From positions 1 to 59,216 of IMG/VR virus record IMGVR_UViG_3300024040_000027: a DNA stretch of 59,216 nucleotides; one strand, 5' to 3'. This document shows positions 1 to 59,216 of this stretch, one piece after another; within the stretch, counting starts at the first letter, position 1; each line of letters starts with the position of its first letter. This DNA is from a virus (Duplodnaviria; Caudoviricetes). Below the pieces are notes generated by a model. It did no database searches, was not told the origin of the DNA, and was given only the letters and a program-made list of their open reading frames with translations. The position numbers and the translations under genes were made by a program.

Positions 1-170
1 ATCGCCGGACACCTGCGCATCGCCGTACACCCGCGCATCGCCGGACACCCGCGCATCGCCGTACACCCGCGCATCGCCGTACACCTGCGCATCGCCGGAC
101 ACCTGCGCATCGCCGTACACCTGCGCATCGCCGGACACCTGCGCATCGCCGTACACCCACGCATCGCCGG
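1..170. repeat. 18-bp tandem repeat (GCATCGCCG[G/T]ACACC[T/C]GC), about 9 copies visible
   Basis: Directly visible; encodes the GDA(Q/R/W)V(S/Y) hexapeptides on the minus strand. Confidence 0.95.
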
Positions 171-321
171 ACTGATCGAGATTCTTCTCGGATTCGACAT
201 AGCCGCCCACATCGCCAGCGGCGACGATCAAGCCAACGGCGACAAGCGCCCGAATGCGGTACAGCGTGCTCCCGGCGTACTGCACGGTGTCGCTTTCGAT
301 GAGTTCGTATTTGTTTGCCAT
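1..321 (-). CDS. Phage hexapeptide-repeat (GDAxVY/S, left-handed beta-helix-like) protein, 3'-truncated by window edge; first PL gene
   Basis: Manual translation from ATG at 321: MANKYELIESDTVQYAGSTLYRIRALVAVGLIVAAGDVGGYVESEKNLDQSGDAWVYGDAQVSGDAQVY...; GGGAG RBS upstream; not in ORF track because it runs off the edge. Confidence 0.85.
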   Translation of the reverse strand, partial: MANKYELIESDTVQYAGSTLYRIRALVAVGLIVAAGDVGGYVESEKNLDQSGDAWVYGDAQVSGDAQVYGDAQVSGDAQVYGDARVYGDARVSGDARVYGDAQVSGD

Positions 322-357
322 CCTGCTCCCCTTCGTCTTTTGTGATGCGATGAGGGA

Positions 358-418
358 AGCATACAACAATTGTTTTATAAGATCAAACAAAAGTTGTTTT
401 GGCCGCGCAATTGTTGTG
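358..418 (-). promoter_or_regulatory. PL promoter with OL operators
   Basis: Minus-strand TTGATC-N17-TATGCT (386..358); AACAA..TTGTT palindromes; ATACAACAATTGT (361-373) recurs inverted in the cI/cro intergenic region. Confidence 0.75.
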
Positions 419-471
419 GATGCCTAACGCGCTTTCGAGATCGGCCGGCAGGGCGCACGGCAGGCGGGCGC

Positions 472-496
472 AAAAAAGCCGCTCAGAGCGGCTTTT
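472..496. terminator. Bidirectional intrinsic terminator
   Basis: AAAAAAGCCGCT-CAG-AGCGGCTTTT. Confidence 0.75.
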
Positions 497-539
497 GGAG
501 ACGAACTACAATTTGGGGAACTTTTGGAGGGAGAGGGAG

Positions 540-1016
540 ATGAGCGATCTACTGGATTGGGCCGAGAAGGCAGGGATGGAGAACTTGCGTTTCCGGCTGC
601 AGAATGCGGAGACGCTGGCGAAGGAAGCGGGTACTACCTTGACGATTCTTCTCGCCGGTATGGGCGGTGCGCTGGCCTACGCAATCAAGGGGTTTGAACA
701 GCCGACGCCATCTACCCTCGCGATCGGGGCGGCGGTTCTTGCGGCGTGGCTGATGGCGGTGGGCATCCTGCTGGTTGTGTTCTGCATTCTGACAAAGCCG
801 CTGCAGGTGCCAACAAACGAGCCGAAAAACCTATATCAGAAAGAGTGCAGACTGGAGAAACTTCGGGAACTCGAACTGGAGAATATTCAGGGGCGAATTG
901 AGGAGACGACGGCACGCAATGCAGCCGTCGCTATGTGGCTAGACCGTGTGCGCCTGATGGCGCTGGCAAGCCCTGTTGTATTTGCTATCGTGGCTTGGGC
1001 GTCCGGGGCACGTTAG
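540..1016 (+). CDS. Accessory membrane protein (about 3 TM)
   Basis: ATG at 540 after GGAG-rich RBS; three hydrophobic segments. Confidence 0.7.
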   Translation: MSDLLDWAEKAGMENLRFRLQNAETLAKEAGTTLTILLAGMGGALAYAIKGFEQPTPSTLAIGAAVLAAWLMAVGILLVVFCILTKPLQVPTNEPKNLYQKECRLEKLRELELENIQGRIEETTARNAAVAMWLDRVRLMALASPVVFAIVAWASGAR

Positions 1017-1256
1017 CGTGTTCCCTTCGCTCCGGCGCTGGCTGCGGGATAACAGGTTGGTTTGGCTGGCTCATGGTGGCATTAGAACGTAAACAACCTG
1101 TTTTTGCAGCAACAAAATTCGATGCGTGAGCAAGATCAGGAAGAAAGGCTGCGCTGCTACGTCGCCGGCCTACGCGGAGAGCCTGAACCTATGGGGCAGG
1201 GCGTGGAGTTCGGACGGGGATGGGATTGCGGGGCGAGAGAGCGGGAGAGGGGAATG

Positions 1257-1284
1257 AAAAAGCCCACCGCGGAGGTGGGCTTTT
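1257..1284 (-). terminator. Intrinsic terminator of leftward accessory operon
   Basis: AAAAAGCCCACC-GCGGA-GGTGGGCTTTT. Confidence 0.75.
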
Positions 1285-1304
1285 GGTGCAGCGTAATGGA
1301 CTTC

Positions 1305-1493
1305 CTATGCAAGGTGAGCTGAGTATTGGGATAGCATATCAGCCACTTGTTCCTGGACGTTGTTCTTCGCATTGGGAGCCGACGGATGGTGCATTCGTGG
1401 TTTTGGTTGCATCAGCTTCACCATTTCCGAGGATCGTTGTGTCGCATGTCTCATTGCCTCCATTAGGGGCTCCGGTGTCTGGTGTGGCTTCAT
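1305..1493 (-). CDS. Small 62-aa protein overlapping the protease 3' end
   Basis: GGAG RBS before ATG (MKPHQTPEPL...); ends just before the terminator. Confidence 0.5.
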   Translation of the reverse strand: MKPHQTPEPLMEAMRHATQRSSEMVKLMQPKPRMHHPSAPNAKNNVQEQVADMLSQYSAHLA

Positions 1494-2319
1494 ATGGCTC
1501 TCCATTGATGACGAAGGGGAAAGTGTACAAATTTACATCTGGCACTTTGTTATTTGTCTTCGCAACAAGTGCAGAATGCAATGTTTTGCTTAGGTTAGCA
1601 AGCATTTTCGATGGGCGATGGACTTCAATGAAGATGTTTTTCGCCTCTTTTCGATCAATAACAAACCCATGCGAGGGATAGGCAGATACCAAGTCCTGTA
1701 GACCATTCGCGCGCAAGTTTCCACTTTTCTCCGCCAATCTTCTCCCGTATTCAAATGCAATTTCCATGGCTCGTTGCATTTCCGCCAGCCGCATCGGGTC
1801 TATTTGGGCAGCGATTGGTTCAAAGAGGCCTAAAGTGAGCTTAGATGAAATTTCGGATGCCACTTTTGTAGAAAGGCCGGCATTTTTAGTAAGGTTTACC
1901 AAATATTGGGAAAATGCATGCATTGCCTGATTCTGCAGGTAATTCACTGCTTGAATAATGTCGAGTCCAGAATTTCTCCCGACAAGTTCATCGCTTTTTT
2001 TCACTTGGATATCAAGCGGCCCCAGTTCACTCATGTCATCGAGATATAACTTGGAAGCTCCGACAACTATCAGGGTGCCGGCGCTCTTGCAATACCGAGG
2101 AACCAGCGCATAAAATTTCTCATATGTATGCTGAATGGCGCGTGCAATACGAAATCCCGCGTGTGGATCGCCACCTGGCGTTGAAAGTACGATAAGGGCA
2201 TGGTCCGACCTTTTCTTCTCTAGGGCTTGGCAAACAGCTTCGTACCCAGCAGATGTTACCTCTCCTGCATATGTGATGACGTCCGTACATTTATTGGCCG
2301 GTATTTCGTTTTGATGCAT
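1339..2319 (-). CDS. ClpP/crotonase-fold serine protease (SDH/SppA-like, S49-related)
   Basis: Motifs TPGGDP, CKSAGTL, SELGPLDIQ, YPSHGFVIDRKEA; visibly AT-richer than flanks; GGAGG RBS before ATG 2319. Confidence 0.8.
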   Translation of the reverse strand: MHQNEIPANKCTDVITYAGEVTSAGYEAVCQALEKKRSDHALIVLSTPGGDPHAGFRIARAIQHTYEKFYALVPRYCKSAGTLIVVGASKLYLDDMSELGPLDIQVKKSDELVGRNSGLDIIQAVNYLQNQAMHAFSQYLVNLTKNAGLSTKVASEISSKLTLGLFEPIAAQIDPMRLAEMQRAMEIAFEYGRRLAEKSGNLRANGLQDLVSAYPSHGFVIDRKEAKNIFIEVHRPSKMLANLSKTLHSALVAKTNNKVPDVNLYTFPFVINGEPYEATPDTGAPNGGNETCDTTILGNGEADATKTTNAPSVGSQCEEQRPGTSG

Positions 2320-2387
2320 TCGCCCCCTCCCTGAGAGTTGTTGTTTTAGTACATCGACCGCCATTCCATGTTCTGATCCCAGTGCGC

Positions 2388-2864
2388 CTACCGCCTAGCC
2401 TTGCGCCACTCCCACGGCGCCACAGGCTCCTTGTCCGCCCACAGCCCGCGCCGTGCCGCCTTGGCCTGCTCTTGCAGCTCAGGCAACTCCCGATCCTTGT
2501 TGTATTTCTGGTAGGTCCAGGCGAGGCCTCGCTCGACCTGGGCGCGGTTGGCCTCGACGCCGTCGCACGTCACGACCGCGACGGTGCGGCCGTAGCGGTC
2601 AATGTCCTGTACCTGGTAGGTCGCGTCCTTCTCCCAGCAGAGGTCCGAGAGCGACTGCCTAGACCGTTGACCGAACGGTTGCTTCTTCTCCGGCGCATCG
2701 ATGTTCGCCAGCCTGATCTTGAGCGGCTTCTTGTCGACCAGCAGCGTCATGGTGTCGCCGTCTGCAATGCCGATCACCTGATGCGCGTGAGCGTGCGCCG
2801 CGCTGAGAAAGATCGCAGCGGCCAAGGTGAGGCGCAAGGAGGATTTGCAGTTGATCGTTCGCAT
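2388..2864 (-). CDS. Secreted thermonuclease (SNase family)
   Basis: Signal peptide; DGDT, IRLANIDAPE, DRYGR, ARRGLW motifs. Confidence 0.92.
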   Translation of the reverse strand: MRTINCKSSLRLTLAAAIFLSAAHAHAHQVIGIADGDTMTLLVDKKPLKIRLANIDAPEKKQPFGQRSRQSLSDLCWEKDATYQVQDIDRYGRTVAVVTCDGVEANRAQVERGLAWTYQKYNKDRELPELQEQAKAARRGLWADKEPVAPWEWRKARR

Positions 2865-2874
2865 TCTGCCGGCG

Positions 2875-3507
2875 CTATCTTTGTGGCGCGGTCGGATCGG
2901 ATTTTTCCGGGGAGACGGGGTTCGCATTCGAACTCATCCCGTCTGTCCATTTTTTTTCGCGGCCCCGAACCGCGCCCACCTCTATGTAGGGACCGTCTTT
3001 GGCCTGGAATATGACTGACGTGGATTTGAGTGGACCCAGCGTCAGCTTATAGTGCAGGCGATGCGTTCTGTCGGATTCCCACTTCGGTTTCTCTATCGCC
3101 GTCGTGAGTATTGATTCTGACAAAGGTTCGTTTGCCTTCTCCGGATGGGCTTTTTCGAAGTCATAAAAATCCGCATCCCGCAAGATCAGTTCGACGTAGG
3201 TAATGGTCTGCGATGGGCTGTTGTTCGATATGCGGATGTGTTTCCGCCCGTCTGGCAGGATTTCATAGTTGGTCGCAAGGTTGCAAATTTGCGCGGGGAG
3301 GGCAGAGCCAAATTCCCGCTGTACGGCGGCGTCGTGGGCTTCGTCAATTTTGTTGGCGCAGGCTTTTGCCACCATCCTGCTGGCGGCATCGCTGGAAACG
3401 CCTTTCATTCCGCTTAGGATGCAGTCGTCGTAGGCGCCGGCAAGCACATTTGGCGCGCCGAATGCACTGGCGCAGGCGAGTAGGCACGGGGCGACGAATT
3501 TGCGCAT
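2875..3507 (-). CDS. Exported hypothetical protein
   Basis: Signal-like N-terminus MRKFVAPCLLACASAFG; Cys pair YDDCIL...KAC. Confidence 0.7.
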   Translation of the reverse strand: MRKFVAPCLLACASAFGAPNVLAGAYDDCILSGMKGVSSDAASRMVAKACANKIDEAHDAAVQREFGSALPAQICNLATNYEILPDGRKHIRISNNSPSQTITYVELILRDADFYDFEKAHPEKANEPLSESILTTAIEKPKWESDRTHRLHYKLTLGPLKSTSVIFQAKDGPYIEVGAVRGREKKWTDGMSSNANPVSPEKSDPTAPQR

Positions 3508-3511
3508 GCAG

Positions 3512-3685
3512 CTACTCTTTGTCTGCCTTGGAGGCCGGCCGCACGACAAAAAATTCATAGGCGGCCGCGAAGCCGAATACGAGCAGCAAAGCTGGGGTTC
3601 CCGTGATGAATCGGCTTCCAATCAGCCACAGGAAAAAGAGCAGGATGACCGCGCCGAACAGACGTAATTTTGTGGTTTGCTTCAT
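3512..3685 (-). CDS. Small 2-TM membrane protein
   Basis: GGGAG RBS; MKQTTKLRLFGAVILLFFLWLIG... Confidence 0.65.
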   Translation of the reverse strand: MKQTTKLRLFGAVILLFFLWLIGSRFITGTPALLLVFGFAAAYEFFVVRPASKADKE

Positions 3686-4031
3686 TGCTTCTCCCTGATG
3701 GATCCCTAGAAAAGTTATGTTTTTCACATTAAATCCACAGCTCGATAGCCTTGTGAAATCCGCTGGCGCCGCTTGCGGATTTCCCCCGGCGATGGCCGCC
3801 ACTTGAAAATATTGCCACAAAGAACTAAAAAATTGGCAAATAACCTACCTAATTTGGCAAGAATTAACAATCCTGTCATGAGATTGTGCGGCGCTTTCTC
3901 GCCTCGGATGGCGAAATCACATGGCCTTAAGCAGACGACACAGCCGCGCCACCCGCAGTGCGGTAGGCCGATAATAGGCCTGAAGAGAATTAACAAACTC
4001 GCTATGGATTTCCAGACGGCACCGAATTACA

Positions 4032-4047
4032 CTGATTATTCATACAG
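4032..4047 (+). promoter_or_regulatory. Putative LexA (SOS) box overlapping a TACACT -10 element
   Basis: CTG-ATTATTCATA-CAG matches CTG-N10-CAG, one mismatch to CTGT-N8-ACAG. Confidence 0.7.
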
Positions 4048-4118
4048 TGATTTGTTCCCCGCAGGTCTCAGGCGACCAGAACCACAAGCCACTGTCGGTC
4101 CAGCTTGTTGGGGAAGGC

Positions 4119-4316
4119 ATGCAAAAACAAAAATTAGAGGCGCTGATGCGGGACATCCTGATTCTTGATGGCCCGGCCCAGGAGATGATCTGCAGGATGG
4201 TCGCGCTTGAGGCAGACAAAATCCGCGCCCAACGCCCTGTGTTGCGTCTAATCGTTGGTGGCGCCGCTACGATCGGTGCTCGTGCCTCCGGCGCCTCTTG
4301 CAAAGTTCAGAATTAA
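4119..4316 (+). CDS. Small protein convergent with and overlapping cI; candidate SOS-inducible antirepressor
   Basis: RBS GGGAAGG; downstream of LexA-like box; helical sequence ending LRLIVGG. Confidence 0.6.
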   Translation: MQKQKLEALMRDILILDGPAQEMICRMVALEADKIRAQRPVLRLIVGGAATIGARASGASCKVQN

Positions 4317-4619
4317 TTCGCGCTCGCGCCTATCGGCCCTGCCGAAACACAAAATCAACTCCGATATATCGCTGGCCTTGAGTTCGTTCTGATCTCTCGG
4401 CCCGATATCTTCCCCGTCGCTCTTGCTCTCGGTCCCGAGCAGTTCGTTCGCGGTCTTCCCCAGTGCCGCCGCCAAGGCGCTCGTAAATGAGGACGACTTG
4501 CTGTCGCGCTTCTCAAGGGCGCTAAGTGCCGGCTGGTCCATCCCGGCGCGCTCCGCCAACTGCGCTTGAGTCAGCCCAGCATCCTTCCTGAATTTCTTTA
4601 CGTTCGCTCCTAGTGCCAT
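4248..4619 (-). CDS. cI: CI-like repressor (XRE HTH), no S24 autopeptidase domain
   Basis: LTQAQLAERAGMDQPALSALE HTH; divergent from cro-like gene; only 123 aa. Confidence 0.85.
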   Translation of the reverse strand: MALGANVKKFRKDAGLTQAQLAERAGMDQPALSALEKRDSKSSSFTSALAAALGKTANELLGTESKSDGEDIGPRDQNELKASDISELILCFGRADRRERELILNFARGAGGTSTDRSGATND

Positions 4620-4625
4620 GGCACC

Positions 4626-4692
4626 AATTTACAACAATGGTTGTTATAGTCAAACAACAAATGTTTACACATAACGACAATTGTTGTATTGT
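4626..4692. promoter_or_regulatory. OR region: PR and PRM with three operator-like palindromes
   Basis: Plus TTTACA-N17-TATTGT (4664-4692); minus TTGACT-N16-TAAATT ending 6 nt from cI ATG (leaderless as in lambda cI); AACAA/TTGTT repeats shared with OL. Confidence 0.8.
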
Positions 4693-4700
4693 GCTTGGTC

Positions 4701-5003
4701 ATGAACCTCCACATTAAAAAAGCGTGCCGCTTGGTCGGCGGGCAGACAGCCCTAGCCAAAGGGATAACCCAAATCACCGGAAAAAAAGTCACGCAGCAGC
4801 GCGTTCGCAATTGGCTTCTGCGCGGCGACGAGGTTCCCGCAGATTTTATGGCGGCCATCGAAACACTCACCAATAAACAGGTATCGAGACAGGCGATGCG
4901 CCCCGAGGATTGGCAAGTTGTCTGGCCGGAATTGGTCGATGCTCAGGCCGCCAATCACCTCCCCATCGGCGATCTGGCAGCCCAAAGCTGCGCTGGAGGC
5001 TGA
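4701..5003 (+). CDS. cro: Cro-like regulator (YdaS family)
   Basis: GGQTALA...VTQQRVRNW...RPEDWQVVWPEL signature. Confidence 0.85.
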   Translation: MNLHIKKACRLVGGQTALAKGITQITGKKVTQQRVRNWLLRGDEVPADFMAAIETLTNKQVSRQAMRPEDWQVVWPELVDAQAANHLPIGDLAAQSCAGG

Positions 5004-5057
5004 CCAATTACTCGCGCCGGCCAAGGCCGGAAATTCACCACTTCACAGGGGGGTTCT

Positions 5058-5306
5058 ATGGGACGAAAAAAAACAGCCGTGCATCCGTTGCTCGACCATC
5101 TTCTGCGGCGACAGGGGTTGCAAAAGGATTCTGCCTTGGCGCTGGAACTGGGTATGGACCCGGCGCACGTCAGCAGCATTCGGCATGGCCGGCGACCTGC
5201 TGGAGACACGCTGATCTTGCGCGTGCATGAGCGGCTCGGCATGCCGGTCTCCGAGATCAGAAAAATTGCGGGCCAGCTTGTGAAGCGCCCCGCCAAATCC
5301 AACTGA
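5058..5306 (+). CDS. HTH DNA-binding protein (cII position)
   Basis: LLDHLL...DSALALELGMDPAHVSSIRHG HTH. Confidence 0.75.
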   Translation: MGRKKTAVHPLLDHLLRRQGLQKDSALALELGMDPAHVSSIRHGRRPAGDTLILRVHERLGMPVSEIRKIAGQLVKRPAKSN

Positions 5307-5313
5307 TTTCTGG

Positions 5314-5673
5314 GTGGCCGTCGTGAGATTCCCTCAAGTCAACTCGCGCATGTTCTGCATCTTGCAGCGGCTCGGCGATCGTGTTGTGACGCTGGATCAG
5401 GGCATAGCCCTGCACGGCAATTTCCCCACTCCCCATGTCCCGGCCGGAATCCCCAGGAACAAGGTCGGGCTGCTTTATCGCCGCCTGGTTGTGGACGGGT
5501 GTTTGGCGATGGACGGGGATCGGTATCGGGTCACGTTGCAGGCGCGAAATCGCATGGAAAAGACCCTTACTCCACCGGCCGCCGCTGTGATTGTGCCGCC
5601 GTTCCAGCGGAATGTCTGGACCCCTCCGTTGAAAGGATATGCGGAGAGCCTGAGGGAGAGGCCATGCCGATGA
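5314..5673 (+). CDS. Hypothetical early protein (winged-helix-like)
   Basis: ORF track; tight operon packing. Confidence 0.55.
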   Translation: MAVVRFPQVNSRMFCILQRLGDRVVTLDQGIALHGNFPTPHVPAGIPRNKVGLLYRRLVVDGCLAMDGDRYRVTLQARNRMEKTLTPPAAAVIVPPFQRNVWTPPLKGYAESLRERPCR

Positions 5674-5858
5674 TGTCACCATTTTTCGGCGCGCAGATGG
5701 CTCGAGAGAGCACGGAAATCTACCGTGCCAACACCAAGACGGCCGTGATCTACAACTCGCGCATGGTCCGGTGCGCCGGGCCGTGCAACCGCACGCGAAG
5801 CGAAGGGCAGTTCGCCAAGGGCGACTCGTTTTGCAAGATTTGCCGGTTGCGCGCATGA
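5670..5858 (+). CDS. Small Zn-finger protein
   Basis: CAGPC...CKIC; ATGA overlaps at both ends. Confidence 0.6.
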   Translation: MMSPFFGAQMARESTEIYRANTKTAVIYNSRMVRCAGPCNRTRSEGQFAKGDSFCKICRLRA

Positions 5859-6181
5859 GCTACGCCTATCGCTGCATGAGGTGCCGGGGCCGCAACACGC
5901 TGCGGCACGCACTGGAGTGGTATGTGCGGGCGCCGAAGTGCAAGCACTGCAAGCACGACCGGTTTTATTTGGACAAGGCTCGGCAGTATCGGACGGACTA
6001 CTGCAGTTGCGAAGGCTACCACTACACGCATCGACGCTGCAGCACCTATTGCATTCATCGCCCGGACTATGAGCGGAACGTCAGGATTGGACGCTACGGC
6101 GAGGATCCGCTGGAGGTGGATCTGGACATGGCATTCCATGCACCGCCGCCAATTTCTCAACCAAACCAGTGCCCATTCTAA
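5855..6181 (+). CDS. Cys/His-rich phage protein
   Basis: CMRC, CKHC, CSCEGYHYTHRRCSTYC. Confidence 0.7.
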   Translation: MSYAYRCMRCRGRNTLRHALEWYVRAPKCKHCKHDRFYLDKARQYRTDYCSCEGYHYTHRRCSTYCIHRPDYERNVRIGRYGEDPLEVDLDMAFHAPPPISQPNQCPF

Positions 6182-6360
6182 TGAATATCAAAAAAATAAC
6201 GATTAACGACGTGATTCAGGCAGCGCGGATGGATGCCGAATCCGGCCTGCCGGTGACGGCATGCCTCTACGAGGACGAGTTGCATGTGCATTACTACCAA
6301 AAGACACATGCAGAGCGCGTAGCAGAGATGCAGCGGGAGAAGCGGCGTGAGCCTGTCTAG
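6181..6360 (+). CDS. Hypothetical protein
   Basis: TAATG coupling with upstream gene. Confidence 0.55.
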   Translation: MNIKKITINDVIQAARMDAESGLPVTACLYEDELHVHYYQKTHAERVAEMQREKRREPV

Positions 6361-6856
6361 CCACCAATCCGCACGCATGAAGAACGACGAGTGGCTGACG
6401 CCGCCGGAGATCGTGCGCGCGCTCGGCGAGTTTGATCTTGACCCGTGCTCTCCGGTTGAACGGCCGTGGAATACGGCGCGCCATCACTACACGAAGCTGC
6501 TCAACGGACTTGAGCAGGAGTGGCGCGGCCGCGTATGGCTCAATCCGCCATTCGGCCGTGAGGCGGTGAAGTGGTTGCGCCGGCTTGTTGGGCACGGGAA
6601 CGGTATTGCTCTGGTCCCGGCGCGCACCGAAACCGCGATGTTTTACGAATGCGTGTGGGGCGTTGCTAACGCGATCCTGTTCATGCGTGGCCGGCCGCAT
6701 TTCCACTACGTCGATGGTCGGCGCGCGGCATCTAATTCGGGTGCTCCGATCGCGCTTATCGCCTATGGCCACGGAAATGTCGAGGCGCTGAAGGAGAGTG
6801 GGCTTGGTGTTGTTCTTCCGATTTCGGCGAGAACTGAGACAGGGAGCCACCCATGA
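6347..6856 (+). CDS. Phage DNA N6-adenine methyltransferase (phage Dam family)
   Basis: DEWLTPP, FDLDPC, VWLNPPF, ARTET motifs. Confidence 0.9.
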   Translation: MSLSSHQSARMKNDEWLTPPEIVRALGEFDLDPCSPVERPWNTARHHYTKLLNGLEQEWRGRVWLNPPFGREAVKWLRRLVGHGNGIALVPARTETAMFYECVWGVANAILFMRGRPHFHYVDGRRAASNSGAPIALIAYGHGNVEALKESGLGVVLPISARTETGSHP

Positions 6857-7017
6857 CCGAAAAAATCTCTCGACCAATTCTGCGTTACCACGGCGGCAAA
6901 TGGAAGCTGGCGCCTTGGCTGCTTACATTTTTCCCCGCCCATCGTACATACGTTGTTCGCATGAGGCGCGCCAATTTCCACGTCGGCGGCCCCGATTTCT
7001 GGGAGGCCAATCGATGA
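6853..7017 (+). pseudogene. N-terminal remnant of a D12-class DNA adenine methylase
   Basis: MTEKISRPILRYHGGKWKLAPWLLTFFPAHRTYV then diverges where the EPFxG motif I should follow; 54 aa. Confidence 0.75.
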
Positions 7018-7883
7018 CTGCGCGCATGTGGAGACACAACGACCTGGCCGATGATCTGGCCCGGCACCTGCGCGGCGGTGCCGATCGACTGGTATGGACC
7101 GACATGCAACTTGGCCCAGCCGGGTCGCCACGGCCCGACGTTTACACGCTTCCGAAAACCTATTCACGGTTCACGCCGCTTGCGTATGAGGTGAAGGTTT
7201 CGACCGCTGACTTTCGCCGCGACGTGACTGCAGGCAAATGGCAGTCCTACCTTGAATTTTCTGCTGGCGTCGTATTCGCGGCACCGGCCGGCCTGATTAC
7301 GAAGGCCGACGTGCTGCCCGGCTGTGGCCTGATCGTGCGCCATGAGCAGGTCTGGCGCACGGTCAAGGGGCCGACCCTGAAACACGTTGCGACTCTACCG
7401 CATGCGGCGTGGATGAAATTGATGATCGACGGCCTGCCGCGCGCGGTGTTCGCTGGGACGCCGGAGCCTCGCTCTCTGAAACCTTGGAATGTCGAGGCCG
7501 AGGTTCGCCGCAAGTACGGTCAGAAACTGGCAGCGCTGCTATCGGATTTGAGCCTGGCTGAAAGCCGGCTGATGGTCGAAATTGCCAAGGCCAAAGTCAG
7601 CGCCAAGACATTGCGCGAAGCCGAACGTACGCGCGAGCAAGCCGCCCGCGCCATCGTCGAGAAGGAAATGGCCGGCATCCGCAAAGACAGGGCGGATTTG
7701 TGCGCAGCACTCGGGCTTGATGCTGACGCCGACATCTGGACCGTGAGAACTGCTTGCCAGGAAGCAGCCAAGCGTCTCGCTGGCGACGGCGAACTGCAGC
7801 GGCTGCGGCGTCAACTGGAGTGGGCGCAGCAGGCGCTGACCAAGGGGTTGGAGGAATTGCCGGCGATAGCGAGGGTGGCATGA
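7014..7883 (+). CDS. MmcB-like PD-(D/E)xK nuclease with coiled-coil tail
   Basis: RPDV...AYEVKVSTADFRRD...KW...P..CGL. Confidence 0.8.
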   Translation: MTARMWRHNDLADDLARHLRGGADRLVWTDMQLGPAGSPRPDVYTLPKTYSRFTPLAYEVKVSTADFRRDVTAGKWQSYLEFSAGVVFAAPAGLITKADVLPGCGLIVRHEQVWRTVKGPTLKHVATLPHAAWMKLMIDGLPRAVFAGTPEPRSLKPWNVEAEVRRKYGQKLAALLSDLSLAESRLMVEIAKAKVSAKTLREAERTREQAARAIVEKEMAGIRKDRADLCAALGLDADADIWTVRTACQEAAKRLAGDGELQRLRRQLEWAQQALTKGLEELPAIARVA

Positions 7884-9253
7884 AGCGCGTTGGATTCAAG
7901 CCTCGCGTCAAGCCGTTGTCCGGGATTCTCCGCACTGCCAGCCTGGCCCCGAGCAAGCCCAGCTTTTCCAGCCGGCCGCGCGCCTCGAAGTTGAAGCCGG
8001 CCGCCAAGCGCATGAAATCAAAGCAGCGCGCCGTGACGGCTGAGGAAAAGGAGCTGTGGGATCGCATGGCGAAGATCGTGGGCCGCGACACACTCACGAA
8101 CCGCGAGCTTTTCCAGCAGCTCGCCCTGCAACTGGACATCCCAGAGGCGGCGCTGGAAGCGCGCGCGCCCGTGGGCAAGGCCGGCAAAGCCTACAACCTG
8201 TTCGAGCGCCGCGTGCGCTGGCACCAGCAGACCCTGAAGCATCTGGGCGTGCTTGAGCGCGTGGAGCGCGGCACCTGGCGCCTGAGCGGCGAGGCCAAGA
8301 AGGAGCTGACGCCGGCGCCGCGCCGCGCCGTCCTGCTGGCGTTCTCGACCGACCTGGGGTGCGCGCTGTGGGCCAACGCCGAGGACGTTTTCACGGGCCT
8401 GGGCGAGCAGATCACCCTGGCCTTCACCTCGCCGCCGTACCCGCTGGCGAAGCAGCGCGCCTACGGCAACGCCGACCAAGCCAGCTACATCGACTGGCTG
8501 CTGCCCATCCTCGAACCCATCGTGGCGCACCTGCGGCCCGGCGGGAGCGTGGTGCTGAACCTGGGCAATGACATCTTCGAGCCGGGTTCGCCGGCGCGCT
8601 CCCTGTACCTGGAGCGGCTGACCCTGGCGCTGCACGACAAGCTGGGTTTGCACCTGATGGAGCGGTTCGTCTGGCACAACCCGACGAAGCCGCCCGGCCC
8701 GGTGCAGTGGGCCTCCATCCGCCGCGTGCATCACAACACGGCCTACGAGCATGTGCTGTGGTTCACCAACGAGCCGGCCCTGGTGGTGGCCGACAACCGC
8801 CGCTGCCTGCGCGAGCACACCGACAAGCACCGGCGGTTCATGGACGCCGGCGGCGTGCAGCAGTACGCCCGCTACGCCGGCGGGGCCTACACCGTCCGCG
8901 AGGGCAGCTTCAGCGCGCCCACCGAGGGCGCCATTGCCCGCAACGTGCTGTCCATCCCGCACCGCGACCCCGACCAGCAGCCCGCGCGCGACTTCGCTGC
9001 GCGGCACGGCCTGCCGGCCCACCCGGCGCTGATGCCCGTGCGCCTGGCCGAGCACTTCGTCCGGTTCCTGTCCGAGGTGGGCGACCTGATTGTTGACCCC
9101 TTCGGTGGCTGGGCCACGACGGGGCGCGGTGCCGAGCTGCACGGCCGGCGCTGGCTTGTGACCGAGCGATGCCGCGAGTACCTGATCGCGGCCGCGCAAC
9201 GCTTCCGGGGTGCCCCCGGTTTTGAAACGTCGATGGAGGGCACCTATGCGTGA
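7880..9253 (+). CDS. Site-specific DNA methyltransferase (beta class, SPPY, likely N4-C) with Mrr-N-like winged helix and a foreign basic N-terminus
   Basis: TSPPY, HPALMP, DPFGGWATTG; FERRVRW...LKHLGVLERVERGTWRL. Confidence 0.85.
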   Translation: MKRVGFKPRVKPLSGILRTASLAPSKPSFSSRPRASKLKPAAKRMKSKQRAVTAEEKELWDRMAKIVGRDTLTNRELFQQLALQLDIPEAALEARAPVGKAGKAYNLFERRVRWHQQTLKHLGVLERVERGTWRLSGEAKKELTPAPRRAVLLAFSTDLGCALWANAEDVFTGLGEQITLAFTSPPYPLAKQRAYGNADQASYIDWLLPILEPIVAHLRPGGSVVLNLGNDIFEPGSPARSLYLERLTLALHDKLGLHLMERFVWHNPTKPPGPVQWASIRRVHHNTAYEHVLWFTNEPALVVADNRRCLREHTDKHRRFMDAGGVQQYARYAGGAYTVREGSFSAPTEGAIARNVLSIPHRDPDQQPARDFAARHGLPAHPALMPVRLAEHFVRFLSEVGDLIVDPFGGWATTGRGAELHGRRWLVTERCREYLIAAAQRFRGAPGFETSMEGTYA

Positions 9254-10274
9254 TTACTCAAAAGTCGGCCCGAAGTTCTGGATTGGCGCCACGGGTAAGC
9301 GCCTGCGCGCGGCCGGCATGGAGGCGCAGATCGTCGCCATGTACCTGCTGACCAGCCCGCACGCCAACATGCTGGGCCTCTACTACTGCCCGACCATGTT
9401 CATCGCCCACGAAACCGGGCTGGGCTTAGAAGGGGCTTCAAAGGGGCTTCAAAGCGCCATCGAAGCCGGATTTTGCGAGTACGACGAGGCTTCCGAAGTG
9501 GTCTGGGTGATCGAGATGGCCTCGTACCAGATCGGGGAGGCGCTCAAGCCCAATGACCTGCGCGTCAAGGGGGTGCAGAACGAGTACGGCTCACTGCCAG
9601 AAAACCCTTATCTGGCGCGGTTTTACGAGAAATACAGCGCGGCCTTCTGCATGTCCGTCTGCCGGGGAAAGGCAAGCCCCTTTGAAGCCCCTTCTAAGCC
9701 CCTACGAAGCCAAGAACAGGAACAGGAGAAAGAACAGGAACAGGAGAAAGAACAGGAACAGGAGAAAGAACAGGAACAGGAACAGGAGAAAGAAATACAG
9801 GGCGCTTCCGCGCCCCGCACCTCCGGTTCCGGTTCGGCTGATGGCGTCGGGACTGAAAAACCGGATGCCCCTGCTGCTGACGACGAAACCCAGCCGGGGG
9901 CTGGGCCTGCCGACCAGCCCGGCAACGGCGCTGGCAACCCTGCCGACGACAGCCTGCCGCGCGCCCTGGGCGTCCGTGAGCTGGTGGCCGAGGGCGTGGA
10001 GCGCCAGCACGCGCTGGACTGGCTGAAGGTGCGCAAGGAGAAGAAGGCCCCCCTGACGCCGACCGCCTGGGACGACGTGAAGGGCGAGGCCAAGAAGGCC
10101 GGCCTCACGCCTGCCGAGGCGGTGAAGGTGTCCGCGACGAACTCGTGGCAGGGCTTCAAGGCGAAGTGGTACGCCCGCCTCCAGCAGGAGGGCCAGTCCA
10201 TGCCGCCAGCCGCTCGCAGCACCGCCCACGGCGGATTCGATCAACGCGATTACGGAACTGGAGGCCGCCTGTGA
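9246..10274 (+). CDS. Phage replication initiator
   Basis: MRDYSKVGPKFW N-terminus, QEQEKE repeat linker, C-terminal DWLKVRKEKKAPLT...WQGFKA domain; precedes DnaC-like gene. Confidence 0.85.
   Translation: MRDYSKVGPKFWIGATGKRLRAAGMEAQIVAMYLLTSPHANMLGLYYCPTMFIAHETGLGLEGASKGLQSAIEAGFCEYDEASEVVWVIEMASYQIGEALKPNDLRVKGVQNEYGSLPENPYLARFYEKYSAAFCMSVCRGKASPFEAPSKPLRSQEQEQEKEQEQEKEQEQEKEQEQEQEKEIQGASAPRTSGSGSADGVGTEKPDAPAADDETQPGAGPADQPGNGAGNPADDSLPRALGVRELVAEGVERQHALDWLKVRKEKKAPLTPTAWDDVKGEAKKAGLTPAEAVKVSATNSWQGFKAKWYARLQQEGQSMPPAARSTAHGGFDQRDYGTGGRL
9422..9701. repeat. Perfect 28-bp inverted repeat made of AAGGGGCTT-like iterons (9422-9449 / 9674-9701); putative origin
   Basis: GGGCTTAGAAGGGGCTTCAAAGGGGCTT vs AAGCCCCTTTGAAGCCCCTTCTAAGCCC. 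Confidence 0.85.
9711..9794 (+). repeat. 18-bp purine-rich tandem repeat GAACAGGAACAGGAGAAA (about 4 copies)
   Basis: Directly visible; encodes EQEQEK. Confidence 0.9.
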
Positions 10275-11083
10275 AAGCCATCGCCGAAATGGGGCTGAAT
10301 AACCCGCCAAAGACCAAGACCGAGCTGTGCGAGAAGCACGGCGAGTTCGAGGCCCGCTGCTTCCTGGGCAGCGTCCGGACGAAGTGCCCGACGTGCAGCG
10401 CCGAGGCCGTCGCCAAGGAGCGGGAGGCCGAGGAAGCCAAGGCGCGCGCCGAGCGCGTGGCTGTCTGGCAGCGCAAGATCGGCGACGCCGGCATCCCCGA
10501 GCGGTTCCGCGACCGCAGGCTGGAAACCTACGTGGCCCGCACCGAGGGGCAGCGCCGTGCCCTGGCATTCGCTAAGAGCTACGCCGACGGCTTTGACGCC
10601 GCGCTGAAGACGGGCCGCTCCGCGCTGTTCATCGGCAAGCCCGGCACGGGCAAGACTCACCTGGCCGTGGGCGTCGGGTTGCAGATCATGGATGACGGCC
10701 GCAGTGTGCTGTTCCTGACCGTCATGCGCGCGGTGCGCCGGGTGAAAGACACCTGGGGGCGCAACAGCACCCAGAGCGAGAGCGAGGCCATCGCGTCGCT
10801 GGTGTTCCCCGACCTGCTCATTCTCGACGAGGTGGGCGTCCAGTTCGGCAGCGACGCCGAGCGGTTGATTCTGTTCGACGTGCTCAACGAACGGTACGAG
10901 AAGCGCCGGCCGACCCTGCTGCTGTCGAACTTCACCCGCGACGAGGTGCAGGCGTTCCTGGGCGAGCGCATCTTCGACCGCCTGCGCGAGGACGGCGGCC
11001 AGTCCGTCGTCTTCGACTGGCCAAGCCATCGGAAAGGGGGCGACCAACGTGTCTCCGCGTATTCGAAAGGAGGGGCAAATTGA
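10271..11083 (+). CDS. DnaC/IstB-like AAA+ helicase loader
   Basis: Zn knuckle, GKPGTGKT Walker A, LLILDEVG Walker B, DRLRE; GTGA overlap. Confidence 0.92.
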   Translation: MKAIAEMGLNNPPKTKTELCEKHGEFEARCFLGSVRTKCPTCSAEAVAKEREAEEAKARAERVAVWQRKIGDAGIPERFRDRRLETYVARTEGQRRALAFAKSYADGFDAALKTGRSALFIGKPGTGKTHLAVGVGLQIMDDGRSVLFLTVMRAVRRVKDTWGRNSTQSESEAIASLVFPDLLILDEVGVQFGSDAERLILFDVLNERYEKRRPTLLLSNFTRDEVQAFLGERIFDRLREDGGQSVVFDWPSHRKGGDQRVSAYSKGGAN

Positions 11084-11373
11084 ATCCGATTGAACACATG
11101 GTTCAGCAGATGCTCGCGGCGAAGCCGGAGGCCGATCAAGAGCCGGGCCCGAATAGGTACGCCCTGGCTGATGACGATTTGGGCCTGCGGGTTCTGAGCT
11201 GCATCAAGCAGCACTCGACGCCTGTCAAGGGGGTGACGGTGCGGTTCCTCGCCGGCCTGCTGAACGAGGACTCGCAGGAATTGAGCAAGGCGATACAGCG
11301 GCTTCGGCTTCACAACTACATTTTTTCGCGTGAAGCGGAACTCGGTGTTGGGAAGCTGTGGATAGCCCGGTAA
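11080..11373 (+). CDS. Hypothetical winged-helix protein
   Basis: ORF track, TTGA overlap, RBS GGAGG. Confidence 0.6.
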   Translation: MNPIEHMVQQMLAAKPEADQEPGPNRYALADDDLGLRVLSCIKQHSTPVKGVTVRFLAGLLNEDSQELSKAIQRLRLHNYIFSREAELGVGKLWIAR

Positions 11374-11630
11374 TGAAATGCGCCTTGTGTGAGGCCGATG
11401 GCCCGCTGTTCAACGCGAATCGGGAGTGCTGCCAGATCCGCGCTCTGGCCAATGCGCCGACAGAACGGCGAGCGGCGGCGCTGTTGAGCATCAAGGAGAC
11501 CAAGGGCAAGACGGAGGCGAACCGGATCATGGAATTGACCAATGCCGAGCGGCGCGCTCGAAAGGAGCGCGGGCAGCAGAAGGCAAAGCTGGAAATTCAC
11601 AACATGGTTTCCAGCAGAAAGGGAGGGTAG
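11373..11630 (+). CDS. Hypothetical Cys-containing protein
   Basis: MKCALC...ECC; TAATG coupling. Confidence 0.6.
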   Translation: MKCALCEADGPLFNANRECCQIRALANAPTERRAAALLSIKETKGKTEANRIMELTNAERRARKERGQQKAKLEIHNMVSSRKGG

Positions 11631-11633
11631 GTG

Positions 11634-11800
11634 ATGGCGCGCGGAGTGGTTTTGATGCTGATTTTGTGGGGGTCGATCTTTGTCCTCCTGATGAATCACA
11701 GAAATTGGAGGGCGCGAACGGCATCGCGGCTTTCGGATGGGCCTGCATCGCAGGGGTGGTCGTGGCAATTGTGGCTTTTTTAATCATTTCTTTGGGATAG
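11634..11800 (+). pseudogene. Small 2-TM protein split by an apparent frameshift near 11715
   Basis: TM1 MARGVVLMLILWGSIFVLLM in one frame, TM2 FGWACIAGVVVAIVAFLIISLG in another. Confidence 0.45.
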
Positions 11801-11806
11801 GTAGAC

Positions 11807-12604
11807 ATGAAAAATGCAATCAAAGTGGTGTTGGCGGCGGTGGCGCTGATGTTTTTGTTTTCGGCGTGTACCCGGATCGAAACCGGGCATGTCGGCGTGC
11901 GGACGAGTTTCAACGGCGAGGTATCGATGGACCCGCTTGGCGTCGGATTCCATCAGTCGATGATCGGCAGCATCAAGCAGTTCGTCGCCAATGAAATGAC
12001 GCTGGAGATCAGGGATTTGACGCCGCAGACGAAGGACCGGACCAATCTGTCCGATTTGGATTTGACCTTCACCTATTCGGTAGTGGCAGCCGAAATCCCC
12101 GAACTGATCACCAAGTACAAGGGGCGCGACCTGGAGGCCAATGGATCAACCTATCCGGTTGGTGCCTACGTCATCAACGTGGTGCAGACGGCTACCACGG
12201 ATGTCATTTCGCGCTATGACGCGCTGACCGCAAATGAAAGCCGCGACGCGATCAGGCAGGCGATCAAGGCGCGCGCCGATGAAATCCTGAAGGAGGACGG
12301 GCTGAAGGGGCGGGTGGTGGTGCATCAAGTATTCATCAAGAACCTGGCGATCGCCCAGGCACTGCGCGACTCGGCGATGGCGGTGATCACGGCGCAAAAC
12401 GCCCTCAAGGCCAAAGAATTCGAGGTCCGTACTGCGGAGAAGGAGGCCGATCGCATGGCGGCGCTTTCCAAACAGACCGGGCCGGAATACACCAACCTTT
12501 TGAAGGCGCAGGCAGATATGAGGATCGCGGAAGCAGTGGCCTCCGGCAAGGTCAATACGATCGTGATCCCTCACAACTTCAGCGGCATCGTCAACGTCAA
12601 ATAG
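11807..12604 (+). CDS. SPFH/Band-7/prohibitin family protein
   Basis: FSAC-TRIETGHVGVR N-terminus, AEKEA coiled coil. Confidence 0.9.
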   Translation: MKNAIKVVLAAVALMFLFSACTRIETGHVGVRTSFNGEVSMDPLGVGFHQSMIGSIKQFVANEMTLEIRDLTPQTKDRTNLSDLDLTFTYSVVAAEIPELITKYKGRDLEANGSTYPVGAYVINVVQTATTDVISRYDALTANESRDAIRQAIKARADEILKEDGLKGRVVVHQVFIKNLAIAQALRDSAMAVITAQNALKAKEFEVRTAEKEADRMAALSKQTGPEYTNLLKAQADMRIAEAVASGKVNTIVIPHNFSGIVNVK

Positions 12605-12658
12605 CGGCGTTGCCGGCCATTGCGGGTTCGCCTTGGCCGGCGCGCGGGTAAGGAAAAC

Positions 12659-12964
12659 ATGGGACCGGGAAAAGTAATCGGCGCGGGGCTGGGCCAGTTG
12701 GAGCGGGACGATGGCCCCAATTGGCAACTCAGCGAGGACGCGCTTGTGAGGAGCAAGCACTACGCATTTTCTTACAAGGGAATCAGGATCGATCCCTATC
12801 GCATCATGGACTTGTACAAGATCACGCACCCGGCGCACCAGCACGCGATCAAGAAGCTGTTACGGGCAGGGGAGTCAACCAAGTCGCTGCGGCAGGACGT
12901 GGAGGAAACGATCGACACCCTGCAGCGCTGGCTTCGCATGATGGATGAGGATCACCAGAAGTAG
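12659..12964 (+). CDS. Conserved phage hypothetical protein
   Basis: IDPYRIMDLYKITHPAHQHAIKKLLRAG motif. Confidence 0.7.
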   Translation: MGPGKVIGAGLGQLERDDGPNWQLSEDALVRSKHYAFSYKGIRIDPYRIMDLYKITHPAHQHAIKKLLRAGESTKSLRQDVEETIDTLQRWLRMMDEDHQK

Positions 12965-13011
12965 GGCGGATGTGCGCCCACTAGCACAGTAAAAATCCAT
13001 AAGGAATAGGC

Positions 13012-13506
13012 ATGGCAAAAGGCGCACGTTTATCTGATGCCGAGTTCACGGCGGTCTTGGCGCAGCAGAGGGCCAGGACCGCCGCCAACAAGGCCGCGCC
13101 GGCCCTGCCGGCTGCCGGCAGGGCCGAGCTGGCGCTGCGCCGCGATGGTGCAAAAAGGCGTTTCCAGGCACTGGGTCGGCTTCCCAAGGACCGGATGAAC
13201 AAGACCGAGGCGGCGTATGCGGCCTGGCTTGAGCAAGAGCAATCGGTTGGTCGCATCCTTGGCTGGAAGTTTCATCCGATGAATGTGCGGCTGGCGGCAA
13301 ACACGTTTTACGAGGTCGATTTTCTTGTGCTGGACGCAGATTTCCGGCTGTCTATCCGGGAGATCAAGGGTGGATTCACGACGGACAAGGGACAAATGAA
13401 GATCAAGTTATGCGCCGAGGCACTTCCGTGGTTTCAGTTCTTGAAGGTGACGAAGTTGACGGCGAAGCAGGGTGGCGGCTGGAAGGTGGAGGATTTCAGC
13501 GCATGA
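13012..13506 (+). CDS. PD-(D/E)xK endonuclease (DUF1064-like, putative resolvase)
   Basis: MNKTEAAYA...YEVDFLV...EIKGG. Confidence 0.8.
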   Translation: MAKGARLSDAEFTAVLAQQRARTAANKAAPALPAAGRAELALRRDGAKRRFQALGRLPKDRMNKTEAAYAAWLEQEQSVGRILGWKFHPMNVRLAANTFYEVDFLVLDADFRLSIREIKGGFTTDKGQMKIKLCAEALPWFQFLKVTKLTAKQGGGWKVEDFSA

Positions 13507-13922
13507 GATCTACGCGAAACAACATGGCCGGCTTGCGCGCGATCGTTGGTCGGCAAAAGATCGGCGCATCGGATGCGGCTGATATCGAGTTGCCGGTACG
13601 GATTCACTTCGAGGCCATCCATCGCGGTGAGGGCACGGCAGCCGGAGAGAATTTTGTCGTGTTCACGGTGATGACGGGGCTGGTGGTCGCAAATTCGATC
13701 AAAAGCCGTCTGCTGTACGACATCGGGTTTGCTGCCTACGAAGCATTGCGCCGGGCCAGCGAGCGGCCGACGCCGGTGCTGACACTGACAACCGGAGAAT
13801 TCAAGGCAGTTTGCGCATTTTTCAAGTCGTACTTCTCGCTTCTGCCGAGCCTCGACCTCAAAACGCTGCATGGCGCTGCGCTGGTTGCAGCCCAGCAGTT
13901 GGAGCGATCCAAGGCCGCATAG
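13503..13922 (+). CDS. Hypothetical phage protein
   Basis: ATGA overlap; ORF track. Confidence 0.6.
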   Translation: MRSTRNNMAGLRAIVGRQKIGASDAADIELPVRIHFEAIHRGEGTAAGENFVVFTVMTGLVVANSIKSRLLYDIGFAAYEALRRASERPTPVLTLTTGEFKAVCAFFKSYFSLLPSLDLKTLHGAALVAAQQLERSKAA

Positions 13923-13949
13923 CCGATTGATGTATTTCTACACCACAAG

Positions 13950-14261
13950 CTAGGGCTTTTTTGAGCGGGGGGCACGGATGGGGCTGTGTGGCGTGGGCGT
14001 ATCGGTAGGCGCCTCCTCCCGATCCAGTTTCTTCAGCGTGTCGTCAATAAAAGCAAGCATCAGGCGTTTTATGCGCTCGCCATCGCTGCCAGATGGAACA
14101 CTGACGCTGCTGCGCTGGAAGGACGCTTGGAGCCTGGCAACGATTTCGGAATTCATCGATCGGCCGGATTCCTCCGCGGCCTTTTGGATTGCCGCATGAA
14201 CATCGCGCGGAAGGCGAAGCGCGGTTTTTATGAAATCGTCCTGGTTGGAAAGTGTGGCCAT
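13950..14261 (-). CDS. Arc/Mnt-family ribbon-helix-helix repressor (Mnt position)
   Basis: ALRLPRDVHAAIQKAAEESGRSMNSEIVARL. Confidence 0.9.
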   Translation of the reverse strand: MATLSNQDDFIKTALRLPRDVHAAIQKAAEESGRSMNSEIVARLQASFQRSSVSVPSGSDGERIKRLMLAFIDDTLKKLDREEAPTDTPTPHSPIRAPRSKKP

Positions 14262-14303
14262 GACGAGATTGTACCGAGAACAGAGGAAAGATTTAAAAAA
14301 TGC

Positions 14304-14358
14304 TTGCCTTCACCGTAAAGGCAGCCTAAACTTCTCTATGTGCCTTCATGGTGAAGGC
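14304..14358 (+). promoter_or_regulatory. Pant-like promoter with two palindromic operators
   Basis: TTGCCT-N17-TAAACT; TGCCTT-N7-AAGGCA (14305-14323) and GCCTTCA-TGG-TGAAGGC (14342-14358). Confidence 0.8.
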
Positions 14359-14371
14359 TTAAGGAGAAAAT

Positions 14372-14539
14372 GTGAGCCAACAAGAGAAGCCATATCCACT
14401 ACGTCTGGACCCTGGCCTTAAGGCGTGGCTGGCAGAGCGCGCAAAAATCAGTCGACGGAGCTTGAACAGCGAAATCCATTTGAGACTTGAAGACAGCCGC
14501 AGTCAGGAAAAAGAGAAAACGCAGGAGATGAAGGCATGA
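14372..14539 (+). CDS. Arc-family repressor (55 aa, absent from ORF track)
   Basis: AAGGAG RBS, GTG start: MSQQEKPYPLRLDPGLKAWLAERAKISRRSLNSEIHLRLEDS...; ATGA overlap with ant. Confidence 0.85.
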   Translation: MSQQEKPYPLRLDPGLKAWLAERAKISRRSLNSEIHLRLEDSRSQEKEKTQEMKA

Positions 14540-15261
14540 ACAAAATCATGAGCATTGACGCCCTGACCATGTCGAGCCAGGAGATTGCCGAGATGGTTGA
14601 GTCCCGTCACGACAGCGTGAAGCGGACCATTGAACGCCTTGCGAATCAAGGAGTTATCTCACTTCCACCATTGGTGGATGTCAAAATCCAGCGTGAAAGA
14701 AGGGAGGAAACCGTCGGTGCATACCAGTTCTCAGGCGAACAGGGCAAGCGCGACAGCATCGTTGTGGTGGCCCAACTTTCGCCCCAGTTCACCGCACGCT
14801 TGGTCGACCGCTGGCAAAAATTGGAGCAGATGATTGCCAAGCCAGATCCGATGACCACATTGAACGATCCGGCCGCGATGCGGGGTTTGCTGCTGAGCTA
14901 CACGGAAAAGGTGCTATCCCTTGAGGAAACGGTGAGCACACTCCAGCCGAAGGCGGAAGCGCTGGATCGTCTTGCCACCGCTGATGGTTCGTTGTGTATC
15001 CGGGATGCCGCCAAGTCGCTGCAAGTTCAGGAAAAACGCCTGAAGCAGTTCCTGAATGAACATCGCTGGGTCTACCGACGGCCGATGGGGTCAAGCTGGC
15101 TGGCCTATAGCGACAAGCTGCAAATGGGCCTGATGGAGCACAAGATCACGCGCGGCGAGAAAGGCGATGGCTCGGAGTGGGTTGACACTCAACCGCGCAT
15201 CACAGCAAAGGGTTTGGCGCGCCTCTCGCAACTGCTGGGGATAGAACGTGCAGTGGCGTAG
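14536..15261 (+). CDS. ant: Antirepressor: Rha N-domain + KilA-C (ANT) domain
   Basis: MSSQEIAEMVESRHDSVKRTIE, PQFTARLVDRWQ, PKAEALD...ITAKGL. Confidence 0.9.
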   Translation: MNKIMSIDALTMSSQEIAEMVESRHDSVKRTIERLANQGVISLPPLVDVKIQRERREETVGAYQFSGEQGKRDSIVVVAQLSPQFTARLVDRWQKLEQMIAKPDPMTTLNDPAAMRGLLLSYTEKVLSLEETVSTLQPKAEALDRLATADGSLCIRDAAKSLQVQEKRLKQFLNEHRWVYRRPMGSSWLAYSDKLQMGLMEHKITRGEKGDGSEWVDTQPRITAKGLARLSQLLGIERAVA

Positions 15262-15444
15262 CGGGGAAGGGCGGCCTAAATTCAGGATGGTGGTTGATCA
15301 TCAAATTTCACATTGTGGTAAATCTGACGGTTTCCGGCAGATCAGATACCCTCTTTTGAGAGCAGCACAAAATGCCCAAAAGAAAAGCCCCGATCAATGC
15401 TTGCCGGCGAGATCAGGGCTTAGATTCCAATCGATAGGAAAGGA

Positions 15445-15648
15445 ATGAACATGCAGGTTATCACCTCGCCCGCAGGGGCGCAAGAGCAGTTGCGGCTATC
15501 GCTGACCGAAATGCAGCTTCTCCAGAATTTCCGGAGGATGGATGGCAGCGCGCAAAGGATATACGCAGAGGCGATGAAACGGGAAGGTATGAACGCGAGA
15601 AGCCTGAAAATGGCATCCCTGCGGCTGGTGACCGGAGGTGCAGCATGA
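15445..15648 (+). CDS. Small helical protein resembling XRE-repressor C-terminal domain
   Basis: LSLTEMQLLQNFRRMD...LRLVTGG. Confidence 0.6.
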   Translation: MNMQVITSPAGAQEQLRLSLTEMQLLQNFRRMDGSAQRIYAEAMKREGMNARSLKMASLRLVTGGAA

Positions 15649-16010
15649 TGGGGGAACCGATGAAAACAGACAATGCAGCGACATCAGGCGCATGCGTGAT
15701 GGACACGGTAATGAGCGTCTACGGCCCGTCCGATCTTGATATTGCGAATGCTGCCGTGGCGAAGCGCGACAACACCCTGCCAACGATGACCGAGGCGGAA
15801 TATCTCGCCGTTCCCGACGATTGCCGAGGCATATGGAGCAGCGAGCGCACCGACTGGTTGAACTGGGATCAGGTGCGCGATCAGTACATGGGAAAGCGCA
15901 CGCTTATGCGTAACGGTGGCCTTGAGGTGGAGGGGTTCTCGTTCCGTATCGTTCCCGCTACCTGTACCGCGCTGGAGAAGGCTGAAGCTATCGCGCCAGC
16001 CACGGAATAG
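15645..16010 (+). CDS. Hypothetical protein
   Basis: ORF track; ATGA overlap. Confidence 0.55.
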   Translation: MMGEPMKTDNAATSGACVMDTVMSVYGPSDLDIANAAVAKRDNTLPTMTEAEYLAVPDDCRGIWSSERTDWLNWDQVRDQYMGKRTLMRNGGLEVEGFSFRIVPATCTALEKAEAIAPATE

Positions 16011-16033
16011 GTCCGACAACATAGGAGGATGGC

Positions 16034-16354
16034 ATGCACATTTCAGCCGCAGAAAATTTTGTCATGGGGCGCGCCGTGTTCGAAATGGAACAGCGTGAAG
16101 CCCGCGCCGAAGCGATCGTTGAACGCGCATCAGAAATCCAGCTTCCGGGAGGCGAGTGCGACCCGTTCGATGCTTCCAACCTGGAAGAGGCGATCACGGA
16201 GGCAAGTCGCGCAGATTTCGCCGCACTGGCGAGTCTGCTGAATGCCGGCGACGACCTGGCGGCCGGCGCACGCCTGCGACAGATCACGACGAAGTATTGG
16301 GAATTGCAAGCGCCGTACTATGCGGAATGGCAGCTTGAGAACGAGGGCCACTGA
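16034..16354 (+). CDS. Hypothetical acidic protein
   Basis: AGGAGG RBS; ORF track. Confidence 0.65.
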   Translation: MHISAAENFVMGRAVFEMEQREARAEAIVERASEIQLPGGECDPFDASNLEEAITEASRADFAALASLLNAGDDLAAGARLRQITTKYWELQAPYYAEWQLENEGH

Positions 16355-16800
16355 ATTCCGACAGCGCTGGCAGACCGTACTGGGAATCAAACCGGGTGAA
16401 TGTCTGCTCGACCGGCCGGAGGTCGTGGAAACCGGATCGTCCGTCCCGGCGACGTTAAAGGCCGGGGCCAACACAGAAGCGGCGGCGTGGAAGGCAGTAG
16501 CGCGGTACACGCAAAAACTGGAAATAAGCCGGGATCGTAAACCGGGGAAGAAACGAGTCCACCCGCTTCCAGGTTCGTGCGGGTGGCTTGCGGGGCACGT
16601 CAGACAGTGCCATGCCGGGTTGGCGTCCGGCCCGCTTCTGTGTTGGTGAATGCGCAGGCTGATGCGCTAACTCGCAGGGCGCCGCTGCCTACTTCAACAG
16701 ATGGCAGGCCGTAGTGCAATTGATAACGGTGACCCACCCTGGAGACGCACATGCCGGAGATCAGCGCCGGCCACCGACACGACTCGCCGCCGTAAGCGGC
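16355..16800 (+). ncRNA. Array of structured, tRNA-like/kissing-loop RNA elements
   Basis: No credible ORF; 15-bp stem 16468-16482/16632-16646; stem 16640-16648/16772-16780; complementary loops GCTGAT/ATCAGC and GCAGAC/GTCTGC. Confidence 0.65.
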
Positions 16801-16918
16801 CAAAATTCCAATGGGAGAGATTCATGAATACTGTAAAACTCCGCGCAGCAGCACCGTCCACAGAACGCAGCACCGTTCTTGCTGCCTTGTGGGCGGCCGC
16901 CAACCGACTTCCGGCCGC

Positions 16919-17464
16919 ATGATTTCCCAAATTTTCATAGCCCTGTTTGGCGTCACGGCCGTGGCGCTTTCACAGTCCACCAGCGCAGAGCGCCGTCGCT
17001 GGGCGTCAGTTTTTGGCCTCGTCGGACAGCCATTCTGGTTTTACGCCGCATGGGAATCTCAGCAGTGGGGGATTTTCGCTCTCTGCTGCCTCTACACGCT
17101 GTCGTGGGGGAAGGGTTTTCACACAAGCTGGATCGCGGCTAAGGTGCCTGGCGACGACAAGCGGGAATCGATGGCCGGCGAGCAAGTCGCAGAAGTCGCC
17201 GGGCGCCTGATAGGCTACGCGGCATTCGGCCGAGCGGACGATGGATCCTTGGTCGCCTTATTGGATTATGCTGGCGCCACAGAAATGGATGTCGGGGCAA
17301 AAGTTGTAGCGCGCGCCCGTGGCGAGGGACGTAAAATCACATCAGCCGAGCGGCTGGCTGAACTGGAGTGGTCTATTTTCCCGCTGTACGCCGGCCCCAT
17401 GGAAGATGAGAGGTGCCGCAATGGATTACGATCAGCAGGAAGAAGCCTTGGCCGTGCTGCGTGA
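16919..17464 (+). CDS. Membrane protein (N-terminal TM domain)
   Basis: MISQIFIALFGVTAVAL...GLVGQPFWFYAAW..QQWGIF. Confidence 0.65.
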   Translation: MISQIFIALFGVTAVALSQSTSAERRRWASVFGLVGQPFWFYAAWESQQWGIFALCCLYTLSWGKGFHTSWIAAKVPGDDKRESMAGEQVAEVAGRLIGYAAFGRADDGSLVALLDYAGATEMDVGAKVVARARGEGRKITSAERLAELEWSIFPLYAGPMEDERCRNGLRSAGRSLGRAA

Positions 17465-17527
17465 TGTGGTCATGCAGAAAACTGAATCCCTGCTTGCCAG
17501 GATCGACGCGCTTTTGGCGCTGGATTC

Positions 17528-17713
17528 ATGAGGGGCGGGAATCGGGAAGGGGCTGGGCGCAAGCCGCTGCCGGCCGCGATCAAAAAAGCGGCGATCAGTC
17601 TGAAGCTGCCGCGCTGGCTCATTGACTGGATGGATGAACAGGAGCAGAGCCGCGCAGTGCTGATTGAAGAGGCGCTGCGCAAGGCCCACAAAATCAAGCC
17701 GCCGACCGATTGA
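17528..17713 (+). CDS. Small ribbon-helix-helix DNA-binding protein
   Basis: RGGNREGAGRKP...ISLKLPRWLIDWMD...SRAVLIEEAL. Confidence 0.8.
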   Translation: MRGGNREGAGRKPLPAAIKKAAISLKLPRWLIDWMDEQEQSRAVLIEEALRKAHKIKPPTD

Positions 17714-17826
17714 AAATTTAACGCAAAACGGTATCAAGTTTTTCCGTTGCCGCACCTACAATCGCCTCAATTACAACTGGGGGGTTGTCTATGCGATCAA
17801 AATCAGGGCAAAGATCGGAAGGCGGC

Positions 17827-18279
17827 ATGAGCGCCAAAGAGATCGATGCCTACTGCCATTTCTGGGCGATGTGGTGCCGGACTCGCCGCTTCTACATCCG
17901 GCCTGCGCCCCAAAACATTTTGGCGCGCATGCAGCCGTCGAAGTCCAGCGAGCCGCCGGACGCTCGAAATTATCCTGACATTCAGTATTTCAACATGGCG
18001 ATCCACGCCCTGGCCGACATGCCGAAGTACGCGGCGTCTGCCAAGTCTTTCATGCGCTACTACGGCGCTACCGGCAGCGATGGCCAGGAGCTGATCAAGC
18101 AGATGGCGCATGGCCTCGGGATCTCGCGCCAGACTCTGCACGCGCACTACGTCCAGTTCGGCCGGGCCGCTTATGCGATGAGCCTGTCCCTCAAGGCGGC
18201 CAGCGAGGCCGCGACATCCATCCTGGAGCGCGATGCCGAAGGCCGGGGCGCGGCCGAGGCGGAGGCGGAGGCGTCATGA
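17827..18279 (+). CDS. Putative late-gene regulator (Q-like position, C-terminal HTH)
   Basis: IKQMAHGLGISRQTL HTH; located before the late operon. Confidence 0.65.
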   Translation: MSAKEIDAYCHFWAMWCRTRRFYIRPAPQNILARMQPSKSSEPPDARNYPDIQYFNMAIHALADMPKYAASAKSFMRYYGATGSDGQELIKQMAHGLGISRQTLHAHYVQFGRAAYAMSLSLKAASEAATSILERDAEGRGAAEAEAEAS

Positions 18280-18482
18280 CGGACAAGGAGCGCATTGCGC
18301 AGCTTGAGCGCGCGCTTGCCTACGCCATTGACGAGGCTGATGGGTGGCATGATGACTGCTGTGGCGGGAAGATCAACACGCCTGAGATGGATGCGGCGCG
18401 CAAGCTGCTGCCGTCCACCAAAAACACTCGCCTCACGAGGAAGCCCCGAGCAAGGGGCTTCCATGCCCCTTCGATGGCATGA
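18276..18482 (+). CDS. Hypothetical protein
   Basis: ATGA overlap, GGAGG RBS. Confidence 0.45.
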   Translation: MTDKERIAQLERALAYAIDEADGWHDDCCGGKINTPEMDAARKLLPSTKNTRLTRKPRARGFHAPSMA

Positions 18483-18730
18483 AAGTTGACGTAATGAATT
18501 CCAGTTGGCCGATGGCGGCAAAATCTGTGATGACGAAGGCCGAGCAAACCCGGCTCCGGGATCGCGATCGGATGCGACGCCGGCGCGCGGAAATGGCCGA
18601 AGAGGTCGCGATGCTGCGCCAGAGGCAGAAGATCAGGCTTGACCAAGAGAATGGCCGAGCCGCCGCCGCGATGCGGGAGGAAATGGAGGGGTTGCGCAAT
18701 GCGATGGAATCCAGCCCCGAGTCGAGGTAA
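18479..18730 (+). CDS. Hypothetical basic helical protein
   Basis: ORF track. Confidence 0.45.
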   Translation: MKVDVMNSSWPMAAKSVMTKAEQTRLRDRDRMRRRRAEMAEEVAMLRQRQKIRLDQENGRAAAAMREEMEGLRNAMESSPESR

Positions 18731-18854
18731 GGCAAACGCTTTACCATTTAATTCCCGAGCGCGGCGAAACACGTATAAGATTCGTGTTCAATTAGCTAGT
18801 CTGAAAAATTGTCACTTCAAAATCAGACTGTAGTCGGAAGGGTTCGCGGGCTGA

Positions 18855-19006
18855 GTCATCAGGCGAGCCGACCTCGGCCCCGGTATCAATGATCCGGGGC
18901 GCCGAAAGGTAGAGGCGGCTCGCCTGATGGCGAATGCGCGGACTGACGCGCCCAGCGCTTGGGCTGGTGGCACAGGGCCAAAAACCAAGCTGACACCGAC
19001 GCCATC
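18855..19006 (+). ncRNA. Structured RNA in late leader region
   Basis: 14-bp stem 18857-18870/18916-18929 enclosing two hairpins; second stem GATGGCG/CGCCATC with a GAATGCGC..CTGA.GCGC hairpin like that at 16648. Confidence 0.55.
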
Positions 19007-19014
19007 GTAGATTC

Positions 19015-19045
19015 AAGCCTCGCTATATGCGGGGCTTTTTGTTTT
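19015..19045 (+). terminator. Intrinsic terminator (tR'-like)
   Basis: AAGCCTCGC-TATAT-GCGGGGCTTTTTGTTTT. Confidence 0.75.
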
Positions 19046-19166
19046 CCGGGCAGCGCCACGCGAACGCATGGCGCGCCTCATTCCGTGTCTCCCCTCAGTA
19101 GCCGAGCAATTGGCTGCTTTTGGCCTTGCCGCTTCACTGCGGTGGGGCTTTTTTATATCCGGCGCT

Positions 19167-19376
19167 ATGACCGAGACGTTCCTTTGCCACACATGCCGGA
19201 TGCACAAGCCCGCGTCATGCGCAACGCCACTTCCGAATTCCACCCGTGGATTTCGTCAGTGCGGCTCTTGTGCGGAGAAGGCGGCGCGCAACGCGAACAG
19301 CGGCAGGAATGCCAAGAGAAACAGCCAGGCGACTCGCCGTCTGCGCGGGAACGTGGCTCGTACATCAGGGCGTTGA
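19167..19376 (+). CDS. Small Zn-finger protein
   Basis: CHTC...CGSC. Confidence 0.5.
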   Translation: MTETFLCHTCRMHKPASCATPLPNSTRGFRQCGSCAEKAARNANSGRNAKRNSQATRRLRGNVARTSGR

Positions 19377-19474
19377 ACCTTGGAGGCTCGTTGTGAGCGC
19401 CTTTGCCATGTGGCTTTGCTGGTGGGGCATGTTCCTGCCGGCACCAAGCCAAAACCACAAAACAGGGAGTGATC

Positions 19475-19693
19475 ATGGATCAGAACCAGCAGCAGGATAG
19501 CGGCGCGCAGCCGGCCGGGCCGGGAATGAGCGAATTGGCTGCTTTGGCCGCCTATGTGCGCGAGAACAACATCAAGCCTCGCACGATCATGACGAAGTCG
19601 CAGGCCAAGCGCATGACCGCGCAGGATCCGAGTGGTTACAAGTGGCGGGTGGGCGAGCGCTACATCAACGTGTACTCCCAGCGGGCCAAGTGA
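19475..19693 (+). CDS. Hypothetical protein
   Basis: GGGAG RBS; MDQNQQQDSG... Confidence 0.6.
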   Translation: MDQNQQQDSGAQPAGPGMSELAALAAYVRENNIKPRTIMTKSQAKRMTAQDPSGYKWRVGERYINVYSQRAK

Positions 19694-19745
19694 CCTTGGC
19701 CATAGACGGGATAGCCATCATTTACGCAGGGACGTTTGTTGCATC

Positions 19746-20366
19746 ATGACCAAGGAGAAAAAGCCAGTTGTCGATTGGGATGCAATCGAACTGGATTACC
19801 GCGCCGGGATTAAGTCCCTTCGGGCGATGGCTGATGAGTACGGCGTTTCAAATGGCCGGATTGCGCAGGTGGCCAAAAAGAACCAGTGGCCCCGCGACCT
19901 TCAGGCCAAGATCGAGCAGAAGGCAAAAGAGAAGCTAAGCAAGGCGGCACTAAGCGATGAACTAAGCGCGGCTAAGCATGTTTCTGAGGCGGCTGTTGTT
20001 GAGGCCGGCGCAACGGCAATTGTCAGCGTCCAGCTCGGGCATCGTAGAGATATCCAGCGCGGACACAGGGTCGTAATGAAGCTGCTGGACGAGCTGGAAT
20101 TCCAGACCGACAACCTGGAACTTCTGGAGCAGCTACGCGAACTGATGTTCTCGCCAGACGATAAGGGCATCGACAAGCGCGACGAGTTGTTCCGCAAGGT
20201 TATTTCGCTGAGCAGTCGGTCCAGCATCGCAAAGACGCTGACCGATGCACTCAAGTCGACGATTGCCCTTGAGCGTGAAGCCTTCGGGATCGACGGTGGG
20301 AAGAATGACGCGGATACCGGCATTGAATCGGTGATTAAGCGCGTCATGGCAAAGAATGGCGAGTAG
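19746..20366 (+). CDS. terS: Terminase small subunit
   Basis: DWDAIELDYRAGIKSLRAMADEYGVS...W.RDL HTH, LEREAFGID; upstream of terL. Confidence 0.85.
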   Translation: MTKEKKPVVDWDAIELDYRAGIKSLRAMADEYGVSNGRIAQVAKKNQWPRDLQAKIEQKAKEKLSKAALSDELSAAKHVSEAAVVEAGATAIVSVQLGHRRDIQRGHRVVMKLLDELEFQTDNLELLEQLRELMFSPDDKGIDKRDELFRKVISLSSRSSIAKTLTDALKSTIALEREAFGIDGGKNDADTGIESVIKRVMAKNGE

Positions 20367-21876
20367 CGATGAGGTGAAAGCCGATGTCGTTGAGAAGCTG
20401 CGCAACGACATGATGCTGCACGCGGAAACGTGCATGTCGATTCTGGACAAGAACGGCCGCACGGTTCCGCTGATTTTCAATCGGGCGCAGGATTACATCC
20501 ACGCGCGCATTGAAAAGCAGCTTGCCGAGACGGGAAAGGTCCGGGCGATCATTCTGAAGGGGCGCCAGCAGGGGGCCTCGACGTATATCGCGGCGCGCTT
20601 CTATCATCGCGTCTCGATGAATTTTGGCCTTGGCGCGTTCATCGTTGCGCACGAACAGAAGGCGACCGACAACCTGTTCAACATGGTTAAGCGGTATCAC
20701 GAGCACAACCCGCTCGCGCCGTCGACCAGTGCGACCAACGCCAAGGAACTGAAGTTCAACGTCCTGGACAGCGGCTACAAGCTGGCGACGGCCGGGACAA
20801 AGGATGTCGGGCGCTCGAATACGGCGCAGCTGCTGCACGGCTCGGAATTTGGATTTTGGGACAACCCTGAAATGCACTTTGCCGGGCTTGGCAACACGAT
20901 TTCGGACAATCCGGGCACGGAAATCATCCTGGAATCGACGGCCAACGGCATCGGCAACAAGTTTCACAAGCTCTGGCAGGACGCGGAGGCGGGGATCGGT
21001 GAGTACATCGCCATTTTCGTGCCTTGGTTCTGGCAGGACGAATACCGGTCGGCTGTCCCCCGCGATTTTGAGCTATCGCAGGACGATCGCCGGTACATGG
21101 AAGCCTATGGGCTGGATTTGGCGCAGATGGCTTGGCGCCGGAACAAGATCCAGACCTACGGCGCGGGCTTCGAATGGCTGTTCGACCAGGAATATCCGGC
21201 GACGCCGGCCCTGGCCTTCCGTTCGGCGACCGCTGATCCGCTGATCAATCCGACTACGGTAATGGCGGCAGTGAACAGCCAGTACCGCGAAAAGACCGGC
21301 GCATTCATCATCGCCTGCGATCCTGCCGAGTACGGCGCGGACCGGACGGCGATTGCGTTCCGTCACGGCCGCACGGTGTTCCGGATCGAGTATCACGAGA
21401 AAAAAGGCCCGATGGAAGTTGCCGGCCTCATGGCGGCGTATTGGGCTGAGTTCCAGCCGGACGCGATGATGATCGACAAGATCGGTATCGGGTCCGGGAT
21501 TCATGACCGGCTCAGAGAACTGAATATCCCTTCAATCGGGGTGAACAGCGCGGTCAGGGCCGAGCGCCACGATCTGTACCACAACAAGCGTGCGGAAATG
21601 TGGTGGCGGATGAAGGCTTGGCTGGAGGATGCTCCGAATCGGCTGCCGAACGATTCGGCGCTGGTGGCCGACCTGTCGGCTCCAGGCTACAAATATGCGT
21701 CGAATGGCACGCGGCTGGTGGAGTCGAAGGACGATATGCGGGCGCGCGGCGTGCGTTCTCCGGATGGCGCTGATGCGATCGCGCTGACGTTCGCGGAGAA
21801 CGTGGCGTCAAAGCAGGTGCGCGAGGATTCCGCGAGCAGTAGCTCCGGCCGGGCCGCATCGAGAGCAGGATATTAA
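20356..21876 (+). CDS. terL: Terminase large subunit
   Basis: ILKGRQQGAST, LHGSEFGFW, ESTANG, CDPA..GADRT, SPDGADA. Confidence 0.95.
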   Translation: MASSDEVKADVVEKLRNDMMLHAETCMSILDKNGRTVPLIFNRAQDYIHARIEKQLAETGKVRAIILKGRQQGASTYIAARFYHRVSMNFGLGAFIVAHEQKATDNLFNMVKRYHEHNPLAPSTSATNAKELKFNVLDSGYKLATAGTKDVGRSNTAQLLHGSEFGFWDNPEMHFAGLGNTISDNPGTEIILESTANGIGNKFHKLWQDAEAGIGEYIAIFVPWFWQDEYRSAVPRDFELSQDDRRYMEAYGLDLAQMAWRRNKIQTYGAGFEWLFDQEYPATPALAFRSATADPLINPTTVMAAVNSQYREKTGAFIIACDPAEYGADRTAIAFRHGRTVFRIEYHEKKGPMEVAGLMAAYWAEFQPDAMMIDKIGIGSGIHDRLRELNIPSIGVNSAVRAERHDLYHNKRAEMWWRMKAWLEDAPNRLPNDSALVADLSAPGYKYASNGTRLVESKDDMRARGVRSPDGADAIALTFAENVASKQVREDSASSSSGRAASRAGY

Positions 21877-21888
21877 ACAGAGCATCGA

Positions 21889-21911
21889 AGCCCCTTTGAA
21901 GGGGATTTTTT
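21889..21911 (+). terminator. Weak terminator-like hairpin after terL
   Basis: CCCCTT-TG-AAGGGG followed by a T run. Confidence 0.4.
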
Positions 21912-21924
21912 ATTGGGCGAATCA

Positions 21925-24213
21925 ATGACACAAGCTGACGGATCAAGCGCCGCTGAGCAGGAATATGCCCAGGCCGCCAGCGTTGCCATGAACACCGACA
22001 ATCCGCGCGAGTATGTGGCTGTCGATTCGCTGGGTCCGGTATTGCTGGCCGAGTTTGCCCGTGCAGAGATCGACCGCCAGCAGACAGAACAGCGGTGGCT
22101 CCAGGATCTGCGCCAGTATCGTGGCGTCTATGACCCCGAGGTCGAGGCGCGTATTGGCCCGAATCGCTCCAAGGCGTTCGTGCGCTCGACGCGCGTCAAG
22201 GTCAAGACGGTCGATGCGCGGGTGACGGATTTGCTGTTCCCGGCAAATTCTGACCGCAATTGGAGTGCCGAGCCGACTCCGGTGCCATCGCTGGACCGCG
22301 ATACCAGGCTTGAGATTGTCAGGGCGCTGCAAAATGGCCTGCAGCGGCAGCCGACGAAGTTTGAAATCGACGCCGCAGTCAAGAAGGTGGTGAAGGCGGC
22401 GGCGAGCAAGATGACTCAGATCATCGACGATCAGCTTGTCGAGTCGCGCTACAAGGAATCGGCGCGCAAGGTCATCCACTCCGGGAATCTGTACGGCACC
22501 GGGATTCTGAAAGCGCCGCTCGTCGAACGCAAGACGCGGCAGAAGTTCGTTTTCGAGGGCGGGAAGTGGGTGATGAAAACGGAATCCTACGTGGTTCCGT
22601 TCGTCGATTACGTGCCGCTCTGGCGCTTCTACCCGGATATGTCGGCGACCGAGCTTTCGGAATGCCGCTATGTTTTCGAGTTGCACCTGATGACGCAGGC
22701 CAAGATGGTCGAACTGGCCGCCCGCAAGTCGTTTGATGGCGAGAAGATCAAGGCCTATATCTTGTCCCACCCGCAGGGCGAGCGGGCAACGCGCCAATTT
22801 GATTCGGAGTTGCGCCAGATCGGCGAGCGCCAGACGGCAAACGTCAAGGATACCGGGCAGTACGAGGTTCTGGAACGCTGGGGCTGGCTCAGCGGCGAGC
22901 AGCTGTCGTATGTCGGCGTCACGGTTCCCGATGGACGGATGCACGAGACGTTTTTCTCCAACGTCTGGATGCTGCCTAACGGCGAAGTGATCAAGGCGGT
23001 GCTACAGCCGATCAACGGCGTGACCTGGCCGTACCACCTGTATTACTTCGACAAGGACGAGACCAGCATTTTCGGCGACGGCCTGGCTTCGATCATGCGC
23101 GATGACCAGACCATGATCAATGCCGCAGTCCGGATGGTTCTGGACAATGCCGCGCTGACCGCTGGCCCGCAGTTTGAGGCCAACATGAAATTGCTGTCAG
23201 CGGCGGAAAAGGCCGATGACATGTACCCGTTCAAGATTTGGAAACGCAACGGCGAAGACCCGAATTCTCCGGCCATCCGGGTGCTCGACGTGCCGAATGG
23301 CCTGGAAGAGTTGATGCCGATCATCAACATGTTCAAGGAAAACGCCGATGACGTGACGGCGATTCCCCGGTACATGCACGGCGAGAACGCGACTCAGGGC
23401 GCGGCCGGCACTGCATCCGGCATGTCGATGCTGATGGCATCTGCATCAATCGTGATGAAGGATCTGATTACCAGCTACGACGAGGGCGTGACGCAGGGAT
23501 TCATCGAATCGCTGTACCGCTGGAATATGCAGTTCAACCCGGACAACGATTGCAAGGGTGATTTCGACATCAAGGCGCGTGGCACCGCATCGCTGATGGC
23601 CAAGGAGGTCCGAGCGCAGCAATTGGACCAATTCGCGGCGTCTACTGCCAACCCGGAAGATGCTCCCTACGTCAAGCGCGAAGAACTGCTGCGCCAGCGC
23701 GCCGAGGCCCACGATCTGACGAACATCATCAAGACCGAGGAAGAGGTCGAGGCAGAGCAGAACGACCAAGCGGCCCAGCAGCAGGCGAAGATGATGCAGA
23801 AAATGCAGGAACTCGAAATGCGGCTCCGCGCGGCTGAACTGGACAAGTTGAACGGTGAAATCTCCGTGCTGACGGCAAAGGTCGAGCAAATCCACGCGCT
23901 TACCGTCAAGACCAATGTCGATTCCGCTTATGCCGGCATGCAGGCGGGCGGCGTCGCTACCGAGCGGCCTGAAATTGCGCCGGCCGGCGATGCGATTCTG
24001 AAGTCGGCCGGATTGAAAGATCACACGCCGGCAGAGGGCAGTGTTCCAGCCGGAACGCCGCTTGCGCCGAACGACATTCCGCCGACGCCGCAGCAGGGGC
24101 AGATGCCGCCAGCAGCCGATACCGCTAACCCGCAGGGCGCTGCAGTTGGCGCCAATGTCGGGCAGCAGGTTGGAGAGCATGCCGGGATCCAGACACCGGA
24201 GATCGAGGCATGA
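21925..24213 (+). CDS. Portal protein (podovirus type)
   Basis: Position after terL; LYGTGILK, GAAGTASGMSML, C-terminal coiled coil. Confidence 0.9.
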   Translation: MTQADGSSAAEQEYAQAASVAMNTDNPREYVAVDSLGPVLLAEFARAEIDRQQTEQRWLQDLRQYRGVYDPEVEARIGPNRSKAFVRSTRVKVKTVDARVTDLLFPANSDRNWSAEPTPVPSLDRDTRLEIVRALQNGLQRQPTKFEIDAAVKKVVKAAASKMTQIIDDQLVESRYKESARKVIHSGNLYGTGILKAPLVERKTRQKFVFEGGKWVMKTESYVVPFVDYVPLWRFYPDMSATELSECRYVFELHLMTQAKMVELAARKSFDGEKIKAYILSHPQGERATRQFDSELRQIGERQTANVKDTGQYEVLERWGWLSGEQLSYVGVTVPDGRMHETFFSNVWMLPNGEVIKAVLQPINGVTWPYHLYYFDKDETSIFGDGLASIMRDDQTMINAAVRMVLDNAALTAGPQFEANMKLLSAAEKADDMYPFKIWKRNGEDPNSPAIRVLDVPNGLEELMPIINMFKENADDVTAIPRYMHGENATQGAAGTASGMSMLMASASIVMKDLITSYDEGVTQGFIESLYRWNMQFNPDNDCKGDFDIKARGTASLMAKEVRAQQLDQFAASTANPEDAPYVKREELLRQRAEAHDLTNIIKTEEEVEAEQNDQAAQQQAKMMQKMQELEMRLRAAELDKLNGEISVLTAKVEQIHALTVKTNVDSAYAGMQAGGVATERPEIAPAGDAILKSAGLKDHTPAEGSVPAGTPLAPNDIPPTPQQGQMPPAADTANPQGAAVGANVGQQVGEHAGIQTPEIEA

Positions 24214-24455
24214 AGAATCCTGAGCAGCTGCGGGCGGAGCTGACGACGGGTGTTTCGGAACTGCTGATGTTCCGCAACAGCGACCAAATGCGGCAGTGGA
24301 TCTCGGTTTTTGATTCATTGATCGCCAGTTATCACCAAGACCTGATGACGGTGACTCCGGAGAACCTTCAGAAAAAGCAGGGAGCATTGCAGCAGATCGT
24401 GGCTCTGCGCCGCCTACTGTGCGAAAACAGTATCGACATACCGATCAGGATTTAA
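24210..24455 (+). CDS. Small head-associated hypothetical protein
   Basis: ATGA overlap; QG motif typical of post-portal genes. Confidence 0.7.
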   Translation: MKNPEQLRAELTTGVSELLMFRNSDQMRQWISVFDSLIASYHQDLMTVTPENLQKKQGALQQIVALRRLLCENSIDIPIRI

Positions 24456-24471
24456 AGAATCATCCGCCAAG

Positions 24472-24497
24472 AAAGCCGCCTAGCGCGGCTTTTTTTG
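24472..24497 (+). terminator. Intrinsic terminator
   Basis: AAGCCGC-CTAGC-GCGGCTTTTTTT. Confidence 0.7.
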
Positions 24498-24562
24498 CGC
24501 CCAGTTTCAAGCCGATGCCGGATTCCCCGGCTTTTACTACCAAGCCAACAGGAGCACACGCA

Positions 24563-25414
24563 ATGGCAACCAGCGATCAGGAAATGAAGGACGGGCAGGC
24601 CGAGTTCGAGGACGAATTCAACGCGTCGGACAAGGTGAAGCCAGAACAAACCGAAGATGAGGCGTTCGGCCTGACGCCGGAACCCGAGGCAGGTGCCGCC
24701 GCCGCTGCTACCGCACCGGCGGATGAGGCAGCGGCCACTGGTGCGGCTGGCGTCGATGCGGCTGCCGCAGCAGCGGCGGCAGTCGATGCGGCCAAGGAAG
24801 AACAGCGCCTGCGTTCCTGGGAAGGTCGGCTGAAGGCCAAGGAGGCCGAGTTGGCCGCGAGGGAGGCGGCAGCCGATACCACCAACGTCGGAGAGCAGCA
24901 GGCCAGCGAAGAGGCCGGCGAAACGTCTGGCGAAGAAGCTGCCGAGCAGGACGATCCGGGCAAGGCGCTGGCGGAGGATTTTGGTGAGGACTTCGTTGAT
25001 CTGCTGAAAAAGCTGATCAGCAAGATTTGCGCGGATACCGTTGGCAGCGGCGTCGGCAACGTCGAGGCGACGGTCAATCAGGTGATCGAAGAACTGCGCA
25101 TCGAGCGCCAGGAAAACCACTTCAAGCGCATCGCCGAAGCGCACGAGGATTTTCTGGAGATCGTCGATTCCCCGGAGTTTGCCGCATGGATGGCGGCGCT
25201 GACTGCCGATGAGCAGGCGGCGAATGCGGCCATCATCGAGTCCGGCAGCGCCCAGCAGATCATCGACATGCTGACCAAGTTCAAGCAGTCGAAGGAAATC
25301 GGCGATGACGGCGCGCTCGATGGCGCTGAGGGCGTCCGCTCGACCGGCATGAAGCTGCCGCCTCCGGCAAAAGATGGCAACGACGACTACGCCGCCGCCT
25401 GGAACGAATCGTAA
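24563..25414 (+). CDS. Capsid scaffolding protein
   Basis: Acidic, Ala-rich coiled coil between portal and capsid genes. Confidence 0.8.
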   Translation: MATSDQEMKDGQAEFEDEFNASDKVKPEQTEDEAFGLTPEPEAGAAAAATAPADEAAATGAAGVDAAAAAAAAVDAAKEEQRLRSWEGRLKAKEAELAAREAAADTTNVGEQQASEEAGETSGEEAAEQDDPGKALAEDFGEDFVDLLKKLISKICADTVGSGVGNVEATVNQVIEELRIERQENHFKRIAEAHEDFLEIVDSPEFAAWMAALTADEQAANAAIIESGSAQQIIDMLTKFKQSKEIGDDGALDGAEGVRSTGMKLPPPAKDGNDDYAAAWNES

Positions 25415-25668
25415 GAAGTAGGACTGTGCCGGCGCAGAGCACCGGAAACGCTGCTGTTGGCGACTCAACAGGACCACAGAACAACGGCCAGCGGCCGGAC
25501 ACATGGATTGCGATACGCCTCACAGCGCCGCAACGAATCCGTGCGCCCCAAGCCAAGGCCGTTTGTTTATGGCACGCGCAAGGACAGGTTTGTGCCCCCT
25601 TGAGTGATTGCCGAATCGACTGTCGGTGAATTTTCGATTTTGCTCCCATTCTCTTTAAGGAAACACTC

Positions 25669-26697
25669 ATGGGTAATACCGTCTATGGCGATATTTCGCC
25701 GCGTACCGCCGCCTATGCGGAAAAGGAGCTGCTGAAGCGGGCCATCCCGTTCCTGGTGCTGGAGAAGTTCGGCCAGTCCAAGCCGCTTCCGGCCAACAAC
25801 AGCAAAGCCATCACCTTCCGGCGCTATTCCGCGCTCGACCCGACCCCGACCACGCTGACCGAGGGCGTGACTCCAGGCGCTCTGACCCTGCAGAGCACCG
25901 ACATCACGTGCACGCTGTCGCAGTACGGCTCGCTGGTGTCGATCTCGGACGTGATTCTCGACACGCACGAGGATGACGTGCTCGGCGAAACCATCGATTT
26001 GCTGGGCGAGCAGGCGGCTCAAATGATCGAAAAAATGCGCTTCGGCGTGCTGCGCGCTGGCACCAACGTGGTGTACGGCAATGGCTCGACGCGCGCGGCG
26101 GTGAACACCCCGATTTCTCTGGCCGCTCAGCGCAAGATCACCCGCGCGCTGAAGCGGCAGAACGCCGAGCAGATCACGAAGGTGATCAAATCGACGCCGG
26201 CATGGGGCACCGAAGCGGTTGCCAAATCGTTCATATGCGTGATCCACCCGGACATGGAGTCGGATGTGCGCAACATGGTCGGCGCGGACGGGAAAATCGT
26301 ATTCGTCCCGGTCGAAAAATACGGTTCGATGGTGCCGTATGAGAACGAGATCGGCAAGGTCGAGGACGTGCGCTATCTGTCGTCGACCATCTTCGCGCCG
26401 TTCAAGGACGCTGGTGGCAATGCGGCAGCCGATCCCGACGACGACAGTGCGAAGGACATGCTGTCCTCGACCGGGACCAAGGCGGACGTGTACCCGGCGC
26501 TGTACTTCGGCGCCAACGCCTACGCCATCGTCGCGCTGAAGGGCATGTTTGCCCTGACGCCGATGGTGGTGAACCCGAAGCCGACCGACTCCGACCCGAT
26601 GGCGCAGCGTGGCCACGTGGCGTGGAAGGCGATGCAGGGCGCGGTCATCCTGAATGACCAGTGGATGTGCCGGGGCGAGTTCGCGGTTACCGCCTAA
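25669..26697 (+). CDS. Major capsid protein (N4-gp56 family)
   Basis: YGDISPRTAAYA, ITFRRY, LTEGVTP, SDPMAQRGHVAWK. Confidence 0.95.
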   Translation: MGNTVYGDISPRTAAYAEKELLKRAIPFLVLEKFGQSKPLPANNSKAITFRRYSALDPTPTTLTEGVTPGALTLQSTDITCTLSQYGSLVSISDVILDTHEDDVLGETIDLLGEQAAQMIEKMRFGVLRAGTNVVYGNGSTRAAVNTPISLAAQRKITRALKRQNAEQITKVIKSTPAWGTEAVAKSFICVIHPDMESDVRNMVGADGKIVFVPVEKYGSMVPYENEIGKVEDVRYLSSTIFAPFKDAGGNAAADPDDDSAKDMLSSTGTKADVYPALYFGANAYAIVALKGMFALTPMVVNPKPTDSDPMAQRGHVAWKAMQGAVILNDQWMCRGEFAVTA

Positions 26698-26751
26698 TCC
26701 GCCGGCCGTTGGCGGCCCGAGCGCATCCGGGCCGCCTACGTACCCATGAAT

Positions 26752-26783
26752 AAACAGACCCGCTTCGGCGGGTTTGTTTTTTT
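26752..26783 (+). terminator. Intrinsic terminator after capsid gene
   Basis: AAACAGACCCGC-TTCG-GCGGGTTTGTTTTTTT. Confidence 0.85.
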
Positions 26784-26806
26784 CAACGCAATCAAAGAGG
26801 TAAAAA

Positions 26807-27208
26807 ATGAAAGTGAAAGAACCGAACGCTGCAGCAGCTGGTACCGGTACGAACACGACCGCAACATCCGTCACGACGATCGATGATGCCCCGGAGGTTG
26901 CTTCGGAGAAGAAGGTCGATGCGATCGCCGTCCCCGACATCGGAAACAACATGAGCGGGGATCGCCTGGACGTGACCCTGCACCAGGGAGAGGGCGAAGC
27001 CGGTTCGCAGGCCGTGTTCATCGGCCTCAATGGTCAAGGGTTCAACATGCCGCGCGGTATCCGCGTCAGCGTCCCGGCTGAGGTTGTCCACATCCTCGAA
27101 AACGCCGAGCAGACGGTCTACGACACGACCAAGGGCAAGACGGTCGAGCGCCAGATCAAGCGCTTCTCCTACACGGTTCACGGCCCGTCGCCGAAGGCGA
27201 AGAAGTAA
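26807..27208 (+). CDS. Conserved post-capsid virion-associated protein
   Basis: VFIGLNG..FNMPRG..V.VP.EVVHILENA. Confidence 0.75.
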   Translation: MKVKEPNAAAAGTGTNTTATSVTTIDDAPEVASEKKVDAIAVPDIGNNMSGDRLDVTLHQGEGEAGSQAVFIGLNGQGFNMPRGIRVSVPAEVVHILENAEQTVYDTTKGKTVERQIKRFSYTVHGPSPKAKK

Positions 27209-27213
27209 GCGAA

Positions 27214-27861
27214 ATGGCCAGTCTGAGCGACTTCCTGCCGTATGTGCTGCCGTTTGTCGATGGGTGCTCCGAGCCGATGGCAGAGCAGCACATACGCGAT
27301 ATCTGCATCGACTTTTGCGCACACTCGGGAGTCGTTCAGTTTTCCGTTGACCCAATCGATGTCGTTCAAGGGCAGGTTGATTACGACATCGATACGCCTA
27401 TCGGGACGGTGACACACCTGATTCATGAAGCGTGGTTCCAGTGGCGTCCGCTGGGGGTTTTCAAAACCGGCGACATCGCAAACAGGCCGGAGTTGTATTT
27501 CCCTCAGCCAGGCAGCGCGGGCGGCACGCCAGTCGCCATCAAGCAGGGGCCGGACAACACTTTCAAGCTGGACATAGCCCCAGCCGAATCCATCCCTGGC
27601 GCAATCGTGTTGCTGGTATCGACCAAGCCGACGCGCAAGGCGGCGACCGTCGATGACCTGTTGCTGTCCGATTACGCCTATGAAATCGGGCAGGGAGTCG
27701 CGGCGCGCTTGATGCGGATTCCCAAAAAGGAGTTCAGCGACCCCGCCAGTTCGATGGCCTGCGAACAAATTTACCAATTGGCGCGCGCCACAGCACGTAT
27801 TCGCGCAGAGCAATCGTTTGGGCGCACTACGTCGCGCGTGAGGCCTAGGAGGTTCCAATAA
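27214..27861 (+). CDS. Head-tail adaptor protein
   Basis: FLPYVLPFVDGC...CIDFC; position. Confidence 0.75.
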   Translation: MASLSDFLPYVLPFVDGCSEPMAEQHIRDICIDFCAHSGVVQFSVDPIDVVQGQVDYDIDTPIGTVTHLIHEAWFQWRPLGVFKTGDIANRPELYFPQPGSAGGTPVAIKQGPDNTFKLDIAPAESIPGAIVLLVSTKPTRKAATVDDLLLSDYAYEIGQGVAARLMRIPKKEFSDPASSMACEQIYQLARATARIRAEQSFGRTTSRVRPRRFQ

Positions 27862-28511
27862 TGGGCACCATTACTGTCGCCTCGATCATCAATAAAGCGG
27901 CGATCCTGATTCTGGACGCGGATGGCGTGCGCTGGCCAGACGAAGAAATGCTGGGCTGGTTTAACGATGGGCAGCGCGAGGCTGTGATTTTCAAGCCGAA
28001 TGCATTTGTCAAAAACACAAATATTGCGCTCGTAGCCGGCACAAAGCAGCGATTGCCGGACGATTGCAACACCCTTTTTGAGCTGGTGCGCAATACCGGG
28101 GCTGATGGAAACACACCTGGCATGGGAATCAGCATTGTTGATCGTCGCCTGCTGGACGCGCAGAGTCCCGATTGGCACCTGGGGAAGGGGGCCAAGGCCG
28201 TAGTACGGCACTACACCTACAACCCGCTCGATCCCAAAACGTTCTACGTCTACCCGGCATCCCCCGGAGGGGTTTTTGTCGAGGCCGCATATAGCGCGGT
28301 TCCGCCAGCAGTCAGCAAAACGGGGGTGATCGGCCTTGACGACATTTACGCGGGTGCGCTGCTGAATTACCTGTTGTACCGGGCCTATAGCAAGGATACG
28401 GAATTTGCGGCCAATGCTGCGAGTGCGGATAGGTTTTATCAAGCATTCCTATTGAATCTAAATGGAAAAACTGGCGGCGACGCGGGCGCCCCTAGATCAG
28501 GGCAGTCGTAG
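27861..28511 (+). CDS. Head-tail adaptor (DUF6682-like)
   Basis: RWPDEEMLGWFNDGQRE...FYVYP...YLLYRAYSKD. Confidence 0.8.
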   Translation: MGTITVASIINKAAILILDADGVRWPDEEMLGWFNDGQREAVIFKPNAFVKNTNIALVAGTKQRLPDDCNTLFELVRNTGADGNTPGMGISIVDRRLLDAQSPDWHLGKGAKAVVRHYTYNPLDPKTFYVYPASPGGVFVEAAYSAVPPAVSKTGVIGLDDIYAGALLNYLLYRAYSKDTEFAANAASADRFYQAFLLNLNGKTGGDAGAPRSGQS

Positions 28512-28545
28512 AAGCTGGTTCCAAACAAAACCATAACGTCAGAAA

Positions 28546-30954
28546 ATGATTACTACTGTAGATGTCCACATCGTAGCAAGCGATCAAAACGGCAACCGGA
28601 TGGCTGGTGCGCCGATCAGCGCCCGTCTGAGCGGTATTGAAGTGGATGTGACAGGCGGTTATGTGTTCCCGGAGATTGTGAAAGCGACCGCCGACGCCAA
28701 TGGCGAAGCGACGCTGTCGCTGTGGCCGAACGCACTGGGATCGACCGAGACATTCTACGAGTTCAAGATCACGAATCCCGATACCGGAAAGACAGGAAAG
28801 ATCGAGGCGACTATCCCGAATGCGGATTGCGAATTGCATTTGGTCGCCAACTTGCCGCCATATCCGGGTAAGAGCGATGGCCAACTGGCCGTCGATGTTG
28901 CGGTTGCTGCGGGCGCTGCCGCCGCTCTGGCGCGGGATGCTGCGGCTGTCAGTGAGCAGGCGGCTGCGGATAGTGCCATGGCTGCCAGCGAATATGCTTC
29001 CGGTCTGGATAACGCAGTTCAGGCCGCTGCCACCAGTGAAGCCAATGCGCTCGGCTCCGCATCTGCCGCCGCCGTGTCGGCCGCGGATGCGCTGGGATCA
29101 AAAGATGCTGCAGCCGTCAGTGCTCAATCGGCATCGGACAGTGCTGATGCAGCGGGAGATGCTCGCCAGGCGGCGCAAACTGCTGCTGGATCAGCTCAAA
29201 CCAGTGCGGAATCTGCTGATGCGCGCGCCACTGTCGCAGAAGAAAAGGCGGAGAACGCAGCCGCTTCGGCTATCGCGGCTGCGGATAGTGCTCTGGCCGC
29301 TTCCACGTCCGAACAGAACGCTTCCGATTCTGAAAACGCTGCGGCGATCAGCGCCGGCAACGCGGAGATTTCCGAAAACGCCGCTGCGCAGAGCGCGGGC
29401 GATGCCTCGGACGCCGCCGCTTCGCTCACAGCATCGCTATTCGCATTGCGACGGCTGTATCTCGGCGAACACGAAGAAGACCCGGCGGTTGATGGCAACG
29501 GCAACCCTCTCGTCGAGGGTGCCAGCTATTTCAATACGGTTTCCAACAAAGCGCGCGTCTACAGCGAAGGTGCTTGGGGCGATTACGATGCCACCGCACA
29601 GGCTGCAACACAGAGCGCGGTACTCGCCGCGACTGCCGCTGCGCAAAGCGAATCGAACGCCGGGAGCAGCGCCTCCGCTGCTGCGGCATCCCGCACGGCT
29701 GCCGAAATTGCGAAGGCGGCTGCCGAACTCGCAGCAGAAAATCTCGATAACGCCGTAGAAGATGCCGAAGATGCGCGCGATGTGGCGCAGCAGGCGGCGG
29801 CCGATGCCCACGCCGATGCGATCGCTGCCAGTAATTCTGCAGCGGATGCGCAAGCCGCGATGGCAGGGAAGATGAACGTCATGAACCCGACTTATTCCGG
29901 GATTCTTTCCGGTGGCGGGATTCACGTTGATTCAGCTGGGATATGGGCTGATTTTCACGCACAAAGTGCCAGTAGTTCGTACATGTCTTTTCGGAAAGGC
30001 GGGTCTAGTAATTTTGTCGGATTACTTGGTACTGACGGAGGAGGTGCTGTTGCTGGCGGCAGTGGGAATAATTTTGCTGTTCGATCAACTGGCGATTTGA
30101 TTCTTACGGCTGATAGTGGTTGTGTACGCGCGCCAACTTCTTACGGTTGCGGACTTGGAACGCTATCTTTACCGTTTGGTGATTCATGGAGTTCTTCATG
30201 GTCAACAAGAGCCGAGTCCGCAAATGATACTGAACGACCATGTTTTCGTGCTTGTCGTTCTGATGGCACACAATCCCATATTTGGGGGATTGATACTGAT
30301 GACGATCCTGTTTTATGGTTGTATAACACGGGTGGAGCCCATACAAGTCAAATCAAATTCGCCAAAACATACGGCGGAATGGTCGGCAACATCGCAGTAA
30401 ATAACGCGCTAAATGCATACGGTTCTATAGCGGTGGTAGGATCGAAGAATGGGTATGCAGGGATTGACTTTCCAGTTATGGGTAATGGTTCCGTTTTGAT
30501 GACGAACGGAACTATATGTGGGTGGTATAGCAGTGGGGGTGGTTGGCTATTTACAGCAGATACCAGTGGAAATTTCACGGCCACTGGCAATTTTGGAGCA
30601 TATTCAGACGAGCGCCTGAAGAAAGACTGGCGACCAGTCTGCAAGGATTTTGTTCGCAAATGGGCGAAGGTAAAGCGCGGTATTTTCACGCGCATCGACA
30701 CCGGCGAAGTGCAGGCCGGTTTGGGCGCACAGAGTGCCCAGAAGGTATTGCCGCAGGTGGTTTCCGAGGTCTACACGGACGCTGAGAAAACCAAGAAAAT
30801 TCTGTCGCTCAACTACGGTGCCGCCGCCGCCGTCGCCACCGGGGAGATTGCTGAATACGTCGTCGCACTCGAAGACCGGATCATCGCGCAAGAAAAACAG
30901 ATTGAAGAATTGTGCGCAATGGTGCAATCGCTCGCAGAGAAGGTAGGTCTATGA
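28546..30954 (+). CDS. Tail fibre with Ala/Ser-rich shaft and C-terminal intramolecular chaperone (S74-like)
   Basis: AAAS repeats; DGNGNPLVEGASYFNT; YSDERLKKD...LSLNYG. Confidence 0.9.
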   Translation: MITTVDVHIVASDQNGNRMAGAPISARLSGIEVDVTGGYVFPEIVKATADANGEATLSLWPNALGSTETFYEFKITNPDTGKTGKIEATIPNADCELHLVANLPPYPGKSDGQLAVDVAVAAGAAAALARDAAAVSEQAAADSAMAASEYASGLDNAVQAAATSEANALGSASAAAVSAADALGSKDAAAVSAQSASDSADAAGDARQAAQTAAGSAQTSAESADARATVAEEKAENAAASAIAAADSALAASTSEQNASDSENAAAISAGNAEISENAAAQSAGDASDAAASLTASLFALRRLYLGEHEEDPAVDGNGNPLVEGASYFNTVSNKARVYSEGAWGDYDATAQAATQSAVLAATAAAQSESNAGSSASAAAASRTAAEIAKAAAELAAENLDNAVEDAEDARDVAQQAAADAHADAIAASNSAADAQAAMAGKMNVMNPTYSGILSGGGIHVDSAGIWADFHAQSASSSYMSFRKGGSSNFVGLLGTDGGGAVAGGSGNNFAVRSTGDLILTADSGCVRAPTSYGCGLGTLSLPFGDSWSSSWSTRAESANDTERPCFRACRSDGTQSHIWGIDTDDDPVLWLYNTGGAHTSQIKFAKTYGGMVGNIAVNNALNAYGSIAVVGSKNGYAGIDFPVMGNGSVLMTNGTICGWYSSGGGWLFTADTSGNFTATGNFGAYSDERLKKDWRPVCKDFVRKWAKVKRGIFTRIDTGEVQAGLGAQSAQKVLPQVVSEVYTDAEKTKKILSLNYGAAAAVATGEIAEYVVALEDRIIAQEKQIEELCAMVQSLAEKVGL

Positions 30955-31397
30955 CTACGCCGGCTTCTGGACTGATTTCTGCCGACGACATCCTTGCCGA
31001 ATTGGAGTTGCCAGCGCACAGCGCCATATCCCTAAACGATAGCCGCGTCAGGTTATTGGCGAATAAGCCGTCAGGGGCAATTTCTTCAGCGGACTTGCGG
31101 AACAAGACGTATTTGTATCTTATCTCTGGGAATAGCTCTGGGAGTGTCGGGTTCTGGGCCGGCTCAATGGGGGGGATATCCAAAACGGCGGTACGTGGTT
31201 TCAACATACAAAACATAACTATCACCGCCGGAATTCTGTCCGTTTCCTTCCCAACCAATACGAACCTTGCAAATGTCTTTCAAAGCATAGTTGTGGGCGG
31301 GCAGGTATTTCAAAGATCGGACGCTAGTGTCAGCGGCCCAATGGCATCGTGGGGCACCACATTAACTGACCCCAGCGGCCCAATCTACTTCCGCTGA
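30951..31397 (+). CDS. Tail-fibre tip/adhesin-like protein
   Basis: MTTPASGLIS..I..EL...ISLNDSRVRLLA..PSGAIS..DL N-terminus. Confidence 0.7.
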   Translation: MTTPASGLISADDILAELELPAHSAISLNDSRVRLLANKPSGAISSADLRNKTYLYLISGNSSGSVGFWAGSMGGISKTAVRGFNIQNITITAGILSVSFPTNTNLANVFQSIVVGGQVFQRSDASVSGPMASWGTTLTDPSGPIYFR

Positions 31398-31398
31398 C

Positions 31399-31722
31399 AT
31401 GATTATCCAGACGAACTTCGTACCAAAAAATTTTGACGCCATTACCGTATGGCCGTTCATCCTCGTCCGCCAGCAGTACGCCAACGATCAGGGGCTGATC
31501 GCACATGAAATGGTGCATTACCGAGAGCAGCGCCGTGTTCTGGTGCTTCCGTGGCTGCTGCGCTACTGGCTGTCGAAGAAATTCCGGTTCGCCGCCGAAG
31601 TGCGCGGCTACCGGAGGCAGATTGAAGTCGGTGGGATCAGCGCAACGGCCGCAGCCGACATGCTGCTGCAGTATGGCCTGGGCATCACGCATGCCGAGGC
31701 GATCGAGAAATTAACGGCATAG
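31399..31722 (+). CDS. Small HExxH zincin-like protein
   Basis: IAHEMVH...FAAEVRGY. Confidence 0.7.
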   Translation: MIIQTNFVPKNFDAITVWPFILVRQQYANDQGLIAHEMVHYREQRRVLVLPWLLRYWLSKKFRFAAEVRGYRRQIEVGGISATAAADMLLQYGLGITHAEAIEKLTA

Positions 31723-31749
31723 CCTCGGCCAAAAAGAGTAGCCCCATCC

Positions 31750-31772
31750 AACCCGCTTCGGCGGGTTTTTTT
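31750..31772 (+). terminator. Intrinsic terminator
   Basis: AACCCGC-TTCG-GCGGGTTTTTTT. Confidence 0.85.
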
Positions 31773-31790
31773 ACGCCCTGTGAACGCTCC

Positions 31791-32009
31791 ATGCTAAAAA
31801 CTCAAGTCACTCCAGCAGAGGCAACCAGCTACGCCGGCAGCGCCATCTCGATCGTTTCGTCGCTGACGCTCACCGATATCGGGATCCTGATCGGTATCGC
31901 TACCGCGCTGCTGACGCTCGCGGTCAATGTCTACTTCGCTGCACGCAAGGATCGGCGTGAGCGGGAAGAGCATGAATTGCGGATGCGGTCGATGGAGCGG
32001 CAGCCATGA
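31791..32009 (+). CDS. Holin
   Basis: TM segment plus charged C-terminus, upstream of endolysin. Confidence 0.8.
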   Translation: MLKTQVTPAEATSYAGSAISIVSSLTLTDIGILIGIATALLTLAVNVYFAARKDRREREEHELRMRSMERQP

Positions 32010-32527
32010 GCGTGAAACAACGTATCGCCGTTGCGCTGCTGTCGCTGTCGGCGGCCGGCTTCGCTGCTTGGCAGGCATCCGAGGACTTCAGCCCATCGCC
32101 CTACGTTCCGACAGCCGGCGACGTGCCGACCATCGGCTATGGTTCGACACACTACGAAGATGGCCGGCCGGTGACGATGGCCGATCCGCCGATCACGCGA
32201 CAGCGCGGCGAGATTCTGGCGCGCAATTTGATGAGCGCCGACGAAAAGCGGTTCCGGGAATCGTTGCAAGGCGTCGATCTGCACCAAGAGGAATACGACC
32301 TGTACCTGGATTTCGTCGGCCAGTTCGGCATCGGCAACTGGCTTGGCTCGACGCCACGCCGGCAGCTGATCGCTGGGAACTACGCCGAAGCCTGCGAGGC
32401 GCTGCTGATGTGGCGGAATCAGGGTGGACGGGATTGCTCGCTTCCGCAGAACTGGGGGCCGCAGGGCTGCAAAGGCGTGTGGACGCGCCAATTGAAGCGT
32501 CATGACAAATGCGTGGCGGCTCAATGA
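32006..32527 (+). CDS. SAR endolysin (GH24 lysozyme)
   Basis: N-terminal SAR helix; E...DVPTIGYGST catalytic pattern. Confidence 0.92.
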   Translation: MSVKQRIAVALLSLSAAGFAAWQASEDFSPSPYVPTAGDVPTIGYGSTHYEDGRPVTMADPPITRQRGEILARNLMSADEKRFRESLQGVDLHQEEYDLYLDFVGQFGIGNWLGSTPRRQLIAGNYAEACEALLMWRNQGGRDCSLPQNWGPQGCKGVWTRQLKRHDKCVAAQ

Positions 32528-32555
32528 CCGCCAATTTCAACAAAAGGAGAATCTC

Positions 32556-32669
32556 GTGAACGACCAAGCAATCGAACAGGAAATCCATGGAAAGATCGCG
32601 CGCGAGAATGCTATCGCCAAAATCTGGCCCCTCATGGGCCATGAGTTGCGTAGCAAGCTGTCCAAATGA
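32556..32669 (+). pseudogene. Internally deleted Gp49-family gene
   Basis: AAGGAG RBS; MNDQAIEQEI fused directly to GKIARENAIAKIWPLMGHELRSKL (37 aa). Confidence 0.65.
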
Positions 32670-33127
32670 GCTTTCAGGCCATCACGCACTTGATCGCTGC
32701 TGCTATCGCAGCGGCAGCCGTCTGGTTTTTTCAGGATGCACGTTGGTCGGCAGACGTTTCCGAACTGCGAATGACGCAAAGCGACGCCCAGTTCAAGGCC
32801 ATATCGAAAGTGCGCGCCGACGAGCGCGCGATCGCCTCAAGATATCAAGGAGCCCTGAATGCTGCCCGTGTTCGTGAATCGCTGCTACGCACTGAAATCG
32901 ATCATCTGCACGCTGTTTCTGACGGCCTGCGTGAGCAAGCCTCCGATGCCGCCCGCCGACTCGCCAGCGCTACCCCCGGTGCCGTCCTTGACTACGCCAT
33001 TGCCCTCAATTCCGTATACGACGACTGCCGCGCAGCGTATGGGGACATGGCAGAAAAAGCTGCAGGACACGCGCTTGATGTCCGAACCTTGAGCGATGCG
33101 TGGCCGGCGAACAGCCGCCCCGAGTAA
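32666..33127 (+). CDS. i-spanin (Rz-like)
   Basis: N-terminal TM plus coiled coil after endolysin. Confidence 0.8.
   Translation: MSFQAITHLIAAAIAAAAVWFFQDARWSADVSELRMTQSDAQFKAISKVRADERAIASRYQGALNAARVRESLLRTEIDHLHAVSDGLREQASDAARRLASATPGAVLDYAIALNSVYDDCRAAYGDMAEKAAGHALDVRTLSDAWPANSRPE
32859..33092 (+). CDS. Embedded o-spanin (Rz1-like lipoprotein)
   Basis: Lipobox FLTAC, Pro-rich, nested in +1 frame of Rz. Confidence 0.75.
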   Translation: MLPVFVNRCYALKSIICTLFLTACVSKPPMPPADSPALPPVPSLTTPLPSIPYTTTAAQRMGTWQKKLQDTRLMSEP

Positions 33128-33213
33128 ATCCTATAAATTTGGCAGGGCGACTTCCGTGGCATCTTGGAGGCTCGATACTTGCCGGCATCCAAAACTGTAG
33201 AGGCAATGCCGAA

Positions 33214-35463
33214 ATGGCTGCATTCAAGATCGATCGTTTCGGCGGGATATACCCAAAAATTCCCGATAGCCTGCTGCAGGATGGGGCGGCCAGTATCGCG
33301 GAAAATTGCGATTTCGCCTATTCGGAACTGCGCAACACAAAGGGCGGCTATCGGGTGCAGACCATGGCCAATGCGCCGGCAAGTCTGTACACGGATGACG
33401 GCTTGAGGTTTTATTCTTGGGAAGATCGCGTACATGCCGTGCGCTCGCCGCTTGCGCGCGACACTTTCAACCGGTTGTACTACACGACGCCAACCGACTT
33501 CCGGGTGACATCGCGCGACGGCATGCAGGTTGGCGGAGGGGCCCCGGCATCCAGCTATCGGGTCGGAGTTCCGCGCCCGACGATCGCGCCAGCTCTGAGT
33601 ATCCCGTCTATCCCTCCGCTGGATAACGCGACCATGACTGTGCGCTTCCATTACGAATATGGCGGGATCAAGTACCAAGAGCAAGACATTGCCCTGACGG
33701 AAATCACGCCAAATGAGCTGTGGCGGTTCGACCCTCCGGCGCGCGATGATGCTGCCAGCAATATCCCTAAAGGGCAGTTTCTTGCCACTGCTTATTGGGT
33801 TGAGCCGAGCGGAGAGGGGAGTGATGTGTTTGGACAGTGGGTCGGGGTCGCTGGAATTTCCGATCCCACTCCAGCGACGATCAAGGTCATCAGCGGCGGT
33901 TCCATCATGCTGACTGGTCGCCCGTCGAACCCTACTCAAATGGTATCTACAACCCGGGTGAAAGACGAGCTTGGCCAGATTCATGAGGTCGAGTCGCTGT
34001 TTTCTCTGGCGGAATTTGCGGTCCGAAAGCCAACCAGCGCGGAGGAAGAAGAACAGCCATCGGCGACGCCAGAGCAAGCATTCCCCGTCATCAGGATGAC
34101 GGCAACGGATGCGGACACCAACGAGATTTTGTTCGACATATACAGCGCCAATTCATCGCTGGCGACAAACAGCGTTTGGAGCCTGGCGCTGGCAAGGGAG
34201 GATGCTCCGGCTACCGGTTACACGGTCACGCTATCGTCTGGCGCGGCCGAGGCAGACAAAAGAACCCGCGCCTACGTTTTCACCTACGCCAACATCTACA
34301 ACGAAGAAGGGCCGCCGAGTCCGCCAGCGACGATAACGACTGGCGCGCTGATGCCGGTGGAGGTGGTCTGCACGCGCGACGATCTGACGGCGGATTATGC
34401 GCCGATCAAGGAAATACGCATCTACCGGACATCGGACGATTCCGATATTGCCGACTATTTCTATGATGGATCGATTCCGGTCCTGACGGAACCTGGAGCG
34501 GAATTTAGTTTTACCGATGACGTGAAGGCGGCCGGGCTGAATGAGCCGATATCGTCGATGGACGCCTACCCACCGGATCCCGGCCTTGTCGGGCTGATGG
34601 CGTTGCCGAACGGCATTCTGATGGCATGGAAGGGGAATGAACTGCATTTCTCTGAGGCGTATCGGCCTTGGGCATGGCCTCCGGAGTATGTCAAAACCTT
34701 CACGCACAACATCGTTGGCACTATAGCCCATGGTTCTGGTGCACTGGTGACGACCATTGGGCAGCCGTTCTTGATATCTGGCGTGTCTCCAGACTCTATG
34801 ACAGACCGCCCGTTGTCGGTGCCCCAGGCCGGAGTATCGCCATACGCAATGGCAGACTTGGGAGGGGCTATTGTGTATGCCAGCCACGATGGAATCGTTG
34901 CGGTCGAGGGAGGGCAGGCCACGCTCTCCTACTCCGAGCAGTTCTTTACTCGGGATGTATGGCGCGCTCGTTGCAATAACGCGATGGAGTCGATGGTCTT
35001 TGCGGTATGGGATGGCCGTTTGATCGTCTATTCCAGCACAAACGCATTCAAGGCGTTCATGCTGCGGTTGGATGAGGCAAAGGGATCGATGACGGACCTC
35101 CCTGGGTTCGCGGCCAAGTGCTCATTCGTTTCGCCGGTCACGGACCTCTTCTACTACGCTTCTGGTACCGGGTTGTTTCAGTTCGCAGGCGGCTGCGATA
35201 TTAAAGCAACGTGGCAAAGCCGAGAAGCAGTGTTCCCCGAGCCGCTCAACTTTGGTTTCGCTCAGGCGGTTTGCAATGGGGCGTGGACGGTGTCGTTCAT
35301 TGCCGATGGCGTGCCGCGCTATACCAAGACGATAGCAGGAACGCAAAGTTTTCGCCTGCCGGCCGGCTTCAAGTCGGATCGCTGGTATCTGAAAATTTCC
35401 GGCACGGGCCGCTTCCGTGAGTTGCGCATCGCTCAAAGTGCGCGCGAGCTAAGTTTGGTATAG
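33214..35463 (+). CDS. Tail nozzle/stabilization protein
   Basis: FKIDRFGGIYP; TRAYVFTYAN.YNEEGPPS; FSEAYRPWAWP; FRLPAGFK. Confidence 0.8.
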   Translation: MAAFKIDRFGGIYPKIPDSLLQDGAASIAENCDFAYSELRNTKGGYRVQTMANAPASLYTDDGLRFYSWEDRVHAVRSPLARDTFNRLYYTTPTDFRVTSRDGMQVGGGAPASSYRVGVPRPTIAPALSIPSIPPLDNATMTVRFHYEYGGIKYQEQDIALTEITPNELWRFDPPARDDAASNIPKGQFLATAYWVEPSGEGSDVFGQWVGVAGISDPTPATIKVISGGSIMLTGRPSNPTQMVSTTRVKDELGQIHEVESLFSLAEFAVRKPTSAEEEEQPSATPEQAFPVIRMTATDADTNEILFDIYSANSSLATNSVWSLALAREDAPATGYTVTLSSGAAEADKRTRAYVFTYANIYNEEGPPSPPATITTGALMPVEVVCTRDDLTADYAPIKEIRIYRTSDDSDIADYFYDGSIPVLTEPGAEFSFTDDVKAAGLNEPISSMDAYPPDPGLVGLMALPNGILMAWKGNELHFSEAYRPWAWPPEYVKTFTHNIVGTIAHGSGALVTTIGQPFLISGVSPDSMTDRPLSVPQAGVSPYAMADLGGAIVYASHDGIVAVEGGQATLSYSEQFFTRDVWRARCNNAMESMVFAVWDGRLIVYSSTNAFKAFMLRLDEAKGSMTDLPGFAAKCSFVSPVTDLFYYASGTGLFQFAGGCDIKATWQSREAVFPEPLNFGFAQAVCNGAWTVSFIADGVPRYTKTIAGTQSFRLPAGFKSDRWYLKISGTGRFRELRIAQSARELSLV

Positions 35464-35467
35464 CCCA

Positions 35468-36838
35468 ATGGCATCGGCACAGAAACTTCCCGTGATACCT
35501 GGCATTGATCTATCGGCGCTGGACGCCATTTCCGATCGCAATGTACGTGACGTGCTGCGGGCGTTGGTGGACGGCTGGCATGTGCGCAACGGTAGTGCCG
35601 GCAACGGCGAAAACCGTTTCGTGACCGCTGCCGAAGTCGGCCTGTCCAAGGGCCGCCCCACCATGCCGGCCGGCGGCGGGTACGGGAACAACGCATCGAA
35701 TCCCGGCAACACCACGATCCGGCCGGCAGATGTGGCCCGCATCATCAACGATCTTCAGGCTCAGGTGATCGAATCTCCGCTGTTCAAGGAATTGGGGCGG
35801 AGGGTCGATTTGATTGACCAACCGGGCGGCCTCATCGCCGGGCAGGCGGCTGAAAGCACCTTCCGTACCGGCAGCGATAACGCGCTGGCGGAGGCCGTCA
35901 ATAAGATATGGTCCTCAGTTGGCGACAATTCCGCCCTTGTCGAGGGTGGGTCGCAAGTCATTTCAAATTCGGCCGGCGCGGCAGCTTCACGCTGGAACCA
36001 GACCCAGGCGGCGATTAAAGACGAGGACGGGAACTATATTTCGTCCGCAGCTGTGCGGCAGACTGCATCCACGGCGGTCAACAAGCTTGGCGAGATCGAA
36101 CTGAAGTGGGTCGTCAATATGGACGGCGGCGGGCTGGCGACCGGGTTTCGGCAGGCTGGTTTTGGCATGATCGGTTCTGGCGCGGAGAGCGGCCCAACCT
36201 ACGCCTTTGGTGTGCGCGCGGATAATTTCTGGATTGCCAGCCCCGGCCAGGATGGCGTGGAGGCGCCGCCGCCTGATCAGGTGCCGTTCATCGTTCGCAC
36301 CACGGGTAGCACCATCAACGGCGTGTACGTGCCTGCCGGCACGTATATAAAAGACGCCTTTATTGGGACTATCACGGGGGAGAAAATCACCGCGAAGTCC
36401 ATTACAGCAGACCAGATTGCTGCCAATGCGATCACAGCCGGCATGATCCGGGCCGATACGATCGTCACCGACAACCTGGTGTCGGATGCGCTGACAGAGG
36501 CCGATGATTTCCCGTCCGGCGTAGTGCATGGCACAGCGTTTTCAGTAACGCGCACATCCAAGGTCATGCTGCTATTCAGCTTGCCGGGACCAGCCGGCGG
36601 CCAGTGGGACCAGTCGCGGCTATACAGCTGCGGCGTCCAGGGCGTGCGCGTGGCCAGCACGTTCACGGCGGGGCCGGCGACGACAATGGCGGTGTCAATG
36701 ACGCTGCCGCCCGGCACTTACTACATTCATTTCCAGGTGGCGGTCTGGCTTGAAGGTGAGTCAGGTGGGTCGTGGGGTTCATCGGTGAACATCACCACTC
36801 TGACCGGCTCGTGTTTCATCCTGAAGGTGAAGAAATGA
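35468..36838 (+). CDS. Tail tip/fibre protein (DUF1983-like segment)
   Basis: AGFGM...FGVRADNFWI...PFIV...GTYIKDAFI, ITADQI repeats. Confidence 0.75.
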   Translation: MASAQKLPVIPGIDLSALDAISDRNVRDVLRALVDGWHVRNGSAGNGENRFVTAAEVGLSKGRPTMPAGGGYGNNASNPGNTTIRPADVARIINDLQAQVIESPLFKELGRRVDLIDQPGGLIAGQAAESTFRTGSDNALAEAVNKIWSSVGDNSALVEGGSQVISNSAGAAASRWNQTQAAIKDEDGNYISSAAVRQTASTAVNKLGEIELKWVVNMDGGGLATGFRQAGFGMIGSGAESGPTYAFGVRADNFWIASPGQDGVEAPPPDQVPFIVRTTGSTINGVYVPAGTYIKDAFIGTITGEKITAKSITADQIAANAITAGMIRADTIVTDNLVSDALTEADDFPSGVVHGTAFSVTRTSKVMLLFSLPGPAGGQWDQSRLYSCGVQGVRVASTFTAGPATTMAVSMTLPPGTYYIHFQVAVWLEGESGGSWGSSVNITTLTGSCFILKVKK

Positions 36839-37194
36839 CACCGGTGACGATCTTCGACAACGACGGCCGCATCACGCTGGCGGCCGAAGTGTCTGATTCC
36901 ACACTGGCGCTGTACGAAATGATGTACGTCGGCCGCATCGTGACCGGCGCGATGGCCAACCCGCAGACCGAGTATATCGTCGACGGGAAAATCCAGCCAC
37001 GCCCGGGTAGCCCGGTCGCGTTGACTGGCGGCACGCTGGCCAACTTGCCGATGCCCTGCACGATCACGATCAATGGCACGGCTTATCCGTGCGAAGACGA
37101 TGGCGCTGAACTCGATCTGTTATACCCAGGCATTTACAAGATCAAGGTCTTCGCTTTCCCTTATCTGGATGCCGAATTCGAGGTGACGATATGA
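36835..37194 (+). CDS. Tail-associated hypothetical protein
   Basis: ATGA overlap; YIVDGKIQPRP. Confidence 0.7.
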   Translation: MTPVTIFDNDGRITLAAEVSDSTLALYEMMYVGRIVTGAMANPQTEYIVDGKIQPRPGSPVALTGGTLANLPMPCTITINGTAYPCEDDGAELDLLYPGIYKIKVFAFPYLDAEFEVTI

Positions 37195-37361
37195 AGATCA
37201 CGCACGTTGAAGATTATCGCGTCCTTCGTGAGGCGGCCTATCCGCCGCTGACCGACCTGGCTGATGCGCTGTACTGGCAGGCGCAGGGGGACGATTCCAA
37301 GATGGCCGCGTATCTGGCCGCCTGCGCTGCGGTCAAGGAGCGGTTTCCGAAGTCACAATAA
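37191..37361 (+). CDS. Small tail-fibre chaperone-like protein (56 aa)
   Basis: Manual translation: MKITHVEDYRVLREAAYPPLTDLADALYW...AVKERFPK. Confidence 0.75.
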   Translation: MKITHVEDYRVLREAAYPPLTDLADALYWQAQGDDSKMAAYLAACAAVKERFPKSQ

Positions 37362-37483
37362 ATATTCCGAAAAGCGCCCAAGTTTCTTTGTTGGCGCCCA
37401 TAGAATTCTGCGCATCAGGTCATTGGAATCGATGCCATGCGCTGCCTCATTGCCACCTCGGCGGACCACTTCACAGTAAGCAC

Positions 37484-37963
37484 ATGACGGACGCGGCCAG
37501 CACATGGGATTCAGCGCCATGGCGGCGCGTGCGTGACGCCAACCTGCTGCGCTGGATGCTCGGGAACGATGACGCGGTGAAAACCATCGTCATGCTCTCC
37601 GCGATCTCGGAGACGTGGGATGCCCTGATTGATGGGGACGCCGTAACCAGTGATGAAGTTCATGGGGCATTTATTTCCGCCACGATCAGCCTGAACCTGA
37701 ATCCATTCTATAAGCAGTGGGAGCCGATGATTACGGGCGCTGCACTGGCCGGCCTCAATGCCTGGATGGACTCGATCGCTTTGGAAAAAAGCGAATCCAT
37801 CCCGGAGCGGATGCAGGCGTTCTACATCCGAAACTATATCTACGAATTGGTGAATGTTTGCGCCTTCGCCGTTGGCGGGTGGGCGCACATGCGTAGCGTG
37901 AGCCAGGAAATGCGTGCGTTCTTCACTCACGAAACATATTCTCAGTGGGAGCATGCGAAATGA
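37484..37963 (+). CDS. Helical protein with degenerate isoprenoid-synthase-like acidic motif
   Basis: WDALIDGD...LNPFY; precedes ejection genes. Confidence 0.65.
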   Translation: MTDAASTWDSAPWRRVRDANLLRWMLGNDDAVKTIVMLSAISETWDALIDGDAVTSDEVHGAFISATISLNLNPFYKQWEPMITGAALAGLNAWMDSIALEKSESIPERMQAFYIRNYIYELVNVCAFAVGGWAHMRSVSQEMRAFFTHETYSQWEHAK

Positions 37964-39384
37964 TGTCGATCATCAAATGGTTCTTGCAACCGATATTGCC
38001 GCTGTATTTCGGCGGCGGAAGCAGTCCTGACACTTCGGGGCAGAACGAGGCGGCGCGAGTCAATGCCGAGATCGCTCGGGAAATGTGGGATGAGTACAGG
38101 GGAACGTACTTGCCCATGGAGCGGCAGTTTGCCGCCGATGCTGCAAATTACGCATCCCCGGAACGCTATGCGAAAGAAGCGGGCAAGGCGCAGGCCGAGG
38201 TATCGGAGCAATTCGGGAAGGCGCGCGACCGGTTGACGCGCACGCCGGGCTTGGACCCGTCCAGTGCCGCCGCTACGGCCGGCTACCAAAAAATGGACAT
38301 GGCAGAGGCCGCAGCCGGTGCCGTTGCACAGAACAAGGCTCGGAACTACGTGGAAGAAATGGGCCATGCGCGCCTGCAGGATGCCATTTCCATCGGCAAG
38401 GGGATGCCTGGAACCGCATCGCAAGCAACGGCGGCGGCAGGGAACGCCTATGGGCAGATCGCCGGGCAGCAGGCACAGTACAACCAGCAGCAATCAAACG
38501 ACATGTCCAACCTGGTCGGCGGCGGGATCGCTGCGGCCCGGCTCTACAAAGACTTCGGCGGCAGCTTCAAGGATGGCGGCCCCATCAAGCGAAAGCCGAT
38601 TTTCTTGGCTGTCGGCGGCTTCGTCGGCAATCCGCGCATGCGGCAAGTGATGGAGAACAACGCTGCCAGCGCCTCCGTTCCGCAGCCCTCAGGTGGTGGC
38701 GACAACACCATATCGAATGGTATCCAAGCCATCAAGACCGGCAAAAAAATGTATGACGGCGCAATGGCCGGGGTGGCTGGCGAGGGAGTTGCTGGCGGCA
38801 TCGCCGGTGGCACTGGCGTCACGGCCGGCGCGGGCGCGGCAGAGGCGCTCGGATCGGGGATCGGCGCGAGCACGGCTGGCACTGCAGGTGGGGTCGTTGG
38901 CGGCACGGGATTGACCGCTGGCACTGGCGCTGCCGGCGCGCTTGGCACTGGCACAGCGGGTGCTGGATTGGCCGGCGGTGTGGCTGGCGGGACAGGACTC
39001 GTGGCTGGGACCGGCGCGGCTTCCACGCTCGGTGCGGGCGCGGCGGCAACTGCGGGTGCGGCTGGTGCGGCAAGCGCCGCAGCGCCGACCTTGGCTGCGG
39101 CCGGCCCGGTCGGTTGGGCGATTGGTGCTGGTCTGCTTGCAGCCAGCCTGTTTGCCGATGGCGGCGAAATCAAGAGCGGGCCGGATGACATCGATGGAAG
39201 GGCAAACGGTCTGGATGGCGGGATGGTATCCGGCCCTGGTGGCCCGCGTGATGATTTGGTGCCGATCATGGGATCGGATGGCGAATTCATGATCAATGCA
39301 AAGGCGGTCAACATCATTGGCAGGAAAAAGCTGATCGAGATGAACAACTTGGGCCTGCCAAAGCACAAACGGAGTAAGGCATGA
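37960..39384 (+). CDS. Internal virion/ejection protein with glycine-zipper region
   Basis: GGGSSP N-terminus, Gly/Ala/Thr repeats, GPGGPRDDLVP...SDGEFMI motif. Confidence 0.75.
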   Translation: MMSIIKWFLQPILPLYFGGGSSPDTSGQNEAARVNAEIAREMWDEYRGTYLPMERQFAADAANYASPERYAKEAGKAQAEVSEQFGKARDRLTRTPGLDPSSAAATAGYQKMDMAEAAAGAVAQNKARNYVEEMGHARLQDAISIGKGMPGTASQATAAAGNAYGQIAGQQAQYNQQQSNDMSNLVGGGIAAARLYKDFGGSFKDGGPIKRKPIFLAVGGFVGNPRMRQVMENNAASASVPQPSGGGDNTISNGIQAIKTGKKMYDGAMAGVAGEGVAGGIAGGTGVTAGAGAAEALGSGIGASTAGTAGGVVGGTGLTAGTGAAGALGTGTAGAGLAGGVAGGTGLVAGTGAASTLGAGAAATAGAAGAASAAAPTLAAAGPVGWAIGAGLLAASLFADGGEIKSGPDDIDGRANGLDGGMVSGPGGPRDDLVPIMGSDGEFMINAKAVNIIGRKKLIEMNNLGLPKHKRSKA

Positions 39385-41033
39385 ACCTACTTGGAGCATT
39401 GGGCGGCGTTGGCAAGGGCGTGATGGTCGGCGCGGAAGAGCTTCGCCGTCAGGACGAGGCCGATCGGCGCAAGGAATTGGCGCGGCAGCAGCAAGAGGCG
39501 TATGCCCAGCAAAAGGCATCGGATGAAGCCTACTCCGAGGCACGTAAAGCCATCGGCACACGCAAGCTGGATACGGCGGCGCCGAACTATGCGGCGACCA
39601 ATGACGCCGCTCTGGAATTGGCGCAGCAGGCTCCGTATGGCGCCAACGGCGTTGAATTCGACCCGAACAACGAAGCTCACGCCAGCTATGCCAAGTTTCT
39701 GACCGGTGCCAGCCAGGCGATTCCTCAGACCAAGGCAGTCTCGGCGGCCGATGCGGAGCGCAACTTTGCGGCCAGCCCGCAGGCCACGGCGAGGGATGCG
39801 CGCGCCGCCACCGATCGTGCGTATGCACTGGATGCCGCCAGCGCAGCCGAAATCGACCGCAAGACAAAGGCCGATATCACTGCTGTGCAAACTGGCACGA
39901 TGAAGCTGATACGGCTCAGAGAGATCGGCTTGCTTTCCGACGATGAGGCCATCAAGCAGCTGCAGGAATTGTCACGGGTGATCCCGAATGGCTACGAGCT
40001 GGTGGATGGCGTGGACGAGAACGGCACGCGGACGCTGACCTATGGAGGGAATGGCGTTACGCAATTCTCTGTTCCGCGCACCAAAAAATCTATCGACGAC
40101 ATGCTGCAGGGTGTTCTGGACAACAGCAGCGTCGAAATGATGTCAGCAGCACTCAAGCGCAAGCATGAGGCTGACGTTCTGGCGGAAACGACTCGGCACA
40201 ATCAGGCGGTTGAGGCCGTGCAGGCGAAAAATGCCGATACCAATGAAGCGTATCGGCGCGATATGGCTGGAGCCGCCGCGCTGAGGGCCGGTGGAGTCCG
40301 TGGCGCAGGCAATGCCAAGGAACTGGCGGCGGAGGTAAAGACCAATGCGCAGCTCTATTCGTACACGCCGCTGAATGGCGAAAAGCCGATTGAGCACATT
40401 GCGGCAAAGTCGCTGTACTCCAACATGATCAAAAACCCGAAGATCGGGCCGGAGCAGGCGTACAGCGTGATGGCGCAAATCAAGGACGAAGCGGAAAAGC
40501 AATCCGTCGACCCCAAGACCGGCGCAGTCGATCCGATCAAGTTCCTGCCTATATTCGACGGCATGGTGAAGCGGGCGGATGACGCCATGCGCAAAAGCCA
40601 GCAAACCGCGAAGCCATCTGCAGCTGCCAAGCCTCCATCCGCGACTTCGGCTCCCGCTACCTCCCAGGTTCCGGCAGCCGCCGAAAGGAAAGCTATTCCG
40701 GCACCTGGCGGCGTGCGCCCGCCCAGCGCTCAGCAGGTGGCCATGAATGCTCCACCTCCAAATATCGGCGGCGTATCGACTGCCGAGAGAGATAGGCGGA
40801 TTGCGTTGATGAACACGTTGAGCGGCACATCTACGAAGCGGCACCAGGAAGGCATTGCGAGGCGCGATGCGGATGTTGCTGCCAATTTCGATTCGATGCT
40901 TGCCAACATCAGGCGAGGCATGACGCGCGCCGAGGCGCTAAAAACGCTTGCGTGGTTCGAGGATAACAATGGCTCGCTATCCAATCAGCAGCGCAAGCAA
41001 TTGAGGGATGCGCGACGCGCAGCTGGCTTGTAG
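39381..41033 (+). CDS. Internal virion/ejection protein
   Basis: GALGGVGKG N-terminus, ETTRHN motif, Ala/Gln-rich. Confidence 0.7.
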   Translation: MNLLGALGGVGKGVMVGAEELRRQDEADRRKELARQQQEAYAQQKASDEAYSEARKAIGTRKLDTAAPNYAATNDAALELAQQAPYGANGVEFDPNNEAHASYAKFLTGASQAIPQTKAVSAADAERNFAASPQATARDARAATDRAYALDAASAAEIDRKTKADITAVQTGTMKLIRLREIGLLSDDEAIKQLQELSRVIPNGYELVDGVDENGTRTLTYGGNGVTQFSVPRTKKSIDDMLQGVLDNSSVEMMSAALKRKHEADVLAETTRHNQAVEAVQAKNADTNEAYRRDMAGAAALRAGGVRGAGNAKELAAEVKTNAQLYSYTPLNGEKPIEHIAAKSLYSNMIKNPKIGPEQAYSVMAQIKDEAEKQSVDPKTGAVDPIKFLPIFDGMVKRADDAMRKSQQTAKPSAAAKPPSATSAPATSQVPAAAERKAIPAPGGVRPPSAQQVAMNAPPPNIGGVSTAERDRRIALMNTLSGTSTKRHQEGIARRDADVAANFDSMLANIRRGMTRAEALKTLAWFEDNNGSLSNQQRKQLRDARRAAGL

Positions 41034-41079
41034 CCGGAATCTGCCGACCGACAAAAATCACAAAAAACAAGGATCCTGA

Positions 41080-44000
41080 ATGCCCGCATTAGACCAACTG
41101 AATACCCTTCTGTCCGCTCCAGACCCCACTCCGGGTTCCGAGCTTGACCGCGGGGGTGTGCTAGAACAGGCGCTCAAGCTGGAGGGCGTTGACGGTCAAT
41201 TGGCGGATGTCGCCCGCAGCGTGTACCAGCAAGAGTCCGACAGTGGCCGCAATGCCAAGACTTCCAATGCTGGCGCTCGTGGCGGCATGCAGATTCTGCC
41301 GGCCACGTTCAACGAGGTGGCGGACAAAGGCTGGAATATTGATGACCCTCTGCAAAACGCACGCTCCGGTATCCGCTATCTGAAGCAGCGATACGAGCAG
41401 GCTGGCGGCGATCCGGTATTGGCCGCTGCTGGCTACTACGGTGGTCCTGCTGGACTGGAAAAGGCCCGGCGCGGGATCGCAACGGCGGATCCGCGCAACC
41501 CGAGTGCCCCGAATACGCTGCAGTACGGGCAGCAAGTGGCGGCCCGGCTTGGTGGCGCGAGCGCGCCGCAGGATGAGGAAGGGAATACCGCCTATGTCGA
41601 TGGCATTCTGAATGCCGCATTGTCATACAAGGCGCCCGAGCCAGAAAAACCAGCTGTCGGCGTCATGCGGACTATAGGCGACACTGGGATTAAGGTTGCG
41701 CAGGGTGTAGTCGACCTTGGCGCGTCGGCGGTTGGACTTGGCAGCCTTGCCACAGGCGGCAAGATTGGCGAAGGCATGCGCGCGCTCGGCTACGACCCCA
41801 AACGCACCAATGAAATTCTCGGCGAATACCTGAGCGACAGCCAGAAAGCGTCTGATGCAAAGGTTGCGGAGGCCGACGGCTTTGTCGATGCGATTGTGGC
41901 TGGCGTCGAGAACCCGCGTTCGATTTTGGGCGGCATCGCGCAATCGTTGCCCGGCATGCTGATGGGCATGGGTGTGTCCGCCGCGCTGGCCAGCAAAGTC
42001 GCCGCCAAGGCCGCGCTGGCTACCGTGGAGGGCCGTGCAGCGGCTCAAGCGGCGCTGGCAGCCGGAAAATCGGCGTCGCAGGCAGCAGAGGCGGCTGTGG
42101 CCACGACCGCAGGGCGCACGGCGGCAACGGCTGCGATCGAGTCTGGCGGGACCAAGTTTCTGGCGGCTGGTGCGGCGACCGAGGGCGCGCAAAGTGCCGG
42201 GCAAATTGCCGACGACGCGCAGGCGTCTGGGCGAAAGTATGGCGACTATGCGCTTCCGGCGCTGGCAGCCGGCGCTGGAACTGCGGCGATCGGCTTTGGC
42301 GCCGGGAAGTTGATGGGCGACGCCGCCACCGAGATCGCGACCGGCGCCAAGTCGGCCGGCGTCAAGGGCGGGATGGCGGCGCGTGCTGGTAAGGAGTTCC
42401 TCAGCGAGGGCGTGCTGGAAGAAATGCCGCAATCGGCTCAGGAGCAATTTTTCACCAACATTGCTCAGGGCGAGGATGACCTGGGCAAAGGAGTTGGCAA
42501 TGCAGCAGGCACCGGCCTGCTGGTCGGGGGCGTCCAAGGCGCTGGCATGGGCGCGCTGCAGCGCCGCCATACGCCGACGGTAGTTCCTGACACTGGCGTG
42601 TTGTCGCGCGCGGCCAATGCGGGGCAACAGGCTGTGGCCGACAAACTCAACGCGCAGCCGGAGGTTGATCCTGGCGCGCCGCTGCCGTTTGAAAAAGTAC
42701 CGATCACGCCTCCGGCACCGGCCGGGCTGTCGCTGGAGCAGCCGGCAGAGCGCGATCCGAACAGCATCGACTTCACGCCGGAAACCGCTGCGCCATCCGC
42801 CGTGGGGCTGGAAAACCTGCAGCGTTATGGCTCAAGCGGGTTTGTCTCCAATGACCTTGACGCCCTGCGGCAATATGTCCTTCGCCACAAAGAGGGCGGT
42901 CATGACTTTTCGATCATCCCGCATGTCAATGGTGGCTATACCGTTGCGCCGACCGATCGCCTGACGCCGTTCGTGCTGGATGCTGTGCGGCATTTGCAGC
43001 CGGATGCCGCCGCGCAAGATGCGCAAACCGGCACGCCGGCACGCAGTGCCGAGCAGAGCGCACTGGCAGAGCAGGAAATCCGCCGCAGCATGTCGGCTCC
43101 GACCGGTATTGGGGAGTTGGGGCAGTTGGAGCCGGAGCGACAGGAACAGGTGCCGCAGAAAACCGAATCGAACTTTGCCAAGGTAGACGAGGCGATTGCG
43201 GCCGGCTACAAACTACACGGCAAGGTTTTGGTCAGCCCGAACGGCAAGCCATACCGCCTGAATCAGGAAGAACTGGCCTATTTCAAAAAGGCAGAGCAGG
43301 CGGCCGCGACCAATGCTGCCGCCCGTGCTGCCGCCGAATCGGTCCCGGCGGCACCCGCCGTATCCGCACCGATGGATGCGGAGCCGGAGTTCACGACGAC
43401 AAAAGACCTATACGGCAAAACCGTAACGGTTCGCACGGCGGACCTGAGCGGAAACCGGAATAGCCTGCAGCTGTATTCCAAGGCGGGGAAGCAGATTCCC
43501 GGCAGAATCGCCCGTGAAAACCTCGACCCGACCGGCGAGAAGCTGGCGGCCAACAATGCGGCAAATGCGAACAATCCGTTTCTGAACGTCATCACGACCA
43601 AGGACGGGAGGGCGTTCAAAAGCAAGATCGTCGCCGGCCGCGAGATGAACCGGCGCGGTTTGTCCGCCACGCATGAAGTGGTGCCTGCGTCCGAGGTGTC
43701 GCCGAATGCCAGCGGGTATGTGGTGCGGCGCATGAGCGCCAAGACGCTGGGGGAGCAGATCGATTCCGCTGCGCACGAGGCCGCCACCAGTCCGCAAAAC
43801 GACATTCCAGAGCCGACCGATGCGCAGAAGGAGGCCGGCAATTACAAGGTCGGCCGCATCAAGCTGCATGGTCTGGATATCTCGATCGAAAATCCCGCAG
43901 GATCCGTGCGCTCTGGCGTCGATCGCGACGGCACGCCGTGGGAAAACGAGATGCAGCACCACTATGGCTACATCCGGGGGACGGTCGGGGCGGACAAGGA

Positions 44001-47000
44001 TCACATCGATACTTTCATCGGCCCGAATCACGAGAGCGACAAGGTATTCGTGGTCGATCAGGTGCATCCGGACAGCGGCAAGTTCGACGAGCATAAGATA
44101 GTTCTTGGCGCAAATAATTTAAGCGAAGCCAAGGAAATTTATGCCGCGAATTACGCTGTAAATTGGCGCGGCGGAAAAAGTATTAGCGAATTAAGTATCG
44201 ATGACTTCAAGAAATGGCTTAAAAGCGGCAACACGAAAAAAGCATTTTCAAGCGTCGATAACTCCGTTTTTAACAAAGGCTTTTCTAATACTTGGGGCGC
44301 TGACACCAAGGGATCGACCAATGCTCAGCATGGACTCTCCAGCCCTGTAAAGGATGACGGCTTTATCAAAGTCCCACTTGGTAGTGCCGTGTCTGAGATC
44401 GGTCGTGGGAATTCCTCTGGCGGCGAATCCGTTTCTGATGGCGGCGTAAGTAACTCCAAATTTGGCGGCGATTCTGTCAAAACTCCAGCCGGAGTTTCTG
44501 AGCAAAATGGCCTCGTCGAGGCTCCACTTCAGTCCAGAAAGATGGATGGCGACATGCTCCCGCTGGGTCATGATCGCAAGGTTTTCGATGGCGTTGTTAA
44601 GCCCATTCCCGTCGATGTGGTGAACAACCTCGGACCTGGTAAGCGGCCTTCCGATGTGAGCCTCCATGACAACCCTGTGCTCAAACCTTTGCCTTCTGAC
44701 GCCATTGACGGAAACACTGATAAGCCGGTAGGAAGTCCCGTGGGCGGGGAAGGTCCTGACGTGACCTCCAGTAGAGGGTCTAGCCATAGTAGCCCCATCG
44801 AATTAAAACCCAATGATACCACTGATGCATCTATTTCAGGTGGTTCATTACGCGATGAAAAAGATGCGACCCAAATCCCACCCGGACTGGCCAAGGCTCG
44901 TGCATTGCGCGACAGGAAAAAGGCGGAACAGTTCGTTGCCGCTCCAGATGGATCGCTTCAGTTCGGCGAGATAACCCAGGACGTGGCTCAAAAAGCCAAG
45001 CGCCAGGCCGGAGAGATTCGCCTACAGCAGGGCAATGCCGAGTTTGGCCTGATCCATATCGAGCAGCGCCACGGCGATCAAATCAGGGCCGCTGGGTTTG
45101 AAAGCGTTCCGGAATTCTTGGCGCATGCGCTGAACCACATTGACAGCATTTGGCAGCCGAACAAAACGTCACAGTTAGTGGCGATTCAAGTCGAGAATGG
45201 GCGGTCTGCCGTCTTTGTGCAGTTGAAACCATCTGAGGATGGAGATTTCTACACAATCAATACGGCATTTCCTGCCGGCAAGGACTACGCGGAGAAAAGG
45301 AAGGGGTGGAAAGAGCTTTGGAGCAGGGTTCCCGTTCCCGCTGAGGCGTCCGGCGCGCCATCCCATTTCGCTGAACCTGCCCAAGATGCCGGAAAGCAGG
45401 CCACGATGGAATCAGGCCAAAGCAAGGGAGATGATACGCTCTCGGCAGGGGAAGGCAAATTTTCTCAAGGTTTGGCTGCGGGCCAGAGCGATTTGCTTGC
45501 GTCGTCGCCAGAGCAGAAAAGCAGCGTGGACGTGCCTGCCGCCGTTCCTCCAGGTTTGGCAAAAGCCCGCGCATTGCGCGATCAGAAGCGTGCCGAGCAG
45601 TTCGTGCCCGCCCCGGACGGATCGCTGAATTTCGGCGAAATTACGCCTGAAATAGCTAAGCAAGCGAAGCGTCAAGCCGGGAAAATCAGGCTGCAGCAAG
45701 GCGTCCAAAATCCGGATGGTACTGGATACGGGCGGGTACACATTGAGGCAAACCACGGGAAAGAAATTCTAGCGGCCGGATTTTCTGGAGTGGAGGATTT
45801 TGTCGCCAGCGTTGCCAGGAATTTTAATCAGGTGTGGCAGGCAACCAAAACACGACAACTTTTAGTTGCTGTGCGAGGCTCACGACAAGATGTCATGTTT
45901 GTTCAGTTGGAGCCGATGGAAGGCGGCGACTACTATCGCGTGAATTCAGCCTTCCCGGCACAAGCGGCGTATTTCGGGAGGCAAGAGAGAAAGGGAATCA
46001 AGAAACTCTGGGATGGGAGCGAACCCGCATCCGTTGTCACTGGACAACAACCCGCATACGCTGCTGAAACACCTGATAGCACGTCCAGTCAGGGCAGCCC
46101 CACCGCTCGCGGCCAGAGTGGCCACAGTGTAGCAGAGGCTGCCAAGGTAGAGAAGCCGCTTTCCGCATCCATCGGGCCCAATGGCGCACCTGAAAAAACA
46201 GGAACTCTTAATCCCAGAGAACAAAGCGGCGAATCAAGTGTAGCACCGGAGGATGAGAAAGGTGCCGAAAATGCCGAATTGGAAAATGCACTGGCGCACC
46301 TTGGCGACGTGCTGGGCGATGTATTTGGCGCCAAACTGAACGCCACCGGCCAGCAGCACACGGCAGGCGCATTGCTGCCGGCACTGTCGAGGGTGATTGA
46401 GCTTCTGGTGAAGAAGGGCGCCCGCTCTTTCCGTGACGCGCTTACCGAGTCGGTCAAAGCGATGCGGGGGAATGCCGCGGTTGCGCCGCATCTGGACGCG
46501 ATCAGCGCGCGCCAGTGGAAGGCCGCCTACAACGCGATTGCCGATTTCCATGATGGCACCGATAGCGAGGAAACCGTAGCGGCCATCAGCGCGGATGACG
46601 TGCGCGATATGGTCGCTTCGGCAGCAGGCCAGTCGCAAGAAAAGAACGGTACGCAGGAGGGAGAAAAGACCGACGAGCCGGAGCCGAAAACTGAGGTGGC
46701 AGAGGTTGGCGTTCGTGACCAGGACGTAGGCACTGTCGAAGATATTGGCCGAAGGAGTTATGCCAGCGGCTCGCCTCGCGTGGCGCCCGGCGGGCTTTCC
46801 GGGAGTAATCAGAAGAAATGGTACTCCGGATACGACAGCGCCAAGCAGGAAGCAGCGGGGAAGGCCAGCGAAAATCCGGAGAACAGCGCCGCGCCTGAAC
46901 ATGTCGCCGCCAGAGCAGACAGCCGCGATCAGGCTGAGCGCGAGATTACGCGCCAGCTCAATGAGCAGTGGAGCGCGCAGACCGGCAGCGGATTCGCCAT

Positions 47001-48201
47001 CGGGAAGCATTACCCAGCGACCATCCGCTTGAATGGCAACGAGCGCAATCTCGGGCTGTTCAAGAAGAAAGACAGCGGCGTTCTGTATGCCGAGGCGCTG
47101 GACGAAACCATGTACGGCCCGGTGTTCACGCAGTACAAAGTGACGGCAGACGGCAAGCTGGAAGAAGTTGGTACGCGCCGCCTGTTTGGACTTGACAAGG
47201 AGCCTGCCAAGCAAGCGGTTTCTGAATTCAACGCGCTGTTTGAGCAGCCGGCACCGGCTACCAATGAGGCCCAGCCCGAGCACGCCGAGGCGCCCGCAGA
47301 GCAGGCCACCCCAGAACTCACCAGGCAACAACTGAATCGGCTGTCCGTCAAGGATATGACGGACGCACAATTGCTGCGCGCTCTCGCCGAATTGCCGAAG
47401 CGCACCAAGCCGATCCAGAAGGAAATCGGGCGCCGTGGGCTAAATTCGGAGGAAAGCGCGCCAGCTCCAGCACCATCCGAAAGCAAGCCGGCCACGGCCA
47501 ATCAAGAACCCGTCAAGAACGTCGAGCCAGAACTGGCACCGGCTGCGGCCGAGGCGGCGCCTGCGAACCATGCTGCGGTGAAAGTGCCGCAGAGCGTCGA
47601 TGAGGCATTGACGGCAGACATGACGAAGCAACAGGCGCGCGTGAAACGTTTGCGCACCGCCGCAACTGCGGACGGCATGACGCTGGATGAAAAGACGGCC
47701 GCCCAGCTTAAGGTGACGGCCGCCGAAGCCACGCTGCGCTCGATGCGCATCAAGCGATTCGACGCCGAGGATGCCGTCGAGAAGGCTGTGGCAGACAAGG
47801 ATGCGCGGGCTTTTGCTGAGTTCGCTGACCTATTCCCGTCCGCCGCGCAGGCGCTGCAAGTGCTGGTTCCTGCCACCGAGTCGCCAGCGGTGGAGTCGGT
47901 GAGCCGGCTCACCCAGGCCCGCAACGACCTGATTGAAATGCGTACCCAGGCCGAGGAACAGGGGCGGGTTGCCGATGATCGCCTGTTGTCCAGGATTCGC
48001 CGACAAGAAGCACTTATCAAGGAACTGGAAACAGAGCAGTCGGAGCCATCGGCTGGCGCGCAGGAGGAAAGCGCGTTGCGCCAGCTGTCCGACATCATGG
48101 TAACGGTTGGCGGGCAAGAGCAGCCGGCGTCGGTTGCGCTTGCTGAAGCCGACGAGAAAATTACCTCTCTGAAGGATCTGCTTTCGTGTTTGCAAGCCTG
48201 A
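41080..48201 (+). CDS. Giant polyvalent virion protein: SLT transglycosylase, inorganic-pyrophosphatase-like domain, two BECR-like nuclease domains
   Basis: QQES...GARGGMQILPATF; PTDAQKEAGNYK...YGYIRGTVGADKDHID...FDEHK; two G..HI...H domains. Confidence 0.85.
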   Translation: MPALDQLNTLLSAPDPTPGSELDRGGVLEQALKLEGVDGQLADVARSVYQQESDSGRNAKTSNAGARGGMQILPATFNEVADKGWNIDDPLQNARSGIRYLKQRYEQAGGDPVLAAAGYYGGPAGLEKARRGIATADPRNPSAPNTLQYGQQVAARLGGASAPQDEEGNTAYVDGILNAALSYKAPEPEKPAVGVMRTIGDTGIKVAQGVVDLGASAVGLGSLATGGKIGEGMRALGYDPKRTNEILGEYLSDSQKASDAKVAEADGFVDAIVAGVENPRSILGGIAQSLPGMLMGMGVSAALASKVAAKAALATVEGRAAAQAALAAGKSASQAAEAAVATTAGRTAATAAIESGGTKFLAAGAATEGAQSAGQIADDAQASGRKYGDYALPALAAGAGTAAIGFGAGKLMGDAATEIATGAKSAGVKGGMAARAGKEFLSEGVLEEMPQSAQEQFFTNIAQGEDDLGKGVGNAAGTGLLVGGVQGAGMGALQRRHTPTVVPDTGVLSRAANAGQQAVADKLNAQPEVDPGAPLPFEKVPITPPAPAGLSLEQPAERDPNSIDFTPETAAPSAVGLENLQRYGSSGFVSNDLDALRQYVLRHKEGGHDFSIIPHVNGGYTVAPTDRLTPFVLDAVRHLQPDAAAQDAQTGTPARSAEQSALAEQEIRRSMSAPTGIGELGQLEPERQEQVPQKTESNFAKVDEAIAAGYKLHGKVLVSPNGKPYRLNQEELAYFKKAEQAAATNAAARAAAESVPAAPAVSAPMDAEPEFTTTKDLYGKTVTVRTADLSGNRNSLQLYSKAGKQIPGRIARENLDPTGEKLAANNAANANNPFLNVITTKDGRAFKSKIVAGREMNRRGLSATHEVVPASEVSPNASGYVVRRMSAKTLGEQIDSAAHEAATSPQNDIPEPTDAQKEAGNYKVGRIKLHGLDISIENPAGSVRSGVDRDGTPWENEMQHHYGYIRGTVGADKDHIDTFIGPNHESDKVFVVDQVHPDSGKFDEHKIVLGANNLSEAKEIYAANYAVNWRGGKSISELSIDDFKKWLKSGNTKKAFSSVDNSVFNKGFSNTWGADTKGSTNAQHGLSSPVKDDGFIKVPLGSAVSEIGRGNSSGGESVSDGGVSNSKFGGDSVKTPAGVSEQNGLVEAPLQSRKMDGDMLPLGHDRKVFDGVVKPIPVDVVNNLGPGKRPSDVSLHDNPVLKPLPSDAIDGNTDKPVGSPVGGEGPDVTSSRGSSHSSPIELKPNDTTDASISGGSLRDEKDATQIPPGLAKARALRDRKKAEQFVAAPDGSLQFGEITQDVAQKAKRQAGEIRLQQGNAEFGLIHIEQRHGDQIRAAGFESVPEFLAHALNHIDSIWQPNKTSQLVAIQVENGRSAVFVQLKPSEDGDFYTINTAFPAGKDYAEKRKGWKELWSRVPVPAEASGAPSHFAEPAQDAGKQATMESGQSKGDDTLSAGEGKFSQGLAAGQSDLLASSPEQKSSVDVPAAVPPGLAKARALRDQKRAEQFVPAPDGSLNFGEITPEIAKQAKRQAGKIRLQQGVQNPDGTGYGRVHIEANHGKEILAAGFSGVEDFVASVARNFNQVWQATKTRQLLVAVRGSRQDVMFVQLEPMEGGDYYRVNSAFPAQAAYFGRQERKGIKKLWDGSEPASVVTGQQPAYAAETPDSTSSQGSPTARGQSGHSVAEAAKVEKPLSASIGPNGAPEKTGTLNPREQSGESSVAPEDEKGAENAELENALAHLGDVLGDVFGAKLNATGQQHTAGALLPALSRVIELLVKKGARSFRDALTESVKAMRGNAAVAPHLDAISARQWKAAYNAIADFHDGTDSEETVAAISADDVRDMVASAAGQSQEKNGTQEGEKTDEPEPKTEVAEVGVRDQDVGTVEDIGRRSYASGSPRVAPGGLSGSNQKKWYSGYDSAKQEAAGKASENPENSAAPEHVAARADSRDQAEREITRQLNEQWSAQTGSGFAIGKHYPATIRLNGNERNLGLFKKKDSGVLYAEALDETMYGPVFTQYKVTADGKLEEVGTRRLFGLDKEPAKQAVSEFNALFEQPAPATNEAQPEHAEAPAEQATPELTRQQLNRLSVKDMTDAQLLRALAELPKRTKPIQKEIGRRGLNSEESAPAPAPSESKPATANQEPVKNVEPELAPAAAEAAPANHAAVKVPQSVDEALTADMTKQQARVKRLRTAATADGMTLDEKTAAQLKVTAAEATLRSMRIKRFDAEDAVEKAVADKDARAFAEFADLFPSAAQALQVLVPATESPAVESVSRLTQARNDLIEMRTQAEEQGRVADDRLLSRIRRQEALIKELETEQSEPSAGAQEESALRQLSDIMVTVGGQEQPASVALAEADEKITSLKDLLSCLQA
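44248..44787 (-). CDS. HNH endonuclease with two HTH-like repeats, nested antisense within the giant gene
   Basis: EHRVVME..IGRPL..SEVVHHIDGNGLNNAIENL...EH..IH. Confidence 0.85.
   Translation of the reverse strand: MARPSTGGHVRTFPAHGTSYRLISVSVNGVRRQRFEHRVVMEAHIGRPLTRSEVVHHIDGNGLNNAIENLAIMTQREHVAIHLSGLKWSLDEAILLRNSGWSFDRIAAKFGVTYAAIRNGFAARGIPTTDLRHGTTKWDFDKAVILYRAGESMLSIGRSLGVSAPSIRKAFVKNGVIDA
45315..45423. ncRNA. Structured element 1, 3' of first BECR-like domain
   Basis: GCTTTGG/CCAAAGC closing stem; inner stems GGTTCC/GGAATC, GGCG/CGCC, CCTGC/GCAGG. Confidence 0.55.
46005..46119. ncRNA. Structured element 2, 3' of second BECR-like domain
   Basis: ACTCTGG/CCAGAGT, GAGCG/CGCTC, GTTGTC/GACAAC, GCTGC/GCAGC, CCTGA/TCAGG. 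Confidence 0.6.
46155..46230. ncRNA. 76-nt cloverleaf element within CDS
   Basis: GCCGCTTT/AAAGCGGC closing three hairpins CCAT/ATGG, CCTG/CAGG, CTCT/AGAG. Confidence 0.5.
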
Positions 48202-48240
48202 TAATCGACGCCACCTAATTTCTACGACACAAGGCCGACA

Positions 48241-51200
48241 ATGGGTTCTCCTTCGCTCTGCTTATCGCAAAATCCGCTCGGGAAACACCGCAAGGAGTTT
48301 GATGAGAAGGTTGCCGAGGTCAAGGCTCTGGATGAGGTCGGATCACAGCAGGCGCATGTGGTGGCAGCGCAGATCATGCTGAGGGAGGCCGAGGAAAGCC
48401 GCGCGGCCATCGTGGCGCAGATCAATGCCAATGCCAAGCGCGACGGCTATGCGGTTGACTGGGCAACTTTTGCACAATCGTTGAATCACGCTACACTTGA
48501 CACGGGATTACAACATGGTGGTGACGATGGACAGAGCAACGCTGGCGATGATGGCGCGCAAGCATTGGGCCGAGTGGCTGCCGCAAAAGACCGAGGATCT
48601 GAAGGAATCCGGCAGTCTGAACGAGGAAATTCAGGCGGCGGCCGCAGCGGCGCAGAAGTGGATTCAGGAGCTGATGGCGAGCGGCTACCAGGAGCACGAG
48701 GCCGCAGAAATGGCGCTGGCCAGGTACATTCTTCTCAAGCCGGAAGAGTCAGAGGACGACTGGGAGAGCCGCGAACTGGCGGAGATGGAAGCGGAGTACC
48801 AGGAAATGATGCGGGAGCCGGAGGATCCGGACGATCCGGAGTCGTAAGTAGCGCGCCGAATATCCCGGCGCAGAATTTCCGCATCACCGACGACGTGCGG
48901 CTGGGCCAGGGTGGCGAAGTTGAGAAATTCAACGACAACCTGCGGGCGATTCGCACGCTCAAGCAGATCGAGGCGGAAGGCCGGCGCGCAACGCCGGAAG
49001 AGCAGGCCATTTTGGCGCGCTATGTCGGTTGGGGTGGCCTTGCCAATGCCTTCCCTGACCCGCTGAGCGGGACATTCAAGGAGGCATGGTCCAAGCGCGG
49101 CCCGGAACTGGCCGCGCTGCTGACGCCAAAAGAACACCAGATGGCCGGCCGCTCGACGCTGGACTCGCACTACACCTCGCAGACGGTGGTCAACAGCATG
49201 TGGGCGGCCGCCGCGCGGCTTGGTTTCAAGGGCGGCATGGCCCTGGAGTCGTCGATGGGCGTCGGCAACTTCCTGGGTTTGATCCCGGAATGGCTTTCTG
49301 CCAACACCAAATTTGTCGGCGTCGAATACGACAGCCTGACATCGCGTATCGCAGCCTTGCTGTACCCGCAGGCCACCATCCTTAATTCCGGCTTCCAAAG
49401 CGTGCCGCTTTCGGATGGGTCATTCGATCTGTCGATTGGCAATCCGCCGTTCGGCAACCAGTCGCTGCGCTTCCAGTTCAAGCCCGAGCTGAACGCGCAC
49501 TCGATCCACAATCAATTCTTCCTGGCGTCGATCGATGCCGTGAAGCCTGGCGGCCTGCAGATTCAAGTCGTGTCGCGCTACCTGATGGATGCGGTGGATA
49601 CGAGCGCACGCGCGGCGCTGGCAAAAAAAGCCAAATTGATTGGCGCAATCCGCTTGCCAGATACCGCATTCAAGGAAAATGCGCGCACCGAAGTGGTGAC
49701 CGACATTCTTTTCTTGCAGCGATTGACGGCCCAAGAGCAGGCCGAAATGGAGGCTGCATTTGCCGCCGCACGCCAGAAAAAGGAGAAGAACTACCAGGCC
49801 GAACAAGAGCGGCAAGCCCTGGCTGACCGAGTGCCGAGTTGGGTGAACTCGACCAAGGTGCCGGATCCTCTGGGCGGCGAGCCGATGCAGATCAGCCGGT
49901 ATTTTGCCGATCATCCAGAGATGATCATGGGGACGCTGGAGCGCTCCGGGTCAATGGCGCACGGCAACGATATCACCGTGCGACTGGATAAGGGCGAGAG
50001 CTTGGCCGGCATGCTCGACGCTGCCATTTCTCGCCTGCCAGAAGGCGTGATGCGGCAGGAGCAAAGCGCGATCGATGCATCAATCGCGCGCCATCAGGCG
50101 ATGTCGGATGCCCTGCATATCGCCATTTCCGGGCAAGAGCAGGGCGCAATCACGTTTGATGCCGATGGCAACCTGCAGCAGGTTTTTGAGCGAGAAACGC
50201 CCAACGGCGACTTTGAATTGGCCAAGCGCACGCTTTCCGCGACATCGCCGTGGTCTCCTGAGTTGTACCAGAACGACAAGGGCCAATGGTACAAGATCGA
50301 GGCGGTGCTCGACGAGGCCGGCAAGCCGGTCAAGCAGCAGGTAAAAAACTCGATTACCGGGGAGGTCAGGAGCACCAACAAGAATGTCTACGGCCGCGTG
50401 GTATTCGAGAAGGAATCCGACATTCCTTCCGGTTTGTTACTTGGAGCGGAGAAATTCAAGCGCCTGAAGGCGCTGGTCGGGCTTCGCGATTTGTTGTCCG
50501 ACCAGTTGAGCATGGAGGCAGAGGATGCCGGCGCAGCGCAGATCGAGGGCAACAGAAAGGCTTTGAAGGAAGCCTATCAGAAGTTCGTCAAGGACAGCGG
50601 TTACATCAACGAGCCGGCCAATGCTGCGCTGGTTGCCAATATGCCTGATGGCGCGCTGGTGCTGGCACTCGAACTGCAATACCGCCCGGCGATCAGCGCG
50701 GCCAAGGCAGCCAGGATCGGGGAAAAGGTACGCGGCGCATCGGCGACGCCAGCCCCGATCTTGTCCGAGCGCGTGATCATGAAATATGAGCCGCCCACCA
50801 GCGCCGCATCGCATGCTGACGCGCTGGCGATCGCAATGGCCGAATCTGGCCGGGTGGACATGGATCGTATCGCCAGCCTGCTTGGCCGCCCGACCGAGGA
50901 TATCAGCGCGGAAATGCTCGGCGCGGACAAGCCAATGGTATTCAAAGATCCGGAAAGCGGCGAGATCGTTGACCGCAATGAATACCTGTCCGGGCAAGTC
51001 AAGCGCAAGCTGGAAGCGGCGCGCAACGCCGGCCTGTCGAAGAACGTCGAGGCGCTGACTGCAGTTCAGCCGGAGCCGTGGGGTGCAGAAAGTGTTACTG
51101 CGCTGCTTGGTTCGACTTGGGTACCGCCCGCAGTGTACGAGGCTTTCATCGCCCATATCTCCGGCGGTAACCCGCGAGTCAGTTTTTCCAGGCTGACCAA

Positions 51201-54200
51201 TAGCTTCACGGTAACGAATGCTTCTCGCATCAGGGCCAATGAGGAAGAGTGGGGCACTGATGATGTGGCATCGGCCAGCATCATCAATGACCTTCTCAAC
51301 AGCCGCGCCGTCAAAGTCACCCGCACGGATAGCGATGGCAAAACCTACGTCGACCAGGAAGCTACGGCGCTGGCGCTATTGAAGGCAAAGGCCATCAGTA
51401 ACGAATTCAGCGACTGGGTATTTGCTGATTCCGACCGGCGTAACCTGCTTGTCGATACCTTCAACGAAAAATTCAATACCCGCGTCAATCGCCAGCATGA
51501 CGGTTCGCACCTGCTCCTGCCGGGGAAGGTGCCGGACATGATTATCAAAATGCGCCGGCATCAAAAAAATGCGATATGGCGTGGTATTTCAGAGCGATTC
51601 ATGCTGCTGGATCACATTGTTGGTGCCGGCAAGAGCTTTACGGCAATCGCGCGCGCGATGGAGCGTCGGCGCATGGGCCTGTCAAAAAAGCCGGCGATCA
51701 TCGTGCCGAACCACATGGTTCAGCAATTCACGTCCGATGCCTACCGGCTGTATCCGGGCGCAAAGGTACTGGCCGCAACCAAGCGCGATTTTGAAAAAAA
51801 GAACCGCCGCAAGTTCTTTGCAAAGATCGCCACCGGCGACTTCGACATCGTGATCATCCCGCATTCGTCGTTCGGCTTCATCGGCATTTCTCCTGAAACC
51901 GAAGCCCGATACCTGGAGCAGGAATTGGAAGCGGCTGAGGCGGCGATCAAGGATGCGCAGGCCGCAGCGGATAAAGAGGGCGGAGGCGGATACCGCAAGC
52001 CGTTTGGCGTCAAGGAGGCTGAGCGACTGCGCGACAAGATCACCGCGCGCATGGACAAGATCAGGGGCGCCGATAGCAAAGACCGCCTGCTGACCTTCGA
52101 GCAAATGGGGATCGACGATTTGACCGTCGATGAGGCCCACGAATTCAAAAATTTGTTCTACAGCTCGCGCCTGACGAACGTCATGGGCATGGGGAACAAG
52201 GAAGGCTCGCAAAAGGCATTTGACCTGTACAACAAGGTTCGGGTGCTGCGTGACTCTCCGAAGGGCACCGTTACGTTCATGACCGGTACGCCGATCTCGA
52301 ACAGCGCGGTGGAAATGTACACCATGATGCGCTTCCTGGCCGCCAAGGAATTGGACGAGTTGGGGCTGAGCCACTTTGACGCATGGCGCGCGCAATTCGT
52401 GTCCACTGACGCCGACTGGGAGCAGAACGAAACGGGGCGCCTGAAGGAGGTCAATCGGCTTGGCCGCACATGGTCGAATATGCGTTCGCTGATGGACCTG
52501 TACTACTCCTTTACCGATTCCGTCAGCAACGACGACATCAAGTCCGCCTATGCCGAGGACAACAACGGCGCGCAGTTCCCGATTCCGAAGGTGAAGGATG
52601 GCGATCGGCAGTCGGTCGTGGTGCAGCCGACCGAGGCCCAGTTGTCTCTGCTGAACCATATCATTGAAGAATTTGACGCTCTGCCGAGCATCAATGACCC
52701 GCGCGAGCGAAATATCCGACGCCTGAAGCTGAGGGACAGGGCTCGAAAGGTATCGCTCGACGTGCGCGCGGCCGACCCGACCAACCCCAGTGACGAGCAG
52801 GGAGGCAAGCTCGACAAGTTGGCGGCGGAAGTTCACCGGATTTACCAGAAATGGGACAAGGATCTCGGTACTCAGCTGATTTTCCTTGACCGCTCTGTTC
52901 CAAAGGCGAAGGGCGACGACAAGACACTGAAGGAATATGACGCTCTGCTGGCCGAGCAAGGCAAGGCGTTGGCGGACGGCGACGAGGACGGTCTACGCCG
53001 TGTCGGCGAAAAGCTGGAGAAATACGACTCCAACGAAATGGCCGAAATGCGCAGCGCGCAGGCGGGCGGATGGAATGCGTACCAGCAAATCAAGGACAAC
53101 TTGATGGCGCTGGGCATCCCGTCCAGCGAAATCCGATTTATTCAGGAAGCCAACAACGACGCGCAGAAGCAGGCCATGTTCGATGCCGTCAATGACGGCA
53201 GCGTGCGCGTCCTGATCGGTTCGACACCGCGTATGGGTGCCGGGACCAATGTGCAGCAGCGTCTGGTGGCGCTGCATCACGGCGACGTGACGTGGAAGCC
53301 ATCCGACATCGAGCAGCGCGAAGGCCGGATTATCCGGCAGGGCAACATGCTGCTGGATAAGTACGGGATCGACAAGTTCGAAGTCGAGATCCTGGCTTAC
53401 GCGACCGAGCACACCATTGATGCAAAAATGTGGAGCCTGAATTCCTCCAAATTGAAAACCATCAACGGCATCCGCAAGTACGATGGCGCATTCTCGATGG
53501 AATTTGAGGATGCGGAATCGGTCAGCATGGCCGAATTGGCGGCGCTGGCATCGGGTGATCCGCTGCTGCTGGAGCGGGTCAAGCTGATGTCGGAAATCGA
53601 CAATCTGAACCTGCTGAAGCGTCAGCATGCCCGCAAAGAGTGGGGCATCATCAGCCAGATCGAATCTGCAGAGAAGGCGATCGCCCGCATCCCGGCCGCG
53701 ATCTCCGCTATGGAGACGGATATCGAGCGGCTGCGCGCGGCGCACGCGGCGGTAGAGGCCAAGGTTGCGGCTCGCGAAATTGACATCGAGGGCAAAACCT
53801 ACAGCACGCCAGAATCCGCCAAACTGGCGGCGCATGCAGCGCAGCAGGCACAGCAGAACGGCGATGACAATGCCAAATTCTCGATCAGCGTCAATGGCCG
53901 CCGGAAATCGACGCAAAACACCTATCTGGACGAGATCAGCCACGTTTTCGGAGACACCAAGCCATTTGAAATGGTGGTGAACGACGAGCCGTACATTGGT
54001 CGCACGGATGCTGCGCGCCTGCTGGCTGAAAAATCGAGTGAGATTGCCGGGGCTCTTGGAAAGGGCGGCGAGGAATCCATCAAGATGGGCACCTACATGG
54101 GGTTCCCGCTTGAACTGACGGTTGGCCGTAGCAGTCACTTCGATGCGTTTTATGCGACGCTCTCCCTGTTGCGCGAGGATGGCAGTACCTTGGCATCCGC

Positions 54201-57200
54201 CGACACCAGCGGTATCGAAACCAGCCGCTTTTCCACGCAAGCACTGCGCCCGCTGCTGACGCGGCTCGACGGCGATATCGACGTTGACAACAAGCTCCGT
54301 CAAATCAGCGACAGCCGTCGCCGTCTGGCCGCTGCACAGGCCGAACTGCCGGAGTTGCTTGCCAAGAAAGGTGCGCCATTCCCCAAGGCGGAGGAATTGG
54401 ACGCCAAGAATGCGCGCTTGGAAGAAGTCATTCGCGCGCTGTCTGGCGACAAGGCGGACAGCGCGGCGGCGGCATCAGGCGCGGTCTTTTCGCGCGGGGC
54501 CAATATGGGCGGATCGCCCATCGGGCAGGACGTGAATCGAACCGCCGTGACTGAGGCGGAAGTGCGTCGCGTAGTAGATCGCATTCTCGGGACGATGCCG
54601 AACGCGAATCTGCCCAATTTCCATATTTTTGATACTTTCGACGCGCTTCCCGCTGCGGTCATAGACCAGGCCATCAAGGAGGGAGCTAAAGGGACCGTCG
54701 ACGCCGTGCGTAACGAAAACGGCATTCTCCTGGTTCGCGACCGGTTCACTTCGACGGAACATCTTGAAAAAGCCATTTTTCATGAACTGGCGCATGAAGG
54801 ACTCCGCAAATTATTTGGCAGCGACTTCGTTGCCAAGATGAATCAACTGTTTTTGGCGGTTGGCGGGGAAAGCGGCCTGCGTCGCATCGCAGCCAAGCAT
54901 AACATTTCTCTGGATGCGTATTTCAAGGGCTTCGAGAGCAACAAGGAGGCATATACCCCGGACGAGCGCCGGGCGACATTGACCGAGGAACTGCTGGCAT
55001 ACATTGCCGAAGAGCGTCCGACCCTGAAAAGCAAGGTGCTGGAAATCGTTGGCATGGTCCGAAACTGGCTGCGCGAGCATGGATTTTCAGCGCTGCCGTC
55101 TGGCACCAATGCAGACATTCTGGACATTTTGCGCCGTAGCCGGAAGGCGCTCGGCGCACCGCAGTCGGTTGGTGGCCGCCTATCTGGCAATGCGTTCCTG
55201 GAGAACAAGCTGGGCGAACTGGCGCGGGCTGCGCGCGCCTCTGGTAACGAGAACCAGACAGTGGTGCTTGGCAAGCTGTCAGCTGCCGAGGTAGCGCTAC
55301 TCAGTCGCGAAGGCGTGGCTGTGGATGATGGCTATTCCCACGCGGCCGACATGTTTGCCGTGCGCCATGCGCTCAACCGGCATGGTGATGAAAGGGTGGA
55401 GAAAAGCCGAGGGCAACTCGCCATTACTGACAATGACGTTGCGCAAATCGCCGAAGCGATTGCTGCGCCAACTGCCTATGTGCTTGGCGGAAAGACGCCA
55501 CGCAAACAGGACGTGGTAGGGACCATCAAGCGATTGGCCGATGGGACGTTGCTGTATTTGGAGGAAGTGCGCTCCGGGCGCAAGACGCTGTCGATGACCA
55601 GCATGAGAAAGTACCCCGGTACGACGGATTTCGACACCATTGCGAATAGTGTCCTGCCGTCCAACGCCCGAAGCGATACCGGGGATGTGCGTATTGTGTA
55701 TCCCGATGGGCGAGAAAGTCAACCTGGCAAAGATGGCCGCAATTTCGATCCGGCCAATCATGATATCCGCTTCAGGCGTAGCGATCCACGCGGCCAACTG
55801 GGTAGCGCTCTGGCGACGGCAGCCAACAGCATCAAGGATGTTCGCTTGCCGGCCGACTATCTGGTTGGCGACTTCCTGAGCAGCAACGGGAAGCTATCGT
55901 GGTGGCACAAGACCATTGGTACCCAGTACAACCTGGCCAAGCGCAGCCCGCTTTACGCGAAGGTATACGACCGGGTGCAGAGCTTCATTGGCGACGTTTC
56001 GCAGTATGCGGTGGAGGCGGCAGACCAAGCGCCGAACATCCTGCCGAAACTGGAAAACCTCGCTGATATCTGGCAAAAGCAGCCGTTGACGCCCGAGGAT
56101 ACCAAGGCGGTGAGTGCGCCGATCTTCGAAGGCACGCTGATCTGGAGCCGTGACGCGCACGGCCGACCGATCAAGCTGTCGGAGTTGGAAGATGCTGCCA
56201 GCCGCATGACGACTGAGCAAAAGAAGGACGTTTTGCTGCAGAAGGGCGTGATCGACGACGATCAAGTCCGACGCTGGCAGGCCAATCCACTCGATTTTTA
56301 CGATGCGGCCATCAACAATCGCTACGAGCAGTCGGAGCTTCGGGGCGGTATCGTCTGGACCCCGAGCGAACTGCAAACAATGTTTGGCCTGAACGCCAAG
56401 CAAATTGGGCTGTATCAGGAATTCCGCGCCGCGACCGACCGCAGCCTGACCAGTCTGGCGATTTCCGACATGCTGAAGTTCGGCGGCAAGGATGCCGAGG
56501 CGGTTACGGAGGAGGCAATGGGCGCCAATGACGTGGGGCGTGCAGGCGAACTGCTGCGCGACCACTTCATGCGGTTGGCTGAGGATGACCCCGCGCGCGA
56601 GAAATCGCTGATGGATACGGCCACGGCCATGATTGACAAGGCCGACCGGGCGCAGGATCTGATGGATCGTGGCTATGCGCCGCTGTCGCGCTTCGGCCAC
56701 TACACGGTGTACGTGCAAAACGGCGGTGAGCAGGTGTATTTCGGCATGTTTGAGAACAAAGCCGAGGCCGCCAAGATGGCGCGCAAGATGCGCGAAAACT
56801 ACCCCGATGCGCAAATTACGCACGGCACCGCGTCCGAGGAAAGCTACAAGCTGTTTGCCGGGGTATCTCCGGAAACCGTGGAGCTGTTCGGCAGCATGCT
56901 GGGCTTGGACAGTCAGGGTGATGGCGCCGCCAGCGAGGCCTACCAAGCCTACCTGAAGCTGGCAAAGAACAGTCGCAGCGCCATGAAGCGGCTGATCGAG
57001 CGCAAGGGTGTTGCCGGCTTCTCTGAAGATGCCGGGCGCGTCCTGGCCGGGTTCGTCTACTCGAATGCTCGCCTGACTTCGAGCAACCTTCACATGGGCG
57101 AATTGAACGATGCCATCAATGACATCCCCAAGGCGCAAGGCGAACTGAAGGACGCGGCGGTGCAGTTGGCCGAGCACGTCAAAAATCCGCAGGGCGGCGG

Positions 57201-58701
57201 CGGGATGATGGGCGGATTGATGTTCGCGCAGTTCCTGGGCGGTTCGGTGGCATCTGCGCTCGTCAACATGACGCAGCCGATCGCGATGACCTTCCCGTAT
57301 TTGAGCCAATACGGTGGCATCGCACAGGCGGCGGCGCAGTTGACTGCCGCCGCGCGCGACGCCGGGAGGGCTTCCACCGGAGACGCCAAGCTGGATGCGG
57401 CGCTCAAGTTGGCCGCCGAAGAGGGCATTGTGTCGCCGCAGGAAGTGCATCAATTGAAGGCGCAGGCGGCCGGGCGCGGCGTTCTGCAGGCCGGAGACGG
57501 CACAAGGCTGGGCGATGCCGCCGCCAAGATGAACAACGCGTTGGCCAAACTGTCGCTCGGCTGGGGCAAGCTGTTCGCACTGGCTGAATTGACCAATCGC
57601 CGTATCACCTTTATCGCCGCCTACCGGGTGGCTGAGGCGCAGGGGATGGCCGATCCGGCGGCATTCGCAAAAGATGCTATTGAGGCAACCCAGGGCACTT
57701 ACAATGCCGGTAATAAACCTCGCTGGGCGCGCAGTACGCTGGGCGGCTTGGCGATGACCTTCAAGCAGTATTCGATCGCCTATATCGAACTGCTTGGGCG
57801 CATGGCATTTGCCGGAGAGCCGGGATCGCCAGAGCGCGCGGCCGGCCGGCGCGGCGCGCTGCTGATGCTGGCCGTGCTGTTTTTGATGTCGGGCGCTGAT
57901 GGCCTGCCTTTCGAGCAGGACATGGAGGATGTGATCGACGGCATCCTGCAGCGGATGGGCTACAACTTCAGCACCAAGCGCAAGAAAGAAGAGTTCTTGA
58001 CGGAAGTGCTGGGCGAGGGCGGCGCGGACTTCGCGCTGAAGGGGATTTCCGGCTTGCCTGGCGTGCCGATCGATGTGTCTGGCCGATTTGGCTTGGGCAA
58101 TCTCATTCCCGCAACCGGCCTCTTCACAAAAAAATCGTCATACACCCAGGACATTGGCGAATTGGCCGGACCGGCCGGCGACATTGCAAAGCGTGCCTTT
58201 ACGGCGGCCGGGAAAGCGGTTGGCGGGCAATTCGATGACGCCTTGATCGACCTGTCTCCGGTGGCGCTCCGCAACCTGGAAAAGGGCGCGCGCATGCTCC
58301 AGCATGGCGCCTACCGGGATACGCGCGGCTATGTGGTCAATGAGACAACGCCGGTCGAGGCGGTGCTGAAGATGGCGGGCTTCCAGCCGAACAGCACGGC
58401 GCATATCCAGGGCGCGAAAATGCAGGCGATCGACATGATCGAGCAAAACCGGATGCGCTCAAAGGAAATCCAGGAGCACTGGGCTCAGGGGCTGGCGAAC
58501 AACGATCCTGACAAGGTGCAGGAGGCGCGTGAGATGCGCGACGACTGGAACGAGAAGAATCCGGACACGCCGATCAAGGTCAACATGCCGGCCGTGATCC
58601 GGCGCGTGAAAGAAATGCGGCTGAGCGCGGCTGAGCGCACGAACAAAACCGCGCCCAAGGCACTGAAGAGCGCCGTGCAGCGCGAACTGGCGGGAGGCTA
58701 G
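48241..58701 (+). CDS. Giant DarB-like polyvalent protein: N6-MTase + SNF2 helicase + zincin + BECR (PBECR3-like) + PLxRFG domain
   Basis: YVGWGG, GNPPF, VGAGKS, VDEAHEFKN, TGTPISN, EQREGRIIRQG, HELAH, RHALNRHG, YAPLSRFG. Confidence 0.9.
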   Translation: MGSPSLCLSQNPLGKHRKEFDEKVAEVKALDEVGSQQAHVVAAQIMLREAEESRAAIVAQINANAKRDGYAVDWATFAQSLNHATLDTGLQHGGDDGQSNAGDDGAQALGRVAAAKDRGSEGIRQSERGNSGGGRSGAEVDSGADGERLPGARGRRNGAGQVHSSQAGRVRGRLGEPRTGGDGSGVPGNDAGAGGSGRSGVVSSAPNIPAQNFRITDDVRLGQGGEVEKFNDNLRAIRTLKQIEAEGRRATPEEQAILARYVGWGGLANAFPDPLSGTFKEAWSKRGPELAALLTPKEHQMAGRSTLDSHYTSQTVVNSMWAAAARLGFKGGMALESSMGVGNFLGLIPEWLSANTKFVGVEYDSLTSRIAALLYPQATILNSGFQSVPLSDGSFDLSIGNPPFGNQSLRFQFKPELNAHSIHNQFFLASIDAVKPGGLQIQVVSRYLMDAVDTSARAALAKKAKLIGAIRLPDTAFKENARTEVVTDILFLQRLTAQEQAEMEAAFAAARQKKEKNYQAEQERQALADRVPSWVNSTKVPDPLGGEPMQISRYFADHPEMIMGTLERSGSMAHGNDITVRLDKGESLAGMLDAAISRLPEGVMRQEQSAIDASIARHQAMSDALHIAISGQEQGAITFDADGNLQQVFERETPNGDFELAKRTLSATSPWSPELYQNDKGQWYKIEAVLDEAGKPVKQQVKNSITGEVRSTNKNVYGRVVFEKESDIPSGLLLGAEKFKRLKALVGLRDLLSDQLSMEAEDAGAAQIEGNRKALKEAYQKFVKDSGYINEPANAALVANMPDGALVLALELQYRPAISAAKAARIGEKVRGASATPAPILSERVIMKYEPPTSAASHADALAIAMAESGRVDMDRIASLLGRPTEDISAEMLGADKPMVFKDPESGEIVDRNEYLSGQVKRKLEAARNAGLSKNVEALTAVQPEPWGAESVTALLGSTWVPPAVYEAFIAHISGGNPRVSFSRLTNSFTVTNASRIRANEEEWGTDDVASASIINDLLNSRAVKVTRTDSDGKTYVDQEATALALLKAKAISNEFSDWVFADSDRRNLLVDTFNEKFNTRVNRQHDGSHLLLPGKVPDMIIKMRRHQKNAIWRGISERFMLLDHIVGAGKSFTAIARAMERRRMGLSKKPAIIVPNHMVQQFTSDAYRLYPGAKVLAATKRDFEKKNRRKFFAKIATGDFDIVIIPHSSFGFIGISPETEARYLEQELEAAEAAIKDAQAAADKEGGGGYRKPFGVKEAERLRDKITARMDKIRGADSKDRLLTFEQMGIDDLTVDEAHEFKNLFYSSRLTNVMGMGNKEGSQKAFDLYNKVRVLRDSPKGTVTFMTGTPISNSAVEMYTMMRFLAAKELDELGLSHFDAWRAQFVSTDADWEQNETGRLKEVNRLGRTWSNMRSLMDLYYSFTDSVSNDDIKSAYAEDNNGAQFPIPKVKDGDRQSVVVQPTEAQLSLLNHIIEEFDALPSINDPRERNIRRLKLRDRARKVSLDVRAADPTNPSDEQGGKLDKLAAEVHRIYQKWDKDLGTQLIFLDRSVPKAKGDDKTLKEYDALLAEQGKALADGDEDGLRRVGEKLEKYDSNEMAEMRSAQAGGWNAYQQIKDNLMALGIPSSEIRFIQEANNDAQKQAMFDAVNDGSVRVLIGSTPRMGAGTNVQQRLVALHHGDVTWKPSDIEQREGRIIRQGNMLLDKYGIDKFEVEILAYATEHTIDAKMWSLNSSKLKTINGIRKYDGAFSMEFEDAESVSMAELAALASGDPLLLERVKLMSEIDNLNLLKRQHARKEWGIISQIESAEKAIARIPAAISAMETDIERLRAAHAAVEAKVAAREIDIEGKTYSTPESAKLAAHAAQQAQQNGDDNAKFSISVNGRRKSTQNTYLDEISHVFGDTKPFEMVVNDEPYIGRTDAARLLAEKSSEIAGALGKGGEESIKMGTYMGFPLELTVGRSSHFDAFYATLSLLREDGSTLASADTSGIETSRFSTQALRPLLTRLDGDIDVDNKLRQISDSRRRLAAAQAELPELLAKKGAPFPKAEELDAKNARLEEVIRALSGDKADSAAAASGAVFSRGANMGGSPIGQDVNRTAVTEAEVRRVVDRILGTMPNANLPNFHIFDTFDALPAAVIDQAIKEGAKGTVDAVRNENGILLVRDRFTSTEHLEKAIFHELAHEGLRKLFGSDFVAKMNQLFLAVGGESGLRRIAAKHNISLDAYFKGFESNKEAYTPDERRATLTEELLAYIAEERPTLKSKVLEIVGMVRNWLREHGFSALPSGTNADILDILRRSRKALGAPQSVGGRLSGNAFLENKLGELARAARASGNENQTVVLGKLSAAEVALLSREGVAVDDGYSHAADMFAVRHALNRHGDERVEKSRGQLAITDNDVAQIAEAIAAPTAYVLGGKTPRKQDVVGTIKRLADGTLLYLEEVRSGRKTLSMTSMRKYPGTTDFDTIANSVLPSNARSDTGDVRIVYPDGRESQPGKDGRNFDPANHDIRFRRSDPRGQLGSALATAANSIKDVRLPADYLVGDFLSSNGKLSWWHKTIGTQYNLAKRSPLYAKVYDRVQSFIGDVSQYAVEAADQAPNILPKLENLADIWQKQPLTPEDTKAVSAPIFEGTLIWSRDAHGRPIKLSELEDAASRMTTEQKKDVLLQKGVIDDDQVRRWQANPLDFYDAAINNRYEQSELRGGIVWTPSELQTMFGLNAKQIGLYQEFRAATDRSLTSLAISDMLKFGGKDAEAVTEEAMGANDVGRAGELLRDHFMRLAEDDPAREKSLMDTATAMIDKADRAQDLMDRGYAPLSRFGHYTVYVQNGGEQVYFGMFENKAEAAKMARKMRENYPDAQITHGTASEESYKLFAGVSPETVELFGSMLGLDSQGDGAASEAYQAYLKLAKNSRSAMKRLIERKGVAGFSEDAGRVLAGFVYSNARLTSSNLHMGELNDAINDIPKAQGELKDAAVQLAEHVKNPQGGGGMMGGLMFAQFLGGSVASALVNMTQPIAMTFPYLSQYGGIAQAAAQLTAAARDAGRASTGDAKLDAALKLAAEEGIVSPQEVHQLKAQAAGRGVLQAGDGTRLGDAAAKMNNALAKLSLGWGKLFALAELTNRRITFIAAYRVAEAQGMADPAAFAKDAIEATQGTYNAGNKPRWARSTLGGLAMTFKQYSIAYIELLGRMAFAGEPGSPERAAGRRGALLMLAVLFLMSGADGLPFEQDMEDVIDGILQRMGYNFSTKRKKEEFLTEVLGEGGADFALKGISGLPGVPIDVSGRFGLGNLIPATGLFTKKSSYTQDIGELAGPAGDIAKRAFTAAGKAVGGQFDDALIDLSPVALRNLEKGARMLQHGAYRDTRGYVVNETTPVEAVLKMAGFQPNSTAHIQGAKMQAIDMIEQNRMRSKEIQEHWAQGLANNDPDKVQEAREMRDDWNEKNPDTPIKVNMPAVIRRVKEMRLSAAERTNKTAPKALKSAVQRELAGG
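48527..48847 (+). CDS. Nested +1-frame acidic helical protein (weakly TnpV-like)
   Basis: MDRATLAMMARKHWAEWLPQKTEDLKESGSL...; GGTGGTG SD-like; host frame here is a Gly/Arg-rich low-information linker. Confidence 0.7.
   Translation: MDRATLAMMARKHWAEWLPQKTEDLKESGSLNEEIQAAAAAAQKWIQELMASGYQEHEAAEMALARYILLKPEESEDDWESRELAEMEAEYQEMMREPEDPDDPES
55614..55684. ncRNA. Structured element 3' of PBECR3-like domain
   Basis: CCCCGGTA/TACCGGGG, GACGG/CCGTC, GACAC/GTGTC, CGC-CCGAA-GCG. Confidence 0.6.
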
Positions 58702-58824
58702 ATGGGCAAAATCAACTGGGGCGGCGCGGCGGTGTTGCTGGGCCTGATCGCGCTGGCGGTGGCGGTTCCGCTGCTGGCGCTGCCGATCGGCGTGGGGCTG
58801 GGTTATCTATACTGGAAAAGCTGA
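58702..58824 (+). CDS. Small hydrophobic protein (40 aa)
   Basis: Manual translation MGKINWGGAAVLLGLIALAVAVPLLALPIGVGLGYLYWKS; GGAGG RBS; coupled at both ends. Confidence 0.6.
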   Translation: MGKINWGGAAVLLGLIALAVAVPLLALPIGVGLGYLYWKS

Positions 58825-59216
58825 TGGCCGAAGAACGAAAACCGCTCCTTGCCGCTGGAGGCATCCGGCCCGCAAAGTCGGAAAAGCTGCCGAGCGACGA
58901 TGACATGGCCAAGATGACGTGGAATGATCTGTACCAGCTACGGGTCAAGGCGCGCGGTAATCCGGAGGCCCAGGCGGCGATTGCGCCGTATGAGCATCGG
59001 GCGTATGCGCGTGAAGAGGTGGCAAAAAATCCGCTGGCCGCGCCGGCTTGGGTGGTGATGCCTCCCGCCTATCAGGCGGCCAAAGCGGCCGGCCTGACGG
59101 ATAGCGATGACATGAGTTCGCCGGCCAGCATGAAGCAAGTGGCGCAGGGGCTTATCGGCGTCGCGGAAGGCGTTTCTGAAGGATCGCGGCGGCTATTGCG
59201 GCGCGCAGCTGAGTAA
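58824..59216 (+). CDS. Hypothetical protein
   Basis: TGATG coupling; IAPYEHRAYARE motif. Confidence 0.7.
   Translation: MAEERKPLLAAGGIRPAKSEKLPSDDDMAKMTWNDLYQLRVKARGNPEAQAAIAPYEHRAYAREEVAKNPLAAPAWVVMPPAYQAAKAAGLTDSDDMSSPASMKQVAQGLIGVAEGVSEGSRRLLRRAAE

What the first reader, a model, noticed from the sequence alone, without database searches (positions are those of the whole stretch)
44875..46140. Repeated module inside a giant virion gene: BECR-like nuclease domain + covarying structured RNA + candidate antisense promoter
Seen: two paralogous nuclease-like domains (G..HI...H core) are each immediately followed by a 109-115-nt element of the same architecture (closing stem, inner stem, CCCGC, hairpin, CCC..CGCTG, CCTG/CAGG hairpin). 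The closing stems differ at two compensating pairs (GCTTTGG/CCAAAGC vs ACTCTGG/CCAGAGT), all at third codon positions, including Leu CTT/CTC matched by Gln CAA/CAG. Each element is followed by a minus-strand promoter-like signal: TTGCCT-N16-TATCAT at 45458..45431 and extended -10 TGCTACACT at 46134..46126. Known: BECR-fold (barnase/EndoU/colicin E5-D/RelE) domains occur in phage polyvalent proteins, and type III TA systems pair RNases with RNA antitoxins. Inference: a nuclease-plus-cognate-RNA unit (antitoxin, substrate or autoregulatory site) hidden in coding sequence and duplicated as one block. I know no description of this. The functional strand is unresolved; a G-U pair slightly favours plus.
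Basis: partly seen in the sequence, partly recalled or inferred. Interest (0 to 1): 0.9.

Follow-up and report, generated by a model that had tools for sequence, protein, structure and literature searches.

The report
Hidden RNA genes inside phage gene
The DNA that follows each copy of a nuclease-like domain in a giant phage virion-protein gene also appears to carry, written backwards on the other strand, a small folded-RNA gene with its own promoter, and dozens of distant phages keep this pairing, so the protein domain and the RNA probably travel and work together.

Summary
The 2373-aa ORF (41080-48201) has two paralogous PBECR-like domains. Each is followed by a 109-115-nt element (45315-45423, 46005-46119).

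**Structure.** Homologues from IMG/VR, MAGs and metagenomes show a conserved fold: a 7-bp closing stem, an inner stem, and two hairpins whose loops pair.
- 28 sequences, MAFFT alignment: 86% of cells paired against 28-46% when the partners are slid.
- 39 sequences, model-fitted alignment: 87% against 31-41%.
- No shuffle out of 500 reached the observed covariation.
- The Leu3/Gln3 pair is the only one of 13,841 third-position column pairs to covary this way, and it switched about 8 times.
- A non-coding solo copy keeps the pairing by changing TGG/CCA to TAG/CTA.

**Strand.** The evidence favours the minus strand.
- A.C outnumbers G.U on the plus strand.
- 32 of 39 elements have TGnTAnnnT 6-10 nt upstream on the minus strand (4% expected).
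- Bacteroidota-type homologues carry that phylum's -7 box TAnnTTTG instead (27 of 32), and their folds need minus-strand G.U pairs.

**Best reading.** These are small antisense RNA genes nested in coding DNA and co-inherited with a nuclease-like domain. A cognate inhibitor RNA is my preferred function, but it is untested.

**Weak points.** No transcript has been shown, and folding energy is no better than synonymous shuffles. Rfam and my literature searches hold nothing like it.

The parts
41080..48201 (+). Giant virion/ejection-type polyvalent protein gene (2373 aa) that hosts the units
   Evidence: Open frame. Pfam SLT at aa 43-131 and InPase at aa 914-1048. PHROG DarB-like antirestriction. 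It lies after the SU10-like portal, capsid and tail-fibre genes.
44875..45321 (+). Domain copy 1 (subtype B), PBECR-like, ends in Leu-Trp
   Evidence: 53% identical to copy 2 over 156 aa. Profile match to A3 at E=4.6e-99. No Pfam, PHROG or NCBIfam hit.
45315..45423 (-). Element 1 (subtype B), 109 nt. P1 is 45315-45321 with 45417-45423. Loop-loop pairing is CCGGC 45350-45354 with GCCGG 45388-45392.
   Evidence: Sequence read. Matched by model R1 at 26.2 bits, E=6e-05. Helices supported across homologues. The minus-strand assignment is inferred.
45431..45458 (-). Promoter-like site for element 1: TTGCCT-N16-TATCAT. The -10 ends 7 nt before P1.
   Evidence: Found by the scan. The position class is conserved in 32 of 39 elements.
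45541..46011 (+). Domain copy 2 (subtype A), PBECR-like
   Evidence: AlphaFold2 model with pLDDT 93. Best PDB fold match is the BrnT RNase toxin, E=0.07, prob 0.93.
46005..46119 (-). Element 2 (subtype A), 115 nt. P1 is 46005-46011 with 46113-46119. Loop-loop pairing is CTGGA 46040-46044 with TCCAG 46084-46088.
   Evidence: Sequence read. R1 score 121.5 bits. Covariation in subtype A.
46126..46134 (-). Extended -10 TGCTACACT, 6 nt before P1 of element 2
46155..46230 (-). Element 3, a mini cloverleaf of 76 nt with no domain in front. The closing stem is GCCGCTTT with AAAGCGGC.
   Evidence: Folds. Relatives of the same short class are L076:1885-1962, L162:1435-1512 and L166:1318-1404. First noted in earlier scan note e1-6328312.
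46237..46245 (-). Second exact TGCTACACT, 6 nt before the closing stem of element 3

Best explanation
Each unit is a small RNA gene written on the minus strand inside the codons that follow a PBECR-like (RNase-toxin-like) domain of a giant phage polyvalent/ejection protein.

**How it is built.** A host-type promoter is embedded in the codons of the peptide S-[VI]-A. In betaproteobacterial phages it is the extended -10 TGnTAnnnT. In Bacteroidota phages it is the -7 box TAnnTTTG. Transcription would start at or 2-3 nt before the closing stem. The RNA (about 76-135 nt) folds into a junction closed by a 7-9-bp stem, with hairpins whose loops pair with each other. The same DNA still encodes a tolerant, low-complexity linker peptide on the plus strand. 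The unit stays physically linked to the domain, so the two are likely to move together when domains are shuffled.

**What is shown.** The conserved, covarying structure. The conserved promoter-like motif that changes with the host. The linkage to the domain. The persistence of the structure in a non-coding solo copy.

**What is inferred.**
- That the motif fires and a discrete RNA is made (about 0.75).
- That the RNA is the cognate partner of the domain on the opposite strand. I favour a folded, tRNA-sized pseudo-substrate or inhibitor that protects lysogens and producer cells from the nuclease, in the manner of a type III antitoxin or an immunity factor (about 0.3). A plain cis-antisense silencer of the giant mRNA is the main alternative function (about 0.3).
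For: **Structure**
- Of 13,841 pairs of third-codon-position columns in 30 domain-plus-tail copies, only Leu3/Gln3 has at least 90% Watson-Crick pairing with at least 5 sequences in the minor type. It scores 29/30 (16 T-A, 13 C-G).
- Its state changes 9 times on the domain tree.
- Subtype A, MAFFT alignment A6 (13 sequences): 92.1% of cells paired against 27-39% slid; 14 of 32 pairs changed on both sides; 0/500 shuffles as high.
- MAFFT alignment A4 (28 sequences): 86.0% against 28-46%; 16 of 22 pairs changed on both sides; covariation score 0.380 against 0.161 (0/500).
- Model-fitted alignment A7 (39 sequences): 86.9% against 31-41%; 27 of 32 pairs.
- The loop-loop helix covaries: CTGGA/TCCAG, CCGGA/TCCGG, CCGGT/ACCGG, CCAGC/GCTGG, CTTGG/CCAAG.
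- Pairing is kept where the protein changes or is lost. L121 has ACTTTTT/AAAAAGT (W to F, Q to K). Solo copy L150 has ACTTTAG/CTAAAGT, with a TAG stop and two 1-nt deletions.
- The Leu before Trp is CTY in all but two of the copies examined (L070 CTG, L075 CTA), although CTY is only 31.5% of Leu codons in the same genes.

**Strand and promoter**
- Plus-strand A.C against G.U cells: 58 to 25 (33 to 15 in well-supported pairs) on A7, and 30 to 19 on A4.
- The structure conservation index (SCI) for subtype A is 0.76 on minus and 0.54 on plus.
- 32 of 39 elements have TANNNT ending 6-10 nt before P1 on the minus strand, against 4.4% expected; 16 also have TG at -15/-14.
- This motif uses the rare codons GTA or ATA, which make up 11% of Val and 8% of Ile codons in the same genes.
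- The homology of the solo copy begins exactly at its TATATT.
- Bacteroidota-type homologues carry TAnnTTTG at the same place on the minus strand: 7 of 9 and 20 of 23, with 0.18-0.19 expected per 210-nt stretch. The plus strand has it in 0 of 9 and 1 of 23. A review passage gives TANNTTTGY as the Bacteroides -7 consensus (PMC12632263, passage read).
- Their consensus folds rest on minus-strand G.U pairs, for example AU:11/GU:11, UG:20 and UG:23. In group C the closing stem is followed by UUUUUUAUU in 8 of 9 sequences.

**Linkage**
- R1 hits lie only behind the domain, apart from the solo copy and one element in L076 that sits upstream of the domain.
- 84 of 113 domain occurrences among the stored representative proteins carry the tail peptide.

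**Generality**
- The PBECR3 domain of the next giant ORF is followed by an element with 22 of 29 identical codons at conserved residues, against 10 of 48 in the domain body. A TTGAC -35 is conserved within a variable linker.
Against: - **No transcript is shown.** The only run that holds the region is kept as contigs, in one 20.9-kb piece, and says nothing about strand, ends or even RNA versus DNA.
- **Folding energy is unremarkable.** On either strand it is no better than dinucleotide shuffles or synonymous-codon resampling: z from +0.6 to -0.5, and -0.2 to -2.4.
- **No clean terminator.** None follows the betaproteobacterial elements; there is only a pyrimidine-rich run.
- **Promoter weaknesses.** Most units lack a -35. 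Seven of 39 lack the -10 motif.
- **Both strands can fold.** Every Watson-Crick helix can form on either strand. The A.C over G.U count is not phylogenetically independent. For subtype B the SCI is equal on the two strands, 0.36 and 0.33.
- **Alignment bias.** Alignment A7 was fitted to the model.
- **Helix H1.** It is not supported at a fixed register: 65% paired against 61% slid.
- **The domain is not confirmed as a nuclease.** There is no family hit. Foldseek gives E=0.07. hhalign against PBECR3 gives probability 0.25%.
- **Function.** Nothing tests binding or inhibition.
Confidence: 0.7

Rival explanations
1. The RNA is made from the minus strand but is a plain cis-antisense regulator, like lambda OOP. 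It pairs with the giant late mRNA and triggers its decay or blocks its translation, for example to silence leaky expression in lysogens. The fold would serve only stability and pairing kinetics, with no contact to the protein domain.
For: - The promoter and strand evidence is the same as for the best explanation.
- Perfect complementarity to the mRNA is a given.
- The promoter resembles a host housekeeping type, which fits expression in a lysogen.
Against: - An intramolecular loop-loop helix covaries strongly. Antisense RNAs normally keep their loops free to make first contact with the target.
- The elaborate junction is conserved while the sequence drifts.
- A solo copy survives in a host chromosome 360 kb from the prophage, with no overlapping target gene.
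- Extra domain-less units lie in tandem.
Confidence: 0.3
2. The structure works in the sense mRNA. It could be a ribosome pause that lets the domain fold, a stability element, or an autoregulatory binding or cleavage site for the nuclease domain just translated.
For: - All Watson-Crick helices also form on the plus strand.
- The element is always in frame and directly behind the domain.
- The plus strand shows some G.U pairs, 25 cells.
Against: - A.C outnumbers G.U on the plus strand.
- In Bacteroidota-type homologues many predicted pairs are G.U on minus, which would be A.C mismatches on plus.
- This reading does not explain the conserved, host-specific promoter motif on the minus strand.
- The solo copy is untranslatable yet keeps the fold and the TATATT box.
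- Unpaired positions are C-rich on the plus strand, at 34%.
Confidence: 0.12
3. The element acts as single-stranded DNA on the minus strand. It could be a priming or replication signal, a recombination site, or a hairpin promoter, rather than an RNA.
For: Covariation cannot tell RNA from ssDNA. The strand asymmetry would fit a specific DNA strand equally well.
Against: - The motif next to it follows the host's RNA polymerase consensus and switches between phyla.
- Group C has a U-run after the closing stem, like an intrinsic terminator.
- The many G.T pairs would be weak in DNA.
- I see no replication or recombination gene linked to the units.
Confidence: 0.05
4. There is no nucleic-acid function. 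The similarity would come from a conserved peptide tail, plus GC3 drift, shared ancestry and chance complementarity. Or the element is a selfish in-frame palindromic insertion, like Rickettsia palindromic elements or MITEs.
For: - The tail peptide is conserved.
- Five of the 7 P1 pairs are fixed by the Leu-Trp and Gly-Gln-Ser codons.
- Folding energy is not exceptional.
Against: - The all-pairs control uses the same sequences and so carries the same GC3 and phylogeny, and it singles out the predicted pair, 1 of 13,841.
- The pair switched about 8 times with no intermediates.
- Amino-acid changes on one strand are compensated on the other.
- A stop-creating change is compensated in the solo copy.
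- The element is not dispersed. In 5 whole genomes there is at most one per prophage, plus one solo copy.
Confidence: 0.02

Closest known systems
Phage lambda OOP RNA and similar phage countertranscripts (recalled, not read here; named as closest known in earlier scan note e1-6201332)
   Same: A short RNA made from its own promoter on the strand opposite a phage protein-coding gene, lying wholly inside that coding sequence.
   Different: - Here the RNA has a multi-helix junction with an internal loop-loop helix.
- It is conserved as a structure across phyla.
- It is tied to one protein domain, occurs in tandem and as solo copies, and sits in linker codons of giant virion proteins.
Type III toxin-antitoxin systems (ToxIN, TenpIN, CptIN). 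Abstracts seen in the search listing.
   Same: A possible pairing of an endoRNase-like protein with a folded, pseudoknotted non-coding RNA encoded right beside it.
   Different: - Type III antitoxins are tandem direct repeats upstream of the toxin on the same strand, and the toxin processes them.
- Here there are single units, downstream, on the opposite strand, nested in the coding sequence.
- No inhibition has been shown.
PBECR domains of polyvalent proteins (Iyer et al. 2017, PMC5512222; passages read)
   Same: - Context: a giant phage protein with SLT and InPase domains, next to a DarB-like protein with PBECR3.
- A His-bearing helix followed by strands, with a conserved S/T.
- The nearest language-model clusters carry PBECR1 or PBECR3.
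   Different: - No PBECR Pfam model matches, and hhalign against PBECR3 is not significant.
- A text search of the paper found the words antisense, linker and 'RNA structure' 0 times.
Three-way-junction RNAs with kissing hairpin loops, such as purine riboswitch aptamers (recalled)
   Same: The topology: a closing stem with two hairpins whose loops pair.
   Different: - No sequence or Rfam match.
- The element is larger and has an extra inner stem or a fourth arm.
- It is not in a 5' leader, and no ligand is implied.
Rickettsia palindromic elements and MITEs inserted in frame (recalled)
   Same: A unit of about 100 nt with inverted ends that is translated as part of a host protein.
   Different: - It is not repeated or dispersed.
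- It is ancient and diverges along with the domain.
- It has a promoter-like motif and internal covariation.

Membership tests
BECR / PBECR fold RNases | [quoted passage not shown] | tested here: inconclusive
   The AF2 model (pLDDT 93) has helix 64-78, then strands 97-100, 107-112, 117-125 and 131-141. The best PDB match is the BrnT RNase toxin 3u97 at E=0.07, prob 0.93, TMt 0.58. No hit reaches E<=0.001.
BECR / PBECR fold RNases | [quoted passage not shown] | tested here: met
   H67 and H72 (HIExxHG) are invariant or nearly so in A8. N-[ST]-A is in the last long strand in most copies; L078 has N there instead.
BECR / PBECR fold RNases | Match to a curated PBECR model or to a known member | tested here: not met
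   - Pfam at E<=10: none.
- NCBIfam: none.
- hhalign against the PBECR3 of the next ORF: probability 0.25%.
- PDB profile search: CdiA toxin at only E=0.08.
- Language-model neighbours PBECR1/3 at 0.90-0.93 are a lead only.
BECR / PBECR fold RNases | Metal-independent endoRNase activity | not testable with these tools
   Needs an enzyme assay.
Sigma-70 extended -10 promoter (Proteobacteria) | TGnTAnnnT placed about 7 nt before the start of the transcript | tested here: met
   32 of 39 elements have TANNNT 6-10 nt before P1 on the minus strand, and 16 also have TG, against 4.4% expected. Activity was not tested.
Bacteroidota housekeeping promoter | -7 box TAnnTTTG (consensus TANNTTTGY; PMC12632263 passage) | tested here: met
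   Present in 7 of 9 and 20 of 23 sequences at a fixed offset on the minus strand. The plus strand has it in 0 of 9 and 1 of 23. Expected 0.18-0.19 per 210-nt stretch. The -33 box was not examined.
Cis-encoded antisense RNA (OOP-like; type I antitoxin-like) | A discrete transcript from the strand opposite the target gene | tested here: inconclusive
   Only promoter and fold conservation speak for it. The one RNA-labelled run is held as contigs.
Type III toxin-antitoxin | Antitoxin is an array of direct RNA repeats upstream of the toxin and on the same strand | tested here: not met
   The units are single, downstream and on the opposite strand. There is no tandem short-repeat array.
Type III toxin-antitoxin | The RNA binds and inhibits the RNase | not testable with these tools
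   Needs co-expression and binding assays.
Any Rfam 15 family / tRNA | Covariance-model or ARAGORN match | tested here: not met
   No Rfam hit at E<=10 in 44000-47000. Only chance hits turned up in 8 related loci. ARAGORN found 0 genes.
In-frame palindromic mobile elements (RPE/MITE) | Many similar copies dispersed in one genome | tested here: not met
   R1 run over 5 whole genomes found 0 to 2 copies each, with a single solo copy (in G003) outside the prophage genes. The window holds only 2 hits.

The most novel reading that the evidence does not exclude
Domains of phage and plasmid polyvalent proteins may routinely carry their own partner RNA gene on the opposite strand of their trailing linker. 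That would make two-strand 'protein domain plus RNA' cassettes that shuffle as units.

For the PBECR-like RNase, the partner would be a folded, tRNA-sized pseudo-substrate. It would keep the injected toxin harmless in lysogens and producer cells, and would give immunity against superinfecting relatives. Solo copies captured by host chromosomes, as in the Nitrosovibrio genome, would then be RNA-only anti-phage immunity genes.

Leads in this direction: the unit behind PBECR3 in the next ORF, and an earlier scan note of a similar unit behind an LPD3 domain on other DNA.
Probability: 0.25. Interest if true: 0.95.

Novelty: new variant of a known kind. Interest (0 to 1): 0.86.

Why it matters
- **Gene finding.** If the RNA is made, gene finders and RNA-motif screens miss a whole layer of phage biology. 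Those screens look mainly at intergenic DNA. Here there would be conserved, structured RNA genes written backwards inside 'linker' codons of giant virion proteins.
- **Linker conservation.** It would explain why low-complexity linkers in these proteins are conserved at synonymous sites.
- **Toxin handling.** Polyvalent proteins carry toxin-like domains but have no protein immunity gene beside them. A partner RNA would be a candidate answer to how phages tolerate them.
- **Dual coding.** It would be a rare, clear case of one DNA stretch under selection for a peptide on one strand and a folded RNA on the other.
- **Promoter switch.** The motif changes between phyla, from TGnTAnnnT to TAnnTTTG. 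This is a natural experiment showing which features are essential.
- **Testability.** The unit is compact. One record title names an organism rather than a MAG, Nitrosovibrio sp. Nv4, and it holds both a prophage copy and a solo copy.

Tried and rejected
- **Thermodynamic stability.** Single-sequence folding energy is no better than dinucleotide shuffles or synonymous-codon resampling on either strand. I rejected it as a discriminator, and it counts against a simple 'extra-stable hairpin' reading.
- **Helix H1.** The hairpin right after Leu-Trp looks convincing by eye in several subgroups (GATGGC/GCCATC, GAAGCC/GGCTTC, GAAGAG/CTCTTC). At a fixed register it is not supported, 65% paired against 61% slid. 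I leave it tentative.
- **tRNA or known RNA family.** ARAGORN found none. Rfam found none.
- **Expression.** One metatranscriptome-labelled run holds the region, but as Logan contigs in one identical 20.9-kb piece, which may be the source of the record. It carries no information on strand, ends or whether it is RNA. The two other runs laid only short fragments.
- **Terminator.** No clean U-tract follows the betaproteobacterial elements on the minus strand.
- **Cultured phages.** No DNA match and no protein match among 50,697 phage records.
- **Host order.** The domain was found in 2 of 401 genomes searched.
- **GC3 and phylogeny artefact.** Rejected by the all-pairs control and the tree count.
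- **MITE/RPE.** Rejected.
- **Invertible segment, bypassing, frameshift site, DGR or retron.** I considered these while reading the sequence and dropped them. I saw no direct repeats or conserved slippery site, and no reverse transcriptase turned up among the ORFs I scanned. None was tested further.
- **PBECR3 kinship by profile.** Not significant.
- **Papers.** Searches found no description of such a unit. The preprint 'Coevolutionary mining of prokaryotic non-coding elements with a genome language model' appeared in a listing but could not be opened, so it may bear on novelty. Supplements of Iyer 2017 were not seen.


Full report
**Context.** The window is a whole IMG/VR provirus record of 59,216 nt. 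After the portal (SU10-like), capsid and tail-fibre genes come two giant ORFs. The first is 41080-48201 (2373 aa). It has an N-terminal SLT lytic transglycosylase and an InPase domain and matches the PHROG 'DarB-like antirestriction'. The second is 48241-58701 and has PBECR3 and a weak SNF2 match. These are polyvalent, probably virion-borne proteins in the sense of Iyer et al. 2017 (PMC5512222; passages read).

**Checking the observation.** The two domain copies (44875-45321 and 45541-46011) are 53% identical over 156 aa. The two differing pairs are third codon positions. The minus-strand TTGCCT-N16-TATCAT (45458..45431) and TGCTACACT (46134..46126) are present.

Within the window alone, none of this exceeds chance:
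- The promoter scan finds 1 site where shuffles give 2.2.
- The 9-mer count is at the chance level.
- Rfam and ARAGORN find nothing.
- Folding energies are ordinary against dinucleotide shuffles and against synonymous-codon resampling, z from +0.6 to -0.5.

**The peptide.** Homologues show that the element region encodes a conserved tail. Subtype A reads LW.GSEP..VTGQQPAYA..ARGQS and subtype B reads LWSR.PVPA.ASGA..FAEP..SGQS. Five of the 7 P1 pairs are fixed by Leu-Trp (CTN TGG) facing Gly-Gln-Ser (GGC CAR AGY). A profile of the domain finds 1337 representative proteins at E<=1e-3, mostly 2000-5000 aa long. Among the stored proteins, 84 of 113 domain occurrences carry the tail.

**Covariation.**
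- In 30 distinct copies, the third base of Leu and the third base of Gln are T-A in 16, C-G in 13 and mismatched in 1. There is no U-G and no C-A.
- As a control for GC3 drift and shared ancestry, I scored all 13,841 pairs of third-position columns of the same codon alignment. Only this pair has at least 90% Watson-Crick pairing with at least 5 sequences in the minor type.
- On a tree built from the domain part alone, its state changes 9 times.
- The window's copy 1 and its close relative L074 differ by two double substitutions: GAG CTT/CAA AGC against GAA CTC/CAG AGT.
- The Leu codon is almost always CTY, although CTY is only 31.5% of Leu codons in these genes.

Reading the alignments showed further helices:
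- an inner extension P1b (GAGCGA/TCGCTC in subtype A; GGTTCC/GGAATC or GGAGGC/GCCTTC in subtype B);
- a hairpin H2;
- a hairpin P3 with an extension;
- a 5-bp pairing between the loops of H2 and P3.

Formal counts:

| Alignment | Sequences | Cells paired | Slid partners | Pairs changed on both sides | Covariation score (shuffles) |
|---|---|---|---|---|---|
| A6, MAFFT, subtype A | 13 | 92.1% | 27-39% | 14 of 32 | 0.259 vs 0.123 (0/500) |
| A4, MAFFT, both subtypes | 28 | 86.0% | 28-46% | 16 of 22 | 0.380 vs 0.161 (0/500) |
| A7, fitted to model R1 | 39 | 86.9% | 31-41% | 27 of 32 | 0.442 vs 0.146 (0/500) |

A7 leans towards the model's structure, so the MAFFT alignments are the independent check. 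Model R1 was built from subtype A only. It still finds subtype B elements (17-46 bits), always on the coding strand at the end of the domain, and it finds only two hits in the window.

**Pairing outlives the protein.** In L121 (46% G+C) the closing stem is ACTTTTT/AAAAAGT, so Trp has become Phe and Gln has become Lys. One host genome (G003) holds, about 360 kb from its prophage, a solo copy with no domain. It is 88% identical to the prophage element over 128 nt, and the homology ends about 10 nt outside P1 on each side. It has a TAG in place of TGG and two 1-nt deletions, yet its stem is ACTTTAG/CTAAAGT. The nucleic-acid structure is therefore what is selected. The element is not a dispersed repeat.

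**Which strand.**
- On the plus strand, A.C cells outnumber G.U cells: 58 to 25 over all pairs, 33 to 15 in well-supported pairs, and 30 to 19 on the MAFFT alignment. These counts are not phylogenetically independent.
- The structure conservation index favours minus for subtype A (0.76 against 0.54) and is neutral for subtype B.
- The promoter-like motif is the stronger evidence. In 32 of 39 elements a TANNNT hexamer ends 6-10 nt before P1 on the minus strand, where 4.4% is expected. Sixteen also have TG at -15/-14. The logo reads T/G-G-C-T-A-Y-A-Y-T.
- The invariant positions are T-12, A-11 and T-7, as in a -10 box.
- On the plus strand the motif is the peptide S-[VI]-A, written with the rare codons GTA or ATA (11% of Val and 8% of Ile codons).
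- The solo copy's homology begins exactly at its TATATT.

**A natural control.** Homologues of the domain from Bacteroidota-type contigs lack the LW..GQS tail. They have their own conserved element, and on the minus strand at a fixed offset they carry TAnnTTTG.
- Group C has it in 7 of 9 sequences (9 of 9 if TTCG is allowed), and group D in 20 of 23.
- Only 0.18-0.19 is expected per 210-nt stretch, and the plus strand has it in 0 of 9 and 1 of 23.
- A review gives TANNTTTGY as the -7 consensus of Bacteroides promoters (PMC12632263, passage read).
- Their minus-strand consensus folds have 15 of 42 and 15 of 38 pairs with double changes. They also contain many G.U pairs that would be A.C on plus, for example AU:11/GU:11, UG:20 and UG:23.
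- In group C a cloverleaf closed by GAAACGGU/ACCGUUUC is followed by UUUUUUAUU in 8 of 9 sequences, like an intrinsic terminator.

A motif that tracks the host's RNA polymerase is hard to explain except as a promoter.

**More units.** A 76-nt mini cloverleaf at 46155-46230 has no domain in front of it. It is followed on the minus strand by the same TGCTACACT, 6 nt before its stem. It was first noted in earlier scan note e1-6328312. The same short class occurs in L076, L162 and L166, with covarying hairpins. At conserved residues it has identical codons in 22 of 29 cases, against 10 of 48 in the domain body. A TTGAC -35 and a [CG]ACAAT -10 on the minus strand are conserved in an otherwise variable linker, in 4 sequences. 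An earlier agent of this scan reported a similar antisense RNA gene behind an LPD3 domain on other DNA (e1-6201332). I did not test that one.

**The domain.**
- No Pfam, PHROG or NCBIfam model matches.
- The AlphaFold2 model is confident, pLDDT 93.
- Its best PDB neighbour is the BrnT RNase toxin at E=0.07, prob 0.93. No hit reaches E<=0.001.
- A profile search of PDB sequences gives a CdiA toxin at E=0.08.
- hhalign against PBECR3 is not significant.
- The language-model neighbours are clusters that carry PBECR1 or PBECR3.
- The conserved HIExxHG helix and the N-[ST]-A strand fit the PBECR active-site pattern quoted from Iyer 2017.

'PBECR-like' is a fair working name, not a demonstrated membership.

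**Mechanism.** The fold, its selection independent of coding, the promoter-like motif and the linkage to the domain are shown. Transcription and ends are inferred. The only RNA-labelled run is held as contigs and is uninformative. Function is open. I favour a partner or inhibitor RNA of the nuclease-like domain for four reasons:
- the fold is elaborate and tRNA-sized;
- its loops are occupied by an internal helix rather than left free for antisense contact;
- it persists as solo and tandem copies;
- nesting it in the domain's own DNA would keep the two together through domain shuffling.

A simple OOP-like silencer of the giant mRNA is about equally likely.

**Novelty.** There is no Rfam family. 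Searches found no matching paper. The words antisense, linker and 'RNA structure' do not occur in Iyer 2017. One possibly relevant preprint could not be opened.

Noticed in passing
window 44248-44821, minus strand: A 179-aa ORF with Pfam HNH_3 and a weaker HTH_23 match (below Pfam's cut-off) lies antisense inside the giant ORF, which stays open across it. A minus-strand TGGTATCAT at 44821..44813 precedes its start at 44787. Also noted earlier as e1-6328310.
   Followed up: partly
window 55590-55730 (and L245-L247): The PBECR3 domain of the second giant ORF is followed by a near-invariant element (closing stem CCCCGGTA/TACCGGGG). A minus-strand TTGAC...[CG]ACAAT is conserved in 4 sequences. Synonymous variation is suppressed, with 22 of 29 identical codons against 10 of 48 in the domain body.
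   Followed up: partly
L150:1482-1607 (G003:C2, about 1417150-1417280): A solo, non-coding copy of the subtype A element sits in a host chromosome, between an unknown ORF and a copper-oxidase-like ORF fragment. It keeps its TATATT box and its fold. It could be a captured 'orphan' RNA gene.
   Followed up: partly
L038, L003/L162, L076, and proteins P0006, P0075: Elements also occur in tandem or detached from the domain. In L003/L162 a mini element follows a subtype A element whose P1 has decayed. L076 has a subtype A element upstream of the domain. P0075 has two tails in a row.
   Followed up: partly
L121:1540-1560: The domain frame is broken at an A7 run just before the last strand and continues in another frame through the element. 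This could be an assembly error or programmed slippage.
   Followed up: no
window 40000-59216: A metatranscriptome-labelled run holds the whole 19-kb stretch in one identical 20.9-kb contig. It may be the sample the record came from, and it says nothing about transcription.
   Followed up: yes
window 16355-16800, 18800-19155, 48470-48847, 4005-4619, 1257-2319: Other first-reader notes on this window were listed by the scan index: arrays of tRNA-like RNA modules, an overprinted ORF in the DarB-like gene, a repressor mini-gene, and a protease module. I examined none of them.
   Followed up: no

What the first reader, a model, noticed from the sequence alone, without database searches (positions are those of the whole stretch)
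44248..44821. Intact HNH endonuclease gene nested antisense, codon-aligned, inside the 2373-aa ORF
Seen: a 179-aa ORF with a full HNH motif and two HTH-like repeats lies wholly within the giant gene on the opposite strand. Codons are in exact register, so the HNH gene uses no TTA/CTA/TCA codon over 179 codons. The plus-frame peptide here looks like filler. An extended -10 (TGGTATCAT) precedes the ORF, and it sits between the PPase-like and BECR domains. Inference: a homing-type endonuclease or regulator that invaded a structural gene without intron or intein by becoming a tolerated linker.
Basis: partly seen in the sequence, partly recalled or inferred. Interest (0 to 1): 0.8.

Follow-up and report, generated by a model that had tools for sequence, protein, structure and literature searches.

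The report
Backward HNH gene inside giant gene
A gene for a mobile-type DNA-cutting enzyme sits backwards inside a giant phage gene, spelled so that the giant gene can still be read straight through it, and a whole family of related enzyme genes shares this arrangement.

Summary
A 179-aa HNH_3 endonuclease gene with two helix-turn-helix modules (44248..44787, minus strand) lies wholly inside the 2373-aa plus-strand ORF 41080..48201. The two are in exact codon register. The HNH gene starts 8 codons after the InPase domain of this phage polyvalent protein.

In this window alone, the lack of TTA/CTA/TCA codons is not significant (P about 0.19). The comparative evidence is what counts:
- Of 18 distinct loci carrying this HNH family, 14 have the gene nested antisense and codon-aligned in a large ORF of 441-3374 aa. 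Nine of ten host ORFs scanned carry Pfam domains, seven of them polyvalent-specific.
- 17 of 18 keep the aligned antisense frame free of stops, even at 32% and 39% GC. Only 15 of 152 other HNH_3 genes do.
- Substitutions fit selection on the HNH frame (pN/pS 0.56). The overprinted host peptide drifts (0.96) and is predicted to be disordered.
- No intron, intein or terminal repeats were found.

Best reading: an I-HmuI-like homing-type endonuclease gene that survives inside a gene by being read backwards as a tolerated linker. It is an antisense variant of the "hidden HNH" (ShiLan) insertions described in 2025. Cutting, homing and expression have not been shown.

The parts
41080..48201 (+). Host gene: a 2373-aa polyvalent protein. 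It carries SLT (aa 43-131), InPase (aa 914-1048), the overprinted linker, two PBECR-like repeats and a C-terminal region shared with L018, L028 and L020.
   Evidence: The protein database holds this giant protein from 3 contigs.
43819..44223 (+). InPase domain (PF18823) directly upstream of the insert
   Evidence: E 3.3e-56. Of 80 related loci, 74 carry InPase inside an ORF that runs on for at least 695 aa.
44248..44787 (-). HNH endonuclease gene, 179 aa plus stop, nested and codon-aligned
   Evidence: Full-length relatives are 43-61% identical. The model has mean pLDDT 86. The closest solved structure is I-HmuI, 1u3e.
44551..44679 (-). HNH_3 catalytic core (aa 37-79). H56, H57, D59, N64, N65, N69 and H82 are invariant in 19 family sequences.
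44419..44520 (-). First helix-turn-helix module (aa 90-123)
   Evidence: HTH_23, E 2.7e-5, just under the cut-off; three helices
44269..44370 (-). Second helix-turn-helix module (aa 140-173). It is absent from the shorter relatives L068/L093, L200 and P0016.
44248..44787 (+). Overprinted 'shadow' peptide of the host protein (aa 1057-1236), Gly/Ser/Val/Asp/Pro-rich and predicted to be disordered
   Evidence: Shadow-frame pN/pS is 0.96.
44793..44796 (-). Purine run (GGGG) 6-9 nt before the HNH ATG, a possible ribosome-binding site
   Evidence: An SD-like motif occurs in 9 of 13 family members against 12.8% background.
44813..44821 (-). TGGTATCAT, an extended -10-like motif upstream of the HNH gene
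   Evidence: A -10-like hexamer occurs in 6 of 13 family upstream regions against 8.7% background. It was not found by the two-hexamer scan.
44110..46089 (+). Compositionally foreign tract: the last 46 InPase codons, the HNH gene and both PBECR-like repeats. Colinear relatives L018 and L028 lack most of it.
   Evidence: GC3 is 0.41 and 0.55 here against 0.71 upstream.
44863..45399 (+). PBECR-like domain, copy 1
   Evidence: a lead only; 54% identical to copy 2; 51% identical to the flank of L173
45547..46119 (+). PBECR-like domain, copy 2

Best explanation
The 540-bp ORF is a functional, or recently functional, I-HmuI-like HNH endonuclease gene of the homing type. It has inserted backwards into an interdomain linker of a phage polyvalent-protein gene.

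It needs neither intron nor intein, for two reasons. First, it sits in the one antisense register where host-frame stop codons correspond to whole HNH codons (TTA, CTA, TCA), so they can be avoided by synonymous choice alone. Second, the host ribosome reads through it and makes a roughly 180-residue disordered Gly/Ser/Pro/Asp-rich spacer between globular domains of a beads-on-a-string protein.

The enzyme is presumably made from its own antisense promoter and ribosome-binding site. It would nick or cut insert-less alleles in co-resident phages, and recombinational repair would copy the gene, with flanking sequence, into them.

Shown: the anatomy, the family-wide nesting, the stop avoidance, selection on the HNH frame, and drift and predicted disorder of the shadow peptide. 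Inferred: expression, cleavage, homing and tolerance by the host protein.
For: 1. Real gene. HNH_3 scores E 9.9e-12. Full-length relatives are 43-61% identical with invariant catalytic residues. The model is confident, pLDDT 86. I-HmuI is the best solved match by sequence profile (E 9.5e-4) and by fold (Foldseek E 5.6e-3, probability 1.00). Five other long antisense ORFs in the two giant genes have no Pfam hit.

2. Recurrence. Of 18 distinct family loci, 14 are nested in a codon-aligned antisense ORF at least 200 aa longer than the HNH gene (441-3374 aa). Seventeen of 18 keep that frame open, and the 18th keeps another antisense frame open.

3. Stop avoidance. Among non-window family members, 15 of 16 have zero TTA/CTA/TCA codons, including members at 32% and 39% GC. 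Among other HNH_3 genes, 15 of 152 do. Fisher P is 4.6e-13 with the window counted in the family.

4. Selection. Over 153 pairs, differences by HNH codon position are 11887, 9176 and 15846. Mean pN/pS is 0.56 in the HNH frame and 0.96 in the host frame. Amino-acid identity is 41% against 23%.

5. Hosts. Nine of 10 host ORFs scanned carry Pfam domains, and in seven the domains are polyvalent-specific (ART-PolyVal, LPD38, InPase x4, ddrB-ParB); L196 and L095 carry only general families. Six inserts lie 0-22 aa after the InPase C-terminus and the others lie elsewhere.

6. Sporadic distribution. Only 1 of 80 InPase loci from IMG/VR carries the insert. Colinear relatives L018 and L028 go from InPase to the C-terminal region in about 40-60 aa, where the window has about 625-685 aa.

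7. No splicing apparatus. Rfam gives 0 hits at E up to 1. The giant protein has no intein family. There are no flanking inverted or direct repeats.

8. Own expression signals. SD-like motifs occur in 9 of 13 members (P 4e-6) and -10-like hexamers in 6 of 13 (P 4e-4).

9. Foreign composition. GC3 shifts across 44110-46089.

10. Shadow peptide. It is modelled at pLDDT 35-47 beside InPase at 82-97.
Against: - No experiment or strand-specific RNA data show that the HNH gene is expressed or that the enzyme cuts anything.
- No near-identical insert-less allele was found, so exact element boundaries and a target site are not defined. The closest InPase relative is 76% identical in protein.
- The window-only codon statistic is weak, P 0.19.
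- The pairs are old (at most 63% amino-acid identity) and synonymous sites are near saturation, so pN/pS is rough.
- The low pLDDT of the shadow may partly reflect an alignment in which only one other row (L068) has the insert.
- The HNH tree is unresolved, so site-specific lineages cannot be tested.
- Four of 18 family members are not in a large ORF (L172, L174/L198, L203, L199), so residence in a giant gene is not obligatory.
- The test for a switch of nearest neighbour in the last 46 InPase codons was negative or uninformative.
Confidence: 0.7

Rival explanations
1. Domesticated gene. The antisense HNH-HTH protein now serves the phage rather than itself. It might be a DNA-binding regulator, a nuclease acting on host or competitor DNA, or, through antisense transcription, a brake on expression of the giant gene.
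For: Two HTH modules are present. The HNH frame is under purifying selection. The family is conserved across distant host phyla: Pseudomonadota, Verrucomicrobiota and Omnitrophota. It has its own -10-like and SD-like signals.
Against: The distribution is sporadic, 1 of 80 InPase loci, and insertion sites vary. Both are typical of selfish elements, not of a fixed regulator. The closest solved relative is a homing endonuclease. The catalytic HNH residues are invariant, which a pure regulator would not need.
Confidence: 0.12
2. Stranded remnant. The HNH gene was once mobile, is now inactive or unexpressed in this prophage, and persists only because removing it cleanly is unlikely.
For: No close insert-less or insert-bearing relatives were found, so there is no sign of recent movement. 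All family pairs are at most 63% identical. Three HNH genes lack the second HTH: the one locus L068/L093, locus L200 and database protein P0016.
Against: The gene is full length, with a start codon 5 codons after the preceding in-frame stop. All invariant catalytic residues are present. pN/pS in the HNH frame is well below that of the shadow frame.
Confidence: 0.1
3. The insert is removed after all, by an unrecognised intron, an intein-like element or proteolysis, so the mature host protein lacks the shadow peptide.
For: Polyvalent proteins are thought to be cut into units by their own peptidase domains (Iyer et al. 2017, PMC5512222, passages seen). More distant HNH_3 genes do sit antisense inside inteins of terminase genes.
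Against: Rfam gives 0 hits. Pfam finds no intein family in the giant protein. The HNH stop abuts the conserved InPase end, and only about 25 aa separate its start from the next conserved motif, leaving no room for splicing blocks. Keeping the frame open in 17 of 18 loci would be pointless for an intron. An RNA-library contig of 20.9 kb carries the unspliced form, and no joined form was seen. This is weak evidence, because contigs may derive from DNA.
Confidence: 0.04
4. Coincidence. An ordinary free-standing HNH gene whose antisense frame happens to be open, fusing what are really two genes.
For: In this 59% GC phage the chance of no TTA/CTA/TCA is about 0.19. Long antisense shadow ORFs are common here.
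Against: The family-wide pattern argues against it: 14 of 18 nested, all 14 in the same one of three antisense registers, and zero forbidden codons even at 32% GC. Relatives carry InPase inside one continuous giant ORF in 74 of 80 loci. Independent DNA runs give identical sequence without indels.
Confidence: 0.02

Closest known systems
ShiLan-domain 'hidden HNH' insertion in mycobacteriophage DNA methylase genes (Arsenault, Gosselin and Gogarten 2025, PMC11855218; abstract, Discussion and term search read)
   Same: An HNH endonuclease ORF lies wholly inside an insertion in a phage protein-coding gene. The host frame stays open through it. No intron or intein is detectable. The host-frame product is proposed to be a tolerated loop, and the distribution among phages is sporadic.
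   Different: There the HNH is on the same strand in an alternate frame, with a GTG start, no RBS, and leaderless translation proposed. Here it is on the opposite strand, in exact codon register, with its own SD-like and -10-like signals. The host is a giant polyvalent protein, not a methylase. The words antisense, reverse and opposite do not occur in that paper. Sequence relatedness to the ShiLan HNH was not tested. None of the 25 listed rows of the phage tblastn, nor any of the organism and host names in its summary, is a Mycobacterium phage (65 records unlisted).
I-HmuI, the intron-encoded HNH nicking homing endonuclease of Bacillus phage SPO1 (PDB 1u3e)
   Same: It is the best solved match by sequence profile (E 9.5e-4, profile positions 18-96) and by fold (Foldseek rank 1, probability 1.00). 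It has the same elongated plan: an N-terminal sheet, an HNH core and a C-terminal helical DNA-binding part.
   Different: I-HmuI is encoded in a group I intron, in sense orientation (recalled, not from a call). The global TM-score is only 0.35 and identity 20%. This protein has two HTH repeats.
Inteins whose homing endonuclease is encoded on the antisense strand (LAGLIDADG or VSR-like; Gosselin et al. bioRxiv 10.1101/2025.01.02.630785, passages read, citing Gorbalenya 1998 and Gogarten 2002, which I did not read)
   Same: An antisense endonuclease ORF lies inside a host ORF that stays open. The sense-strand translation of that stretch has no recognisable fold.
   Different: There the filler is spliced out with the intein. 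Here no intein exists, and the filler should stay in the mature protein. HNH is not among the antisense types listed in the passages seen.
Free-standing homing endonuclease genes that split phage genes
   Same: An intron-less, intein-less HEG inserted within a coding region.
   Different: Those split the host gene into two ORFs whose products reassemble. Here the host ORF remains one piece.
Polyvalent proteins of phages and conjugative elements (Iyer et al. 2017, PMC5512222; passages read)
   Same: The host gene has the defining many-domain architecture (SLT, InPase, PBECR-like). InPase and LPD38 are described there as phage-type polyvalent domains, likely packaged in virions.
   Different: That paper contains no occurrence of 'homing', 'intein' or 'opposite strand', and its one mention of HNH is in another context. 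Nested antisense endonuclease genes are not described there.

Membership tests
HNH_3 (PF13392) / I-HmuI-like HNH endonucleases | HNH beta-beta-alpha-metal core with conserved His, Asn and His residues | tested here: met
   Pfam E 9.9e-12, 44.7 bits against a cut-off of 24.8. H56, H57, D59, N64, N65, N69 and H82 are invariant in 19 sequences. The model shows strands at 53-57 and 70-74 and a helix at 75-83 at pLDDT above 90.
HNH_3 (PF13392) / I-HmuI-like HNH endonucleases | Structural likeness to a characterised homing HNH enzyme | tested here: inconclusive
   1u3e is the top hit by profile (E 9.5e-4) and by Foldseek (E 5.6e-3, probability 1.00). However, TM is 0.35 and rmsd 11.8 over 133 columns.
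Homing endonuclease genes (functional class) | Site-specific nicking or cleavage of the insert-less allele | not testable with these tools
   This needs purified protein and an empty-site substrate.
Homing endonuclease genes (functional class) | Sporadic presence or absence among homologous host genes | tested here: met
   1 of 80 InPase loci carries it. L018 and L028 are colinear but lack the segment. Inserts lie at several different sites of polyvalent genes.
Homing endonuclease genes (functional class) | Residence in a self-splicing intron or an intein, or free-standing between genes | tested here: not met
   Rfam gives 0 hits and Pfam finds no intein family. The gene lies inside a continuous ORF. 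This is the point of novelty.
ShiLan-type hidden HNH insertion elements | HNH ORF inside an insertion whose host-frame reading stays open, with no intron or intein | tested here: met
ShiLan-type hidden HNH insertion elements | HNH on the same strand in an alternate frame | tested here: not met
   Opposite strand, codon-aligned
ShiLan-type hidden HNH insertion elements | Sequence homology to the ShiLan HNH | not tested
   No ShiLan sequence was fetched. The tblastn against the phage collection listed no Mycobacterium phage among the 25 rows shown of 90 records.
Intein-borne endonucleases | Flanking intein splicing blocks (N-terminal Cys/Ser block, C-terminal His-Asn plus nucleophile) | tested here: not met
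   No Intein_splicing or Hint hit in P0002. As a positive control, the same library finds Intein_splicing in L117, L098 and L160. Only 0 aa and about 25 aa of non-conserved sequence flank the HNH ORF.
Group I/II intron-borne endonucleases | Intron RNA structure around the ORF | tested here: not met
   cmscan of 43500-45500 on both strands at E up to 1 gave 0 hits. The host frame is open in 17 of 18 loci.
Polyvalent proteins (host gene) | Many unrelated effector domains in one giant polypeptide of a phage, encoded next to virion genes | tested here: met
   SLT and InPase. PBECR-like repeats are a lead only. Portal and tail-fibre-type genes lie upstream, and a second 3486-aa protein with PBECR3 lies downstream.

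The most novel reading that the evidence does not exclude
This HNH family is a distinct class of mobile element: an 'antisense in-frame' homing endonuclease gene specialised for living inside giant polyvalent-protein genes. By cutting and co-converting flanks, it would drive the swapping of effector-domain cassettes between such genes, giving a mechanism for their well-known mosaicism.

Three observations hint at this:
- The compositionally foreign 2-kb tract in the window includes the HNH gene plus two PBECR-like domains.
- WIN and L173 share the downstream domain but not the upstream flank.
- L093 and L196 likewise share another downstream domain but not the upstream flank.
Probability: 0.25. 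Interest if true: 0.88.

Novelty: new variant of a known kind. Interest (0 to 1): 0.78.

Why it matters
Homing endonuclease genes are thought to survive in coding regions only by hiding in introns or inteins, by sitting between genes, or by splitting genes. One recent paper added same-strand, out-of-frame 'hidden' HNH genes. This finding adds an antisense solution, and it is clearly evolved rather than accidental: a whole family avoids just the three codons that would stop the host frame, even in AT-rich genomes.

Four consequences follow:
- It is one of the better-supported natural cases of a long, codon-aligned antisense gene overlap in bacterial viruses.
- It shows that gene callers miss such genes. 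The window's HNH protein is absent from a 5.8-billion-protein database, while the giant protein is present.
- It suggests that polyvalent-protein linkers can tolerate such insertions.
- It offers a testable route by which effector domains of phage polyvalent proteins might be shuffled.

Tried and rejected
1. DNA search of 43300-45700 against cultured phages found only short InPase-region matches at 68-73% identity and no close relative. A protein search with the HNH found at best 32.5% identity. There is therefore no cultured model and no true empty-site allele.

2. The two-hexamer promoter scan found 0 sites. I relied instead on motif enrichment across the family. For both tests I dropped 5 of 18 rows whose start codons were uncertain: L203, L205, L095, L204 and L175.

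3. The maximum-likelihood tree of the 18 HNH proteins had 13 of 15 inner branches unresolved. It cannot show whether inserts at the InPase site form one lineage.

4. I tested whether the last 46 InPase codons switch nearest neighbour, which would be a sign of co-conversion. The same relatives (L013, L017, L018, L014) lead in both parts, and the C-part is simply less conserved. The result is uninformative.

5. Repeat search around the insert found only short, imperfect matches and no terminal inverted repeats or target duplications. A transposon reading was dropped.

6. Pfam on the two downstream repeats and on the shadow peptide gave nothing at E up to 5. BLASTP of repeat 1 against the PBECR3 region of the next giant ORF gave E 0.09. 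The BECR label rests on the Atlas lead alone.

7. Sequencing runs. One RNA-library run (X4) and DNA runs hold the stretch as identical contigs without joints. Contigs cannot show strand, level or even that the RNA library's contig came from RNA, so this says nothing firm about expression or splicing.

8. A search of the protein database with the shadow peptide found only one further giant protein, P0069 (2461 aa, 41% identity). The shadow is too poorly conserved to be used for counting.

Genomic context of database proteins P0003-P0019 came only from the locus scans.

10. Supplementary files of the papers were not seen. The ShiLan paper's survey tables of other hidden HNH genes might include antisense cases that I could not check.
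Full report
**1. What is there**

The window is a 59,216-bp IMG/VR provirus record. ORF 41080..48201 on the plus strand encodes 2373 aa, with an SLT domain (aa 43-131) and an InPase domain (PF18823, aa 914-1048, E 3.3e-56).

ORF 44248..44787 on the minus strand encodes 179 aa. It has an HNH_3 domain (E 9.9e-12) and a weak HTH_23 match. Both ORFs start at coordinates that are 1 mod 3, so every HNH codon is the reverse complement of one host codon. The HNH stop (TGA) is read as Ser 1057 of the host, 8 residues after the InPase profile match ends at aa 1048 and right after the InPase C-terminal tail motif conserved in relatives. The HNH start (ATG) is read as His 1236.

Five other long antisense ORFs (334-519 aa) inside this and the next giant gene have no Pfam family. 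The HNH ORF is therefore not just another GC-rich shadow.

The next ORF, 48241..58701 (3486 aa), is a second polyvalent protein with PBECR3 and a weak SNF2 match. Portal and tail-fibre-type genes lie upstream.

**2. Is it more than chance?**

Not from this window alone. With the phage's own Leu and Ser codon usage, a gene with 13 Leu and 14 Ser avoids TTA/CTA/TCA with probability 0.19.

The comparative data decide the matter. The protein has full-length relatives at 43-61% identity. Locus scans fetched their DNA from viral contigs, species genomes and metagenomes. The tallies are:

- Among 18 distinct loci, window included, 14 have the HNH gene wholly inside a codon-aligned antisense ORF at least 200 aa longer than itself. 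These ORFs are 441-3374 aa, and several are cut by contig ends.
- 17 of 18 have the aligned antisense frame open over the whole gene.
- The one exception, L199, has a different antisense frame open.
- Zero TTA/CTA/TCA codons are found in 15 of 16 non-window family genes, including members at 32% and 39% GC.
- Among 152 other, more distant HNH_3 genes in the fetched loci, only 15 have none, and only 1 of 68 below 40% GC.
- Fisher's exact P is 4.6e-13 with the window counted in the family.

All 14 nested cases use the same one of the three antisense registers.

**3. Which frame is under selection?**

A codon alignment of the 18 genes gives 153 pairs. Differences fall 11887, 9176 and 15846 on HNH codon positions 1, 2 and 3.

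| Measure | HNH frame | Host (shadow) frame |
|---|---|---|
| Mean pN/pS | 0.56 | 0.96 |
| Mean amino-acid identity | 41% | 23% |

The HNH protein is conserved, and the host-frame peptide drifts, constrained only to lack stops. The pairs are old and synonymous sites are near saturation, so these ratios are rough.

**4. The hosts**

Ten host ORFs were scanned, and nine carry Pfam domains. Seven have domains typical of phage polyvalent proteins: ART-PolyVal, LPD38, ddrB-ParB with SLT, helicase and methylase, and InPase four times; L196 (AAA_34/Helicase_C_4) and L095 (2',5' RNA ligase) carry only general families. One host, L173, had none.

In six loci (window, L068/L093, L197, L200, L202, L204) the insert lies 0-22 residues after the InPase C-terminus. 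In the others it lies elsewhere, and once just before an InPase domain (L175).

Among the 80 best InPase loci of IMG/VR:

- 74 carry InPase inside an ORF that continues for at least 695 aa.
- What follows is a variable Ala/Pro-rich linker and varying domains.
- Only one, L068, has the HNH gene.

The most colinear relatives, L018 and L028, pass from InPase to a shared C-terminal region in about 40-60 aa. The window has about 625-685 aa there.

**5. No splicing apparatus, no transposon ends**

- Rfam finds nothing in 43500-45500 at E up to 1.
- Pfam finds no intein family in the giant protein.
- The insert leaves no room for intein blocks.
- No terminal repeats flank it.
- Identical, uninterrupted sequence is present in contigs of independent DNA runs and of one RNA library. 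No joined form was seen, but contigs cannot prove transcription or strand.

**6. The enzyme**

The AlphaFold model, built on a 19-sequence alignment, has mean pLDDT 86. It shows an N-terminal sheet, the HNH core and two three-helix bundles.

The best solved relative is the homing endonuclease I-HmuI (1u3e). The sequence profile gives E 9.5e-4. Foldseek ranks it first at E 5.6e-3 and probability 1.00, though with TM 0.35. The catalytic His and Asn residues are invariant in the family.

Upstream of the start codons, I dropped five rows with uncertain starts. Of the remaining 13:

- 9 have an SD-like purine motif at -16 to -4, against a 12.8% background (P 4e-6).
- 6 have a -10-like hexamer, four of them TATCAT, against 8.7% (P 4e-4).

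This fits independent expression from the antisense strand but does not prove it.

**7. The shadow peptide**

It has no Pfam family and is 57% Ser, Gly, Pro, Asp, Asn and Thr. It is modelled without secondary structure at pLDDT 35-47, next to InPase at 82-97 in the same model. Only one other alignment row contains the insert, so part of this low confidence may be technical.

**8. Composition**

Host-frame GC3 changes across the region:

| Region | GC3 | Codons (GC-ending / total) | P against upstream value |
|---|---|---|---|
| Upstream host | 0.71 | 717 / 1010 | - |
| Last 46 InPase codons | 0.41 | 19 / 46 | 2.6e-5 |
| 44788-46089 | 0.55 | 240 / 434 | 3e-12 |
| Rest of the gene | 0.68 | 481 / 703 | - |

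The roughly 2-kb tract 44110-46089 therefore looks imported as a block. It holds the end of InPase, the HNH gene and two tandem PBECR-like repeats that are 54% identical to each other. This is what co-conversion during homing, or cassette recombination, would leave. A nearest-neighbour test of the InPase end was uninformative.

**9. Mechanism proposed**

The gene is a homing-type HNH endonuclease gene that invades linkers of beads-on-a-string polyvalent proteins in antisense orientation. In the codon-aligned register, the host's stop codons are the reverse complements of TTA, CTA and TCA. Each of these has synonyms, so the element can be made transparent to the host ribosome at no cost to its own protein. 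The host then carries an extra disordered spacer.

- Shown: the anatomy, recurrence, stop avoidance, selection pattern and absence of splicing elements.
- Inferred: transcription and translation of the HNH gene, DNA cleavage, homing, and harmlessness of the spacer.

I put this reading at 0.70. The rivals are a domesticated regulator or nuclease (0.12), a stranded inactive remnant (0.10), removal by an unrecognised splicing or processing step (0.04) and coincidence (0.02).

**10. What is known**

Five full-text searches found no description of antisense HNH genes nested in polyvalent proteins.

- The closest precedent is the ShiLan-domain 'hidden HNH' of mycobacteriophage methylases (PMC11855218; abstract, Discussion and a term search read). 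It has the same logic, but on the same strand in another frame.
- A preprint on actinophage inteins (10.1101/2025.01.02.630785; passages read) lists antisense LAGLIDADG and VSR-like endonucleases inside inteins, where the filler is spliced out.
- The polyvalent-protein paper (PMC5512222; passages read) does not mention homing or inteins.

Supplements were closed, so survey tables there could hold cases I did not see. I therefore rate this a new variant of a known kind.

**11. Seen in passing**

More distant HNH_3 genes lie antisense, in a different register, inside inteins of putative large-terminase genes in at least 20 fetched loci. Pfam confirms Intein_splicing in three of four such ORFs tested and terminase domains in one (L160), with HNH_3 in both antisense ORFs tested.

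In low-GC loci L198 and L172, the family's HNH gene overlaps a short stand-alone antisense ORF that is packed into a same-strand gene row.

Noticed in passing
L098-L100, L111-L113, L117-L120, L123, L125, L126, L137, L141, L150, L153, L156, L157, L160, L248 (for example L117:1418-4033 minus strand with HNH at 2962-3684 plus strand): More distant HNH_3 genes lie wholly antisense, in a register offset by one base rather than codon-aligned, inside 590-930-aa ORFs. These ORFs have intein N- and C-terminal blocks around a junk-like middle. Pfam gives Intein_splicing in L117, L098 and L160 (E about 4e-7 to 9e-7, below the gathering score), Terminase_3 in L160, and nothing in L137. HNH_3 is found in both antisense ORFs tested. 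Antisense HNH is not among the intein endonuclease types listed in the preprint passages I saw.
   Followed up: partly
window 48241-58701 (+): The 3486-aa ORF right after the host gene is a second polyvalent protein, with PBECR3 (aa 2358-2462, E 4.8e-15) and a weak SNF2 match. It is not an N4-type virion RNA polymerase.
   Followed up: partly
window 44863-45399 and 45547-46119 (+): Two tandem copies of an unnamed domain of about 155 aa, 54% identical to each other. Pfam finds no family. The ESM Atlas places it next to PBECR1/PBECR3 clusters. A 51%-identical copy follows the HNH insert in the Aromatoleum prophage locus L173.
   Followed up: partly
L198:5929-6537 (minus strand) and L172:1164-1823 (minus strand): In two low-GC loci (HNH genes at 32% and 39% GC), the antisense frame over the HNH gene is a stand-alone ORF of 202 or 219 aa with its own start. 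It is packed between same-strand genes. In L198 it overlaps by 7 nt the end of an ORF of at least 1996 aa and is followed by ORFs of 101 and 1518 aa. This is either a split polyvalent gene or an insert between genes that is still kept translatable.
   Followed up: no
L199 (HNH gene, 179 aa): This is the only family member with TTA/CTA/TCA codons (6 of them). It instead has a different antisense register free of stops over the whole gene.
   Followed up: no
window 44248-44787 (minus strand): The window's HNH protein itself is not in the 5.8-billion-protein collection; the best hit is 61% identical. The overlapping 2373-aa protein is present, from 3 contigs. Gene callers evidently suppress the nested gene.
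   Followed up: partly
L093 against L196, and window against L173 (host-downstream flanks): Pairs of HNH-bearing host genes share the domain on the HNH 5' side (51% identity in each pair) but have unrelated domains on the other side. Six hosts share InPase on the 3' side with unrelated domains on the 5' side. The pattern is a mosaic centred on the insert.
   Followed up: no
L173 (Aromatoleum anaerobium LuFRes1, NZ_WTVG02000039.1, 296485-309024): This is the only family member in an isolate rather than a MAG among the genome-contig hits. Its HNH gene is annotated by NCBI as 'HNH endonuclease' (P0010) and is nested in a complete 2398-aa antisense ORF with no Pfam family. It is a possible laboratory entry point.
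   Followed up: no

Follow-up and report, generated by a model that had tools for sequence, protein, structure and literature searches.

The window, by which we mean the whole stretch of DNA analysed, is a complete virus record of 59,216 bp with a GC content of 59%, and its gene content looks like that of a temperate podophage. Genes for a terminase, portal, major head protein, tail fibre and internal virion protein lie upstream of a giant ORF on the plus strand (48241..58701, 3486 aa). The window also encodes O-like replication genes and an Ant-like anti-repressor. It is because of these that the phage appears to be temperate, and expression of an antisense RNA from the prophage is therefore plausible. 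The product of the giant ORF is a polyvalent protein of the virion or ejection type, and the ORF encloses a predicted RNase domain, an RNA fold and a promoter. Methylase-like and SNF2/helicase-like parts were also seen in it, both below the Pfam cut-offs, and its C-terminal part resembles PLxRFG-domain structural proteins (35 Pseudomonas phage records). A protein search among plasmids returned no match.

The predicted RNase domain is PBECR3, matched by residues 2358-2462 (55312..55626, plus strand; PF18812, E = 4.8e-15) with 55.9 bits against a gathering cut-off of 30. The PBECR3-like domain that an earlier note had proposed here is thus a real Pfam match. Homology and a structure model together place the domain unit at approximately 55228-55706, with the homology itself covering 55209-55706. 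Among 18-23 homologues, residues H38, R46, H47, H52, E112 and E113 do not vary, and conservation extends to the TS-containing strand. An AlphaFold model (AF2) of the domain, with 23 homologues in the input, gave a pLDDT of 87.5 and a pTM of 0.82, and its best matches in the PDB, all weak, were RelE-type RNase toxins (BrnT, E = 0.11, probability 0.94; also 7vd7_A). In Burkholderia phage phiE131 the PBECR3 domain forms the C-terminal end of gp004, a portal protein in the annotation of sister records.

A 71 nt element (55614..55684, foldable on either strand) lies in this coding sequence, where it encodes YPGTTDFDTIANSVLPSNARSDTG in frame. Both minimum free energy (MFE) folding and comparison with relatives give a three-way junction. 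It is closed by P1, a perfect 8 bp stem (55614-55621, CCCCGGTA, with 55677-55684, TACCGGGG), from which a single C (J1/2, 55622) leads to the 5 bp stem P2a (55623-27/55657-61). P2a is separated by an internal loop (55628-32 and 55654-56) from the P2b hairpin (55633-53), which has a 5 bp stem of its own (55633-37/55649-53). The junction is completed by CAA (J2/3, 55662-64), the P3 hairpin CGC-CCGAA-GCG (55665-55675) and a single A (J3/1, 55676). The coordinates of every stem and hairpin agree with the multi-stem element described in the earlier note, as does the MFE fold. The same note had both element and promoter trailing the domain, and here its account has to be changed. Protein homology extends through the element, with homologues aligning across 55614-55684. 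In the AF2 model, strand 120-129 (TLSMTSMRKY) is succeeded by a helix (135-142) and a low-confidence loop (143-152) formed by the element's codons, and these by a strand at 155-157 (RIV). Element and promoter are instead embedded in ORF 48241..58701, the element in frame between the TLSMTSMRKY and RIV strands.

Taken by itself, the window offers evidence for the fold and the promoter that is not beyond chance. The 71-mer has an MFE of -27.3 kcal/mol (z = -3.49) and none of 200 shuffles was equally stable; the same energy or better is reached by 12.4% of the 29,573 windows of 71 nt in this DNA of 59% GC. Promoter-like sites in 50000-59216 number 2, against 3.1 ± 1.9 expected. A covariance model search found one copy of the element in the window. 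Searches of Rfam 15 on both strands gave no match to it at E ≤ 1 in 40000-59216, nor at E ≤ 5 in seven homologue loci, and ARAGORN predicted no tRNA genes in the window. The element is a candidate RNA family absent from Rfam 15, and our literature search found no published description of it, nor a paper describing an RNA element nested in PBECR3.

Relatives of the locus were then compared, with loci L003-L018 obtained by protein-guided searches. The window and seven further homologue loci fold independently into one topology, namely P1, C, P2a, internal loop, P2b hairpin, (Y)CAA, P3 with a 5 nt loop, A and P1' (eight sequences, two of which share the element of the window or of L003). Across them P1 changes from CCCCGGUA/UACCGGGG to UCCCGGCG/CGCCGGGA and UCCCGCCA/UGGCGGGA, and P2a from GACGG/CCGUC to GAAGG/CCUUC, GAGAG/CUCUC and GCUUC/GAAGC. 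A covariance model seeded with four sequences found 14 other instances among the loci searched and recovered non-seed sequences in 8 of 34 loci fetched with a 16 nt word. A gapped pattern (GGATTTC..CTGCCKTCCWAC) brought in 14 new loci, only 2 of which contained real elements. The distant relatives L007, L008, L012 and L014-L018 are without it. In a search of 151 genomes from the order to which the genome of L001 (an Acidovorax MAG contig) belongs, the RNA model found that genome only, under stricter filters and with few candidates scored. Among 18 distinct sequences, 97.6% of cells are paired, compared with 81.9% after shuffling and 39-55% when the sequences are slid. Changes on both sides were seen in 11 of the 16 pairs, a result matched by 0 of 500 shuffles, and double-change cells number 48 where 13.5 ± 3.0 were expected. 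The loop of P3, whose conservation the earlier note had proposed as a check, is CCGAA or near it in most instances (variants CCGAG, CCGCA, CCAGA, CCAAA and GCAAA). A kissing pair between this loop and the internal loop (CGAA with UUCG) was considered and is not supported; by eye it is broken in L063, where the loop is CCGCA, and is reduced to 3 bp in several others.

A second set of PBECR3 relatives was fetched by one protein motif, which avoids selection on the RNA (31 loci, of which 11 lie on contigs that had come up before). In 26 of these 31 loci the coding strand carries the element immediately 3′ of the domain (E ≤ 0.05; E ≤ 1.3e-4 in 20 of them). Weak matches were obtained in L074 (E = 0.27) and L089 (E = 0.83), and the covariance model found no match in L095, L096 or L097. 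In this set 97.0% of cells are paired (79.8% when shuffled), compensatory changes occur in 12 of 16 pairs with no equal among 500 shuffles, and 65 double-change cells compare with 18.5 ± 3.7 expected; these pairing statistics, like those of the first set, come from alignments fitted to the model and from shuffles that ignore relatedness, and since the instances are related and group into a few clades, the shuffle controls make them look more independent than they are.

On the minus strand, a sigma-70-like promoter faces the element. It consists of a -35 box TTGACT (55717..55722), an 18 nt spacer and a -10 box CACAAT (55693..55698), which overlaps the codons ATT GTG (Ile-Val) and ends 8 nt from the 3′ end of P1; the TTGACT-N18-CACAAT at 55722..55693 of the earlier note is therefore present. 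Transcription would begin at an A (55686, minus strand), 7 nt past the -10 box and 2 nt before the mirrored P1. Following P1 on the minus strand is a pyrimidine-rich run (UACUUUCUCAU, 55603..55613), corresponding to the rare Arg codon AGA and to AAG, which may be a weak terminator tail. A run resembling UACUUUCU after P1, with at least 5 U in 8 nt, occurs in only 12 of 31 instances, making for a weak terminator, and a simple terminator scan found none.

The promoter recurs among the relatives. A minus-strand site scoring at least 8/12 within 3-17 nt of P1 is found in 25 of 31 distinct instances and one scoring at least 9 in 17 of 31. Dinucleotide shuffles gave a mean of 1.37 such sites per set (maximum 6) at the lower threshold and 0.32 (maximum 2) at the higher, with 0 of 200 sets matching the observed counts. 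The controls gave 0/31 for the plus strand upstream and 1/31 for the reversed sequence. In 19 of the 25 promoter-bearing instances a distance of exactly 8 nt separates the end of the -10 box from P1, a spacing that puts the start at the A of a conserved minus-strand CAT, 2 nt before the stem. The -10 boxes include TACAAT, CACAAT, TATAAT, GACAAT and similar hexamers, and the -35 boxes TTGACY, TTGCCN, TTGATT and similar. A good promoter is missing from 6 of the 31 instances (L010, L013, L038, L082, L085 and L098). Judged by sequence conservation, the locus has what marks a candidate cis-antisense small RNA gene, an opposite-strand promoter aimed into the gene that it overlaps. A small protein encoded by the antisense strand was also considered. 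TTG, the complement of the junction CAA, opens frames of 35-85 aa in 15 of 23 cases; their lengths vary and the start is lost where the junction is CUA, and this candidate was rejected.

A closer look at the coding context indicates that it is the nucleotides that are constrained. The closest relative, L001, matches the window only over 55209-55706, in a 499 nt match of 80% identity. Within it an 80 nt run (55609..55688) is identical, the next longest identical run being 20 nt. In L011 the CCGAA loop is read in another frame, in L090 and L098 the ORF ends inside or just before the element, and in L038 the element starts 2 nt past the stop codon that closes a tail-fibre gene whose product has a Peptidase_S74 domain. 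The element is therefore not a protein motif. Moreover, the Arg immediately 5′ of P1 is encoded by AGA or AGG in 18 of 25 cases, as against 9.7% (AGA and AGG) of Arg codons in the two giant ORFs. GTA, which TACAAT requires, makes up 11.5% of Val codons in the same two ORFs, yet TACAAT accounts for 11 of the 31 -10 boxes. The -35 box TTGnCn occurs in differing frames and residue contexts (SQ, GQ, GK, GN, RQ and Q-ST). The varying frames of this box and the retention of rare codons place the constraint on the nucleotides.

The association with PBECR3 is close and has exceptions. The module of PBECR3 and element occurs in portal genes as well as in giant polyvalent genes, and the domain is directly upstream in 7 of the 10 instances found by DNA alone. 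Three to four instances have no recognisable PBECR3 upstream. Two of these, L021 (a 2127 aa ORF with an LPD3 domain) and L063, keep both fold and promoter, whilst L038 keeps the fold and lacks promoter and domain. The other is an RNA-run contig whose match to the window is confined to 55609-55711, its flanks being unlike; being an assembled contig, it does not show strand or ends. On the strength of these instances, the RNA may not depend on the domain. As judged from the aligned sequences, the fold, the promoter, the spacing between them and their linkage to the PBECR3 domain are conserved.

We asked which strand carries the functional RNA. In the core helices, Watson-Crick pairs fill 522 of 563 cells, and the wobbles comprise 15 plus-strand G.U against 12 A.C cells (G.U on the minus strand), which does not separate the strands. 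In raw energy the minus strand has the more stable fold in 17 of the 19 sequences compared. Once corrected for composition, however, the z-scores of 10 sequences divide evenly, 5 favouring the plus strand and 5 the minus strand; the raw advantage is therefore an effect of composition, and strand assignment by this route was rejected along with that by wobble pairs. The plus-strand G.U in P2a of L022, L028 and L048 would be a C.A mismatch in the antisense RNA, and the invariant junction letters C and A would become a G.U pair if the minus strand is the RNA, a point that is no more than suggestive. It is because of the promoter alone that the antisense strand is preferred, as pairing and energies do not separate the two.

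The reading that we favour, with a probability of roughly 0.55, is that 55603-55722 is an antisense small-RNA gene nested in the coding sequence of a PBECR3 RNase module. Transcription would start at approximately 55686, driven by a minus-strand promoter of the sigma-70 type (-35 at 55722-17, -10 at 55698-93). Over its first 70 nt or so the RNA would mirror the three-way junction, and the pyrimidine-rich tail would come next, for a length of about 80-110 nt. One stretch of DNA would then have three duties, coding for the last part of the RNase domain, specifying the RNA fold and serving as a promoter, and RNA gene and domain would move jointly between phage genes as a unit. The likeliest job of such an RNA would be to restrain the RNase module, for example in lysogens or before packaging. 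It might do so by base-pairing with the mRNA in the part that is its exact complement and mirrors its fold, or its conserved loops and junction might bind a protein. Type I antitoxin RNAs and lambda OOP act by pairing with complementary mRNA. Cis-antisense pairing alone would leave the conserved loop and junction letters unexplained. Transcription, RNA ends, target and effect are all inferred here from sequence. A fuller version is possible, though we hold it only tentatively. It is a cassette of toxin and RNA in which the injected BECR RNase has a minus-strand RNA as its antidote, pairing with the mRNA or binding the enzyme, with the two shuffled jointly between virion genes and the orphan copies acting as immunity.

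The conserved fold could instead belong to the mRNA, as a cis element bound or cut by the PBECR3 RNase or a host factor, so that the nuclease would limit itself or its message would be truncated. Autoregulation of an RNase by way of a structured site in its own mRNA is well established (RNase III, RNase E, T4 RegB). The fold is equally significant on both strands, the P2a wobbles of L022, L028 and L048 are G.U on the plus strand, and the linkage to the domain is tight (26/31), all as this explanation would have it. We nevertheless think it unlikely. It leaves unexplained a conserved opposite-strand promoter at a fixed distance of 8 nt, and some instances lack the domain; moreover, because the element is translated in most instances, each passing ribosome would unwind a sense-strand fold. 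This explanation corresponds to the cognate RNA of the earlier note, in which each nuclease family was to carry its own. What stands of that idea is a conserved fold and promoter linked to PBECR3. The promoter, since it aims at the fold from a fixed distance, suggests that the cognate RNA is an antisense transcript and not a piece of the mRNA. By analogy, an antisense RNA might also serve in defence between phages, with the prophage RNA destroying the near-identical ejection-protein mRNA of superinfecting relatives. The extreme identity between phages with differing flanks, the contigs from other runs that share only the part around the element, and the persistence of promoter and fold without the PBECR3 part in L021 and L063 would fit, and STnc6030 of prophage BTP1, as presented in the relevant part of PMC7067206, offers a precedent. 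We regard this as rather improbable, given that targets should diverge under exclusion, whereas no other part of the module is as conserved as this region, and given that the helices change by compensation, which keeps the fold.

An altogether different possibility is that the DNA itself matters, as a conserved linker, or a site able to form a hairpin, that lies where modules meet and favours recombination and the shuffling of domains in polyvalent proteins. The DNA similarity of L001 is indeed confined to 55209-55706, that of L021, L063 and one run contig starts where P1 does, at its 5′ edge, and the predominance of Watson-Crick pairs (522/563 cells) would suit a DNA-level site. Nevertheless, a three-way junction with conserved unpaired letters and wobbles is unexpected in a duplex DNA site, the promoter with its conserved spacing goes unexplained, and breakpoints at the most conserved stretch are expected anyway, so that we consider such a site very improbable. 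Chance pairing in GC-rich coding sequence, together with a chance promoter-like match, would account for the ordinary single-sequence statistics. It is refuted by the compensatory changes (0/500 shuffle sets) and the recurrence of the promoter (0/200), and we give it practically no credence.

The earlier note had extended the same layout to all three BECR-like domains of this DNA, which our data do not establish. The two repeated domains at 44.9-46.1 kb (the HIExRHG domain pair) have no Pfam match at E ≤ 1. Four windows folded at 45-46 kb gave z-scores of +0.2 to +1.5; these windows were our own choice and may not coincide with the coordinates originally meant. A first look at 23 relatives of this domain family showed promoter-like sites, which are suggestive only.

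Polyvalent proteins carry toxic enzymes that are injected with the phage DNA, and the protection of the producing or lysogenic cell against these enzymes calls for an explanation. A promoter and structured RNA inside the coding sequence of the toxic domain would be a testable answer. If the cassette of injected RNase and RNA antidote were real, it would constitute RNA-based immunity against a virion-delivered toxin, and the main text of Iyer et al. 2017 (PMC5512222) describes no immunity. More generally, one short stretch of DNA appears to be under three overlapping constraints, those of protein, RNA fold and promoter. Comparison of relatives allows candidate antisense RNA genes to be found from sequence alone, and strongly conserved synonymous sites in phage structural genes may signal nested RNA genes.

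Lastly, we compared the locus with known systems. In type I toxin-antitoxin systems an antisense RNA overlaps the toxin mRNA, as in symE/SymR, bsrG/SR4 and txpA/RatA. The arrangement here is alike in that a predicted toxic nuclease and an overlapping, structured antisense RNA with a promoter of its own would be inherited as a unit. It differs in its predicted toxin, which is a domain of a 3486 aa virion protein or of a portal fusion, whereas type I systems have a small free-standing toxin gene. In type III systems (ToxIN) a folded RNA binds and inhibits an endoRNase. Here, too, a predicted structured RNA with conserved loops adjoins a predicted endoRNase, and the conserved unpaired letters are, by analogy, what an RNA inhibitor might be expected to have. 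Unlike the tandem RNA repeats found upstream on the toxin's strand in type III systems, the RNA would be a single copy on the opposite strand, and the RNase is BECR-type and not ToxN-like.

In Iyer et al. 2017 (PMC5512222), the main text describes PBECR domains, with fusions to portal, MuF and polyvalent proteins, as predicted to be injected with the DNA. The present locus matches that account in its domain, in its portal and giant virion fusions and in the predicted injection. The text of that article, its supplement aside, contains no mention of antisense, small RNA, noncoding or immunity protein and names no immunity factor for PBECR, so that a nested RNA gene would be a feature beyond the family as described there. 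The closest parallel in regulatory RNA is STnc6030 of prophage BTP1, which, according to the part of PMC7067206 that deals with it, runs antisense to a DNA-injection gene at its 3′ end and keeps out superinfecting BTP1; that source also names lambda OOP and P22 sas. Like STnc6030 in that account, the element has its own predicted opposite-strand promoter inside a protein-coding gene and overlaps the 3′ part of the target coding region, in a podophage; the target of STnc6030 is likewise a DNA-injection gene. In common with the class of STnc6030, OOP and sas, it is probably non-coding, as no conserved antisense ORF is present. In contrast to STnc6030, which that source puts at approximately 786 nt, the RNA predicted here from sequence would be only some 80-110 nt long, with a conserved three-way junction. 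Unlike STnc6030, moreover, it is tied to one protein domain, with which it moves between portal and giant polyvalent genes.

The element, a three-way-junction RNA fold at window 55614-55684, is covered together with its immediate flanks (window 55566-55720) by two contigs of 52 and 133 nt, both from a single wastewater run (X22). The recorded depth of these contigs is approximately 8000, compared with 10-23 for neighbouring contigs of relatives. Depth values of contigs give no basis for ranking the parts of one gene. Most simply, the conserved block, from the antisense promoter to the pyrimidine-rich tail, would be common to many phages in the sample, and the assembly graph would collapse there because they share it.

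Inspection by eye of the minus strand downstream of P1, the closing stem of the element, showed that in the TLAMTS clade (window 55576-55613 and its relatives) a hairpin GCUGG-N6-CCAGC followed by GUCUU can form. By the same inspection, this hairpin was absent downstream of P1 in the ELAAVS clade. Judged from sequence, the hairpin and its GUCUU might provide an alternative 3′ end for the putative antisense RNA.

In the distant PBECR3 relatives L015-L018, which lack the element, the ORF ends just past the domain, and the stop codon is spanned by a different hairpin (CCGCYTAAGCG...CYTARGCGG), approximately 20-45 nt past the TLYK motif and with changes on both arms. At locus L085 (981-1153), some 35 additional codons separate RKYPAT from the element, whose start repeats the residues as PATRD. 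Possibly the first of two copies has decayed here and the second is intact. Locus L028 carries a second PBECR3 copy on the same contig (11911-12282, minus strand), with 41% identity and a WRYPLTVHASSI tail, at which the covariance model of the element found no match. Elsewhere in the window, a weak radC-RNA-like match at 53165-53299 on the plus strand (E = 0.68), whose 23.3 bits fall short of the gathering score of 40, is probably due to chance.

The neighbouring 2373-aa ORF (window 41080-48201) contains an SLT lytic transglycosylase domain at aa 43-131 as well as a pyrophosphatase domain, InPase, which was matched at aa 914-1048 with E = 3.3e-56; it is therefore a second polyvalent virion protein. 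It also carries two repeated domains (window 44947-45480 and 45544-46080) that are 45% identical and have the motif HIExRHG, neither of which matched Pfam at E ≤ 1. Within the span of the first lies a minus-strand promoter-like TTGCCT-N16-TATCAT (45458..45431). Among the 23 relatives of this domain pair (L099-L121), three that are GC-rich have sites at a similar offset scoring at least 8 out of 12, and 12 AT-rich loci, all close kin, have a common site approximately 58 nt past a conserved Leu. These promoter-like sites hint that this second domain family may also bear an antisense promoter.
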